A DNA stretch of 64,000 nt from Bugula neritina (lineage: Eukaryota > Animalia > Bryozoa), in assembly GCA_964035545.1 (NCBI GenBank), contig OZ037773.1, positions 959,751 to 1,023,750 on the forward strand, in the 5' to 3' direction. This document shows positions 1 through 64,000 of the stretch, piece after piece (the first letter of the stretch is position 1; each line of letters starts with the position of its first letter). A program made the position numbers and the translations under genes. The notes beneath the pieces are model-generated. The model was given only the letters and a program-made list of their open reading frames with translations. It did not search any database and was not told where the DNA came from.

Positions 1-2240
1 AGCTACTACTACTTCTCGGCCTTCCTGCACTTGAGACAGCACAGCGCCAACATTCTGGTCACTGGCGTCAGTGTTGAGGATGTACTCCAGAGCGGGGTCT
101 GGGTAGGCCAAGATGGGTGCCGTCAGTAGGCAACCCTTGAGGCGATCGAACGCTTCTTGTTCGACCGGGGTCCTCTGCCCCGTCACCCCCCTTTGCGGTG
201 AGCCGGTTTAACGGCTGGGCTATGCCCGCAAAGTCTGGTATGTATTGTCTGTAATACCCTACCAGCCCCAAGAAAGCCCGGAGTCCGGTCAAGTCTTGGG
301 GGGTGACCCAGTCTTCTATCGCCCGTACCTTTTCGGGATCCGTTGCCACACCGTTTCGACCGACAACGTGCCCCAGGTACTTGACCTCCGGCTGCAATAG
401 AGCGCACTTGGAAGGTTTGAGCTCAAGACCGGCACCTCGGAGTCTCTCGAAGACCTCCCGCAGATGACTGACATGTGTCTCGAAATCTCGGAAGATCACG
501 ATGACATCATCGAGGTAGATCAGCAGTGTCTTCTAATGGAGCCCGCTGAGGACTTGCTCCATCAGCCTCTGGAAGGTGGCTGGGGCAGAGGTTAACCCGA
601 AAGGCAACACCTTCCACTTCCACAAACCGTTCCTTGTGATAAACGCCGCTTTCTCCTGGGCGTCGGGACTCAGAGGAACTTGCCAGTAGCCACTCAGCAA
701 GTCTAACCTACTGAAGTACTTGCTGCCGGCTAGGGCATCCAATGACTCGTCAATACGAGGTAAAGGGTAAGCGTCCTGTATGGTTACGCTATTGAGTTTG
801 CGGTAATCCACACAGAACCGCCAACTGCCGTTTTTCTTCTGTACCAGTACGACCGGCGAGCTCTACGCACTATGGGCGGGCTCTATGAGGCCGCGGTCCA
901 GAAGATCCCGTACTTGTCGGCTAACCTCCTTTTCTTTTTCTGGCCCCAGCCTGCGTGTGGGTTGGCGGACAGGGACTGTCCCTGCAGTCAGCGGTATTTC
1001 GTGTCTGACAACTCCAGTCAGCCCCACGTCATGATCTCCGCTGCTGAACACATCACCGTAGTCGCGTAGCAACTTCGCCATAGCTTAATGTTCCTGGTTG
1101 CTCGCGCAGCCACCACAGGCTGTCTCATATAACTCCCGGATGTGAGTTGGGACCACTCCTCTCTTTTGAGTAGGGTGTCTAGGGGGTGTCTCCGTCGCAT
1201 CACCCAGCGACGGGCCCACGTCCTCTTCCTGGACGGAGTGAATTTGGCCCAGCATTGACCCAGCTGGAAGCTTGATGGGCTCGGTAAAGGGGTGTTGACA
1301 CACTGCACTAAGATCTCCCCTTGCTCAGTTAGTCGGTTTAAACTACTGGCGAGTTGGATCCTTTCGTGCGCGCCTTCAACGAACCCGAGTCTTGCTATCC
1401 GGTTGCTGTTCACTCGGCAGTGGATAGTGGCTCTGGAGCGTCCAGGTACAGTGCAGTTTCGAACTACCTGAACACCGCCCACTAAAGGACGCCCAAACTT
1501 ATTCACACAGGCGAGTTCTCGCCCGCCCATCAGCACTGCCGACTTGCCAAAGTCTATGCGGCATTGGTGCTGCTTCAAGAAAGGCATTCCGAGGATAGCA
1601 TCTTCCTTCAGCTGGCTTATGACAAAGGTCTCTTGTACAGCCTGGTCTCGGACACGCCCAGAGAGCTCGCTAATACCGTAGAAGGGAATACACGACCCGT
1701 CTGCTAGGGTGCCATGTTCTCCCGTAGGCCTATACGGTCGTACTCTATCCCTGTCTTGGCGGGGCAGTGCCTCAAAGACTCTACGACTGAGAAGGTTGGT
1801 AGTACAACCGCAGTCTAGCAGGAAGGTGACGACGTTACCCGCCACCTTTCCGGGTAGGAAGTAGCTCTCTCCGTGTGGTTGTACTTTCCCCCCCCCGCAT
1901 GTGTTGTCCTAAGTGGGTAGGACGGCGGGGGTTTTACCCGTGGTTTACGGGGTTTCCGGCGACGTGGTCGGTGCCGGCGGGGTTCGGAGCTCTCCACTGG
2001 GCCTTCTGGCTCTAATTTAGTGGCGGGCTGCTCTTCCCGAGGTAACCGGTGGAACCGGTTGGTGAGTGGCAGGGAGAAGGTACTCGGCCGCTGTGCGGGC
2101 CTGCTAGTCCTGCGTGGTACCTGCCACTCGGGGGGAGTGTACCGTCGTGTCCGTACGGACAGGCGGCAGCGTGTCCCACCCTGTTCCTTCAGTTTCGGCC
2201 CGCGGGGAGGAAGGGCGTCCGCGGGCCGTGACAGTTTAAC
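1..2240 (-). pseudogene. pol: G1 pol (PR-RT-RNase H start), frameshifted and with stops
   Basis: ORF fragments 68-499, 533-811, 863-1081, 1085-1303 and 1018-1845 are collinear with G4/G5 pol. Confidence 0.92.
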
Positions 2241-3055
2241 GCCCCCTGGTGTTGGGGTCGTCCTGGCTGTCTATGGTCTTGACCAGCACTAGTCCAGCCC
2301 GGCCCCGCAGGTGCTGGGGGCAACCGCGGTTCCTGACCGGGGCCAGCGCTGGCAAGAATCGTTACCAGCTGTCCCAACATCTCTACCATACGGCCCACTT
2401 CGGCTTCCACAGGGGGAGCTTTGGGGCCCGCCGTAGCTCTGGCAGCACTGACTCCAACTGCTGGTGGGTTCCCTTGCGCTCGGTGCATTTGGGTAGCTAA
2501 CAGATAAGCTTCTCCAGCCTTTAAGGCATCCTCTATCGTGGTGATCCCTTTAGCTCGTAGTTGGTAGTGTAGGCCCAGGTCGTTCAGTGACTGGACGAAA
2601 GCGTCGTAGGTGTAACGCTCTTGGTGTTGTGCTGGTAGGTCACCATATGCAATTTGTGCCAGCTTCTTCACCGTCGCGGCATGCTCTTGCAGCGAGGTCC
2701 GCGGGGTGCGGCACAATCTCTGTAACCGGGTCCTGGCGTCTATTGCGGAGATGCCAAAGCGGCCCCGCAACGCAGCCAATATCCCGTCTACGTCCGTTCC
2801 TATTCCGTACGGCTTGGCTTGCTCCGCCAACGCTCTCCACAACTAGATAAGGGCCACTCTATGCGGCCATTGTGCAATATTGATGACTTCTCTAAACTCC
2901 TGTATAAACTATTCGACATCTTCTGACCCAGTAAAGGTGGGGGCTTTCAAGCGATATCGATAAGCCTCTTTTCCCACATGATTCACAGGAATGACATCAT
3001 TTCTTCGCTCACCTTCTACTGGGGGTGGTTGCATTCTAGCATTTTCAGTCTCCAT
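2189..3055 (-). pseudogene. gag: G1 gag with one premature stop (~2843)
   Basis: ATG at 3055 (METENA...); highly similar to the uninterrupted G4 gag 32637-33503. Confidence 0.9.
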
Positions 3056-3069
3056 CTTTGATGTACACT

Positions 3070-3087
3070 ATCCCACCGCTGCCACCA
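3070..3087 (-). promoter_or_regulatory. Primer-binding site complementary to the 3' end of tRNA-Leu
   Basis: TGGTGGCAGCGGTGGGAT, 1 nt from the LTR end, is the complement of ATCCCACCGCTGCCA-CCA (tRNA-Leu AAG/TAG type). Same or near-identical PBS at 18695-18712, 32605-32622, 53264-53281, ~57737-57754 and 60444-60461. Confidence 0.9.
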
Positions 3088-3088
3088 C

Positions 3089-3394
3089 TGTTGTATTTTT
3101 CAGAATTAGGGTTGATGTGTAACCAAGAGAATCTATTTATTGCTAGAGACTTCACCAGGATTAGTCGGGTTGATATCGTTGTATTTTAAGCACAAGAATA
3201 CATAATAAAAAGGATATACAAACTGATAACAAATCACACGTCTATTTAATTTACTGCACTATCCTCAACTGACTAGTAGCGCGAAGTTAACTACTGCTAC
3301 TCACTAGCAGCTTCGCTAATTGGCTGAGTACATTGTTCCGGGTCAATACGCGACCCTGCGTATTGTGCTGTTGGTAGCTCCACGAGCCACCACA
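3089..3394 (-). repeat. 5' LTR of G1
   Basis: 306 bp, TG...CA, similar to the G4/G5 LTRs. Confidence 0.92.
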
Positions 3395-3778
3395 GTGGCC
3401 TCCAGCCTACATTTATGCGGCTCTCAAAGGCATAACAAATAAAACTATTTTTCACACATATATGAATTTGAGAGATAAACCAAATTTTGAATGTATTATT
3501 TATATAAATGCTAAAAAATGTAGTATGCAGTAACTATTGGGACTTTATTTTGTATTGATAAATAAGACTTTAGAATGATATATCTAAAAATAACTGACGC
3601 TGCGGTACCCAGTTCAAACTAAAGTTTAAAATATGGCTGGTGCCACTGGAATATTCCCCTTCAGAGGCACTCCCTTTGAAAGGTTGGACACCCCTGGTCT
3701 AGCACCTTACATGTCAACTAAAAATTTCACATTCAAAGAGTAGGTATAACTAGAAAAATATTGATGATGCTTACTTAC

Positions 3779-6415
3779 ACTGTGGTGTGATGGCAACAGT
3801 TTGTTCAGTACTCCCTCTCTTCCAGTTAGAATGTTTTGTATCTGTACAGAATAAAGTTAGTCCAGCTCTGTCTGTCTCTGTGGGAGTATATTTTCCAGCC
3901 ACTGTGTTACCATTTACCTCTGATAAACAAAACATGTATATGTATACTATTTCTTCAAAGACTCCCTGCACACTTCACTTATGCAGTACTGAAAGATTCT
4001 TATAATAATATGTTAGTTTTCATTTACATACTATTTTAAGGTTGGATGGTAAAGGTAAAGGCGACTGGAAATTTGATTCCCATGCAATCAGAAATCCTAA
4101 AACATTTTAGCATATACTTAAACAACATTCATCTTAAAACAGAATGCAAATGAAAAGTAACATATATAAGAATATTTTAATACTGCATAAGTGAAGTGTG
4201 TCAGGGCAAGAAAACTACCAGAGAAGAAGCAAAACATATAAATACAGTCTACAAGCACAATTCTATGGTAAATTTGCTCAGGACTCATTTATGCACATTT
4301 TCTACTTTCCTGCAATACTTAAAAAAATAAATTGAAAAGATTTTTCTGTAACAGTTGCTAAATCAGCCTTAAACCTTCTTTTAGCAAAAAAATTTAGTTC
4401 CAGCTTAATTTTAATAAAAAATTTCACGATATAACAGGCGAGTTAGTTTGTGGTTGACGAATATTATTGGTTATTTAATTGAGACTGAAAAAAAAGACTG
4501 TAGACACTTTTTTTCGAATCATCTAACTTTTTACATTTCAATCTATTATAGCAAACTGATTTATAAACTATTGTAAACTCATTAGATAATATTCTTAGAG
4601 TTTTACAACATTCAAATATTTATATAATTAAATAGGAATACAGACTCCCTCGAAACCTACTGGTCCCGATACCCTTATCTGTGACATAGCAGAATACCAG
4701 ATTTAACTCACAGAACAGTTAAATACCGACATTTTGTCTCTATATATACGCATATACATAAGTTACAAAAAGAAAATTCAAGTTCATCTCATGTCTTATG
4801 TTACTTTGTCAGGAATGGACAGCTCTGAGATATGAAGGGAGCACTGCATATTTCATCACTTGTATAACAATAATTAGCTAAACTAAAACCTGGTTTGTTG
4901 TTCACTAAATTTAAAATTTAATTTGCTTCTAGTTTTCTAGATAGAAATTTGGGGAAGCTTGTTGCACAACATTTAGACAGGTATATACTTACTGTATTCA
5001 TAGACTGACACAGGATCTGCTCCTGTAGAGTTACAATCAAAGGTAAATTCTTCCCCTTCTATAATAGTTGCTGGTTTATTAAGTGATATGCCAGTTGGAG
5101 CAACTGTAGAATAAAGAAATGCACAATATACATTTTTAAATACAGGTGCATTGATGTATTGTAAATTAGGTTAGGACTGCAGTAAGGGCCGTGTGCTATA
5201 TCCTGGGTAAATTGTGTCAATAAAAAGTGTAAATTTAAGTAGCAAAACTGCAACATTCCAAGTCTGCCTATGATAACAGTTATCTGAAACTACTTGCCAA
5301 CCAGATATCCTTATGTGATCCTAAACAGAAAATCTCAAACAAAGGCATAATAAACTAAAATTTGTCCTCTACCAAACAAGGATAGGAAATATACTATTTT
5401 GATTTAACTAACCACCACCATCATGGGAAAAGTTAAAGTTTATCACGCGATCTTTCCATGAGATACTGAACAGAATTTTTCAACAAAGGCCTAATATAAC
5501 AAATATTATCCACTATCCATAAAATGCATATCAATCACACTATTTCAATACCAATAATACCAATCTTGGGAACAGTTAAATTTGTCTATGAGGAAGAAGG
5601 AGGAAATTAGTTAGAAACTATGAGAAGTTGTACTAGAAATGGCTAAAGTGGTATATAAAGGCTATCAGTGACCAACGAAATTAGTTTGAAGTGTTCACCT
5701 TTGACTTCCATTGAAATTTTTAAGGAGAGAACTTCTCCCACACCACCTCCTTCAAACCCTCTACAGTAGAACTTCCCTTTGCGTGATGAATCAGTTGCAG
5801 TGAGTTGTACAGAAAGAGTGAACCCTTCAGGTTTACCAACTGAGTTACAGTCTGCATGGCTGACTCCAGAACCTTCTATTCCAGAGACAGTAATAATTTC
5901 TGGAGTTGATGAACTCCGCCATACTGTGTCATCCTCAGCACTTCGAGTACATCCACTTTGATAGATTGTACTGTCTCCATCAGCTTCATATCGTAACTGT
6001 AAAGTTCTCAGATCAGTATAACCAGATGCTTCACATGTGAAGGTTATATTCTCATCTTTATAGAAGTCAGGTGAGCTTGTAGTAGTGTAGTTCATCTCTG
6101 TAGATGGTTGACCTAAACATATGTCATTTTAATAGTTTAGCTCAATACTAATCCAATTGTGGAAATGAAAAGAAGAATTTTGGCCAACTCATTCAGACTT
6201 TTATGTGACACTGCCATCACAAGAAAGGAACATCTACAAGTTGTGTGAGCATAAAAATCATATGTAAAAGGAATAGAAATGTGGTTACCAACATTCATTT
6301 AAAAGTAAGAACCAGACTTATCAATCACTGAAAATTTATTCAGAAATATTCACTTACCAATTGTGTAGCTAAATAGTACTAATACTTTAAAAATGGTTAT
6401 CCAGGGAAGTTTCAT
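3779..6415 (-). CDS. Ig-superfamily receptor gene copy 1, exons visible in window: 6358-6415 (signal peptide), 5699-6112 (V-like Ig), 4993-5103 and 3779-3919 (second Ig domain); downstream exons beyond G1 or outside the window
   Basis: All exons have canonical AG/GT sites and phase-1 junctions. They splice in frame to MKLPWITIFKVLVLFSYTIGQPSTEMNY..TFTCEASG..GKFYCRG..EVKVAPTGI..FTFDCNSTG..LTLFCTD..; paired Cys typical of Ig folds. Confidence 0.85.
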
Positions 6416-7299
6416 ATTCCTGAAAATAACAAATAACACTAAATAGTATAAATACTGGCCTGCATACTTAAATATATATTAGCTATAAAAACCAGCTAGG
6501 AAAAAATACTGGATAAAGAAATGTTATAAAATTAAAGAAATTCATAAAAGCAAACGCCATCATTATGATGAATGAAGTTAACAGCTGGAAATGTAGAAAC
6601 TGCCTACAAATGAGAACCAGTGAATTAGTGTGTGCAACAGACAGCAGGGTGGCCAGAATCATCTTGAGGTCACAGCAAATCAAAGCAAGCCAAGTCACTG
6701 GCTAACCAAGTTAGGTTTAGCGGATTGAAAACAATGACTGGAAAGAAAATAGATTGAATAGATTTCAAAGTTGGATAAGTTAGTTTTAATTTCAACTATT
6801 TTGAAATTTATGTCTATCTACATAAATAGATTTACTGAAAACAATGATGAAGTTAAATTTAATATGTCATGCAATGCATTTCTCTACATGAATATTCTAA
6901 AGAGGAAAAGTTTTATTACAAGTAATTCAGACCTGCAAGCCTAATAAAGTGATATGTATATAAATCTAGTGTCAATTACAGACAAAAATAATCCAGTATC
7001 TATCTACAGTCATTATAATATCTATAAAATAACATAACTCTTTGTATGAGAAGAACAAGATGTAGTGTTGTCTTTAGTAAAATCAAATCTTTATTGTGAG
7101 TAGAATGGGTAGTCTGTATCAGGTGAGCTCCAGTGGCAGACTGAATCTACACTGAGAGCTCATCTGCTTTTATACACAAAAATTCACAGTCCAGAACAGG
7201 GATGGGCAAATGTTTTTGAAATGGGGCCGGTGACAGGGCAATTGTGGGTGGGCCGGCCAGGTCTTTTTTATCTGGCTGCCTGGTAGTCCGGGATCATTG

Positions 7300-8560
7300 C
7301 CTCACCATGCCAAAGCTATCTGTATAGGCCGGGCAATAGTTGGTTCGATTGCGGTCGAGGTAGCGCTAGCTCTGATCAGCTGGGTAGATAGCAGGGTGGT
7401 AGCTTCATCTTTCATCTCCTGAGTTAGGTCCAAGCAGTTCATTGATGTGGGGTATCGCCGCATACTTCGGCCAACACGACCCGAAAAAGCTGCGTGACTG
7501 TTGGCCATGTGACTGTGCCGGTCTGAGGGTTGTGCTTCTGGAGTCGTCAGGAACATTCCGGATCCGAGGCTCAAAGTTTTTACCCGTATTGGGTGTACCA
7601 CTCCTCTGTGGGGACATCTCCAGGTGTCCCTCGTGGTAGTCGGCCAAATATCTAGGTGGCCTCCTACTCCTCTGGATTCTTTCAAAGGTGGCTGATCTTG
7701 TACCCTTGGTGGCTCCTTAGGTGTTGTGGGTAGGGGCCCCCACTGCCACCCGCGTCAGGGGTGGGAATGTCCTCCACTGGTGAGGGTGCTGGTTTTGGGG
7801 CCTGCTGCAATGGATGGTCTGGTGGCGGGGGTGGCTCCAGCTCAGAGTCAGGTTCCGGCCTCTTACAAAGATCACTACCTTTCGGGTTGGGTCACTTTCC
7901 CTCCAACTTTGGGTTGACGATTGGGCTTCAAGAGGGGTGAAGCTTGTCTTACTGCGTCTAGACTATCCTGGTATGGTATCAGGGGCTGCTCACTCTGAAC
8001 TGATACTTGCCCTAGCATTTCAAACAATACATGTGGTTGGGTAGCCCCTCCACCACACAGTAGGAACCCAATATTTTGGGCTAAAGCTTAGCCGGTTGTC
8101 CACATAGCCTACAATAGGTCACCATCCAGACCCAGTCCTCTGCTTGGTATAGGGGGAGCTACTCGAAGTGTTCCGTCCGCATCTGCCATTGCTTCTTCCG
8201 CAAAGCAGCATGGGCCTTGCCCATGATCTTTACCAGCTTCTCCATGTACTAATGTACTGGGGACTCGGGAGCTGGAACACGGTACTTCAGGTGATCCGGA
8301 ACCCGTGTTTGCCGGCAAAGCATCATCAAGTTTGAGGTCCCCTCCGTGCTGGATTGTGGTGTGCTACGGTAAGCTCGCATGATCTGAGGCAGCACCGCGT
8401 CCCCAGGAGATAAGTTGCAAGGGGCAGAGAGGATGATCCCACGATCGGGGAGCCCGCCTGTCGGCCTGGTCGCTTTGCAACTCGGTCACCGTAGCCTGTA
8501 GGCCCTTCACTATGTTCATCAACATGGTGAGCTGCGATGGCTCCGGCGATTTAGTAGTCC
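7300..8560 (-). mobile_element. Highly decayed Gypsy-derived remnant (also at ~40100-41350)
   Basis: Minus strand reads ..PKILGSYCVVEGLPNHMY..GQVSVQSEQPLIPYQDSLDAV, matching the family integrase C-terminus (PKFVGPYVIVEAMPNHTY..GQVSIQNESRLKPYWASPDAV). Present in both duplication units, so it predates the duplication. Confidence 0.65.
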
Positions 8561-8798
8561 GTGACACTAGTAAAACTAAATGTATTTTCAATGTGTCTGT
8601 TGGAGCACATCAGTTGTAACTGCAAGAGTGATTATTATTAAATTATTATTGTTAGCTACTTTATCAGCAATACTCTGTTATAATTTAAATAGTAATGCTA
8701 TAGCTCAATCACAATTGTATGTGTTAAATGAGTAAAAATTATTGCAGTATTTTCACGAGGAGATCTAGTCGGGGAGTCCCGCGTTTCTGTTTGAGAGG

Positions 8799-9047
8799 CT
8801 AAAGGCCAAGCTGAGAACATGGGTCGGTAACACTTTCTCGTCCCTTTAATCCAGCAATAAAGCTTACTGCCTTGTGCTCTAACATTTCCAGAGACTCAGT
8901 GTCTTTAGCTAATGTTGGATCCCATACGATATCTACGTACTCAAAAATGGAACGGATTAGTGTAGGCCAGTAGCTTACCTTCTCTGGGGGCATCATGTAG
9001 AACATGTTTAATTGCTCCCAGAATTTTTGAGGCCTTTTCCTTTTCAA
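8799..9047 (-). mobile_element. Non-LTR (CR1/L2-like LINE) ORF2 C-terminal fragment; duplicate at 41572-41820
   Basis: TLIR(S/P)IFEYVDIVWDP..LEMLEHKAVSFI resembles the LINE post-RT motif LVRPxLEY..VWxP..LExVQRxA. Confidence 0.65.
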
Positions 9048-10949
9048 ATGTAATATGATTGCTGTAGTGGTAATTTAATAATTACATTCAGTGGCTAGCT
9101 TTGGCTGGCATACGATATTGGCTGTCTGCATAATATGGAATATTATTGTTATCTGTATAAACTTCAGACTGCCATTGTCCTACCAGCAGACAGTCCATAT
9201 CAATAAGGTGAATAGATGAATAGACACATTGCGGTTTAGTATTGCAACAGCTTGACTTTACTGCTTATGATTTGGATTACATAATCCTCAATGACTAAGA
9301 TCATAAATACTTTCAATTCATAACTCTGCTGTCTAGAAACCAGAGTTTGACGACCTGCAGTAATATAGTTATATTGGTGAGTGTGGTGTATGTGTGGCTT
9401 GAAAGAAAATGAAAAGTATAAAAGGGAGTGTGTATGAGAGAACGAGAGGAAAGAGAGAGGAGAGATAGAGTGAATGAAGAGATTGAAGATTGTGCAGAAT
9501 GCATTAAGCTATATGAGCGAGTGCTAGCCCACTTGAGACTTGACAATACCCCTACAAACAAATACCTCTACAGACTGATGGGAGCTGGAGTCACCTCGCA
9601 GCCAAGCCAAGCGACCTGTGCCTGTATGCTGGACTCGAGCTCACCTGAAGGCTACAACCCAATTATATTATTCGGTGAGATGCAATAGCTGATAACTCCA
9701 TATCCCGATATAACATGATGATCCGATTTAAGGTTTGACTGCATTAAAATTCCCAAGTATGTTGTTGAGTCTCCCTAATTTATCTTTACTTTACCTAGCT
9801 TGTACAGAGGTTTGTAATTTCGATAGGAATACGAAATTGAATATGAATAACTATACCTAACTGTAACTATAACTATAAGTCAATAACTATTAGCACTACT
9901 ACTGGAATTGTGATTGTATTTATAATAATTATCACCATCACAATCAATATTATTACCACAATGAACATCTTAATCAAAAATATAACATCATTACTACAGT
10001 TTTAGTTTATTATTATCTCAGTTGAGGTAGCACTTCCGCAGCAACTGAAATGCCTATAGAGAGGGAAGCCTCTTGTGACAACTTATAATAATATTACACC
10101 AGAGTTAGCGCTTGTAGTTGTACTTGTTACATTTACAGCAATTGCTGTTTGATCAGTAATCATAATGAGTAATTGCAATCAGTTATTCATATATCATATA
10201 TGATATAATGATTCATTACTATTCAAATGGTGATCATAATATTATTATTAATCATAATGACAATCATAATGGATAATAAATATAAACTTCAATATGATAA
10301 TGATTGAAATTTAAATGTGAAAATCAAAAAGAAAATGAAAATCAAATAATATCATTATTAAATTTAAATCAAAATGTCATTTCACATTTGTCCTTGAAAT
10401 TGAATTTGACGAAAAATATTTAAACTCATATTCAAATTTAAAGTAGTAATAAATTTGTATACGTTTACGTATTTTATGACAGCTTCCACGCACTACTATA
10501 CTAGTGCAACACACCAATCAACAACTAAACATAGTCACTAACTGTAAAGTGAGCACTTAACATAATTAATTAAAGTAGTAAAAATAGCATAGTGTAATGA
10601 ATACCTAATAGTTGGTCGAGAATTCAGTGTTGCGTTTAGTATAACGTTTCATTTAAATAAGTTATCGCATCGCTTGATTCTCGCCTACGCAACGACTGCT
10701 AGTTGTATTAATTAGATAGCAGCACGCCCTCGCCCATTGGCTGTGGTTTGACGCTTTGGTAGCCCGGATGTTCGTTGCAGACTGAACCTACAGCTAGTAG
10801 AATAGTAGCGCTCTAGCAATGCAAGTTTCATCGCATCAATAACAATCAAATTTAATATGATATAATTATTAAAATGTAAATCAATTTGAATTGTGCATCA
10901 ACAGCACACGCGAATCTGCTTCTTCTAGCTCACTGTCACATGGTGCAAT

Positions 10950-11232
10950 TGTAGTAATTCGTGCAATTACTGTGCGTGAGTTCCTAGCTTGTAATTATGA
11001 CTTGGTTATCCACCGCAATATAGGGCTTTTGATAAAATTAGAAGAGATTTATTTATAAGTACATACTAATAAAAGAGTATAAGAAAACACACGGGTTAAA
11101 GGATTACATCTTTCTGTTACTAGTTCGCTCTCTCTACTAACTACTTTCGTTACGCATCGCTAGGGGTTATCACCTGACGCACTCCTAATTGGCTATATAA
11201 CACGTGGACGCGTGTTTTACGTACTCACTACA
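10950..11232 (-). repeat. 3' LTR of another Gypsy copy, with adjacent PPT and 3' UTR fragment (to ~11385)
   Basis: TGTAGT...ACTACA termini; G-rich PPT (11233-11245) followed by the family agcag(a/g)aagcc motif seen next to the G4, G5 and G7 PPTs. Confidence 0.8.
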
Positions 11233-11642
11233 CCGCCCCCCCCCCAGCAGGAAGCCTAAATTCCTGATAATACAAATACAACTAAAAAGATACAACAATA
11301 AAAAAATATAAAACGAAAAGGGAGAGCTTGTAGGGTATGTACATAAAAAAACACATATATATATATAAAAAAATATAAACAGTATGAACTAGTCTTGCCT
11401 TGTTTAACTGCGTGCATTAGTAGCTAGCAATAATTGTCCAGCCGAGTATAAGAGAGATTGTACGCATTCCAATTGTCAGCTATTATGCCAAGCGTATAGA
11501 GAGTAAGCCACGAGGAGTTATCCTTTCCATAATAACATAAACTAAAATCCCTTACATTCTCCTCACCTATCGAAAGGTACACTCTCTAACTAATACACAA
11601 TTGAAAAAGAATATAACACATAATAATAAAACAGTATAATAT

Positions 11643-11985
11643 TGTTGTGAGTTTTAGCACAATAATCAAGCGTGGATTGCCTGCGTATTTAGTTTCAATT
11701 TAACTAGCAACTACTAACAGAGCTTGCGTACGATAACCTTTATTTAATTCGATAAACATAATTATAACAGTAAGTCAAAACCACAATACATCAATCAATT
11801 ATAAACACGTCTAGCTACTACGAGCCCCTGCTCTCGACAACGTGGTTTCTGCTAGCTGACCCACGAACAGTCACTTGACCGGAACCTTGCCTTCCGGTCC
11901 TTCTGATTGGTTGGTAGAACATGGTTATAAGTATTCCCATACAGGAGGAGACAAATGCATTATTATGCTACGTAATCCCATTACA
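11643..11985 (-). repeat. Solo LTR of the G7 type inside the G2 3' region
   Basis: 343-bp near-perfect reverse complement of 60100-60442. Confidence 0.92.
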
Positions 11986-12813
11986 CCATAAAATAAGTAT
12001 CCTACTCATTAGTCACAAGAGTTCCGACACACACAATCTATTCACATCACCTCCACAAAGAATAAGTACCAGTTGCTACCAGTCAGAGGGGTATGGGGAA
12101 GTCGGGGTTGTAAGGTTACTTTGCTAGTCGTCCCTCGAGTCTCGTATTTAGTTTAGTCACTTCAGCAGCCACCTGTTCCTGTTCTTTACAGAGACGAGCC
12201 ATCGTCGCTGTAGCTTCTTTACATCCGTCAACAGGGACTGGTCGGGGCTAGCGTTTCGGTTAATCGGGCCACGGGTACTCTTCCTCTTCTACGGTCAGAG
12301 GGGGGCGGTGGCTGTGTGACGGTAGGATCTATCTTCTATTTCCTCAACCTTGAACGGTCTCACCTCCAACAGAATGCCAGAAACTGTTGAAGGGGTTTTC
12401 ACCTGGTCAGTACGACACCTCGACTGAGTCTCGCAATCTACTAACCACTGATTATTATGAAATCACGCGGTCGACTGCCTCACTCAAGTCGTCAGTGAAA
12501 TCACCTGACTTGGGAAACCAGCTTTATCGTTATGATAAAGCGAGACTGATTTAAAGCTACCAGCTTGAATTCCACTCAAATAGTAGAATTATACTAGTAG
12601 ACTTACCATAAGGCAGCCACGACATTAGTCTGCTGCCCACTTAGGCCTCGTAGTACGGCAGCCTGCCGGGTACGTGCATGCAAGTTGGCAGTTGAAATAG
12701 AAAAGAACGCTCTTCGCAGTGAAAGTAATTACATAATACCTCCTTCACTAGCGAGCTGGCTTCGCTCTTTCCATTACCTCGCCCCCCAGACTTGTTATGT
12801 GCTGGTTGACAGG

Positions 12814-15800
12814 TTATAGTATAGTATGCATGTCAACCAAGTCACACCAGAAGTCTTGCAAATAAGATGGTGGCGCCCTGGTACGTTGGCTACGTTCCAA
12901 CGGTACCGTGGAATTTGCTGCGACTGGTGACTCTTCTGCACGGGTGGTGTCGCCAGTACGGGGGGTCCACCAGTACGGGTGGTCCTCCCCCAGCTGCCTC
13001 TTCCTCATGATTTTGAGGAATTTCCACCTCATCCGGGGCGATGGGCCTGTCGACCGGCTCCACAGGTGGTGGGGCCGGCTCCGACAGGTCTTCTGGTGTC
13101 TTGGCCTCCTCCTCCTGGGGTGGAGGTGGCCGGGGCGGGTCGGGCGGCGCGTCGGCCGCCCCATCCTGATCTTGCAGTGTCTCCTCAATCTCTTTATACG
13201 CCATGCCTCGCCCCCTCATAGGGGGGCGTCTAGCGGGCTCTAAGAAAGGAGGTGCTTGACCTGCTGCATCAGGACTCGCCCAGTGAGGTTTCAGCCGTGC
13301 CTCGTTCTGGACCGACACTTGTCCAGACCGTTCCACTTTATAGGTGTGATTGGCCATCACCTCAATCACGCAGTAGAGACCCACGAACTTCGGCTGCAAC
13401 TTGGCTGCCTGTCCGCGTCGCCGGCGATGAGTGGTCATCCAGACCCAGTCTCCCGCCTTGCAAAAAGGGGGGTCGTCAGAGTCACCACTTCTGACCTGCC
13501 ATTGCAGCTCACGTAGCACCTCGTGAGCCGTTCTCATGCGTTTTACGAGCTTGTCCACGTAATCGTGGACGCTGCTCTCGGGAGCCGGAACATAATAGGT
13601 TACGTGCTCAGGAATCCTGGTTTCTCTACCCAGCATGAGAAAATTAGGGGTCTCCAGTGTACTGGAGTGAGGGTACTACGGTAAGCTCGCATGATCTGCG
13701 GCAGCACCATGTCCCACTCTTCCTGGCTCCTACCGATGAGCAGGCTTCTCAGTGAGTCCCCTAGCATTCGGTTGTTCCGCTCCACAACCCCGTTCCCTTG
13801 CGGGTGATACGGGGTCATCCGACTCTGGTTTACCCCCCACATTTTACAGAGATCGCTCATAAGCTGCAACTGAAACTGGGCGCCTTGATCAGAGTGTATC
13901 TGCTCCGGCAAGCCGAAATAGCAGAATACCTGCTGATCCAAGGCTCTGGCCACTGAGGGGGCCGACGCATCTGGAATAGCCAGTGCATCAGCCCACCGCG
14001 TGAAATGGTCAGTTAGTGCCAGTATCCAGTTATTACCTCTCGCTGTTGTGGGCATGGGGCCTACCAGATCTACAGCGACTACTTGCCACGGGCGACCGGC
14101 ATGGTGGCGACGCCTCCCTGCGGTCTCAGTGGGGCGGCCATGCTTACTAGCTTGGCATACCTTGCACTTCCGTACCCGGAGTCGGACATCCCGGGTCATA
14201 CCGGGCCAAAACCACTGGGGTTGAAGACACCTAGTCACCCGGCTAGCTCTCGCGTGAGCTTGCTTATGGGTGTCCCAGATCAACTCCCGCCTCAGAGCGG
14301 ACGGGCAGACTACCCTCTCTCGCTCACTGCGATTGGTGCCGGCTGCCAACGTTATCGTTAGCAGCCCATCGCTGTCAAACCGGAGGGAGTCCCAGCGGTC
14401 ACAGAAGTACTTAAACTCTGCACTCTTCACTCGCTGTTCGGCCTCACTCGGCCGCCGTCCCTCCTTCATGGCCCGGACTAGGTCAGCTACCACCCCTGGT
14501 AGCGTAGCCTGGAGCCGACACAGCTCCCTGACGTTCCTGAGCAGCATAGGGTTTGCGTGAAGGTTGTTAACAGCTTCATTAGGGGATTCGGACCGGAGTT
14601 GTCCTTCTTCCCAGCTGTATACACCCGCTTTCCCCAACTGTGCTTCAACGTCCGAGCGAGGGGGTCCACCATCCCTGCGCTCAATGTTCTGGCACTGCTT
14701 ACACAGGATAGTTAAGGGCAACCTTTTAGTTCTAGCTGCTATGCTGATGATGCAGTGTTATCATATAAGAAATCAGTCCCAGTAAAATAAAATCTTACCT
14801 AATTGTGCTAAAATCAAAATTTAAAAACTATGTTGTAGATAGCTTTATTCCTCAGCGCGGTTTTTTTTGGAATTTTTAATTTTCCATTTTTTGGCTAAGC
14901 TACAGACGAAAAACTATCCATTTTCTCCTTTTTTTAGCTGAAAAAACATCATGTCAGTCCCAGTAAAATATCTCAGCAGGAAAACATAATATCTGAAAAA
15001 AGAAAACACTGTTGGAATTCTGAGATATTTCTGCAGCGGGGTTTTTGTAATGCTTCTAATAGCTTTTATAGATTTGCTATAAATTAGTGATTTATACGCT
15101 GAAAATGAGATAATTTTGCTTTACTAATAAGCACTGCTCATCACTTCGCGCTTCAGTGAACGCGTAGAGATGAAAAGATATTGGCTTGTCCATTACTAAT
15201 TACAGACCTGCTAACCTACAAGCTAGTGAATAGCTTGGTGTGTAATTCATTCATAGAGTAGCCACAATGGAATGTTGATATATAATGCAGCCCTAATTGA
15301 GCTTGCTGTTTATTGGTCATAATCTAATATCAGGCTAAACATACACAGGCAGGCAACACGCATGCCACCCACAGAACAATATTATAGAAAAAACCTAGAC
15401 TACATTGTGAGCTAAATTTATGATATTCTTAGTAAGGATGCCCTTAACTATCCTGTGTACACCCATCTGCTTGGTGGCGGCTGAGTTCGTCGGCATTACC
15501 GTGTTTCTTACCGGGTCGATGTTCGATCCGATAAGAAAACTCTGCCAGCATTTCCAGCCAGCGCGCTACTTGGCTTGATGGTTCCGCCCGTCAACACAGC
15601 CATATCAAAGACGCATGATCCGTCCGAAGCCGGAATGTGCGCCCATATAAATATGGTCTAAAGTGTTTGACTGCCTTGACTACTGCCAAGAGTTCCCTCC
15701 TGGTTGTACAGTAGTTTTTCTCAGGCGCCGACAGGGCTTTGCTATAGTAAGCCACCACCACCTCGCAACCATCTTGGACTTGCGACAGCACAGCCCCCAC

Positions 15801-17804
15801 ATTATGGTTACTGGCATCAGTATCCAAAATGTACTCCTTCGCAGGGTCAGGATACGCCAAGATGGCCGCTTCCACCAGGCGATCCTTTAGGTGGTCAAAT
15901 GCCTTCTGCTCGGCCTGTGTCCACTGCCATTGCACCCCTTTTGCTGTCAGCGGATTTAACAGCTGTGCAATTCCGGCGAAGTCTGGTATGTACTGACGAT
16001 AGTACCCTACCAGTCCCAGGAATGCCCGCAATTCAGGGAGGTCGACAGGAACAGCCCAGTCCCTCACAGCCCGTACCTTCTTGGGGTCGGTGGCAACCCC
16101 GTGTCGACCAACTACATGGCCCAGGTACTTGACCTCGCGCTGCAGTAATGCACACTTAGAGGGCTTGAGCTTCAGACCAGCAGCTCGAAATCTGTCAAAC
16201 ACCTCCCTGAGTCGACTGACATGTGCGTCGAAGTCGGGGGAGATGACAATGACATCATCGAGATATATGAGCAAGGTCTTCCAGTGCAGCCCACTCAGGA
16301 CCTGCTCCATGAGTCGCTGGAAGGTGGCCGGTGCAGACGTAAGTCCGAATGGCAATACCTTCCATTTCCAGAGCCCATCCCGCGTTATAAACGCGGCTTT
16401 TTCCTGTGCTTCAGGACTCAGGGGCACCTGCCAATACCCGCTTAACAAGTCCAACGTGCTGAAGAACTTGCTACCAGCTAAGGCATCAAGTGATTCATCG
16501 ATCCTAAGAAGAGGGTAAGCGTCCTGGATGGTCACGCTTTTCAGCCTGCGATAATCAACGCAAAACCTCCAGCTCCCATCCTTTTTCCGAACCAGGACGA
16601 CTGGAGAACTCCAGGCCCCATGGCCTGGCTCAATCAGGTCCCGGTTCAGAAGGTCATGCACCTGACAGCTCACTTCTCTCTCCTTCTCAGGACCTAACCG
16701 GCGAGTCGGCTGCCGGATGGGCGCCGTCCCCGATGCCAGGGGTATCTCATGACAGACAGTCTTAGTCAGACCCATGTCATGGTCGCCGCAACTAAACACG
16801 TCCTTGTACTCAGAGAGTAGCCGCGCCATCACCAGGCGTTCTCGCTTGCTCTCACAGCCATCACAGGCATCCTCGTACAACTCCGCTACATGTTCAGGCA
16901 CCGGCCCCCCGCCGTCTCTAGTGGGTACCCCACGGGGTTCGTCCGCCATCTCCAGCGCGGGCCCTACATCCTCCTTCTGTATGGAGTGGAACTTCTCCAC
17001 TAGAGACCCAGCCGGCAATTCTACCGGCTCCGTGAAAGGATTTACGCACTGGACCAGGAACTCCCCCCGCTCATCCAGCCTATTCAGACTGTTAGCGAGC
17101 TGGACGCCCCCCAGTGCACCTTCCACCGCTCCCAACTCGGAGATTTCCCTACAGTTCACTCTGCAGCAAACTGTAGCCCGGGAGCGCCCAGGTACAGTAC
17201 ATCGCTGTACCACCTGCACTCCCCCCACTAAGGGTCGGCCAAATCGGTCGACACAGGCCAGCTCACGCCCGGCCATCACCACCGCCGACTTGCTAAAGTC
17301 GATGTAGCACCCGTGTCGCTTCAGAAATGGCATGCCCAAGATGGCGTCCTTCTTGAGTTGACTGACGATGAAGGTCTCACTGATCGTCTGATCATGGATT
17401 CTACCAGTCAACTGGATTACTCCATAGAATGGAATACACGACCCGTCCGCCAACGTGCCGTGTTCCCCTTCATATGGTTCTAGACTAGCCCTGTCCCTGG
17501 CACTGAGAGTGTCTAATAGACGCCGACTCAGTAGGACTGATGCTCGTGTGGGCAACCGAGGAAAATCCCTGTTTTGCTCCCACTCGTCGTTCACTCCCTC
17601 ATCAACCAAACCTTCAAAGCAGTTTTTGAGTGCCCAAGCCGGAGGTTTTGGTGGGCTTCGCAGCCTACTAACTCTCCTTGGGGCTTGCCACTCTGGCGAA
17701 GGCGGCCTCCGCACCCGGTGGGGTTTTGGCTTTGGCCTCTGCCTTGGGGGGTTAAACTGGGGCCCACGGTCGGCGGAAGTTACCGTGGGCCATTGCTGTT
17801 TAAC
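12814..17804 (-). pseudogene. pol: G2 pol (PR-RT-RNase H-integrase), interrupted by a DNA transposon and frameshifts
   Basis: ORFs 15591-17714 (RT YLDD, RNase H DTDAS), 13600-14721 (integrase H-H-C-C, VAVDLVG, HSDQG, VVERNN) and 12890-13636 (GPY/F-type C-terminus). Confidence 0.93.
14702..15457. mobile_element. Non-autonomous CACTA/CMC-type DNA transposon, copy 1
   Basis: TIR CACAGGATAGTTAAGGGCA, 2-bp TSD TA; removing it restores G2 pol (..DGCKQC..). Confidence 0.88.
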
Positions 17805-18652
17805 TGCCTTCCACTACCGCGGGGGCAACTTCAAATGAAGTGTCCACCACTACCACAGCCCCAGCATACGGGGCGGCGCCTGTCGTCGACAGCTACCGAC
17901 GACCTTCTGGGTCGCTAGGCTGTCGACTGCTGGCGCAGTTGCCTGATCTCGGCTAGCAGTTCTCGAACCAAGCTTGTGGTCAAGCTAGTCGGCTCGTCGG
18001 CTGCTGCCGAGGCGACATGTACAGCTGTCTTCGCCGGCGACGTCGACACGTCGTCGTCTGCTCCGACCTGCTGTATTGTCGCCCCAGGTCGGCACGCACT
18101 GTTGGCTTGGAAATAGGCATTCCCAAGCCTTAGAGCTCTTTCCATAGTCTCAACCTCGGCCACCAGCAGATGCTGTTTCAGCCCGAGGTTGTTAATAGAC
18201 TGGAGGAATGCATCCAGTGCTAAGCTCTGTCGACTATCAGCAGGCAAGTCGTCGTAGGCGACTTGTGCCAGTCATTCGACTACGGTAGCATGCTCTCGCA
18301 GGTTGGTCTTAGGATTTCTCCTAAGCCCCTGGAGTTGCACGCGAGCATCTCGAGCGGTTAATATAAACCGGGCTCGTAATGCTTCAAATATGTCACCGAC
18401 ATTCCGGCTTATCCCATAGGGTTTAGCCGGCCCTGTCAGACATAACAGCAGCTGGATCAGAGTAACCCTATTCGGCCATCTGCAGATAGCCGCCACATCA
18501 CTAAACTCAGTGATGAATTGCTCCACATCTTCTTCCCCTGAGAAGATGGGAGCCCGCAAGTGATACCTGTCCATAGGCAGCGCTGGGCCGCCTATGTGAT
18601 CCTCCTCTACTGCTGCCGGTTCCTGTCCGGGCGTGTCGTCCTCGTCGGCCAT
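17780..18652 (-). pseudogene. gag: G2 gag with stops
   Basis: RYHLRAPIFSGEEDVEQFI motif shared with the other gags; degenerate CWGC..H..C knuckle. Confidence 0.88.
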
Positions 18653-18713
18653 CTTCTTTCTACTCCCTGGCTAGGAGCATTTGTATTAAGTGGGATCCCA
18701 CCGCTGCCACCAC

Positions 18714-19371
18714 TGTAGTGAATTTCGCAGTTCACTATATTTTGTGGGTCGACTTAAACAAAGCTACTACACCAGGTTATTTACGTTATAATAAGTTTAT
18801 TATTTACAAGATACAAAAATTGAACTACTGCTAACATGAATTGAACGATTACATAATAAATGAGCCTTTATGCACAACTACTCTAAGCGAAGTCCCAAGC
18901 TGCTCTCTACTCAGCGCTCAGCGCTCAGCTACTCAGCGCTCTTCCACTACGAGTAGCTAGCTCCACCTGCTATCAATTAGCATGTCAGTCCTGATTGGCT
19001 AGCGTTAGTGGTGCCACTGTCGACTGTAAGATACTGTCGGATAACAGTCGACGCCGAGTTGTTCCTGTCGATGCTAATTAACTCCATAACCATAAGCATA
19101 ACGCTAGCATTTTCTACTGAGCACACTAACTGTCAGTGCAAACCATCTACACCTCCTATTGAGCTAATTGGCTATTCTGCGTACGGTTGTTGATTCTATT
19201 GAACTAGTCTTGCCTTGTTTAACTGCGTGCATTAGTAGCTAGCAATAATTGTCCAGCCGAGTATAAGAGAGATTGTACGCATTCCAATTGTCAGCTATTA
19301 TGCCAAGCGTATAGAGAGTAAGCCACGAGGAGTTATCCTTTCCATAATAACATAAACTAAAATCCCTTACA
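18714..19371 (-). repeat. 5' LTR of G2
   Basis: TG..CA, adjacent to the PBS; 19200-19371 is duplicated at 11385-11556; related LTR fragment at 54333-~54750. Confidence 0.85.
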
Positions 19372-19968
19372 CTAGGATAATCTTTATTTTGGTTCGGTTA
19401 ATTTCTTGTCACCAGGTAGTTCCTGTGGGCCTCCTCGCCCCGTGGCACCAAATATCTACTACTACTGCCCAAGACTGCTTTGAGCGGCAGAAGGCATTGC
19501 TTATATACACAGAGTGGATCGCGATTGAATGACGCAGATTCCGGTAGTGTCATCCGTAGTTACTCGTCGGGCACCGCATAAACATGCGGCAAGGGTTTGC
19601 AAAGTTGTCGTCCTTGACGTTTGGTTTCAACATAATCTATAGTCATGTTTAGCAGGCGGTACTGGGAGGTATACTTCTTTTAACCATTACAATATCTGTC
19701 TTTGGCAAAAACAATTGTTAATTTAGCAGGGTTATGGATTTCATTGAATAAATTTTAATTTTACCTTTTCTTGAATAATAGTGTTCATAACAACATGCAG
19801 GCACGCTAGAAAGCTCCTCCTAGAGAATGTGACTTGACATTTCAATCTCTTAAATACTTTTATTCCATCTATTTATGTATTTTAATCCATTGGCTTTATA
19901 GCTTTTACACACAGTTCTCATACATATATATATATAGTATGTTTTTATTCTTGTTACATTACATCTTT

Positions 19969-20029
19969 AACATTTTATCTGAAGATTGTGTACATTCAAT
20001 GCACATGAAACTAGTAGTAATAAAGTGTT
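19969..20029 (+). ncRNA. Type I hammerhead ribozyme motif (Penelope-associated)
   Basis: Stem I AACATTTTAT/ATAAAGTGTT, core CTGAAGA, stem II TGTGTA/TGCACA, GAAA, minimal stem III, GTA cleavage triplet. Confidence 0.7.
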
Positions 20030-20056
20030 TTAAATCAAATTTTATCGTTCATTACT

Positions 20057-20097
<41 letters not shown>

Positions 20098-20129
20098 CTC
20101 AATATTATAAGGAAAATAATTAATAATAA

Positions 20130-20397
20130 TTAGGCTTTCCTTAATATTTTCCAACTTTTATTGTGTTTAATGTTTTTGTTAGTTAGTTGCCAAATGTATT
20201 TGCTAAGTTCTGTTTGATTAATTGCTTTTTCCTTGTTTTTAAAGGATGAGTTGTGGTTTGCGTATTTTAGTTTGAACGGTCCATCACTCAAGCCAATGTA
20301 TGTTGCAGGCTCGCTTTCGGTAGTTTCTACAGTTGCTTGGTATATTACTCTGCTCTCTTGACAGTTTCCTTTTTCTGTGGACAACTTTCTTTTTCTC
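20130..20397 (-). mobile_element. Penelope-like element GIY-YIG endonuclease fragment next to (TA)n
   Basis: GNCQESRVIYQATV..TYIGLSDGPFKLKYANH..TELSKYIWQL is typical of the PLE endonuclease; second copy at ~58677-59160. Confidence 0.8.
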
Positions 20398-20449
20398 AGG
20401 TCCTAACCCGCAAAGGGTTTGGCCTGATCTGCCAAAGCCAGCTGCAATT

Positions 20450-20665
20450 TCAGCAGGGCAATTGAGCAGGTGGCCATTGAGTAACGGCTATCACATCTCT
20501 GAACTATTGAATGAATTGTTCTATGCCCTCATTGCCAGTGAAGACAGGGGCCTTCAGACGATAGCTGTCACCAGGTAGTTTCCTGTGGGCCTCCTCACCC
20601 CGTGGCACCAAATATCTACTACTACTGCCCAAGACTGCTTTGGGTGGCAGAAGGCATTGTTTATA
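20450..20665 (-). pseudogene. Gypsy gag N-terminal fragment (partial duplicate at ~19410-19500)
   Basis: SYRLKAPVFTGNEGIEQFIQ matches the family gag motif. Confidence 0.7.
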
Positions 20666-20829
20666 CACTGCGTTTCCATGACTGCGCATAATGCGAATGA
20701 ATGCTTCGTACGGATTATTTGTGGTTTGTGGTTTGCATTAACTTATAGTTGCGGTTTCATTCGATGTAACTGTTTCCATTAGCCGAATGAAAAAATCCAT
20801 TCGCATAATGCGATAATGGAAACGCAGTG
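20666..20829. mobile_element. 164-bp MITE with CACTG termini
   Basis: 14-bp TIR CACTGCGTTTCCAT; apparent 3-bp TSD ATA relative to the empty site at ~19501; related fragment at ~22900-22986. Confidence 0.75.
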
Positions 20830-21232
20830 ATATACACAGAGTGGATCCTGATTGAATGACGCAGATTTTATTTTGAGTAAAGGCAGTGAGCATTGAGTTT
20901 TTTATTAGTACAATAAGTAGTCGTCTGTAAAGGTATTGTGAGTGGTTCTTATAGTAACATTGTTGACGTGGTAGTAGAAATAAAAGCTTTGAGGTTCAAG
21001 AAATGGAAAGAAGCAGAAGTCCAACCTGCTATGCATGAAGAAGTGCAGAGGCTGAATACTGCAGGTGAATTTATTCAAGAATAGTTTACAAACAGTTGCC
21101 TCAACTAAAATATCATTAAAATGAAAAGAGATAATCATCAACTTCATACTTTTAGTAAGACGAATGCATAAAATTATTGCCATTTCAAAGAGATTTGCGC
21201 TTGAATCATTCTGTGCATGTGTGTATATTTAT

Positions 21233-21295
21233 GTGGTGTACTGGTTAGCATTTGCTTGGGAAACGGGGGTCTTGGGTTCCAACTTTAGCGAGGGT
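21233..21295 (+). repeat. Possible decayed tRNA-derived SINE head
   Basis: A-box-like TGGTGTACTGG and B-box-like GGTTCCAAC at tRNA spacing; no full cloverleaf. Confidence 0.35.
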
Positions 21296-23643
21296 GGAGA
21301 GTGGGTTTCAAAAATTTTGTAACTTTGCTACATCTTGTTAACGAACTAATTTATCTGCATACAATGTATAACTTAGTTTGACTTTTCTTCATCTTCAATT
21401 ACACAACTTGTATTTGTTTTGCTTCCTGTCACTTTTTGTTGGGTTTTGATGAACTTTTTTATTCTTCTTCAGATTGATTGTTCTGTATAAATAATTTAGT
21501 TTTGTTTTGATAAAAAGCTCAACAACAGTTTAACGAAGTATATATATTGTAGTAAACTGTGTGGGTTTTGAATGCAACTAGCGCCTACATGCTCTAGAGA
21601 GAATAAGCCAAGTACTTGAATACGAATGAAAGTTAAACTTTATTTGCATCAGATACAGCTTATGTGGTCCTACTACCAGCGAGCTCCAGTAGTAGTCTGA
21701 ATCTACACTGGAAACTCGCCTGCTTTTATACACAAGAATTCACATCTAGAATGTTCCAACAGACAAAAGAAAGTTAAGCTTGACAGTAACAAAAGAAAAA
21801 TAGACAAAGGAGAATGAATCATTCAATAGGCCAAGAATTTAGCTATAATAACAACCTATTGAAGGCATTCATAAAAGCTACACAAATTTCCAGTATCAGT
21901 ATTAATGCAAAACGATAAAATAGCAAAAAGGGAAAATAACTCTGGAAATGCGTATTTAATGAAAATTACATTATACTGAAAGCTTTAACAACAATCACAA
22001 TAATAGGGCATTAGAAAGCTAGCCCAACTTAGCTACAATTACAGCATTCAAAATATACGCAACAGTAATTATAATACTGACACACGCAGTTACTTGAGAA
22101 CAGTAGAGGATGAGAATCTATCACAATATTAGTACCAAACACACTTACTGCATTAACTTCTAACAACTGTTAATCTGTTTATGTATTTGTACAAATCATT
22201 AATTATTATTATTTTAATGACAGCAATTTTAGTTGCTGTGATTTTTGCTCTTTTCAATATGCTATATTGTTCAGAAGGTCGCTCCTTAGATATTGTTGGA
22301 AACCATGTTTAATATGGATTTCAGTGATCAATTGTATGATTTCAACTTTAAGTTTGGGAAGTACGTTTCATGAGTTTCAAATAAAAGTATATGCATCAAG
22401 GTATGCATAAAACTGTTACCAATTTATTGATCATTTTTTTGATACAGAGTGTAAAATGATATTGTAGTCATTTTGAACAATACATGCAATGAAACAGGAA
22501 AAAAACATGAAGCAAATCACAATCTTAAAAAACAAATAGTTTCAATAGCGAAATAATCTACAGAGTAAAAACTTCAAATTCCAAATGCATTTTTTGGTAT
22601 AAAGAAATTTGGCAGTTAGGGGAGAGAACGTCAACACACCCAATATCTATTTTGTTTCTTCAGTGAAAATGAGTGAGATTTTATCAACAGCTAATGGATC
22701 TGTAAAAAGACGGTGAAACCCTCATCTCATTCTTTTGGGGTCTCCTGTATTCTCATTATTTAGGAGTTTGTTTTCTGCAAATGACAATAATGTTATTTTA
22801 AACTAACGTAACACACAGACCAATCAGAAACAATTGCTTAATGATACATTTTGTGCACAGGCTCCATAAAAAAGTTTGCCAAGAGAAATAGTTGCATTGA
22901 ATGAAACTCCAACTATAAATTAATGCAAACCACAAATAATCCTAAAGGCGATCATTCACATAATGAGCAGTCATGAAAATGCAGTGTAGAGTTGAGCTGG
23001 TTGAAAAGTTTGAAGCCTAATGTTACATGGTTACATTTGAATGGAGCCAACTGTACCAGTGAGAACAATACTGTTAAAAAGTTGATAAACGCAAATTTAA
23101 TTAACTAAAGATCATGATAATTTCAGTAAATAGTTTGACTGTAATATCAATTGGTTTTATTTCAAATCAATTACAAACATTGCACATAAAAATAGAAGTG
23201 ACCGAACTTAAAAGTTGCTATCAAAACTGGAGGAATACTTATGAAGAAGTTCAGTAGATATTGATAATGAGGATACTGAAATGAGATCAATGAGACAATG
23301 AAAGCTTGACAATCCGAAACTAAATGAGACAAAATAGGTTGGATTAAGGCCACACTAAAAAGATTTTCCAATTTTAAAATTATGCCACTTGATCGAAATG
23401 AGTGAAACTCAAGTGACCAATCACATTTGCCCAATTGCTGTGGTATAGATATTAATACATGTTTGAGCCTCGTTCACCTGTCTCAGTGATGCACCATTAA
23501 TTTTTTGGACGATTAGGACAAAACTCAAAGGCAGGCTAGTTGAACAGTATAAGCCAACTAGATGATCTATGATGGTAGGTAATTGAATATTGTTTGTTTT
23601 CAACAGTTCGCCATCCTTCTATTGTTGCTGAGGTGTTATATAT

Positions 23644-26600
23644 TGTGGTGATTTATGATGTATCGGAAAGGCAACTCTTGTAATTAGTCTGCTACTCTGA
23701 TGTGCATTGTCTAGAATACGATAAGCTACACTTGGCCTAGTACTGCCTACATTGTTACGCTACCTCTCGGAACAATGAATGGGATCAACCAATTAGAAAG
23801 GAACTAATGATCATACTATCATACGATCAATAGCAACTTGAATCAGTAGCTGCAGTTAATGCTTTGGGATAGAGGTAATGGTGTAAGATCACTAGCAGCG
23901 TGCATGAGCAGTTGGATAGTAGCGCTTGGTCAGTTAGGTTGCATGCTTAGTATTTGCCACGTTATGTACTTCTTCACAGTTATTTACTGTATTTCACTCA
24001 TGTATAATTCGTATTGAAAAGACGCTATCAATACTTTCCGTCGGCAGTTATCAGCTTTAGTCTTAAATACCCGCAAAATTAGTAAATAGCAAAAATTTAG
24101 AACAATGGTGGCACGATAGAAACTTTTGAAGGCTAATGCACCTGGTCAAAGAGTAAGAGTATAACCAGTGACGATGAAGGAAACATCATCTGTCTAGAGC
24201 AGATCAAACCGGCAGCTGTAGAGGATGTCATAGGTGGCCAGCGCCGTCTATGACCAGGTATCATTTGCAGGCTCCTACCGTCTGCGGAGAAGATGTGGAG
24301 CAGTTTATTGCTGAGTTTAGCAATGTGGCAGCCAGCTGCGGTCAAGCCTGACGGGATCGGCCAGAATGGCGACAACATCTTTGAGAGCCTGATTTGGTCT
24401 CACCACTTGAGATGAGCGTGTACAAATCCAAGGGCTTAGGAGAGATTTCAAGACTCCCTTGCATGAGCACGCAACCAAAGTGGAACAGCTGGCGCAGAAG
24501 CTTGCCGGCAGAAGGTCGGAAGAGTTCAGCACTAGAGGCGTTCTCCAGTCGGTCAACATCGGCTTGAAAAGGCACGTGCTGGTAGCCAAAGTTGATATGA
24601 TGAAATAAGCGTTTCGGCTTGGGAATGCCTATTTCCAAGCCCCCAGTGCATGCCGCACTAGTGTGAGTGCGCGGCAGGTAAACATCACCGATGGGTTATC
24701 GCCACCGTCAGCTGCTGCGGCAGCCCACGTAGCCACCACAGCAGCTGGAAAAACCGGCTTAACCGCGAGAGTGGTCGGAGAGCTGTTGGCTAAAATTTGT
24801 CGCTGGCTTCAACAACAGTCAGTTGAGCAGCCGGCTATGCCACCGACAGCTGCCGCCGGCAGACGCGCCCTTGTTTGTTGGGGTTGTGGTAGTAGAAGAC
24901 ATTTTTTGACCAGCTGTTTCCACGGTGGAAGAAAGCAGTTAAACCTAGATGGCCCACCCTAGATTCCGGCAACCGTGGGCGTCAAGTTAACTCTTTGGGA
25001 CCAAGGCCAAGGCCCAAACCCTACAGGGTGAGGAAGCGGCCTTCAGGGGAATGGCAAGCCCCAAGGAGTCAGCAGACTGCAAGGTTTGCCGAAACCTCCA
25101 GCTTTGTCACTCAAAAGTTGCTTTGAGGGATTGCAGGAGGAAGAAGTATACGAGAAGTGGGAGCAGGAACGAGATTTCACTCGGCCTGCCACAAGACCTC
25201 GGAAACCCCCTCGCGATCGTAAAATGCAGGTGCATCCCAAACTCCATGCACATGAAGTGTAGCCTCCAGAGATGAGATGCTCAGTGAGCGCTCAGCCATG
25301 TGGTTGCAGTTATTTCCTGCCCGGCAAACGTGCCGGCAAAGCTGCAACATTCCTGTTGGACACTGGGTGTACTACTAATCTCCTGAGCCGTGTTTACACA
25401 CTCAATGCAAAAGACAGAGCTAACCTGGAGCTATATGAAGGGAACACCACATGTTGGTGGACGGGTTGTGTATTCTATTCTCTGGCAAGAGTGAGCTGAC
25501 AGGTCGAGTCTGTGATCAGGTGATCAGCGAGACCTTCATCATCAGTCACCTGACGGAAGATGCCATCTTTCGAACGCCTTTCCTGACGAAACACAAGTGC
25601 TACATTGACCTTAACAAGTTGGCGGTGATGTTGGCCAGGCGTGAGCTTGCAGGCAGGCGTTCAGCAGACCCTTGGTGGGGTGAGTGCAGCTAGTGCGGCG
25701 TTGCACCATTCCTGGGGGCTTCAGGGCTACAGTTTGCTGCAGAGTGAACTGTAGGAAAACCTCTGACTTAGGAGTGGTGGAGGGGCACTTGGAGGTGTCC
25801 AGCTCGGGAGCAGCCTAAATCAGCTGAACAAGTGTGGGGAGTTTTTGGTACAGTATGTGAATCTTTTCGCACAGCCGGTGGAGTTGCCGGCTGGTTCGTT
25901 AGTGAGGAAGCTTCACTCCGTGCAGGAGGAGGATGCCAGGTCCCACACGGAGACGGCGGAGGTGACCTGTGGGGTACCCACTATGAACCGCAGGTGGCAG
26001 GTGCCTGAACACTTGGTAGCTTTGTACGGAAATGCTGGCGATGACCGCGGGAACAGCAGGGAACGTCGTGTAGTGGCACAATTACTCTCTGAGTACAAAG
26101 ATGTGTTCAGTCATGGCGACCATGACATGGGCCTGACTAAAGCTATCAGTCATGAGATACGCTTGGCGGTGAAGACGGGGCTAATTCAATAGCCAACCTG
26201 CCGGTTAGGTTCTGAGAAGAAAAAGGAATTGAGTGGTCAGGTGCAAGACCTTCTCAGCCGGGAGGTGATTGAGCCACCCCATAGTGCTTGAAACTCTCCA
26301 GTTGTCCTGGTTTAGAAAAAGGATGGTAGCTGGAGGCTTTACGTGGATTATTGCAAACTAAACAGTGTACCTGTTTATGATGCTTACTCTCTTCCGAGGA
26401 TTGATGAGTTGTTGGATGCCTTAGCGGGTAGCAAATTTTTCAATACGGTAGGTTTGCTGAGCGGATACTGGCAAGTGCTCCTGAGCCCTGATGCACAGGA
26501 CAAGGCTGCATTTACAATGCAGAATGGGCTATGGAAGTGGGAGGTGCTGCCGTTTGAACTTACATCCGCTCCAGTCACTTCTCAGCGACTTATGGAGCAA

Positions 26601-27810
26601 GTTCGCAGTGAGCTACACTGAAAGACATTGTTCATCTACGTCGATGATATCATTGTCTTCTGCTTCTGACACTCATTTCAGTCGGCTTAGAGAAGTGTGC
26701 GACAGACTCGGGGTTGCCAGTCTAAAGCTCAAGCCCTCTAAGTGTGCACTGTTGCAGCAAGAAGTTAAGTACCTAGACCATGTAGTTGGCCGGGACAAAG
26801 TCGCGACAGACCCTGAGAAGGTCTGAGCTGTGAGAAACTAGGTTGTCCCTTTGGACCTCACTGAATTTCAAGCATTCTTGGGGTTGATAGGGTACCACAG
26901 GCAGTATATACCCGACTTTACAGAAATTGCTCAGCCATTGAATCGGCTGACAGCAAAGCCGGTCCGCTGGCAATGGACGTATGCAGAGCAGCAGGCATTA
27001 GAGCACCTCAAGAATTGCTGGATGGTGACACCTATCTTGGCGTACCCTGATTCAGCAAAAAAGTACATTTTGGACACTGATTCAAATGACCACAATGTGG
27101 GAGCTGTGCTGTTTCAGGCCCAGAATGGTCTAAGGTGGTGGTGGCTTACTAGAAAAAAACTATGTCGGCCCATGAAAAGAGCTACTGCACTACCAGGAAA
27201 GAGGTCCTGGCAGTAGTTAAGGCGGAAGAGAAGGAAGAGATCAAAAACTACTACAGTCCCTAATGTCACAATAGATGCTGATATATGTACTAACTCAGAG
27301 AAACTACAACGATGCTGCACACAACCGTGTAAGGAGCAGCGAAGGACGACATCGGAACTAGCTAGGTTGCAGAAGCTCTTCAACAGAGGGACTGCTAACT
27401 GAACAAAACGTACTTAGTGATTGTTTCGGCTCGTGGGTATGAGTTCTTACATTATTGCAGAATGCTGATTTTCATTTCAAGTTGCGAGGCAGTGCATTAA
27501 TTGTAAAAATGTATCAGTATATCCTCACTATGGTGGTGCTAGTGCCATGCTTTTATATGCTTATTCTTCTGTGTGTTTCATAATATTTTAGTTTCATATT
27601 TTTGTGTGTGTTTGTCACTATCGTTTCTAATGTCTCGTGGCTTAGTTCTCGGTAACCATGCCTTCTGATAGGTCAGGAGAGTGTGGTGATTTATGGTATA
27701 TCGGAAAGGCAACTCTTATAATTACTCTGCTATTCTCATGTGCATCGTCCAGAATACGCTAAGCTACACTAGGCCTTGTACTGCCTACATGGTTATGTTA
27801 TCTCTATGGA
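23644..27810 (+). mobile_element. Decayed Gypsy element G3 (G2 subfamily), integrase deleted, 3' LTR truncated
   Basis: 5' LTR 23644-24104, degenerate PBS, gag with CCHC (CWGCGSRRHFLTSC), PR (LLDTG), RT/RH fragments, PPT gataggtcaggagag, 3' LTR start at 27682. Confidence 0.88.
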
Positions 27811-28148
27811 CATAAATTCACTACAATATGTCAGTTTTGTGTTAATATTTGTCATTGATTTTCTGGTGGATCCGCCTATACAAAAAGTGATAAATAACTA
27901 TTTCTTGCTACTATTCGCAGCAAAGACTGCCAGTGATGCTAAGAAGGGTATCCAGCCACAATTGCCATTTAGCAACATGACGCAAGAAAACGAGTCCAAT
28001 TAGCCTGTTTAAACGCCCTTCACTTTACACAGTGGCAGTTTGTGTTTTCTGCAACTACATTTAATGCAATATATGACTCGGTTTCTTAGTACCGATTACA
28101 TTTTATAATAATCTATTATAATTCTAGCAATGGGTAACAAAATCATAC

Positions 28149-31100
28149 CTTTTGATTATCCAACCACTCCTGAGACTACTACTGCAACTATCACTGGAAT
28201 GAAAGTAGAAAGTATGCCACCTATCAGACCTCCCTTGTTTACACCAGTTGTAGTGGGGGTTGTAGGGAGTATTGTGGCAGTATCCTTCCACATTATGTTC
28301 CATTTGATAGTCACCGTCTTTGCTGAAACCGATTTAAAGACATTTTGAAGAAAAAATAAGTTTAAACTTAAAAAACATCTACCACTAACATTAGTAAATT
28401 AGAAAAAACATTTACAATTCTCATTCATTTATATAAGTGCTAATTCTTACATAAGCCATTTTCAGCTGTACATTCAGCTGTTTCTGTTACACCGTTTGTC
28501 CGAGGAATTAGAGTCAGCGCATTGGATAATTCATTTGTCACAACTCCCTTATATGTCCAAGTGAACGTAGAGGGTGGTGGGTTGGCATCCACATGTTGGC
28601 TACAATCTAGTTTAGCATCAGATTGTCCAGGGTTGAATTCTTTCACAATTGGATCTGGATCATCAGCCTTTCTATCCAAGTCTACAAAAATAAAATTCAT
28701 AGCACAGGGCTGTCTAACACGAGGCCTTAGGACCGGATGTTGCCCCCAGCCTACATTTATGTGGCTCTCAAAGGCATAACAAATAAAACTATTTTTCACA
28801 CATATATGAATTTGAGAGAAAAACCACCTTTTGAATGTATTATTTATATAAATGCTACAAAATGTAGTATGCACTAACTATTGGGACTTTATTTTGTATT
28901 GATAAATAAGATTTTAGAATAAAATATTTGAAAATTACGGACGCTGCGGTACCCAGTTCAAACTAAAGTTTAAAATATGGCTTTTGCTACTGGAATATTC
29001 CCCTTCAGTGCCACTCCCTTTGAAAGGTTGGACACCCCTGGTCTAGCACCCTACATGTCAACTAAAAATTTCACATTCAAAGAGTAGGTATAACTAGAAA
29101 AATATTGATGGTGCTTACTTACACTGTGGTGTGATGGCAACAGTTTGTTCAGTATTCCCTCTCTTCCAGTTAGAATGTTTTGTATCTGTACAGGATAAAG
29201 TTAGTCCAGCTCTGTCTGTCTCTGTGGGAGTATATTTTCCAGCCACTGTGTTACCATTTACCTCTAATAAATAAAACATGTTCATGTATACTAATTCTTC
29301 AAAGACTCCCTGCACACTTCACTTATGCAGTACTGAAAGATTCTTATAATAATATGTTAGTTTTCATTTACATACTCTTTTAAGGTTGGATGGTAAAGGT
29401 AAAGGTAAAGGCGACTGAAAATTTGATTTCCATGCAATCAGAAATCCTAAAACATTTTAGCATATACTTGAACAAAATTCATTATAAAACAGAATGCAAA
29501 TGAAAAGTAACATATATAAGAATATTTTAATACTGCATAAGTGAAGTGTGTCAGGGCAAGAAAACTACCAGAGAAGAAGTAAAAAGTATAAATACAGCCT
29601 ACAAGCACAATTCTATGGTAAATTTGCTCAGGACTCATTTATGTACATTTTCTACTTTTCTGCAATACTTAAAAAAATAAATTGAAAAGATTTTTGTGTT
29701 ACAGTTGCTAAATCAGCCCTAAACCTTCTTTCAGCAAGAACAAATTAGTTCCAGCTTAATTTTGATAAAAAAATTTACGATATAACAGGCGAGTTGGTTT
29801 GTGGTTGACGAATATTATTGGTTATTTAATTGAGACTGAAAAAAAGACTGTAGACACTTCTTTCGAATCATCTAACTTTTTACATTTCAATCTATTATAG
29901 CAAACTGATTTATAAACTATTGTAAACTCATTAGATAATATTCTCAGAGTTTTACAACATTCAAATATTTATATAATTAAATAGGAATACAGTGCTCCCT
30001 CCAAACCTGCTGGTCTGATACCCTTATCTGTGACATAGCAGAATACCAGATTTAACTCACAGAACAGTTAAATACGGACATTTTGTCTCTATATACACAC
30101 ATATACATAAGTTACAAAAAGAAAATTCAAGTTCTTCTCATGTCTTATGTTACTTTGTCAGGAATGGAGAGTTCTGAGATATGGAGGGAGCACTGCATAT
30201 TACATCACTTGTATAACAATAATTAGCTAAACTAAAACCTGGTTTGTTGTTCACTAAATTTAAAATTTAATTTGCTTCTAGTTTCTTAGATAGAAATCTG
30301 GGGAAGCTTGTTGCACAACATTTAGACAGGTATATACTTACTGTATTCATAGACTGACACAGGATCTGCTCCTGTAGAGTTACAATCAAATGTAAACTCT
30401 TCCCCTTCTATAATAGTTGCTGGTTTATTAAGTGATATGCCAGTTGGTGCAACTGCAGAATGAAGGAATGCACAATATATATTTTCAAATACAGGTGCAT
30501 CGATGTATTGTAAATTAGGTTAGGACTGCAGTAGAGGCCATTTGCTATATCCTGGGTAAATTGTGTCAATAAAAAGTGTAAATCTAAATAGTAAAACTGC
30601 AACATTCCAAGTCTGCCTATGATAACAGTTATCTGAAACTACATGCCAACCAGATATCCTTATGTGATCCTGACCAGAAAATCTCCAACAAAGGTATAAT
30701 AAACTAAAATTTGTCCTCAACCCAACAAAGATAACAAATATATTATTTTGATTTAACTAACCACCATCATCATGGGATAAGTTGAATATTATCACTAAAT
30801 CTTTCCATGAGATACTGGACAGCATTTTTCAACAAAGGCCTAATATAACAAATATTATCCACTATTCATATAATGCATATCAAACATACTATTTCAATAC
30901 CAATAATACCAATCTTGGGAACAGTTAAATTTGTCTATGAGGAAGGAAGGAGGAAGTTAGTTAAAAACTATGAGAAGTTGTACTAGAAATTGCTAGAGTA
31001 GTCTATAAAGACTATCATTGACCGAAGAAATTAGTTTGAACTGTTCACCTTTGACTTCCATTGAAACTTCCGAAGAGAGAATTTCTCCCACACTTCCTCC

Positions 31101-31757
31101 TTCAAACCCTCTACAGTAGAACTTCCCTTTGAGTGATGAATTAGTTGCAGTGAGTTGTACAGAAACAGAGAACCCTTCAGGTTCACCAACAGAGTTACAG
31201 TATGGATTACTGACTTCAGGACCTTCTATCCCAGAGATATCAGTAATATCTGGAGTTGATATACCAACCCATACTGTGTCATTCTCAGGACTTAGACCAC
31301 ATCCACTTCTGTACATTTCACTGTCTCCATCAGCTTCATATCGTAACTGTAAGATTCTTAGATCAGTATAACCAGATGTTTCACATGTGAATGTTACATT
31401 CTCATCTTTATAGAAGTCAGGTGAGCTTGGAGTACTGTAGTTCATCTCTGTAGATGGTTGACCTAAACATATGTAATTTTAATAGCTTAGCTCAATACTA
31501 ATCCAATTGTGGAAATGAAAAGAAGAATTTTGGCCAACTCATTCATGTGACACTGCCATCACAAGAAAGGAACATCTACAAGTTGTGTGAGCATAAAAAT
31601 CATATGTAAAAGGAATAGAAATGTGGTTACCAACATTCATTTAAAAGTAAGAACCAGACTTATCAATCACTGAAAATTTATTCAGAAATATTCACTTAAC
31701 AATTGTGTAGCTAAATAGTATTAATACTTTAAAAATGGTTATCCAGGGAAGTTTCAT
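28149..31757 (-). pseudogene. Ig-superfamily receptor gene copy 2: exons 31700-31757, 31049-31462, 30342-30452, 29123-29263, 28451-28681, 28149-28322 (SP-IgV-Ig-Ig-Thr-rich stalk-TM); probably damaged or tailless
   Basis: Phase-1 exons splice in frame. Third Ig: KLDCSQHVDANPPPSTFTW..AECTAENG. TM: GLIGGILSTFIPVIVAVVVSGVVG, followed by TAA (28156-28158). Signal-exon donor reads TT instead of GT (31699). Confidence 0.8.
28705..29040. mobile_element. hAT-like MITE in an Ig gene intron
   Basis: TIR CAGGG(C/G)TGTC(T/C)AA...TTGGACACCCCTG with imperfect 8-bp flanks (TCATAGCA/GTCTAGCA); the paralogous copy ending ~3696 is interrupted by G1. Confidence 0.6.
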
Positions 31758-32636
31758 ATTCCTGAAAATAACAATTAACACTAAATAGTATAAATACTGG
31801 CCTGCATACTTAAATATATATTAGCTATAAAAACCAGCTAGGAAAAAATACTGGATAAAGAAATGTTATAAAATTAAAGAAATTCATAAAAGCAAACGCC
31901 ATCATTATGATGAATGAAGTTAACAGCTGGAAATGTAGAAACTGCCTACAAATGAGAACCAGTGAATTAGTGTGTGCAACAGACAGCAGGGTGGCCAGAA
32001 TCATCTTGAGGTCACAGCAAATCAAAGCAAGCCAAGTCACTGGCTAACCAAGTTAGGTTTAGCGGATTGAAAACAATGACTGGAAAGAAAATAGATTGAA
32101 TAGATTTCAAAGTTGGATAAGTTAGTTTTAATTTCAACTATTTTGAAATTTATGTCTATCTACATAAATAGATTTACTGAAAACAATGATGAAGTTAAAT
32201 TTAATATGTCATGCAATGCATTTCTCTACATGAATATTCTAAAGAGGAAAAGTTTTATTACAAGTAATTCAGACCTGCAAGCCTAATAAAGTGATATTGT
32301 GGTGGCTCGTAGAGCTACCAGCAACACAATACGCAAGGTTGCGTATTGACCCGGAACGATGTATTAGCCAATTAGCTAAGCTGCTTATGAATAATAGTAG
32401 CAGCTTCGCGCTACTAGCCCAGTTGAGGATAGTGCTGTAAATTAAATAGACGTGTGTATTATTAACTGTTGTATATTAGATTTTATTATGTATTCTTGTA
32501 TTCAAATATAACGATATCTACTCGACTTATCACGGTGAAGTTTCTCCAGTAATAAATAGACTCTCTTGGTTGCACATCGACCCTAATTCTGAAAATCATA
32601 ACAGTGGTGGCAGCAGTGGGATAGTGTACATCAAAG

Positions 32637-33503
32637 ATGGAGACTGAAAATGCTAGAATGCAACCACCCCCAGTAGAAGGTGAGCGTAGAAATGATGTTA
32701 ATCCTGTGAATTGTGAGGGAGAAGACGCTTATAGATATTGCTTGAAAGCTCCCACTTTTACTGGGTCAGAAGATGTCGAACAGTTTATACAAGAATTTAG
32801 AGAGGTAATGGAGATTGCTCAATGGCCGCATAGAGTGGCCCTTATCCAATTGCGGAGAGCGTTGACGGAGCAAGCCAAGCCGTACGGAGTGGGAACGGAC
32901 GTAAACGGAATACTGACTGCGCTGCGGGCCTGTTTTGGCATCACCGCAATAGACGCTAGGACCAAGCTACAGAGATTGTGCCGCACCCCGCAGACCTCGC
33001 TGCAAGAACATGCCGCGACGGTGAAGAAGCTGGCACAGATTGCGTATGGTGACCTACCAGCGCAACACCAAGAGCGTTACACATACGACGCCTTTGTCCA
33101 GTCACTAAACGACCTGGGCCTACACCATCAACTTCGAGCTAAAGGGATAACCAGAATAGAGGATGCCCTGAAGGCTGGAGAAGCTTACCTGTTGGCTACC
33201 CAAATGCATCGAGCACAACGGAACCCACCAGTAGTTGGAGTCAGTGCTACCAGGGCCACGACAGGCCCCGAAGCCCCCCCGCTGGAAGCCGAAGTGGACC
33301 GTATGGTAAAGATGCTGGGACAGCTGGTAACAATTCTGGCCGGCGCTGGCCCCGGTCAGGCCCTGCGGTTGCCCCCAACACCTGTGGGGCAGGGCTGGAG
33401 TAGTGCTGGTCAGGACCATAGACAGAAAGGACGACCCCAATACCAGGGGGCGTTTAACTGTCACAGCCCGCGGAGGCTCTCCCTCCCCGCGGGCTGCAAC
33501 TGA
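32637..33503 (+). CDS. gag: G4 Gag (288 aa, zinc knuckle degenerate)
   Basis: First ORF after the PBS; homologous to the other gags. Confidence 0.88.
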   Translation: METENARMQPPPVEGERRNDVNPVNCEGEDAYRYCLKAPTFTGSEDVEQFIQEFREVMEIAQWPHRVALIQLRRALTEQAKPYGVGTDVNGILTALRACFGITAIDARTKLQRLCRTPQTSLQEHAATVKKLAQIAYGDLPAQHQERYTYDAFVQSLNDLGLHHQLRAKGITRIEDALKAGEAYLLATQMHRAQRNPPVVGVSATRATTGPEAPPLEAEVDRMVKMLGQLVTILAGAGPGQALRLPPTPVGQGWSSAGQDHRQKGRPQYQGAFNCHSPRRLSLPAGCN

Positions 33504-36500
33504 AGGAGTCTGGTGGGACACGCCGTCGTCTGTCCGTACAAACACGACGGAACACTCCCCCCGAGTGGCAGGTACCACGCAGGACTAGCAGGCCCGCACA
33601 ACGGCCAAGTACCTTCTCCCTGCCACTCGCCAACCGGTTCCACCGGTTACCTCGGGAGGAGGAGCCCGCCACTGAAATGGAGCCGGAAGGCCCAGTGGAG
33701 AGCCCCAAACCCCGCCGGCACCAACCTCGCCGCCGGAAACCCCGTAAACCACGGGTGAAACCCCCGCCGTCCTACCAATCTAGGACAGCAAACGTGGGGG
33801 GGGGGTGAAAGTACAACCACATGGAGAGAGCTATTTCCTACCCGGAAAGGTGGCCGGCAACGCCGTCACTTTCCTGCTCGACTCCGGTTGTACTACCAAC
33901 CTTCTCAGTCGTAGAGTCTTTGAGGCACTGCCCCGCCCCGCCGGGACAGGGATAGAGTACGACCGTATACGGGGGAACATGGCACCCTGGCAGACGGGTC
34001 ATGTATTCCCTTCTACGGTATTATCGAGCTCCTTGGGCGTGTCCGAGACCAGGCTGTACAGGAGACTTTTATCATAAGCCAACTGGAGGAAGATGCTATC
34101 CTCGGAATGCCTTTCTTGAAGCAATACCAGTGCCGAATAGACTTCAGCAAGTCGGTGGTGCTGATGGGCGGGCGAGAACTCGCCTGGGTGGATAAGTTTG
34201 GGCGTCCTCTGGTGGGCGGTGTTCAGGTAGTTCGAAACTGCACCGTGCCCGGACGCTCCAGAGCTACTATCCACTGCCGAGTGAACAGCAACCGGGTAGC
34301 CAGGCTCGGGGTCGTTGAAGGCGCGCACGAAAGGATCCAACTCGCTAGTAGTTTAAACCAACTAACTGAGCGAGGGGAGGTCTTGGTGCAGTGTGTCAAC
34401 CCCTTTACCGAGCCCATTGAGCTCCCAGCTGGGTCAATGCGGGGCCGGTTCCACTCCGTCCAGGAAGAGAACGTGGGCCTGTCGCTGGGTGACGCGACGG
34501 AGACACCCCCTCGACACCCTACTCAGGGACGAGGGGCAGTCCCAACACATCTCCGGGAGTTATATGAAACAGCCTGTGGCGGCTGCGCGAGCAACATGGA
34601 ACGCCAAGCGATGGCGAAGTTGCTACGCGACTACGGTGATGTGTTCAGCAGCGGAGATCATGACGTGGGGCTGACTGGAGTTGTCAGAGACGAAATACCG
34701 CTGACTGCAGGGACAGTCCCTGTCCGGCAACCCACACGCAGGCTGGGGCCGAAAAAAGAGAAGGAGGTTAGCCGACAAGTACGGGATCTTCTGGACCGCG
34801 GCCTCATAGAGCCCGCCCATAGCGCGTGGAGCTCACCGGTCGTACTGGTCCGGAAGAAAGACGGCAGTTGGAGGTTCTGTGTGGATTACCGCAAACTCAA
34901 TACCGTAACCATACAGGACGCTTACCCTCTACCTCGTATTGACGAGTCATTGGACGCCCGAGCCGGCAGCAAGTACTTCAGTATGTTAGACTTGCTGAGT
35001 GGCTATTGGCAAGTCCCTCTGAGTCCCGACGCCCAAGAGAAAGCGGCGTTTATCACACGGGACGGGTTGTGGAAGTGGAAGGTGCTGCCCTTCGGGTTAA
35101 CCTCCGCCCCAGCCACCTTCCAGAGGCTGATGGAGCAAGTCCTTAGCGGGCTCCATTGGAAGACACTGCTGATCTACCTCGATGATGTCATCGTGATCTT
35201 CCCAGACTTCGAGACGCATGTCAGTCGTCTGCAGGAAGTTTTCGAGAGACTCCGAGGTGCCGGTCTTAAGCTCAAACCTTCCAAGTGCGCTCTATTGCAG
35301 CCGGAGGTCAAGTACCTGGGGCACGTTGTCGGGCAAAACGGCGTGGCAACGGATCCCGAAAAGGTACGGGCGGTAGAAGACTGGGTCACCCCCCAAGACT
35401 TGACCGGACTCCGGGCTTTTTTGGGGCTGGTAGGGTATTACAGGCAATACATACCGGACTTTGCGGGCATAGCACAGCCGTTAAACCGGCTCACCGCAAA
35501 GGGAGTGACGTGGCAGTGGACCCCAGTCGAACAAGGAGCGTTCGACCGCCTCAAGGGCTGCCTGCTAACGGCGCCCATCTTGGCCTACTCAGACCCCACT
35601 CTGGAGTACATCCTCGACACGGATGCCAGTGACCAAAATGTTGGCGCTGTGCTGTCTCAAGTGCAGGAAGGCCGAGAGGTAGTAGTAGCCTACTACAGCA
35701 AGTCTCTCTCACCCGCTGAACGAAATTACTGCACTACCCGCAAGGAGCTGCTGGCAGTAATCAAGTCAGTGAAGCACTTCAGACCATACTTATACGGCAG
35801 GAAGTTCCGGCTGCGTACGGATCATGCCTCGCTGATCTGGTTGTGCAAGAGAGCAGAGCCCTCCAGTCAGGTCGCCGGTGGCTCGAAATCCTAGCTGAAT
35901 TCTCCTACCGGATCGAACATCGACCGGGCAGGAGACACAGCAATGCGGATGGTTTGAGCCGCCGACCTGATGGAGGTTGCAAACAGTGTCTCAACATCGA
36001 GAGGAGGGACGGAGGTCCCCCGCGATGTGAGTTGGAGACGCTGGCTCGCCATGGAGCACTGTTTGACTGGGACCAGGGTCAACCCAGACAGGAGGTTGAC
36101 GAGTCCCCGGAGGTTGTACAAAACCTCCGCGCCAACCCTGTACTGGCCGATAGTGTACGAGAGCTGAAGAAGCTCCAAGAAGAGCTGCCTGGAGTAGTGG
36201 CAGACATATATCGGGCCAAAAAGGAAGGGCGACGACCCAGCGAGGAACGCATAAGACAGGGATGCGCCGAGTTCCGGCTATACTGTCAGCGTTGGGACTC
36301 GCTGCGGATCGGGCAGGATGGTCTACTGACCATTTCTCTAGCTGCCAGCGGCAGACACCCGGAGAGGAAGAGGGTGGTCTGTCCCACTGCCATCCGCCGT
36401 GAGCTGATTTGGGACACTCACAAACAGGCCCACGCAGGGGTCAAGAGAGTGATCTCCAAATTACGGCTCCGGTGGTATTGGCCACAAATGGAGCGTGACG

Positions 36501-38084
36501 TCCGACTCAGAGTCAAACAGTGTGAGATCTGCCAGGCCAGTAAGCATAGCCGTTCCCCTGATGAAGCGGGACGGCAGAGGCTATATGCTGGAAGGCCCTG
36601 GCAAGTAGTCGCTGTAGACCTGGTCGGACCCATGCCCCTGACCCCCAGAGGCAATAGTTGGATCTTAGTACTGACCGACCACTTTACTAGGTGGGCGGAT
36701 GCTCTGGCTATCCCAGATGCGTCAGCCCCAACAGTGGCCAGGGCATTAGACCAACATGTATTCTGTTATTTTGGTCTCCCCGAACAGATACACTCTGATC
36801 AAGGCGCTCAATTCCAGTCTCAACTGATGAGCGACCTTTGCTGCCTCTTGGGAGTAAATCAGAGCCGGACCACACCCTACCACCCTCAAGGTAACGGGGT
36901 GGTAGAGCGCAACAACCGGATGCTAGGTGATGCGCTCCGGAGCCTCCTCCTTGGACGCGGCCAAAAGGAATGGGATACGGTGTTGCCGCAAGTCATGCGT
37001 CCATACCGTAACACCCAACACACCAGTACTGGTGAGACCCCAAACCTCTTGATGCTCGGGAGAGAGACTCGTGTCCCTGACCATCTTACCTACCACGTTC
37101 CAGAGCAAGACAACTCGGTTCACGAGTATGCCAGTGAACTAGTGGAACGGATGAAGGCCGCACACGATATACTGCGCGAACAGCAGTGGAAGGTGCGGCA
37201 CGAAGATTCCGAGGAACCACCTCTCTACCAAACGGGAGATAAGGTGTGGATGGTCAATCACCGTAGGCGTCGCGGGCAGGCTGACAAATTAAAGCCTAAG
37301 TTTGTGGGACCCTACGTGATCGTCGAGGCTATGCCCAACCATACGTACAAGATTGAGCGCTCAGGACAGGTGTCTATCCAGAATGAGTCTCGCTTGAAGC
37401 CGTATTGGGCTAGCCCCGACGCAGTGGGAGAAGCCCCCCCGTTGTTGGAGCCCAGGAGGCAGACAACAACACGCGGGTGACGGCGGCATGGACCTGAATA
37501 CGAAGTGGTCATACCGCGGGAAGAAAACTTGGTGAGAGAGGAGCGACAGCTTCTGTCAACAGAAGCGTGTCCGCCACCGCCAAGTCTAATTCCATCACTT
37601 CCAGAAACCGAGCCGGTTCCGGAAGTGCAAACCCCCACGGAGGGAGGGGCTCCATCCGGAGAACAAGAAGAGGTGACCGCTAACGGTGAAGTAGAGACGC
37701 CATTAGAGGCCCCTACTAATAAACCGGCGAGCGTGTCACCCCCCCTAGAACGGGGACAGCGTACGAGGAAACCCCCACCATATTCTAAAAGACTTCGTAT
37801 GTGACTGCATTGAAAGCGGCACGCATGAAAGTCTAGGGGAAAACCGTACGATAAAATGTTGGAATTGTGAAACCCACGCAAATATCAACTTTTGCGAGGG
37901 CGGAATAGTGGGAGGAATTAATGCGCGTAAAGCAAATAGTTCCGACCTCGTGCCTCAGAAACGATGCTCAGCCTTTTCTTACGCTGACATCGCCAAAGGC
38001 AGACGTATCTCACAACCAGCTCCAATCTTACCAAGAACGTTGAGTATGGACATTAATACCGAGTTCACAGGTAATCCAGTATGA
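33452..38084 (+). pseudogene. pol: G4 pol (PR-RT-RH-IN) with a few frameshifts and stops
   Basis: LLDSG, YLDD, DTDAS, integrase HHCC/DDE and KFVGPY in ORFs 33805-34077, 34107-35894 and 35843-37480. Confidence 0.93.
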
Positions 38085-39175
38085 GTCTTGTATTCCTATC
38101 CATGGAAACGGGCTCGATGCCAGTAAATTCTGAACTAATTCAACAGATTGAATCAGAATTACTGGGAACCACATTTCACGTGAATGACGATGAAGACACT
38201 GTAATGGCCGACGGTCTGTTAGACCTGGAGCTAGACACTGTTCTTGGTCAGTCCACACATGATTCACTGGTTCCTCGAGTGCATTCTAAAAGTTGTGACT
38301 CTCAGGCTAGTAACAGTCGACAGTCACTAGAATTATGTTGTAAAGATCCACCGCGATCTAACAATAATTCTACTTTTGTAGACACACTCGCGCCCGTCTC
38401 TCCGGGCATGCCTTCTCTAGAGATGGCGTGGGATCCAGAGCCGGCCCCACCCACTTCCACAACCAGACAACTACCACCCCAGTTGGAAGCAACCTCTAAC
38501 TGGACTACCCGTGCCACAGAGAGAGAGATTAAGACTCATAGAGGAGATGACAGTAACCGCGAATGCCGCCTATGTCAGCAGCGGTTTACAACCCATCGTA
38601 GGCTGAGAGTCCACTTGCCACAGCATTACATCACAACGTTCTGCCCATGCGGAGAATATAGTTACAATCGTGATTATCTACTGCGTCACCAACGCATTAT
38701 GCAGTGCTTTCAAGGACACGTCTATGAAGTAGACAAATCATCATATCCCGCATTCCTTAACGCCATCAGACCCCTCATCACCGACTCGGCTTGGCTGTCT
38801 CGCCTAGAGCAAGGCTTTCCCTCCCCTCGACCCATCATCTCTGAAACCATGGATAAGCCTACAAAATCAGCTAACTCCCCACCTCTCAGTCCTATACGCC
38901 AACCGCATACACTCCCCCGTGTCGTACTACAGAGGGTAGACACGAAGGCGTATACACTCCCTCCCCCACTTCCATCTTCAGAACGAAAAAGGCACAGACA
39001 GCAGACTTTCTCTCGTTCTTCCCCTCTGGCCCGCAACTTACGTGAAGTAGAAGCTAGGGCACACGACCTGGAGCAAGAAGTGTATAGACTGGCCCCGCGC
39101 GTGCATGCTGCATCCAGTGAACTCAAGTATCTACAGGAGTCTATTAAACGCATGAAGCGGGCGGCCAACGATTAA
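38046..39175 (+). CDS. G4 spliced accessory gene: exon 38046-38070 + exon 38382-39175; ~272-aa C2H2 zinc-finger/coiled-coil protein
   Basis: MDINTEFT-G|gtaatc...ctaac..ttttgtag|AC in frame; CRLC-x12-HLPQH, CPC-x12-H-x5-C, basic ERKRHR, C-terminal heptad repeat. Confidence 0.75.
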
Positions 39176-42100
39176 CATGAGTCCATCTCCAACTCCATAC
39201 TACTCTTCCCCTACCTCTCTGTGGCATTCCCTCCCGTTACGGTGGCACGTACTCTACATGTAAATAGGACTTTCTTTTACATACTTGCATCATTCATTGT
39301 GCATATTTTTTTATATATACCTGTATCTCTAATCAGTTGGCTCTTGTATATTATACTTTTGTACTGTTCTCTATCTGCCCACCGATGTATACGTTTTTTT
39401 TATGTGAATTATATTTTTTTATCAGAAAAAGGGCTTTCTGCTGGAGGGGGCAGTGTGGTGGCTCGTAGAGCTACCAGCAACACAATACGCAAGGTTGCGT
39501 ATTGACCCGGAACGATGTATTAGCCAATTAGCTAAGCTGCTTATGAATAATAGTAGCAGCTTCGAGCTACTAGCCCAGTTGAGGATAGTGCTGTAAATTA
39601 AATAGACGTGTGTATTATTAACTGTTGTATATTAGATTTTATTATGTATTCTTGTATTCAAATATAACGATATCTACTCGACTTATCACGGTGAAGTTTT
39701 TCTAGTAATAAATAGACTCTCTTGGTTGCACATCGACCCTAATTCTGAAAATCATAACAATATGTATATAAATCTAGTGTCAATTACAGACAAAAATAAT
39801 CCAGCATTCATCAACAGTCATTATAATACCTATAAAATAACATGACTCTTTGTATGAGAAGAACAAGATGTAGTGTTGTCTTTAGTAAAATCAAATCTTT
39901 ATTGTGAGTAGAATGGGTAGTCTGTATCAGGTGAGCTCCAGTGGCAGACTGAATCTACACTGAGAGCTCATCTGCTTTTATACACAAAAATTCACACTCC
40001 GGAAAAGGGATGGGCAAATGTTTTTGAAGTGGGGCCGGTGACCGGGCAATTGTGGGTGGGCCGGCCAGGTCTTTTTTGTTGGCTGCCTGGTAGTCCGGGA
40101 TCATTGCCTCACCATGCCAAAGCTATCTGTATAGGCCGGGCAATAGTTGGTTCGATTGGGGTCGAGGTAGCGCTAGCTCTGATCAGCTGGGTAGATGGCA
40201 GGGTCGTAGCTTCATCTTTCGTCTCCTGAGTTAGGTCCAAGCAGTTCATTGATATGGGGTATTGCCGCATACTTCGGTCAACACGACCCGAAAAAGCTGG
40301 GTGACTGTTGGCCATGTGACTGTGCCGGTCTGAGGGTTGTGCTTCTGGAGTCGTCAGGACCATTCCGGATCCGAGGCTCAAAGTTTTTACCTGTATTGGG
40401 TGTACCACTCCTCTGTGGGGACATCTCCAGGTGTCCCTCGTGGTAGTCGGCCAAATATATAGGTGGCCTCCTACTCCTCTGGATTCTTTCAAAGGTGGCT
40501 GATCCTGTACCCTTGGTGGCTCCATAGGTGTTGTGGGTGGGGGCCCCCACTGCCACCCGCGTCAGGGGTGGGAATGTCCTCCACTGGTGAGGGTGCTGGT
40601 TTTGGGGCCCACTGCAATGGATGGTCTGGTCGCGGGGGTGGCTCCAGCTCAGAGTCAGGTTCTGGCCTCTTACGAAGATCACCACATTTCGGGTTGGGTC
40701 ACTTTCCCTCAAACGTTGAGTTGACGAAGCTTGTTTTACTGCGTCTAGACTATCCTGGTGTGGTATCAGGGGCTGCTCACTCTGAACTGATACTTGCCCT
40801 AGCATTCCAAACAATACATGTGGTTGGGTAGCCCCTCCACCACACAGTAGGAACCCAATATTTTGGGCTAAAGCTTAGCCGGTTGTCCACATAGCCTACA
40901 ATAGGTCACCATCCAAACCCAGTCCTCTGCCTGGTATAGGGGGAGCTACTCGAAGTGTTCCGTCCGCATCTGCCATTGCTTCTTCCGCAAAGCAGCATGG
41001 GCCTTGCCCTTGATCTTTACCAGCTTCTCCATGTACTAATATACTGAGGACTCGGGAGCTGGAACACGGTATTTCAGGTGATCCGGAACCCGTGTTTGCC
41101 GGCAAAGCATCATCAAGTTTGAGGTCCCCTCCGTGCTGGATTGTGGTGTGCTACGGTAAGCTCGCATGATCTGAGGCAGCACCACGTCCCCAGGAGGTAA
41201 GTTGCAAGGGGCAGACAGGATGATCCCACGATCGGAGAGCCCGCCTGTCGGCCTGGTCGCTTTGCAACTCGGTCACCGTAGCCTGCAGGCCCTTCACCAT
41301 GTTCATCAACATGGTGAGCTGCGATGGCTCCGGCGATTTAGTAGTCCGTGACACTAGTAAAACTGAATGTATTTTCAATGTGTCTGTTGGAGCACATTAG
41401 TTGTAACTGCAAGAGTGATTATTATTAAATTATTATTATTAGCTACTTTATCAGCAATACTCTGTTATAATTTAAATAATAATGCTATAGCTCAATCACA
41501 ATTGTATGTGTTAATTGAGTAAAAATAATTGCAGTATTTTCACGAGGAGTCCTGCGTTTCTGTTTGAGAGGCTAAAGGCCAAGCTGAGAACATGGCTCGG
41601 TAACACTTTCTCGTCCCTTTAATCCAGCAATAAAGCTTACTGCCTTGTGCTCTAACATTTCCAGAAACTCAGTGTCTTTAGCTAATGCTGGATCCCATAC
41701 GATATCTACGTACTCAAAAATAGGACGGATTAGTGTAGGCCAGTAGCTTACCTTCTCTGGGGGCATCATGTAGAACATATTTAATTGCTCCCAGAATTTT
41801 TGAGGCCTTTTCCTTTTCAAATGTAATATGATTGCTGTAGTGGTAATTTAATAATTACATTCAGTGGCTAGCTTTGGCCGGCATACGATATTGGCTGTCT
41901 GCATAATATGGAATATTATTGTTATCTGTATAAACTTCAGACTGCCATTGTCCTACCAGCAGACAGTCCATATCAATAAGGTGAATAGATGAATAGACAC
42001 ATTGCCGTTTAGTATTGCAACAGCTTGACTTTACTCCTTATGATTTGGATTACATAATCCTCAATGACTAAGATCATAAATACTTTCAATTCATAACACT

Positions 42101-44383
42101 GCTGTCTAGAAACCAGAGTTTGACGACCTGCAGTAATATAGTTATATTGGTGAGTGTGGTGTATGTGTGGCTTGAATGAAAATGAAAAGTATAAACGGGA
42201 GTGTGTATGAGAGAACGAGAGGAAAGAGAGAGGAGAGATAGAGTGAATGAAGAGATTGAAGATTGTGCAGAATGCATTAAGCTATATGAGCGAGTGCTAG
42301 CCCACTTGAGACTTGACAATACCCCTACAAACAAATACCTCTACAGACTGATGGGAGCTGGAGTCACCTCGCAGCCAAGCCAAGCGACCTGTGCCTGTAT
42401 GCTGGACTCGAGCTCACCTGAAGGCTACAACCCAATTATATTATTCGGTGAGATGCAATAGCTGAAAACTCCATATCCCGATATAACATGATGATCCGAT
42501 TTAAAGTTTGACTGCATTAAAATTCCCAAGTATGTTGTTGAGTCTCCCTAATTTATCTTTACTTTACTTAGCTTGTACAGGGGTTTGTAATTTCGATAGG
42601 AATACGAAATTGAATATGAATAACTATACCTAACTATAACTATAACTATAAGTCAATAACTATTAGCACTACTACTGGAATTGTGATTGTATTTATAATA
42701 ATTATCACCATCACAATCAATATTATTACCACAATGAACATCTTAATCAAAAATATAACATCATTACTACAGTTTTAGTTTATTATTATCTCAGTTGGGG
42801 TAGCACTTCCGCAGCAACTGAAATGCCTATAGAGAGGGAAGCCTCTTGTGACAACTTATATTAATATTACACCAGAGTTAGCACTTGTAGTTGTACTTGT
42901 TACATTTACAGCAATTGCTGTTTGATCAGTAATCATAATGAGTAATTGCAATCAGTTATTCATATATCATATATGATATAATGATTCATTACTATTCAAA
43001 TGTTGATCATAATATTAATCATAATGACAATCATATGGATAATAAATATAAACTTCAATATGATAATGATTGAAATTTAAATGTGAAATTCAAAAAGAAA
43101 AGGAAAATCAAATAATATCATTATTAAATTTAAATCAAAATGTCGTTTGTCCTTGAAATTGAATTTGACGAAAAATATTTAAACTCATATTCAAATTTAA
43201 AGTAGTAATAAATTTGTATACGTTTACGTATTTTATGACAGCTTCCACGCACTACTATACTAGTGCAACACACCAATCGACAACTAAACATAGTCACTAA
43301 CTGTAAAGTGAGCACTTAACATAATTAATTAAAGTAGTAAAAATAGCATAGTGTAATGAATACCTAATAGTTGGTCGAGAATTCAGTGTTGCGTTTAGTA
43401 TAACGTTTCATTTAAATAAGTTATCGCATCGCTTGATTCCCGCCTACGCAACGACTGCTAGTTGTATTAATTAGATAGCAGCACGCCCTCGCCCATTGGC
43501 TGTGGTTTTACGCTTTGGTAGCCCGGATGTTCGTTGCAGACTGAACCTACAGCTAGTAGAATAGTAGCGCTCTAGCAATGCAAGTTTCATCGCATCAATA
43601 ACAATCAAATTTAACATGATATAATTATTAAAATGTAAATCAATTTGAATTGTGCATCAACAGCACACGCGAATCTGCTTCTTCTAGCTCACTGTCACAC
43701 GGTGCAACTGCTGTAACCAATCACATTACTCTCAGACTGTGTCAGAGCCAGTCTTATTGCACTTACCATTACATCAACAAACAAATTTCTGGATACAAAT
43801 ACATAATAGAGCATCAACCAATTAAATTAAGAGCTACAACTAGAAAGAGCTGAAAAGTTGACCTTAAAAATATCAGCACCACTGTCAGATCAGAGAATAT
43901 ACAATATTTTATATTTTTGCAGAGTAGATACTGCACAGTAACTTGATGTATTTGCACCTTACAGAATGATATGCTAATAGTAATGGTGATTATGATTGGA
44001 ACTAATGGTTTTAATATATATATGTATAGCTTGAAAGTTTGTAGTAAAGTAGTGGAGAAGAAATTCAAACTTCATCATGGCCTTGCAAAATAATTCACTA
44101 GGTCATACTCCATCATGGCCTTGTAAAAATATTTACCAGGTAGATACAACTGGTTTTTTCTAGCTAGAAAATGATTATTTTATTGATGAAAATAGAAGTG
44201 TCAAAACAGTTACATCCTCATGAAGACAGACATCAAGATTGAAACTATTTGCTAATGTAAACAATAAAAATGCCAAATAGTCTCATTACTATGAAGCTTG
44301 CAAAGATTGTGGGAAATATTTTACAATGAAGTTAGAAGTAGAATTTCTATAAAAATATGTCATGAGTGATTAAACTAAAGTAT

Positions 44384-44419
<36 letters not shown>

Positions 44420-44512
44420 CCATTATTCTCAAAAAAAATTCTTAAAAAGGCTATATTTTCAGTAGGATGCATGACTGTACATATACTGTTTACTTATGTT
44501 AATTCTTACTTC

Positions 44513-45266
44513 CACAGGATAGTTAAGGGCAACCTTTTAGCTGCAACTGCCTTGCTGAGGTTTGCATTGTAATCATATAAGAATTCAGTACCAGTAAAAT
44601 AAAATCTCACCTAATTGTGCTAGAGTCAAAATTTAAAAACTATGTTGTAGATCTTTTTTTTCTCCAGTGTAAGTTTTTTGGAAATTTCAATTTTCATTTT
44701 TTTCGCGAAGTTATAGACAAAAAACTGCCGAATTTTGGCCAATTTTGTCTGAAAAGCTGACTTTTCAGTACCAGTAAAATATCTCAGCAGCAAAGCATGA
44801 TATCTGAATAAAAATTGCACTGCTGGAATCCTGAGATATTTCTCCAGTGTAAATTTTTTTCTTTTTTCAATAACTCTGCTAGATTTCTCATAAATTGGTG
44901 ATTTATACACTGAAAATGCCATATTTTCTCATAAGAAACTAGCAGCGCGCAGCACTTCACGCTTCACTGAGCACGTAGGGATGAGAAGATATTGGCGCCT
45001 ACATAATAATTACAGGCTAGCTAGCTGGCAGGCTATAATGAATAGCTCGCTTTGTACTTTGTTTATGTAGCACCCATAATGGAATGTTGATAGATAACGC
45101 AGCCCTAACGAAGGTTGCTGCTTATTGGTTGTAGTTTAATCTTAGGCTAAACAATTACAAGTAGGCAACACGCATGCCACCCGCAGAGCAATATTATTCA
45201 AGAACCTGAACTACATTTTGTGAGAAATTTATGATATTCTTAGTGAGGATGCCCAACTATCCTGTG
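44513..45266. mobile_element. Non-autonomous CACTA/CMC-type transposon, copy 2
   Basis: Same TIR family and internal sequence as 14702-15457; no matching TSD visible. Confidence 0.85.
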
Positions 45267-46724
45267 CACCTGTACTTCACAAGTTATGTTTCTGAGATTT
45301 TCTGCCAGCTCACTAAAATATGGTTTCGGCGATGCTGAGGTTTGCCTGAGACTTCCAGTAAGATAGTAGCTGCAGCAGGTTGATGCAATTATAAATTATT
45401 ATATCTGCTCCCTCACCGTATGTAGACTACAGTTTATCTATAACATTCAAGAGAGAATATAAAGTACATTCAAAAAGTAATAGGATGCATGAGGCCCAAT
45501 AATTAAGTAAAGATAAAGTTTAAATGTACAAGTTTGAAGTAAGTTAGATATTTTGGTCTGGCATAGAAATTGCTCTAAACGAAGAATGCAATAATATATG
45601 TATACATATATATATGTATATGACACATGATTTTATAACTTCTTTGGACAATGCAAATAGGATTACTTAGTAGTGTGGCTTTTAAATAAGTAATTGCGAT
45701 GTTGATAGTACTACATGCCATGATCACGTGTCTAAAAATTTGTAATATTGACTTTTGAAATAAAACGCTAATTGATGAAGAAATGGGAATGAATAAAGAA
45801 GCCGAAAGATAGAACAGATTTTGTTCATTAATGGAGATATACATATGTATATGTGTGAATATTTCTTCCTGTAAACATATAGATGATATATACAATATTT
45901 TAAATGCTTAATAAATTATTTAACCTTAATATAGCCCGTTACAAAGATCAACACGTGAGCATAGGCTGATATATTTTATCATATTATAGTTTAAAAAAAT
46001 TATTCTGTAGATCATAGACTGAAGTACAATTATTGATGATATAACTTACAAAATACAAAAATGAGCCAACAACAACAGACCCTTCTTACGTCAATCCCTA
46101 TCTTGGCTGTAAGCTGACAACATACCTATGTTAATGTTTTCCAGAATTAGGGTTGATATGCAATCCAGAGAGTCTAATTACTTGCTATAGAACTGCACCA
46201 GGATAAGTCGAGTGAACGAGTATATATTTTAAACACAATAATACATTACAAAAACGATACAAATACATTTGACAATTCTACACATCTAGGCTATTCAGCA
46301 CTCTAACTTCGACTAACTAACAGCAGGAAAACTAATACTGCTGCTAACTATCAAAACCGCTAATTGGCTATCACTTGTTCCGGGTCAATTACACGACCCT
46401 GTATACTGTGCTGCTGGTAGCCCCACGAGCCACCACACCGCCCCCACCAGCAGAAAGCCCTCTTTCTGATATAAAAAATATTTCTTCATTACCCACATAC
46501 ATCAGTAGACAAAATTGGAAAAAGACAATATCTAAGATATACAATAACAGACAGAGTCATTATAACAGCAGGCTACATACAATTGGCCAGCTATAGAGGA
46601 GAAATACCGGCTAGCTGTGGTATTGGGCAAAGGGTCGACCTGTCGAGCAGTCAAGCATTTACATGATAGTCTTGGGTCTCCCAAGAGGACGAAGTTGTGG
46701 ATTATTCCGGCAGCAGAACCAGAG

Positions 46725-47767
46725 TCAGTGTTGGGCACGCCGATGTTTGGCTTGGCACGTACGTAGCTTCCGTTTAATCCGGCCCACCGATCCTTTTAGT
46801 TGGAAGAGCCTCGTCGTGGTATTAAGCAAGTCCGGTGCTAACTGGGTAAATTCCTCTTGCAGGCGGAGGAGGCGTTCCTCCACTGTGGCCAGGCGAGCAG
46901 GGTCTGGGGACGGTGTCCGTCTGCGGCGCAGAGGGGGACTGGGAGACCTGGTTCGTCTCTTCGTCGGGGTAGGGGAGACCTCTCCTTCTTCAGGATAGGA
47001 AAACTCTTCGGGGGTGTACGCAATCTGAGGGCGGTCAGATACCAATGGAGATTGTTGCCTGGCATAGTTTAGTACACGCTGGAAACCTGAGGTCAGGACG
47101 GCTGACAACATCGCCTTCTTTACCAGGGGTCGTATCAGAGTGAGGAATTCTGGATAGAGCTTGGCATCCACCACGTAATTCTCTCCGGAGAAACAGCCCG
47201 TCGCTCGATGTCTGGTGACGGGGTAGGGGTAGACATCATTGTATCCACAGGGGCAGAATGTGAGTAAGAGATGGGCGTTGACATGTAGCTTCAAGGAGCG
47301 GTGAGAGGCACATTCTTCGTCACAAATCTGGCACCGCGTCCGTCCTCTGGACCCCCAGGCCGTTTCTATCTGCTCCTCTGTTTCTAGTGGCTCGGGCCGG
47401 TCACCATTGGCATACTCCTCAGGATGCGGAGCAGGAAGTGCTCTATCCCGTACCCTGGTTGTAACGGGTCGAGTGTAATCTGAAAAAGTTTCAACAGTGT
47501 TAGTATAGTACACTGTCGTGTTGTCAGCTTGAACAGTCTGGCAACTACTCTCTCAGTTACCTCGTAGAGATTTATGGTAGTGAATAGTCAGATAGAACAC
47601 GTATTGCAATGAGATTATAAAATCTCTAAGTCAACTGAGTTCTTACTACGGTAGTTCACTAACCTATCTCCAGCTCGTTTGACTCAGTGAGTCGGAGCTG
47701 AGCGATGCAATCTAGTTTCATATTAAGATATAGTTAACTCACCCCACGATCTGTTGTCGTAAGACAT
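46725..47767 (-). CDS. G5 spliced accessory gene: exon 47743-47767 + exon 46725-47479; ~259-aa zinc-finger/Arg-rich/coiled-coil protein
   Basis: MSYDNRSW-G|GTGAGT ... TACTAAC branch point (47499-47505) ... TTTTTCAG|AT in frame; CQIC-x12-HVNAH, CPC, KRRTRSPSPPLRRRRTPSP, heptad C-terminus. Confidence 0.82.
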
Positions 47768-47791
47768 ACTGAATTTGTGAAATGGTTTGAA

Positions 47792-50700
47792 CTAATGCTT
47801 AGAAACACATCTACTCTTGACTGCATCAGCGTATGAAAAGATCGAGCAACGTGGTTGGGGTGCGTGATTAAGACTTTGTGCACCCGGCGGATGAATTTTG
47901 TTTCTATTTCCGCCGATACAAAAGTTGATATTTCCGTGGTGTTGACAACTCCCACATTTGCTCGATACTTTTCTCGTACGGTTTTCCCCTAGACTTTCAT
48001 ACGCGCCGCTTTTAACGCAGTCGCATATGAAGTCCTTCAAGTATGCGGGGGGTTGCCTCGTTCGCTGTCCCCTTTCTAGGGGGGGTGACACGCTCGCCGG
48101 TTCGTTAGCAGGGGCCTCTAATGGCGTCTCTACTTCACCGTTGGCGGTCACCTCTTCTTGTTCTCCGGATGGAGCCCCTCCCTCCGTGGGGTTTGCACTT
48201 CCGGAACCGGCTCGGTTTATGGAAGTGATGGAAATAGACTTGGTGGCGGCGGACACGCTTCTGTTGGCAAAAGCTGTCGCTCTTCTCTCACCAAGTTTTC
48301 CTCCCGCGGTATGACCACTTCATATTCAGGTCCATGCCGCCGTCGCCCGCGTGTTGTTGTCTGCCTCCTGGGCTCCAACAACGGGGGGGCTTCTCCCACT
48401 GCGTCGGGGCTAGCCCAATACTGCTTCAAGCGAGACTCATTCTGGATAGACACCTGTCCTGAGCGCTCAATCTTGTACGTATGATTGGGCATAGCCTCGA
48501 CGATCACGTAGGGTCCTACGAACTTAGGCTTCAGTTTATCAGCCTGTCCGCGACGCCTACGGTAATTGACCATCCACACCTTATCCCCTGTTTGGTAGAG
48601 GGGTGGTTCCTCGGAATCTTCGTGTTGCACCTTCCACTGCTGTTCGCGCAGTATATCGTGTGCGGCCTTCATCCGTTCAACTAGCTCACTGGCATACTCG
48701 TGAATCGAGTTGTCTAGCTCTGGCACGTGGTAGGTGAGATGGTCAGGTGCCCGGGTCTCTTTCCCGAGCATCAAGAGGTTTGGGGTCTCACCAGTACTGG
48801 TGTGTGGGGTGCTACGGTATGCACACATGACCTGCGGCAACACCGTGTCCCATTCCTCTTGACTGCGTCCAAGGAGGAGACTCCGGAGCGCATCACCTAT
48901 CATCCGGTTGTTGCGCTTCACCACCCCATTACCTTGTGGGTGATAGGGGGTGGTCCTGCTCTGATTTACTCCCCAGAGGCGGCAAAGGTCGCTCATCAGT
49001 TGAGACTGGAATTGAGCGCCTTGATCAGAGTGTATCTGTTCGGGGAGACCGAAATAACAGAGTACATGTTGGTCCAGTACCCTGGCCACTGTTGAGGCTG
49101 ACGCGTCTGGGATGGCCAGAGTATCCGCCCACCTAGTGAAGTGGTCGGTTAATACTAAGATCCAACTATTGCCTCTGGGGGTCAGGGGCATGGGTCCGAC
49201 CAGGTCAACCGCTACCACTTGCCACGGCCTGCCAGCATATAGCCTTCGCCATCCTGCTTCACCAGGGAGACGGCCATGTTTGCTGGCCTGGCAGATTTCG
49301 CACTGCTTTACTCTGAGCCGGACATCCCGCCCCATTTTGGGCCAATACCACCGGAGTTGCAATTTGGAGATCACTCTCTTGACCCCTGCGTGGGCCTGTT
49401 TGCGAGTGTCCCAGATTAACTCACGGCGTATGGCACTGGGGCAGACCACCCTTTTCCTCTCCGGGTGTCTAGAGAGATGGTCAATAGACCATCCTGCCCG
49501 ATCCTCAGCGAGTCCCAACGCTGGCAGAGTAGCCGGAACTCGGCGCATCCCTGCCATATGCGTTCCTCGCTGGGTCGTCGCCCATCCTTTTTGGCCCGAT
49601 ATATGTCTGCCACTACCCCAGGCGACTCCTCTTGGAGCTTCTGCAGCTCCTGGACATTATCGGCCAGTACAGGATTGGCGCATAGGTTCTGTACAACCTC
49701 TGGGGACTCGTCAACCTCCTGCCTGAGTTGACCCTGGTCCCAGTCAAACGGTGCTCCGTGGTGAGCCAATGTCTCCAACTCGCATCGCGGGGGACCTCCG
49801 TCCCTCCTCTCGATGTTGAGACACTGTTTGCAACCTCCATCAGGTCGGCGGCTCAAACCATCCGCATTGCTGTGTCTCTTGCCCGGTCGATGTTCGATCC
49901 GGTACGAGAATTCAGCTAGGATTTCGAGCCACCGGGCGACCTGACTAGAGGGATCTGCTCTCTTGCACAACCAGATCAGCGAGGCATGATCCGTACGCAG
50001 CCGGATCTTCCTGCCATATAAGTATGCTCTGAAGTGCTTCACTGACTTGATTACTGCCAGCAGCTCCTTGCGGGTAGTGCAGTAATTTTGTTCAGTAGGC
50101 GAGAGAGACTTGCTGTAGTAGGCTACTACTACCTCTCGGCCTTCCTGCACCTGAGACAGCACAGCGCCAACATTTTGGTCACTGGCGTCAGTGTCGAGGA
50201 TGTACTCCAGAGTGGGGTTTGGGTAGGCCAAGATGGGCGCCGTAAGTAGGCGGCCCTTGAGGCGGTCGAACGCTCCTTGTTCGACTGGGGTCCACTGCCA
50301 CGTCACTCCCTTTGCGGTGAGCCGGTTTAACGGCTGTGCTATGCCCGCAAAGTCTGGTATGTATTGCCTGTAATACCCTACCAGCCCCAAGAAAGCCCGG
50401 AGTCCGGTCAAGTCTTGAGGAGTGACCCAGTCTTCTATCGCCCGTACCTTTTCGGGATCCGTTGCCACACCCTTTCGACCGACAACGTGCCCCAGGTACT
50501 TGACCTCCGGCTGCAATAGAGCGCACTTGGAAGGTTTGAGTTTAAGACCGGCACCTCGGAGTCTTTCGAAGACCTCCTGCAGACGACTGACATGCGTCTC
50601 GAAGTCTGGAGAGATCACGATGACATCATCGAGGTAGATCAGCAGTGTCTTCCAATGGAGCCCACTGAGGACTTGCTCCATCAGCCTCTGGAAGGTGGCT

Positions 50701-52349
50701 GGGGCGGAGGTTAACCCGAAAGGCAACACCTTCCACTTCCACAAACCGTCCCGTGTGATAAACGCCGCTTTCTCCTGGGCGTCGGGACTCAGAGGAACTT
50801 GCCAGTAGCCACTCAGCTAGTCTAACGTACTGAAGTACTTGCTGCCGGCTAGGGCATCCAATGACTCGTCAATACGAGGTAGAGGGTAGGCGTCTTGTAT
50901 GGTTATGCTATTGAGCTTGCGGTAATCTACACAGAACCTCCAACTGCCGTCTTTCTTCCGGACCAGTACGACCGGCGAGCTCCACGCACTATGGGCGGGC
51001 TCTATCAGTCCCCGGTTCAGAAGATCCCGTACTTGTCGGCTAACCTCCTTTTCTTTTTCCTGCCCCAGCCTACGTGTGGCTTGCCGGACAGGGACTGTCC
51101 CTGCAGTCAGCGGTATTTCGTGTCTGACAACTCCAGTCAGCCCCACGTCATGATCTCCGCTGCTGAACACATCACCGTAGTTGCGTAGTAACTTCGCCAT
51201 AGCCTGGCGTTCTTTGTTACTCGCGCAGCCGCTACAGGCTGTGTCATACAACTCCCGGAGATGTGCTGGGACTGTCCCTCGCCCTTGAGTAGGGCACCGA
51301 GGGAATGCCTCCGTCGCATCACCCAGCAACGGGCCCACGTCTTCCTCCCGAACAGAGTGAAAACGGCCCAGCATAGACCCAGCCGGAAGCTTGACAGACT
51401 CGGTAAAGGGGTTGACGCACTGCACTAAGTTCTCCCCTTGCTCAGTCAGCTGATTCAGACTGCTGGCAAGTTGGATCTTTTCGTGCGCGCCTTCAACTAC
51501 CCCGAGTCCAGAGATCTGGCTATTGTTCACCCTGCAGTGAATGGTAGCCCGGGAGCGGCCTGGTATGGTACGGTTGCGTACCACCTGCACACCTCCCACT
51601 AAATGGCGGCCGAACTTGTCGACGCAGGCGAGTTCTCGCCCGGACATCACCATCGCAGATTTACTAAAATCTATGTGACATCCGTGCCGTTTTAGGAATG
51701 GCATCCCGAGGATGGCGTCCTTCTTGAGCTGACTGACGATGAACTTCTCTTGGATCGTTTTATCACGGACTCGTCCCGTCAGCTCAATTATACCATAGAA
51801 GGGAAGGCACGACCCGTCAGCTAGGGTGCCATACTCCCCCTCATATGGTTCCATCTCGCCTCTGACCCTAGCACTGAGGGTGTCGAAGAGTTGGCGGCTT
51901 AAGAGGTTCGTGGTACAGCCCGAATCAATGAGGAAAGTAACAGCTTTGCCTTCCAGTTTACCGGGCAAGAAATAGCTGTTCCCATGGGGCTGCACCTGAA
52001 CTCTCTCTTCAGGCCTTACTCTTGCAGGGAGTACCTCCCTCGCTTTGGGTCGCGAAGGAGGTCTCTTGGGATGGTGGTAAGTGGGCCTCGGAGGTGCTGA
52101 GGCTAGATTTCCGGCTACCTTTGTTGGCTCCCATCCAGATTCTTGGGCTGGTAGCCCTTCGAATCGATTGTGGAGGGGCATGGAAAAGGTAGCGGCGGGG
52201 CGGAGCCCCTTGCTGGTCCGTCGTGGCTGTTGCCACTGTTGGTTGCCAGTACGCGGTGCCCGTCTGGGTGACCTGCGTTTCTTCTTCCCTGGAGGTTTCA
52301 TCGTCGGCCCGCAGGAGGTGGGAACATCTGCGGGCCGCGGTAGTTTAAC
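47792..52349 (-). pseudogene. pol: G5 pol (PR-RT-RH-IN), one stop at ~50818 and frameshifts
   Basis: ORFs 50817-52409, 49416-50744, 48217-49557 and 47792-48256 carry all canonical motifs. Confidence 0.93.
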
Positions 52350-53251
52350 CCCGGAGTTAGGAAGGGACAGTACTTGCGAAAATGTCCTTGATTCCCGCAT
52401 ACCCAGCAAAAACTGACCGTTTCTCCCGGTGGCGGCGCCAGTGGCCGTACGGGCTCAGCGGCGGTGCCTACAGGGGTTTGTGGCGTCAGTGTTGCTATCA
52501 GTTTGGCCAGCATGTCTGTCAGTTGAGTGAGTTTCGATGCTGTCGCTAACTGAGCCACGGCAGCCGCGGCGGAGGTTTCCTCCTCTCGTCCCGCTGCCGT
52601 GTCCGCGCGGTCTACCTCCACTTGACGGGAGCTCCCGCGACTTTTATGCATTTGATTTGCTAGGAGGTAAGCTTCCCCCTCTGTCAGAGCGTCTTCAACG
52701 GTGGTGACTCCCCTAGCTAGAAACTGGTGGTGGAGACCCAGATCGTCGACAGATGCTATGAAAGCCTCGAGGGTATACCTCTCGTGGTTGACTGGGGGCA
52801 AGTCGCTGTATGCGATCTGTGCCAGCTTCATGACCGCCGCGGCATGTTCCCGCAGCGGGGTGCGTGGATCACGCCGCAACCTTTGCAATCGGGCCCGGGC
52901 ATCTGTAGCAGAGAGCCCGAAGCGGGCCCGCAGAGAAGCAAAGATATTATCAATGTCTACGCCCAGCCCATAAGGCTTGGCTTTGTCCATCAATGCCATT
53001 CTAAGCTTCAGCAGGGCCACCCTAGGGGGCCACTGGGCGACGTCCATTACGTCGCTAAACTCTTGGATGAACTGCTCCACCCCCTCTTCGCCCGTGAAGG
53101 TGGGCGCCTTTAACCGGTAGCGGTCTTCAGTTAGTTCTCGCGGAACCCTTCGCTCTTCTACTACATGGTTAACAGGCATTGTCTCTACAGCATTGTCTCT
53201 ACGCTCACCTTCTGCTGCCAGTGGTTGCGTTCCAGCATTTTCAGTCTCCAT
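52298..53251 (-). CDS. gag: G5 Gag (317 aa) with CCHC zinc knuckle
   Basis: CWVCGNQGHFRKYC; directly follows the PBS. Confidence 0.92.
   Translation of the reverse strand: METENAGTQPLAAEGERRDNAVETMPVNHVVEERRVPRELTEDRYRLKAPTFTGEEGVEQFIQEFSDVMDVAQWPPRVALLKLRMALMDKAKPYGLGVDIDNIFASLRARFGLSATDARARLQRLRRDPRTPLREHAAAVMKLAQIAYSDLPPVNHERYTLEAFIASVDDLGLHHQFLARGVTTVEDALTEGEAYLLANQMHKSRGSSRQVEVDRADTAAGREEETSAAAAVAQLATASKLTQLTDMLAKLIATLTPQTPVGTAAEPVRPLAPPPGETVSFCWVCGNQGHFRKYCPFLTPGLNYRGPQMFPPPAGRR
52305..52349 (-). promoter_or_regulatory. Putative -1 ribosomal frameshift signal at the gag/pol overlap
   Basis: G_TTA_AAC, 5-nt spacer, 10-bp GC stem; pol is in the -1 frame; conserved in G1, G2 and G4. Confidence 0.75.
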
Positions 53252-54332
53252 CTTGGATGCACTATCCCACTGCTGCCACCACTGTTATGTTTTCCAGAAT
53301 TAGGGTTGATATGCAATCCAGAGAGTCTAATTACTTGCTATAGAACTGCACCAGGATAAGTCGAGTGAACGAGTATATATTTTAAACACAATAATACATT
53401 ACAAAAACGATACAAATACATTTGACAATTCTAAACATCTAGGCTATTCAGCACTCTAACTTCGACTAACTAACAGCGGGAAAACTAATACTGCTGCTAA
53501 CTATCAAAACCGCTAATTGGCTATCACTTGTTCCGGGTCAATTACGCGACCCTGTATACTGTGCTGCTGGTAGCTCCACGAGCCACCACACCTAACCGAA
53601 TTCCGCTACAATTTCTGCTGCCAGTTTTCGTTAGCCAGTTTTCACCAGTTATTGCCGGTATCCTTAAATTTTGAACCACCGCCAAGAAGATCCAGCATGA
53701 AAGGAGACGCCAAATCTTTGAAAATCTTTGTTGATATTATGAAGAAGATAAAAGCAAATGAAGATAATGAAGACAGTTGCAGCACAGAAAATACAGCAGT
53801 AGTAGCAGCAGTAACAATAATATTAATGTTAGAAGGAATATCTAGAAAATTGACTAGTTGACACACATATCAGTAATATAGACTGGTTGCAGTGAGTAAC
53901 TTTACAATTTTATGTTAAGGAAATATTGACCTCTTTTTATTATTATTCTATTTGAACTAATAATGATGATGATGAACTCTTTATTTGATAGATCAATAGT
54001 ACAAGAAAAAATAAAATACTTCTATTTGCAGGCAAAGATGGAAGTTAATATTTTCGAATGTATAAAAATACAATCTGCAGTATATTTGCTTTCTGTATAA
54101 CAGTTTTTTTAAATATTATAAGGTACATATAATATTATTAAATACAGTATGATACTTGAAAATAGAAATTGTATACGAGTATTATATTGAGTACATGAGA
54201 GTTATAGCCTGGCCTTGATGGTCATCTGCTCTGGGTAATTAGAACAACAGTCTTCTAGTGAAGTTCAAGAAGGAAATGATTGATTTCCAGTTATCCATGG
54301 AGGGGTTAGTATGAGCTCTGGTGACATCATAG

Positions 54333-54750
54333 TGTAGTGAATTTACAGTTCACTATAAACTGTGAGTCCACTTATGCAAGGCCTTTCACCAGATTTCATA
54401 CAATTTGAATAGCCTTTATTATTGCGATAATTCACTCTGCCGCTACTGTTAACTGTTAACACTAGTCCGCACGATTACATAATAATAGAGTAACTTACAC
54501 ACAACTTTACAGTATTAGAACTCGATTCACTCTGCTGGCTACGCTGCCTAACTAGCTTCCACTACACATTTGTAGCCCCGCCTACTAATTAATTGTTAGC
54601 CACATCTCATTGGTCAACACGATGGTGCCATCCTGATGACACGATGTTGGCTGCATCATGTAACTGTCCGGGTGAGAAGTATCCTTTCGATATAATTAAT
54701 GCATTACTAAAAACTATTACAATAGTCCGCACACAAGTACATGTAGTGAT
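54333..54750 (-). repeat. Partial LTR related to the G2 LTR
   Basis: tgtagtgaattt..cagttcactata start shared with 18714. Confidence 0.65.
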
Positions 54751-54752
54751 AT

Positions 54753-57700
54753 TGTTGTAATTTGCACAATTACTATGCGTGAGTTTTTGCTTGCGTATTC
54801 AGTATGCTTTCTAACTAGTAATTACAAGGGTAGTAGCCAAATAATAATCTTTATTATCCACAATAAACACAGTATAAAACATTACATCAAATTACAGTAA
54901 TACAATAGCCATCTAACTATGTGCGTACGCTTCGAGTTCTCGCTCACAACAACGTGATAAGCTAAGAGCTAACAGTGTTAAGGATTATACACTGAAGTAC
55001 CGCCGGCATGTACAGCCTGACAGGTGCTATGTTCAGTTAAACACTCGCGAGATTCAGGCTAATGAATAGTTGATCGAGAACACACTCGCTATGACAGATT
55101 ATTAGAATCTAAGTGGACGTGTGTTCCCACCACTGTGTTTCATTATCGAATCTTCAGCTTGCTAACTGGTATAGTTAGACACAGGATAGTTAAGGGCATC
55201 CTCACTAAGAATATCATAAATTTCTCTCAAAATGTAGTTTAGGTTCTTGAATAATACTACTCTGCGGGTGGCATGTGTGTTGCCTACTTGCAATTGTTTA
55301 GCCTAAGATCAAACTACAACCAATAAGCAGCAACCTTCATTAGGGCTGCATTATCTATCAACATTCCATTATAGGCGCTACGAAAACAAAGTACCAAGCA
55401 AGCTATTCATTATAGCCTGCCAGCTAGCAAGCCTTTAATTAGCATGTACGCGCCAATATCTTCTCATCCCTACGTGCTCATTGAAGCGTGAAGCACTGCC
55501 CGCTGCTAATTGAGTCGGTTTACTTCATTTAGTACACACCAGCAACTTATGACCTAACATTAAAGTTTGCTCAAAATCAATTGAAATTTACTATACATGG
55601 CATTTTTATGTGCTGGGAGGGGATTCCCCAACATTAAAGCACAGGTCATTGTCATATGCACTTAATATTCTATATGTGCGACCGTTACGAAAAAACCGTA
55701 ACGGTCTGTAACCAAAACTAGCTGAATAATTAGGGAAAAACATGGGAAATGAAGCAAAATTAAAAAGAACTTTGATTATTTAGGTGTATTTATTGGTGTT
55801 TTACTAGTTTTGGCCAAAAAACCATGTTCATTACCAGCTAAATTGTGAAAAATAGCCAAAAACTGAAGATATCCAGTGTGTACTAAATTAAGTAAAATGA
55901 CCCAATTTACTATGAAAAAACATAGCATTTTCAGTGTATAAATCACCAATTTGTGGGCAATCTAGAAGAGTTATTGGAAAAAGAAAAAAATTACCCTGGA
56001 GAAATATCTCAGGATTCCAGCAGTGCAATTTCTAATTAGATATCATGCTTTGCTGCTGAGATATTTTACTGGTACTGAAAAGTCAGTTTTTCAGGCAAAA
56101 TTGGCCAAAATTAGGCAGTTTTTTGTCTATAACTTTGCAAAAAAAATTAAAATTGAAATTTCCAAAAAGTTACCCTGGAGGAAAAGAAGATCTACAGCAT
56201 AGTTTTTAAATTTTGACTCTAGCACAATTAGGTGAGATTTTATTTTACTGGTACTGAATTCTTATATGATTACAATGCAAACCTCAGCAAGGCAGTTGCA
56301 GCTAAAAGGTTGCCTTTAACTATCCTGTGGAGCTTACTGATGTAGTCTAGTTCCCGTACCAAAAACAACTAACTCACCCTTCGATCCAGAATATTAAAAC
56401 ATTTTGAATGAGAGTGGTACTGATTATTGTTTTGTGGCATGCTACTCTTGACTGCATCAAAGTAGGAAAAGACCGGGCAGCGTGGTTGTGAAGCGTGACT
56501 AGGACTTTTTGCTTCCGGCGAATGAATCTCATTTGTGATTCCGACAAGGCATAAGTTGATATTTTCGTGGTGTTCAAAACTCCCACGTTTCTTTGCCTGT
56601 CTTCCCATACGATACCTAGCTAGACTTTCATAACTGCCGCTTGTAGCGCGGTCATATACAAAGTCTCCGAGGTACGCTGGGGATTGCTTAGTGAGCGGTC
56701 CTGGAGATATCGTCACTGTGAGAGGCGGTGTGCTCACCCGTGGATTGTTATGTCTCACGGGTGGTGTTTCCAGCCTGTTTGTGACGGTTTTTCCTACGTT
56801 GGTGTCTCTGTACGGAGCCCCTCCCACGGGGGTTATTGCACTTCCGGACTCGTTTCTGGTTCCGAAAGTGGTGGTGGCAGGCCTGACGTTGGGGCGATGG
56901 GCGCGTTTCCAAAGACGGAAGTGGCTTTTCCTGCCTCGCCAAGTTTTCCTGGAGAGTCATGGGCGCGCTTCTGGCCAGGTCGACAGTCTTCGCTTGCCAA
57001 GACCTTCTAGCACAATGCGTCTGCCGCCCCGTTTCACCAGGGAGACGGCTATGCTTGTCGGTCTGGCAGATTTTGCACTGTCTCACTCTGCGCCGTATGT
57101 CCGGCTCCATGTTGGGCCGGTACCACCGGAGTTGTAACTTGGTGACCACTCCCTGGACTCCCGCCTGAGTCTGCTGGTGGATGTCCCGTATCAACTCCCG
57201 GCAGATGGCAGCGGGGCAGACTATCCTCTCCCTTTCTGGCTGTCTGTTGTTGGCGGCCAAAGTCATGGTCAGCAGGCCATCTGGCCCGATCCGCAGGGAG
57301 TTCCAATGTTGACAGTACAGCCGTAACTCGGCGCATCCTTGTCCCCGATGTCTACCACTGGGTCGTCGCCCATCCTGTTTTGCTCGGTACACGTCAGCTA
57401 CCACCCCGGAGAAGCGAAGATCCCGTCAATGTCAGGTCCCGCTCCGTAGGGCTTAGCCTTGTTCGTCAGCGCCATCCTGAGTTTGAGCATGCCACCCTTG
57501 GTGGCCACCGTGCAACTTCCATCACATCTTGAAATTCTTGGATAAATTGCTCTATGGCTTCTTCGCCCGTAAAGGTGTGCGCCTTCAGCCGGTATCTGTC
57601 CTCACTGGGTTCTCTGGGAACTCTCACTTCTTCCAACACTACTGGTTTCACAGGTATAACAACATTGTCTTCCTCACCTTCATTTTAGTGGAATGGGTAG

Positions 57701-58107
57701 CTCCTACCTTCTTCTGCCCTCACTGTTGTACGCAAGATCCCACCGCTGCCATCACTGTTGTAATTTGCACAATTACTATGCGTGGGTTTTTGCTTGCATA
57801 TTTAGTATGCTTTTCTAACTAGTAATTACTAGGGTAGTAGCCAAATAATAATCTTCATTATCTACAATAAACACAGTATAAAACATTACATCAAATTACA
57901 GTAATACAATAGCCATCTAACTATGTGCGTACACTTCGAGTCCTCGCTCACAACAACGTGATAATTGCCAACTACCCGGGAACTGTCACTGGGTCGGAAG
58001 TTCACCTTCCGGTTCTTCTTATTGGATTATAATACATGGGGGGCTTTTAGTATTCCCCGAACGGAGAGGAGATGATTTTACATTATGATACTGCGTGACC
58101 CACTACA
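54753..58107 (-). mobile_element. Non-autonomous Gypsy derivative G6
   Basis: 5' LTR 57756-58107, PBS, gag N-terminus fused to integrase N-terminus and pol tail, no RT; accessory mini-exon and intron only; partial 3' LTR 54753-54960. Confidence 0.88.
55180..56329. mobile_element. Non-autonomous CACTA/CMC-type transposon, copy 3 (longer, opposite orientation), inside the G6 accessory intron
   Basis: Same TIR; 2-bp TSD GA; extra ~400 bp internal segment. Confidence 0.88.
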
Positions 58108-58559
58108 CCATGCTAATAAGTTTATTGGTTTTCTTTTAAAGCAGCACAAATTTATATGAAGAAAATTGTTTGAAATGATTTATTGATTTTGAAGCAGCAC
58201 AAATCTATTTGAAAAAAATATTTGAATTGAGAAATTTACTTCAAAGCTGCACAAATTTACATTGGAGAAAATATTTGAATTGAGAAATCTATTTCAAAGC
58301 TGCACAAGTTTATGTTGAAGGAAATGTTTTAAATGTTGATGTTAAACTGTAATTCTCTTGTGAGTTTAATCTAGATAGTTTGTCTATCTTGTTTGTCAGA
58401 CTATTTAATTTATGTTCGCTAGTATAATGTAAACAGAGCAAGATTTCAAAAGATCGCTAGGATAATCTTTATTTTGGTTTGGGTAATTTCTTGTAATATT
58501 TCATTAGTGTAATTTTGGTTGTTTCAATACTATCATCAAATAGATATACATATTATACA

Positions 58560-59160
<601 letters not shown>

Positions 59161-59568
59161 TACAACACAATTATCAAAAGATGTAATTCATGCCTATATG
59201 GGAATGTTTCTTTATTTTTTACAAACCTAACGTGTGTACTTTAAACAAGCGAAACGAGCTGTTGTCAACCTGCTGACACTCAAAAAAATTCTTACTGTGC
59301 AACCACAAAACCTAGCAACTCTGTTGCCTATTTATATTTTATGTACTATGGTAAATAATACCCAAATACATATAAAGTATAGTCACCCAACAACAATATC
59401 ATGCATCTGCTATCAATTTTGCTTTTACATTATGTGTTTGTTTTATATTATAATTAATTACACTTACAAATCTATATAACAACAAAGCCACTGCTATGTT
59501 TGCGTTGCGTTTTACATTGTGTTTAGCATGTTAATTTTCTTGATGTAAAGATTTAAATTCACCAATAA

Positions 59569-59619
59569 TATTGTGCCTGAAGAGTTCTGAAGAGGCATAA
59601 AACTCTTAGTAGCGCAATA
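59569..59619 (+). ncRNA. Degenerate hammerhead-like motif
   Basis: Stem I TATTGTGC/GCGCAATA, CTGAAGA core and GTA triplet, but the GAAA box reads AAAA and stem II is weak. Confidence 0.4.
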
Positions 59620-59981
59620 AAAAAACATATAATTAAATTGCTCTTTTCTTCAATAACATAATTGCTCATTATTATACGCATAACAATTTGAGCACTTTTT
59701 CATCTGCTTTTTTTTAAAATACTCGCGCTATATATATATAATTTCGAGTCAAGCGTTTAATTTTACTCCAAAATTAAATATCTCAACTTATTTTTCTATA
59801 GTTAACTTTAAACTAAAAATTTTGCGATTGACAGCTTACATGTATATAATATATAGTGAATATATAAGTTTATATGTAAAGATTATAAGTTTATTTTATA
59901 TCCAAAATTGCATCAATACCAAATATAAATACTCTATTTTTTGAAAGATTGAGTTCTTTTGATTCATTTTTTAAATATAGA

Positions 59982-60092
<111 letters not shown>

Positions 60093-62155
60093 AGTATATT
60101 GTAATGGGATTACGTAGCATAATAATGCATTTGTCTCCTCCTGTTTGGGAATACTTATAACCATGTTCTACTATCCAATCAGAAGGACCGGAAGGCAAGG
60201 TTCCGGTCAAGTGACTGTTCGCGGGTTAGCTAGCAGAAACCACGTTGTTGAGAGCAGGGGCTCGTAGTAGCTAGACGTGTTTATAATTGATTGATGTATT
60301 GTGGTTTTGACTTACTGTTATAATTATGTTTATCGAATTAAATAAAGGTTATCGTACGCAAGCTCTGTTAGTAGTTGCTAGTTAAATTGAAACTAAATAC
60401 GCAGGCAATCCACGCTTGATAATTGTGCTAAAACTCACAACAGTGGTGGCAGCGGTGGGATAATGCGTATATCAGAATGGCAAAAGAAAGAGCTACGGAA
60501 CTACTCATGCCACTAAGTGAAGAGGAGGAAGATGACATTGTTACACCTGTAGACCCCGCAGTTTGAGATATGGTGAGAGTTGTTATAGGATTCGAGGAGA
60601 CTATATATCGACTGAAGATACCCACCTTTACAGGTAAAGATTCAGTAGAACAATTCATTCAAACTTTTCAAAAGCTGCGGAATTTTGCACGGTGGCCACC
60701 AAGAATGGCGTTGCTCAAGCTTAGGACAGCGTTGGCGGACAAGGCCAAGCCATGCGGCGAGGGAACTGACGTGGCCAGTATCTTCGCTTCCCTGCGGGTC
60801 CGTTTTGGCATCTCCACCATGGACACGGAGCCCTCCACGGCCCCCGCACCCTGCGGGCCGGCGAAGAAGCCTCGAAGGGAAACTAGACCCAAGCCGCACC
60901 GCCGGGAGCCACTCCGAGGCGGACTCAATGAGCTGTCGACCTCAGACACTGCGAGGGAGAAGACGAAGATGCCGTACGGGGCGCCGTCTTCCCCTCCGCG
61001 GCAGGTCCATAGCCGTCCCCTAACGGGAGAAGAGCCGGTAGTACGTACTTGCACTATGCCTGGCCACTCCCGGGACACCGTCCACCGCAAGGTAGACGGT
61101 GGCCATACCTCCAGGCCGGGAGCTGTGGAGAGCGCGCACCCGAAAGTCCCACCTGTCCGCAGCTCTAACCAGCTGACACGGAAAGGAAAGACCTCGGTGC
61201 CATGCCTCCACTCCCCCTCTGAACCAGTGAGCCTACCACCCGCCTCTCCACCAAGCTGTACTCCTTCTGTTCAAGAAGACGACAGCAGGCCATCGCGGGA
61301 AACCGCGATGAAAAGTCCTCTAGAGAAGCCGCCCTTCGGGCGAAGGACTGCCTCACCCCACAGCCAGGAGACCCGTGGGACAACATCAGACGGTTGCGTG
61401 AATGACGAACAGCGCCCAGAGACGGCCACGTCACTACACAAAACCGAAGCTACACCTCACCTTGGGGATCCTGACATGCCCCCAGAAGTGGCACAGGACC
61501 CCACGCCGAACCTGTCTCAACCGATGGCGTCAAGGAGCTAGGACACCTCCAGGAAATTATTCCGGGGGTGGTAGCCAACGTCTATCGGATGAAACGGGAA
61601 GGGCGACGACCCAGTGACACACAACGAAAGCAGGGCTGCCCTGAGTGGCAGCTGTACTGCCGACATTGGAACGCACTGCGGATCGGGCCGGATGGTCTAC
61701 TGACCATATCTTTGGCTGATAACCACCACCAGCCAGACCAGGAGAGGACCCTCTGTCCTGCCGCCATCCGCCAAGAATTGATAGAAGAGGTACACCAACA
61801 GGCTCATGGGGGAGCCCAACAGGTGTTCACCGAACTACAACTCTGGTGGTATTGGCCTCACATGGAGCGTGATGTACAACACAGTGTTGGGCAGTGCGGA
61901 GTCTGCCGGGTCAGTAAGCACGGCCCCCCTACTGGGGAGGTAGGGCGGCGAAGGCAAAGTGCAGAAAGACCCGGGCAGACGGAGACTGCTAACCTGGTCG
62001 ACGAACCGCCTAGGATGCAACCCAAAGCAGTGGCGAGGCAGGAAAAGCCACCCCCGTCCAGGGAAGTGCGCTCACCGCCGTTAGCGTGCAAGCCGCCACC
62101 GCCACTTCCTAGGTCAGGAACCGACCTGGAAGTGCAAAAACCCCCCAAGGGAGGG

Positions 62156-62390
62156 GCTCCGTGCGGAGGTACTAGGAAAGCTCCATCTGTTACAAATTGG
62201 CTGGAAGCACCACCCAAGAGACGTGATCGTCCACGGGTGCGTAAACCACCATGGCTGGAGACAACACTTCCCCAGGCTCCGAACGGAGATGCTAGGAAAG
62301 CTCCATTTGTCACAAACTGGCTGGAAGCACCACCCAAAAGACGTGACCGTCCACGGGTGCGTAAACCGCCTTGGTTAGTGACGACACCTT
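62156..62390 (+). repeat. 120-bp in-frame tandem duplication in the G7 pol tail
   Basis: RKAP.VTNWLEAPPKRRDRPRVRKPPWL occurs twice. Confidence 0.9.
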
Positions 62391-62682
62391 GGAAACGGTG
62401 TCCTAAGCCAGGCTCCGCGTATCGCAAGGACTTACCACGTTCCGTTCAGGGCGCGGTCAAACGTCCTACGAAACGCCGTGAGGGGAAGAGAGCAGAGCGT
62501 GGGAGTTGTGAGCACCACGAAAATATTAACTTTTGCCTCGGCGGAAATTCAAATAAGATTCATACGCCGGAGGTAATAAGTCATAGTCACGTTTCACAAC
62601 CACGCTGCTCGCTCTTTCATCACGTTAATACAGCTTTGAGTAGACGTACGTAGAATTCATAAACATACCACTCTCATTCACA

Positions 62683-63711
62683 ATGGCTTGCCAAGAATCG
62701 AGGGGTGAGTTAGTTATGTTTTTGGTACGAGGGCTAAACTGTATTAATCAGCTTAACTATAATAGAGTAAGCTGGAGACTCGGTAATGATTTTTAGTGGT
62801 GAGAATTCACACTGACTCTAAGACTTAACAGTCTGATACAGCAGTGCGTGTTTTCGATCAACTATTCATTAACTGAGTCTCACGAGTGTCTAATTGAGTT
62901 AAGTACCCACCAGGCTGTATACGCCGGTTGTACTCAGTGTACCCTCTTACACTGTTATACTCTTGCAGATCACACTCGATCGACCAACTCTGGGTCACAG
63001 GATCTACACTCTCTCTCCTCTTTGGATAACGGACCGGAAATGGACAACGGACTGCTCGCGGTGCTGCGTCGAAGACACAGATGGGTGTCGCGACGAACGG
63101 AGCGGCAGATTGAAGAAGTCTGGGGACCGAGTAGGTCACAAAACACCTGCCACGTGTGTTACGAAGAGCTTCCCTCACACCAAGGACTACGGCTGCATGT
63201 GAATGCACACTTCCTGCTACGGTTCTGTCCGTGTGGATTTCACGACGTGTACCCATACCCCGTCGTGGCTCATATGATGGACTGTTTCGCGGGCGAGGGC
63301 TATGTAGTAGACGCGGATAACTACGATAAATACCTAGAAGCGGTCAAACCAGTGGTTAAGAAGGCTTTAACCTGGGCCGCATTATCCTCCGGATTTTATA
63401 CATTGCTAACAGCCGCCCGTCAGAAGTCCCTTATGGTAAAAACGGTCGCCGCAATCATACCGCGGCTAGATAATACCCCTATGGAAGCATCAGACTCCCC
63501 AGAAGAGGCGATGCCAACTCCACCCAGACCGACCCGGCTAGCAACCGTTGAAGAAAGACTCTTACGGCTGCAGGATGAATTCACCTAGTTGGCTCCCGAC
63601 TTACTCAGCACTTCAGTGAGCCTTAATGAACTAAAGGGCTCAGTGGGACGCCTTAAGCGTAGACTACGTGCACGGCAAGCACGACACCAGATCCAGTCCC
63701 TACAAAAATAG
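62683..63711 (+). pseudogene. G7 spliced accessory gene: exon 62683-62704 + exon 62969-63711, with one premature TAG at 63586-63588
   Basis: MACQESR-G|GTGAGT ... TCTTGCAG|AT; CHVC-x12-HVNAH, CPC; homology to G5 continues past the stop (LAPDLL..LKGSVGRLKRRLR). Confidence 0.8.
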
Positions 63712-64000
63712 GAGCTGACAGTTGGCGATTCCACCCCGCATATCCTCGGGGTACTACGTTGTGATCATGCAAATGCTTGACTGCTAAAGACCTACAATCC
63801 AGGACTCTCTCTTTATAGCTGGCCAGTTGTACGCTGGCCATCCGTTATCTTACTTATGTGTTTATATTATCATACATTTGGTATTTCTCTTCTTTCTCTT
63901 TGTGGATTTTCTTGACTTATGTTATTTTTGCATTATTATACTATTTCCGTTTTTATCAGAAAGTATGGCTTTCTGCTGGTGGGGGCGGTGTAATGGGATT

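Follow-up and report, generated by a model that had tools for sequence, protein, structure and literature searches.

Two neighbouring immunoglobulin-domain genes of Bugula neritina share nearly identical upstream DNA and diverge most, by far, in the exon encoding their membrane-distal domain, which raises the question of what made that exon diverge. A first-pass annotation of the locus had read the contrast as diversifying selection on a recognition surface. The answer reached here is a different one, and we consider it probable: the two genes, designated A and B, are paralogs of a bryozoan family of the immunoglobulin superfamily (IgSF), and the contrast in the distal domain combines an old block of a gene-conversion history with a surface patch that changes at a neutral rate, diversifying selection being undemonstrated.

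Self-comparison of the window (the whole stretch of 64,000 nucleotides that was analysed) gave a 7.5-kb unit present in two copies, carrying genes A and B, both on the minus strand and spaced 25,344 nt apart. Positions 3395-6955 match 28739-32297 with 94.5% identity, and 6952-10948 match 39760-43707 with 96.6% identity. Gene models were built from stop-to-stop frames and splice sites, and have the following parts.

6358..6415, minus strand: copy A exon 1, the ATG and a hydrophobic leader of 19 residues, with a phase-1 end at a GTAAGT donor (paralog support)
5699..6112, minus strand: copy A V exon, 414 nt, phase 1-1, a V-set Ig domain with four Cys (AlphaFold2 model and structure matches)
4993..5103, minus strand: copy A exon 3, 111 nt, first half of Ig domain 2, phase 1-1 (AG/GT sites)
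3779..3919, minus strand: copy A exon 4, 141 nt, second half of Ig domain 2 (splice sites)
6956..10948, minus strand: upstream part of the copy A unit, with its counterpart at 39760-43707, 2.2% diverged
31700..31757, minus strand: copy B exon 1, leader; the donor at 31699-31698 is TT, not GT
31049..31462, minus strand: copy B V exon
30342..30452, minus strand: copy B exon 3
29123..29263, minus strand: copy B exon 4
28451..28681, minus strand: copy B exon 5, bulk of Ig domain 3, with the motif ..PPPSTFTW.YKG.. (Pfam Ig_3, E = 0.0027, under the curated cut-off)
28156..28322, minus strand: copy B exon 6, with the G strand, a Thr/Pro stalk, a hydrophobic stretch of about 24 residues and the stop TAA (28158-28156)

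All four exons of copy A are in phase 1 with AG/GT sites. The leader exon pattern M..W.IT..L.L.SYT.G, followed by GTAAGT, is also found 5' of the V exon in two paralogs, L004 and L010, whose V domains are about 55% identical to those of the window genes; since exon and donor are conserved there, the leader exon of copies A and B is confirmed. Another leader candidate for copy A, at about 6217, was dropped: its donor is out of phase, while the exon at 6415-6358 has the support of the paralogs. Within the window, copy A stops at a retroelement (position 3394), exons 5 and 6 lying beyond the window edge, and a complete protein, from signal peptide (SP) through V, Ig, Ig and stalk to a hydrophobic C-terminus, is spliceable in copy B only. 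Its conceptual product of 373 amino acids comprises the leader, a V-like domain of 138 codons, an Ig domain of 84 residues spread over two exons, a third Ig domain and the Thr/Pro stalk, the second and third Ig domains being small and of C2/I type, and carries five N-glycosylation sequons. We conclude that copies A and B are head-to-tail paralogs of the IgSF, encoding small surface proteins with three Ig domains.

Both copies are accompanied by retroelements.

32298..39759, plus strand: Ty3/gypsy LTR retrotransposon of 7.4 kb, 540 bp upstream of the copy B ATG (LTRs, Pfam domains)
2..3394, minus strand: partial gypsy LTR retroelement in intron 4 of copy A, 90% identical, in inverted orientation, to 32298-35689

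The first element has LTRs of 306 bp with 3 differences between them, TG...CA ends, a 4-bp target duplication (ATAT), and the domains RVT_1, RT_RNaseH and rve in Ty3/gypsy order according to Pfam. It splits the unit of copy B, and the empty site is present in copy A. The element in intron 4 of copy A has its LTR terminus at 3394, which leaves 57 nt to the position of the exon-5 acceptor, and copy B has the empty site. One gypsy element contains a weak V-like match (49292-49537, E = 3.5e-4), which no other family member reproduces and which was taken as chance.

These insertions bear on the status of the duplication itself. The identity of 94.5-96.6% over 7.5 kb falls within the heterozygosity range of marine invertebrates, and could in principle reflect two haplotypes of a single locus set in tandem by the assembly. 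Such an artefact is scarcely credible here: the window has zero Ns, the retroelement insertions differ between the copies, with a clean target duplication, exons 5 and 6 of copy B are located between the two copies, and an independent metagenome contig, L004, also carries tandem genes of the family.

The order SP-V-Ig-Ig-stalk-TM, as initially annotated, stands for copy B as far as the stalk. For the "TM" at its end, an anchor of GPI type, or one without a tail, is the better reading, the stop codon coming right after the hydrophobic tail. After a Thr/Pro stalk of about 20 residues, the protein ends in ...TTTGVNKGG followed by 24 mostly hydrophobic residues, the final ones being ...VVVSGVVG, and it has no cytoplasmic tail. 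Copy B thus combines the sequence hallmarks of GPI-type proteins: a leader, a C-terminal hydrophobic stretch of 15-25 residues, small residues before it and no cytoplasmic residues. The first gene of contig L004 likewise has a hydrophobic tail and then a stop, and this matching ending supports a GPI-type anchor as a trait of the family. With no cytoplasmic tail, signalling would require a membrane partner.

The V-like identity of the distal domain, also proposed in the first-pass annotation, is supported at the level of the predicted fold. AlphaFold2, run with 20 family members, gave a model with 10 strands and a pLDDT of 95.8. All top 50 Foldseek matches were antibody or nanobody V domains (probability 1.0), and VIA-align gave Z scores of 9-10.7 over 105-118 residues with TCR, antibody, CD8, nectin D1 and MPZ, those with TCR and antibody V domains being about 10, which points to a V-set Ig domain. 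Cys26 (in TFTC, B strand) and Cys116 (in FYC, F strand) form the B-F pair and are conserved in at least 90% of the 20 family members, in which a second pair, Cys54/Cys88, is invariant. The Y-x-C tyrosine corner is conserved as well; strand C, which in V-set domains carries an invariant Trp packed on the disulfide, reads L-x-L-x-Y, and a conserved Trp64 sits in C''. Sequence-based searches scarcely see the domain: Pfam returned just Ig_3 for V of copy A, at a sub-threshold E = 0.072 (14 bits, cut-off 30), and nothing for V of copy B, and PDB sequence and profile searches with the V domain gave nothing significant, the best profile E value being 0.08, for a light-chain V domain and JAM.

The counts on which the initial reading was built could be reproduced almost entirely. 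Between the two V exons (6112-5699 and 31462-31049), 51 of 414 nt differ, with no indels; 34 of 137 residues are replaced, and the four Cys (26, 54, 88 and 116) are kept in both copies. Codons with silent changes only number 8, not the 6 or so first given. Exons 3 and 4 together (252 nt) show 5 nucleotide differences and 2 replacements, the upstream DNA from the ATG to the retroelement site differs at 1 of 540 nt, and intron 1 at 3 of 237 nt. The V exon is significantly richer in replacements than Ig2 (Fisher P = 5e-7), while the contrast in silent changes between the two is not significant (P = 0.16). At replacement sites, divergence of the V exon is 13 times that of Ig2; the membrane-distal V-set domain is, as had been stated, by far the most diverged coding part of these tandem Ig receptor-like genes.

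A 13-fold excess is compatible with diversifying selection, balancing or positive, on a V recognition surface, as in allorecognition or immune loci, conversion being tolerated outside the V exon only. By the Nei-Gojobori method, Ig2 has dN 0.011, dS 0.053 and omega 0.20, and the V exon has dN 0.136, dS 0.135 and omega 1.01, a value that is also expected from a mixture of strong purifying and strong positive selection. Because about 77% of V sites are non-synonymous, the ratio of replacement to silent changes carries no signal by itself (a base-rate effect): random placement of the 51 substitutions gives a mean of 34.6 replacements, compared to the 34 observed.

The distribution of replacements along the domain is far from uniform. 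They fall in 3 of 58 columns conserved in the family and in 31 of 78 variable columns (P = 2e-6), omega being 0.13 in the former and 2.1 in the latter; the value of 2.1 is not significant (P = 0.095). For the middle third of the exon, omega between A and B is 1.45. Residues 48-87, which cover strands C', C'' and D plus a short helix, hold 19 of the 34 replacements (scan P = 0.004), and the BC and FG loops, at CDR1- and CDR3-like positions, are nearly free of them. The raised values at variable columns and in the middle third, the concentration at the C'-C''-D edge, and the retention of framework and Cys residues are all compatible with selection on a recognition surface; so are a conversion tract that reaches only to the 5' boundary of the V exon and a host that is probably colonial.

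These patterns have to be set against the rates measured with more sequences. A maximum likelihood (ML) codon model on ten V exons, 8 from metagenome contigs plus copies A and B, gave an omega of 0.53 overall and of 0.52, 0.64 and 0.46 for the successive thirds, some of the metagenome V exons being pseudogenes that pull omega towards 1. Among four phylogenetically independent sister pairs, omega was 1.00 at the 34 sites of A-B difference, and 0.61 at the remaining sites; for individual sites, pairwise methods and a sample of ten sequences offer little power. The initial annotation had itself named a dN/dS of at most 1 with more sequences as counting against its proposal, and this is what was found for the domain and for its thirds, the omega at the variable columns leaving room for selection at individual sites. 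No estimate is significantly greater than 1, the whole-exon omega and the replacement count match the neutral expectation, silent sites and the adjoining intron 2 are raised as well, and a splice donor is broken in one copy. We therefore regard diversifying selection as unlikely, and the claim of it does not carry over from the initial reading. Across the family, the positions distinguishing A from B appear to be free of constraint and not demonstrably driven; positive selection at some V sites is possible, evidence for it being absent at the level of the domain and only suggestive at the level of sites.

What remains to be explained is the raised silent and intronic divergence, which led us to the non-coding divergence between A and B along the unit.

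6113-6955, from the V exon to the retroelement site: 0.5%
Further upstream: 2.2%
Intron 2: 8.2%
Intron 3: 4.2%
Intron 4: 5.7%

The heterogeneity among these five segments is very strong (P = 1.5e-19). Silent divergence of the V exon (12 of 93 sites) is statistically indistinguishable from the divergence of intron 2 (P = 0.17), and it is above that of introns 3 and 4 taken together (P = 0.002). The simplest reading of the A/B contrast is a gene-conversion mosaic, a product of concerted evolution. The leader and the upstream or promoter side would have been homogenised very recently, and the Ig2 or downstream side at an intermediate time, so that the V exon and intron 2 would be the oldest block left in the mosaic. 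Within the V exon, just over half of the codons, mainly at the C'-C''-D edge and in the short helix that follows, would change at about the neutral rate, with the V framework under purifying selection. Roughly, the age of the block may account for about 2.5-fold of the replacement excess of V over Ig2, and relaxed constraint for a further 5-fold or so. The real signal at the A/B pair would then be this conversion mosaic together with the neutral-rate surface patch.

The mosaic may extend into the V exon itself. At the centre of the exon, A-B identity is 79-84%, no higher than that between either copy and the paralogs at other loci. A and B group together (support 92/92) in trees built from the exon flanks, and the tree of the centre does not join them. 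An AU test does not reject A and B as sisters in the centre (P = 0.23), and these data are only suggestive of a mosaic inside the exon. A recent conversion of the variable patch of copy B from another paralog, L006, was ruled out, silent divergence there being 0.58 despite the similarity in amino acids.

The same divergence profile helps to date a lesion of the locus. At the intron-1 donor, copy B has TT where copy A and the paralogs have GT, and with this mutated donor it may be doubtful whether copy B is a working gene; at least one member of the pair seems to have been disabled recently. The differences in V could then be no more than neutral decay, one or both copies being pseudogenes. The retroelements in intron 4 of copy A and upstream of copy B, the V omega of about 1, and the existence in the family of a pseudogene V exon with a stop (L009) would all fit such drift. 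The V exon has no decay signature, however: replacements avoid the conserved columns, with the low omega given above, and changes are symmetric between the lineages (25 compared to 23 for A and B). Under random change, the probability of no stop and four kept Cys is 0.035, and Ig2 is itself constrained. Moreover, because the donor mutation lies in the recently homogenised tract of 0.5% divergence, it postdates most of the V divergence. Decay of dead genes is thus a very improbable source of the V contrast. We favour instead a pair that diverged by conversion and neutral change and that would now be in a birth-and-death phase, copy B having lost its intron-1 donor and gained an upstream gypsy element, and copy A carrying its own in intron 4.

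The pair belongs to a wider family. An exhaustive phmmer search of 1.84 billion representatives returned 24 clusters of true relatives (less than 50% mutual identity), with identities of 27-71% and all consisting of short unannotated ORFs that continue past the V exon into intron sequence. Their sources are Bugula neritina metagenomes (JGI 3300003318 and 3300002729, and Logan runs SRR4020080-84). Two further matches, P0016 and P0019, were rejected as spurious low-complexity or repeat matches, P0016 being a Wolbachia ankyrin protein. Profiling of the metagenome contigs with a 7-sequence alignment and with one V domain gave no match. In each of four DNA runs, which represent no fewer than three samples and two studies, more than 1,200 short contigs aligned to copy B at 85-99% identity, and no splice joints were seen. 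Each site of the V exon was covered by 8-21 distinct contigs per DNA run, counts in which alleles and paralogs are mixed, and it is this coverage in all four runs that indicates a large family. As far as these sequences go, the family is large, unannotated and so far found in bryozoans only, and it is a genuine bryozoan IgSF family, apparently not described before. Its members would use the distal V domain for recognition or adhesion outside the cell.

Contig L004, with its two tandem genes and compact introns, is also informative on the contrast between domains. Compared to the window genes, its V domain is 55% identical, and so is not more diverged than Ig2 and Ig3 (34-45%). Variable V domains on constant stalks are therefore a trait of recently converted neighbours and not of the whole family.

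Among known systems, IgLON and Drosophila DIP-type proteins are three-Ig, GPI-anchored adhesion proteins that recognise partners through the distal domain; they form a conserved neuronal family with an I-set first domain. The bryozoan proteins resemble them in having three Ig domains on a GPI-type anchor. They differ in that their domain 1 is of V-set and not of I-set type, measures 137 residues and carries an additional disulfide, and in forming a family that is large, fast-evolving, lineage-restricted and tandem; the phmmer search of the 1.84 billion representatives gave no sequence match to IgLON or DIP.

The Alr family of the Hydractinia Allorecognition Complex is closer in several respects. 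Domain 1 is the most variable part of Alr proteins, and its V-set character is barely detected by Pfam and clear in the predicted fold (Huene et al. 2022, PMC9546547). This domain has no B-F Cys pair, and the proteins continue with an Fn3-like spacer, a single-pass transmembrane segment and a cytoplasmic tail that often has an ITAM or ITIM (PMC9546547). Shared with the bryozoan genes are the tandem clusters, the SP-V-set-Ig-Ig surface proteins and a colonial marine invertebrate host, as well as a V-set domain missed by profiles, a most variable domain 1 and a short helix after C''/D. The bryozoan V domain, in contrast, has the B-F Cys pair, and copy B has neither an Fn3-like spacer nor a tail with ITAM or ITIM, its hydrophobic C-terminus being followed by the stop. 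The first-pass annotation was right to be cautious about homology to Alr: among the 1.84 billion representatives, phmmer found no Alr relative, the matches being Bugula-metagenome fragments and the two spurious repeat proteins. The resemblance to Alr is architectural and ecological, and on each testable feature the bryozoan genes fall outside that family.

A large, lineage-restricted, unannotated family of V-set receptors is nevertheless a reasonable source of candidates for immune, symbiont-related or allorecognition roles. Bryozoans are colonial, with colony fusion and kin-biased settlement described, and Bugula neritina is the host of a bryostatin-producing symbiont. One could imagine a histocompatibility-like system, in which arrays of V-C2-C2 receptors would serve colony, kin or symbiont recognition, with old V lineages kept by balancing selection and shuffled by conversion. 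We hold this to be clearly improbable; if true, the locus would have no precedent in Bryozoa and an origin independent of Alr and FuHC, and no recognition receptor of this kind was found for Bryozoa in the literature searched.

The reading that we prefer, of paralogs shaped by conversion and neutral change, has its counterparts in the KIR/LILR, CEACAM, fish NITR and amphioxus VCBP systems, multigene clusters of V-domain receptors that evolve by birth-and-death and gene conversion. Although the bryozoan family is unrelated to them in sequence, and belongs to a phylum from which no receptor of such a kind is known to have been described, it has in common with them the tandem arrays, the pseudogenes, constant parts that are homogenised beside a distal V domain that has diverged, and members without a tail or with a GPI-type anchor.

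Relatives of the window's V exon were found on metagenome-derived contigs. On contig L002 (positions 381-4214), a V-like exon is followed by exon-3-like and exon-4-like segments and then, about 300 nt further on, by another V exon; from this exon order, the contig may either encode two V domains in a single family member or hold a truncated gene with a leaderless gene after it. The V exon of L009 (positions 1-632) has an in-frame stop and has lost its C-terminal frame, and a second partial V copy lies about 110 nt upstream; this exon is a pseudogene or a partial duplication within the family. On L001, a B. neritina metagenome contig, positions 1303-1410 encode 36 residues of a V exon that match residues 61-96 at 67% identity. 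The fragment is flanked by a retroelement's RT ORF on one side and its RNase H ORF on the other. This piece is either a captured fragment or the product of a chimeric contig.

At the 3' end of copy B (28149-28158, minus strand), one of the window's two tandem Ig-domain genes, a consensus donor, AAAAG/GTATGA (the slash marks the splice boundary), lies 6 nt past the stop codon TAA. Extended to this donor, exon 6 would measure 174 nt with phase 1-1, matching the phase of the other exons. Judging from sequence, the donor may be a remnant either of an ancestral form with a tail or of an alternative isoform.

Within the copy B introns, contig depth from four DNA sequencing runs was raised over three short stretches:

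28695-28813, copy B intron stretch of raised depth
29290-29646, copy B intron stretch of raised depth
30004-30122, copy B intron stretch of raised depth

Summed depth there was 10 to 40 times that of neighbouring sequence in all four runs; these stretches are high-copy interspersed repeats.

ORF reading of the Ty3/gypsy LTR retrotransposon upstream of copy B (plus strand) gave two long ORFs, neither of which had a Pfam match:

32637-33500, long gypsy-element ORF
38081-39172, long gypsy-element ORF, the 3' one of the pair

Of the window's 25-kb repeat period, considerably more than half is made up of retroelements, and GC content is bimodal across its whole length, at about 33% in host DNA and 50 to 57% in retroelements.

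Follow-up and report, generated by a model that had tools for sequence, protein, structure and literature searches.

A conserved, unnamed zinc-finger gene in the env position of bryozoan Gypsy retrotransposons, with a predicted split structure

Background

To our knowledge, third genes other than env are common among LTR retrotransposons and almost never understood, and CERV of the element Cer1 is the one animal case known to us in which a role has been shown. CERV is expressed from a spliced message of Cer1, a Gypsy/Ty3 element of Caenorhabditis elegans, and its C-terminal half corresponds to the open reading frame in the env position (PMC10309623). Experiments have shown that the protein is nuclear and required for export of the genomic RNA; it incorporates a zipper-like helix, a Cys-rich region and motifs resembling an NLS and an NES, and no relatives have been reported outside the nematodes (PMC10309623). 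The Gypsy-like LTR elements of bdelloid rotifers carry varied non-env ORF3s, including esterase, exonuclease, coiled-coil and transmembrane types, which are typically expressed from spliced messages (PMC5408684). The word 'zinc' does not occur in the main text of that study, so that no zinc-finger type is described there (PMC5408684).

The third gene considered here, ORF3, is carried by three elements (G4, G5 and G7) within a stretch of 64,000 nucleotides of contig OZ037773.1, which was analysed as a whole and is referred to as the window. Like CERV, it is a non-env gene in the env position, and in both proteins a leucine-zipper-like helix and a Cys-rich region occur together with a basic stretch resembling an NLS and a motif resembling an NES; both are lineage-restricted and fast evolving. 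The message of CERV is spliced, and that of ORF3 is predicted to be. The two differ in that CERV comprises 517 amino acids encoded by five exons, the first of which are in the gag frame, whereas ORF3 has two predicted exons starting after pol. Furthermore, when the proteins are compared by description, the Cys-rich region of CERV is a possible C4 finger, while ORF3 encodes a C2H2 pair. By analogy, CERV may be considered the closest functional precedent for ORF3. The Rev-type export factors of complex retroviruses are likewise small accessory proteins in which an Arg-rich stretch is combined with a part for oligomerisation, expressed from a spliced message, with a constrained and structured RNA in the removed intron, all of which can be predicted for ORF3; however, there is no sequence or fold similarity between the two, and ORF3 encodes zinc fingers instead of an Arg-rich helix. 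With regard to the bdelloid ORF3s, the present family is distinguished by named relatives that are all bryozoan. An initial annotation, made from the nucleotide sequence, had considered the gene to be of a type not previously described. This is upheld for the family itself, which is unnamed and without a Pfam model or PDB fold match, but not for the concept, given that Cer1 CERV is a precedent for a spliced non-env regulator and that non-env ORF3s are known from rotifers.

Results

The Gypsy elements of the window

G4, G5 and G7 are Ty3/Gypsy (Metaviridae-type) LTR retrotransposons, and their initial assignment to this type is confirmed by the order of protease, then reverse transcriptase, followed by RNase H and integrase, by LTRs with TG..CA ends and by 4-bp target duplications. 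G4 and G5 are complete, as delimited by their LTRs and Pfam domains, while G7 extends past the end of the window:

32298..39759, forward strand: complete Ty3/Gypsy element G4
32298-32603 and 39454-39759, forward strand: LTRs of G4, 99 % identical, TG..CA ends
46129..53590, reverse strand: complete Ty3/Gypsy element G5
46129-46437 and 53283-53590, reverse strand: LTRs of G5, 98.4 % identical, TG..CA ends

The LTRs of G4 and G5 are ~306-309 bp in length, and the elements are flanked by the 4-bp target duplications ATAT and TAGG, respectively. G4 is inserted in an AT-rich repeat, a sister copy of which keeps the empty site near positions 6950-6956 of the window. A TGG.. primer-binding site and a G-rich (polypurine) tract are present in the Gypsy elements, and Pfam domains in the Pol of both G4 and G5 follow the order protease, reverse transcriptase, RNase H, integrase zinc-binding domain, integrase core and Tf2-type SH3 domain. 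No chromodomain, which is the criterion for chromoviruses, was detected by Pfam in any of the pol pieces or in the 154-aa C-terminal piece. The gag-pol regions are interrupted, with tiling requiring seven open segments in G4 (five frame changes and one in-frame stop) and six in G5 (five frame changes), although one junction in each may represent the natural gag/pol shift. ORF3 is nevertheless intact in both elements. A profile search of all six frames of the window recovered the ORF3 copies of G4, G5 and G7 only, with no fourth copy found.

Structure of the third gene

Downstream of pol, all three copies show a mini-ORF of 7-8 codons which opens with an ATG and terminates in G/GTRAG (the slash marking the predicted splice boundary), an interval of 263-311 nt, a YAG acceptor and an exon of ~250 codons. 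The three gene structures of mini-exon, phase-1 donor, interval, acceptor and exon that had initially been proposed were all recovered in place:

47743..47767, reverse strand: mini-exon of G5, comprising the ATG at 47767, 7 codons and 1 base (MSYDNRSW+G), with A at -3, followed by G/GTGAGT
47480..47742, reverse strand: intervening sequence of G5, 263 nt, non-coding, with 4-10 stops in each frame
46725..47479, reverse strand: exon 2 of G5, 250 codons and a stop, with the fingers at ~47193-47333 and the C-terminal helix at ~46731-46901
38046..38070, forward strand: mini-ORF or mini-exon of G4 (MDINTEFT+G), followed by G/GTAATC
38071..38381, forward strand: interval of G4, 311 nt, with splice-like ends; a conserved stretch which also encodes an acidic N-terminal extension, with ATGs at 38081 and 38102
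38382..39175, forward strand: exon 2 of G4, the common part of ORF3, with the two-finger domain at ~38459-38821, its ligands at 38564-38707 and the C-terminal helix at ~39023-39169
62683..62704, forward strand: mini-exon of G7 (MACQESR+G), followed by G/GTGAGT
62705..62968, forward strand: intervening sequence of G7, 264 nt, homologous to the G5 interval, with the acceptor cag/AT at 62968/62969
62969..63711, forward strand: exon 2 of G7, the protein being 52 % identical to that of G5, with one in-frame stop and no frameshift

In the G5 interval, TACTAAC is located 24 nt before the pyrimidine tract and the acceptor reads cag/AT at 47480/47479, while the G4 interval contains CTAAC followed by a tag/AC acceptor at 38381/38382. 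As the host is most likely an animal, TACTAAC is no lineage marker here. The ATG of every mini-ORF is preceded by A at -3. The frame of the mini-ORF relative to pol varies (offsets 0, 1, 1, 1, 0, 2, 0, 0), so that the predicted splice makes no Pol fusion in the elements of the window, and a Pol-ORF3 fusion by this route was ruled out. The layout of mini-ORF, donor and acceptor recurs in independent relatives, namely L004 of the G5 type and L007, L008 and L010 of the G4 type, and given this recurrence the arrangement exceeds chance. On comparative grounds the split structure is well supported in the G5/G7 lineage, and is more complicated than first described in the G4 lineage.

Absence of envelope features

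Neither a transmembrane segment nor a signal peptide could be detected in the ORF3 products (maximum 19-residue hydropathy 1.27 and 0.61), Pfam gave no match to an env family, and a library of viral structures gave no match at E<0.4. An env identity of ORF3 is ruled out on these three grounds, as the initial annotation had anticipated, and the absence of a signal peptide, membrane segment and env family or fold match distinguishes ORF3 from the env of the insect errantiviruses, the ORF3 of Gypsy itself.

The encoded protein and its family

Searches were run exon by exon. Seventy-one close relatives of the G5 exon 2 and fifty-six of the G4 ORF were recovered, all from two JGI samples and none of them with a name or Pfam domain. 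With a profile, 1.84 billion cluster representatives were searched, of which 236 matched at E<=1e-3, and where organism names were available among thirty looked-up clusters these were bryozoan only. They include XP_067940964.1 and XP_067944745.1 of Watersipora subatra, both annotated as 'uncharacterized protein', and KAF6040922.1 and KAF6040923.1 of Bugula neritina, annotated as 'hypothetical protein' and encoded at adjacent loci. The window is accordingly most likely of bryozoan origin, and a fungal host, to which TACTAAC and the alternating GC content had pointed, was rejected in view of these names. Ten longer relatives contained no informative partner domain in Pfam, while a pattern search of metagenome contigs gave 282 matches, none of which was confirmed.

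The C2H2 motif, the CxC..H..C motif, the basic, Pro-rich linker and the C-terminal helix of the initial annotation were all found in exon 2. The zinc sites read C-x2-C-x12-H-x3-H, then C-x-C-x12-H-x4-6-C/H. At seven of the ligand positions (C, C, H, H, C, C, H), conservation among 101 aligned sequences amounts in each case to at least 90 %, and the eighth and last varies between C and H. The first finger, all four ligands of which belong to the conserved positions, is of the C2H2 type and shares with the classical family (PF00096/PF13894) the exact spacing as well as a predicted hairpin and helix. The second site, however, deviates from the classical finger in its one-residue Cys spacing and its C or H as fourth ligand, and both fingers are predicted to lie within one larger domain without structural match. 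The three exon-2 products of the window gave only C2H2 matches below the Pfam cut-offs.

Structure prediction with AlphaFold on a 20-sequence alignment was unusable (pLDDT 53.7), and the 101-sequence alignment was used instead. A compact domain of ~120 residues is predicted (residues ~120-240 of the G4 product; pLDDT 93-98), the core of which consists of two hairpin-helix fingers packed against four further helices, with the first finger formed by two short strands and a helix. The linker is predicted to be disordered, and is basic and Ser/Pro-rich, with 5-9 K/R per 30 residues in 15/17 sequences. It is followed by a C-terminal helix of ~49 residues (pLDDT 87-96), while only one short helix is predicted in the N-terminal extension of the G4 type. 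A profile search of the PDB matched single C2H2 fingers only (best E 1.5e-6). Foldseek returned nothing under E 0.4 from the PDB or from BFVD (viral models), the weak top matches being DNA-binding finger arrays.

Nei-Gojobori estimates on intact copies gave dN/dS values for exon 2 of 0.12-0.15 where close pairs of the G4 type were compared and of 0.16-0.20 for the G5 type, with third codon positions near saturation among more distant copies. These values lie away from 1, and the finger exon of ORF3 is under purifying selection. The ligand conservation and this selection bear out the conserved zinc-finger/coiled-coil accessory gene of the initial annotation. That ORF3 might be a decaying captured host exon without present function is suggested by the relatives with host annotations in Bugula and Watersipora and by the stop in the G7 copy. 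This reading is already disfavoured, and is made highly improbable by the dN/dS of 0.12-0.20, the retention of the zinc ligands across hundreds of diverged copies and the intact ORF3 of G4 and G5 alongside their interrupted gag-pol. ORF3 is a real, conserved and unnamed accessory gene of bryozoan Gypsy elements.

The intron of the G5/G7 type

Five copies of the G5 type (G5, G7, L004, L001 and L003) were aligned across the interval, which is 263-279 nt in length and contains 2-10 stops in every frame in all five. The pyrimidine tract and YAG acceptor are kept in 5/5 copies. Three of these (G5, G7 and L004) combine them with an intact ATG mini-ORF of 7-8 codons and a phase-1 G/GTGAGT, while of the remaining two one has a degenerate mini-ORF and the other a degenerate donor. 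The sole length difference among the mini-ORFs is a 3-nt indel in G7, by which the phase is kept. Coding conservation starts exactly at the acceptor, and as there is no Met upstream of the fingers in G5 and its nearest relatives, the mini-exon is left as the only possible source of an ATG. The comparison of these copies thus argues that the G5/G7-type mini-exon is spliced, as had initially been proposed, on the strength of the conserved signals, the stops in all frames and the lack of any other ATG before the fingers of G5; against it, a spliced N-terminus was found in 0 of the 276 proteins collected.

The intron sequences had initially been described as simply diverged, which is not the case within the G5 lineage. 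In 6/6 pairs the intron shows the same p-distance (0.20-0.43) as codon positions 1-2 of the adjoining exon, and this amounts to 0.47-0.68 of that of position 3. That a non-coding sequence should be conserved to the same degree as non-synonymous sites is indicative of a cis-acting element, as judged from these alignments.

The interval of the G4 type as intron and reading frame

The interval of G4 has the ends of an intron, but it is also open in the frame of exon 2 for ~100 codons from its own ATG (chance ~0.008), and is open and conserved, at ~50 % identity, in 13/17 aligned G4-type relatives. The N-terminal extension that it encodes is acidic, with 17 D/E versus 5 K/R, and includes the motif M-A-D-x-L-L-D-L, which is invariant in 13/13 G4-type extensions. 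An NES-like motif occurs in the G4-type extension only, with its fourth hydrophobic position kept in 8/13 sequences, and this restriction to one type counts against the RNA-export mechanism considered in the Discussion. By the Nei-Gojobori method on intact copies, the dN/dS of the interval is 0.32-0.5 for most pairs and 0.83 for one. In close pairs its dS is 2-6 times below that of exon 2, which indicates that the nucleotides are constrained as well.

Four G4-type DNA copies (G4, L007, L008 and L010) keep an 8-codon mini-ORF ending in G/GTAAG (GTAATC in G4), and in all four the CTAAC, the pyrimidine tract and the TAG/A are also kept. The nucleotides of these last three signals encode an oddly invariant 'RSNNNS' stretch. 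If left unspliced, the mini-ORF ends four codons beyond the donor and comprises twelve codons in total. The simple conserved intron that the initial annotation had placed in G4 is therefore not supported in that form, in that the splice-like ends are present but the interval has an ATG of its own and is conserved as coding sequence in 13/17 relatives. Being a conserved open reading frame, it can be at most an alternatively retained intron, from which a long and a short isoform would be derived, and this appears to be the simplest reading.

RNA structure in the intervals

For the G5-type intron, RNAalifold proposed seventy-five pairs, with 90.8 % of cells paired versus 31-44 % where the partners were slid. 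Two-sided (compensatory) changes were observed in fifteen of the G5-type pairs versus three to seven in the slid controls, and in twelve proposed pairs of the G4-type interval versus zero to one, counts which rest on four to five related sequences and on structures derived from those same sequences. The folding stability of both intervals is ordinary (element-wide mean z -1.9 and -2.3), with 8/25 and 5/24 other windows of the elements folding as well as the intervals, and the folding z-score was dropped as a sign of an RNA element after this whole-element control. The G4-type interval is not recognised by an nhmmer profile built from the G5-type intron, and in view of this lack of nucleotide similarity a homology of the two was rejected and a common element is not supported. 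This counts against the RNA-export mechanism, as does the ordinary stability. No Rfam match was found in the window.

It may also be considered that no splicing takes place, with the mini-ORF acting as an upstream ORF and the conserved interval as an internal promoter or internal ribosome entry element, and with translation of ORF3 beginning at its own ATG (G4 type) or at a Met further downstream (G5/G7 type). Such an arrangement would fit the constraint on the interval, the conserved ATG and open frame of the G4 type, the termination of the unspliced mini-ORF just past the donor, the in-frame Met which precedes the fingers in many G7-like relatives and the lack of a spliced N-terminus among the collected proteins. 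It is, however, difficult to reconcile with the absence of such a Met in G5 and its closest relatives, with the onset of G5-type coding conservation at the acceptor, and with the retention in both lineages of consensus donors, branch sites, pyrimidine tracts, acceptors and phase, and is considered improbable.

Modular divergence and a link to integrase

While the pol regions of G4 and G5 are 88.7 % identical over 4.1 kb, identity drops to 68-75 % in the LTRs and gag and to ~30 % in the ORF3 protein, with the interval likewise diverged. The divergence of the regulator-like ORF3 has thus gone hand in hand with that of the cis sequences around it, pol having been exchanged or retained. This joint divergence would fit a protein that is suited to the cis sequences of its own element.

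The same pattern is compatible with a transcription regulator that binds DNA in its own LTR, whether as a transactivator of the foamy-virus type or as a pair of full-length and short forms resembling that of the papillomaviruses, in which a full-length regulator is accompanied by a short form derived by splicing from a mini-exon. The long isoform of the G4 type would then bear an acidic activation domain, whereas the parts for binding and dimerisation would be all that is present in the short isoform and in the G5 type; both this division of functions and the LTR regulator as such are somewhat unlikely. Besides the joint divergence of LTR and ORF3 under exchange of pol, the tandem C2H2-like fingers, the DNA-binding fingers that constitute the sole, and weak, fold and profile matches, the acidic extension with its invariant acidic-hydrophobic motif and a predicted C-terminal helix suited to dimerisation are in its favour. 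On the other hand, the fingers are predicted to be locked in one compact helical domain and not to form a flexible array, and the constraint on the non-coding G5-type interval is left unexplained.

Two predicted ENA proteins of two related lineages, P0273 (1460 aa) and P0277 (1168 aa), with unverified gene models, combine an integrase and the finger module in a single chain. Relative to G4, P0273 is 52 % identical in the integrase and 34 % in the finger module. The co-occurrence points to an integrase-linked role and as such counts against the RNA-export mechanism. ORF3 could accordingly represent a detached C-terminal module of Pol, an integrase partner which tethers the pre-integration complex to chosen chromosomal sites in the manner of the chromodomains of chromoviruses. 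The elements lack a chromodomain, and the gene begins within ~25-45 nt of the end of pol, both of which would agree with this role. It is nevertheless quite unlikely, considering that the fusions number only two and derive from these unverified models, that the frame between mini-ORF and pol is not conserved, and that the two target sites (ATAT and TAGG) have no common motif.

Discussion

Our best guess is that the ORF3 product is a nuclear regulator which binds nucleic acid. The joint explanation, in which a selected zinc-finger gene is expressed through splicing and isoforms and encodes a nuclear binder of the RNA of its own intron, is put forward tentatively, with a probability of roughly 40 %. 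In the G5/G7 type, the only ATG would be provided by the mini-exon, which would be joined to the finger exon by removal of an intron of 263-279 nt. In the G4 type, retention of the intron would give a long isoform with an acidic N-terminal extension bearing the hydrophobic motif, while splicing would give a short isoform in which the mini-exon is joined to the finger exon. The protein would dimerise, bind nucleic acid in the nucleus and act on the RNA of its own element, recognising a constrained, structured sequence in its own intron. Such a sequence would be present only in the unspliced genomic RNA, and its binding may promote the export or use of this RNA, as with CERV of Cer1 or retroviral Rev and its response element. 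C2H2 pairs are more often DNA binders, which counts against an RNA-binding mechanism. That the system forms a self-contained post-transcriptional circuit, in which the ORF3 protein binds structured RNA in its own intron, in one lineage this RNA also encodes the N-terminal domain, and splicing sets both the isoform and the survival of the response element, is doubtful.

Next to CERV, the ORF3 family provides a second, unrelated example, and one which is open to comparative study, with hundreds of diverged copies, two lineages that differ in gene structure and a constrained interval that is coding in only one of them. With it, the protein catalogue gains an unnamed zinc-finger domain, and the family can serve as a marker in the annotation of bryozoan genomes, where some copies carry host-gene labels. 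Its study would bear on how intron-containing retroelements export their unspliced RNA from the nucleus and on how new regulatory genes arise.

Modular divergence of G4 and G5

The degree of relatedness between the complete Ty3/Gypsy elements G4 and G5 differs by region. Their pol regions (33811-37905 in G4; 47908-51995 in G5) share 88.7% identity across 4.1 kb, while the LTRs and gag share only 68-75% identity and the products of ORF3, the accessory gene downstream of pol, ~30% at the protein level. This distribution of identities points to a modular, recombinant history for the two elements, with the break immediately upstream of the mini-exon, the short first exon of ORF3. A short conserved block lies beyond the end of the pol similarity and is common to both lineages:

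37965-38000 (G4) and 47805-47840 (G5): conserved 3'-terminal block of pol, encoding the peptide F-S-Y-A-D..

It is likewise present in the related DNA copies of the G5 type (L001, L003 and L004) and of the G4 type (L007, L008 and L010), and incorporates a branch-site-like CTGAY followed by an AG. The block could reflect coding conservation alone, or could serve as the acceptor of a subgenomic message.

Integrity and RNA folding of the elements

LTR identity of 98-99% within each element marks both copies as young, and gag-pol is interrupted in both:

32637-38045: interrupted gag-pol of G4
47768-53251: interrupted gag-pol of G5

Nearly all of the breaks are frame changes (five in each element), with one stop in G4 and none in G5. 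Assembly indel errors, or copies mobilised in trans, fit this pattern better than slow decay. Relative to dinucleotide-shuffled controls, RNA windows spanning the whole of G4 and G5 show greater folding stability: z averages -1.9 and -2.3 over the two elements, with the minima (-4.8 and -6.1) located inside pol.

Repeats and further element copies

Several repeats and additional element copies are found in the window:

2-3394 (-): further element, truncated at the window start, sharing 90% identity with the initial 3.4 kb of G4
3395-10686; 28739-31841 and 39760-43445: two copies of a long AT-rich repeat
13235-17519 and 25307-27221: more distant pol fragments
54970-56377 (-): fourth, fragmentary copy, with similarity to the G5-type intervening sequence
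58474-58716 and 59895-60131: two short-unit tandem arrays (8-12 nt spacing), upstream of G7, the third element

The AT-rich repeat copies (33-42% GC) share 88-99% identity over aligned blocks; one is split by the G4 insertion, and the other retains the empty site near 6950-6956. The fragmentary copy matches this intervening sequence in two blocks set apart by one insertion, and no finger exon (exon 2 of ORF3) is detectable beside it. The tandem arrays are spaced approximately 1.3 kb from each other within a stretch of 27% GC.

Family members annotated as host genes

Some relatives of the ORF3 protein carry host-gene annotations, including P0132/P0263 of Watersipora and P0269 and P0274 of Bugula neritina, the latter two encoded at the adjacent loci EB796_000763/000764. 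The two-finger module is doubled in P0132/P0263 and in P0274. These host-annotated members could represent domesticated genes or unmasked element copies.
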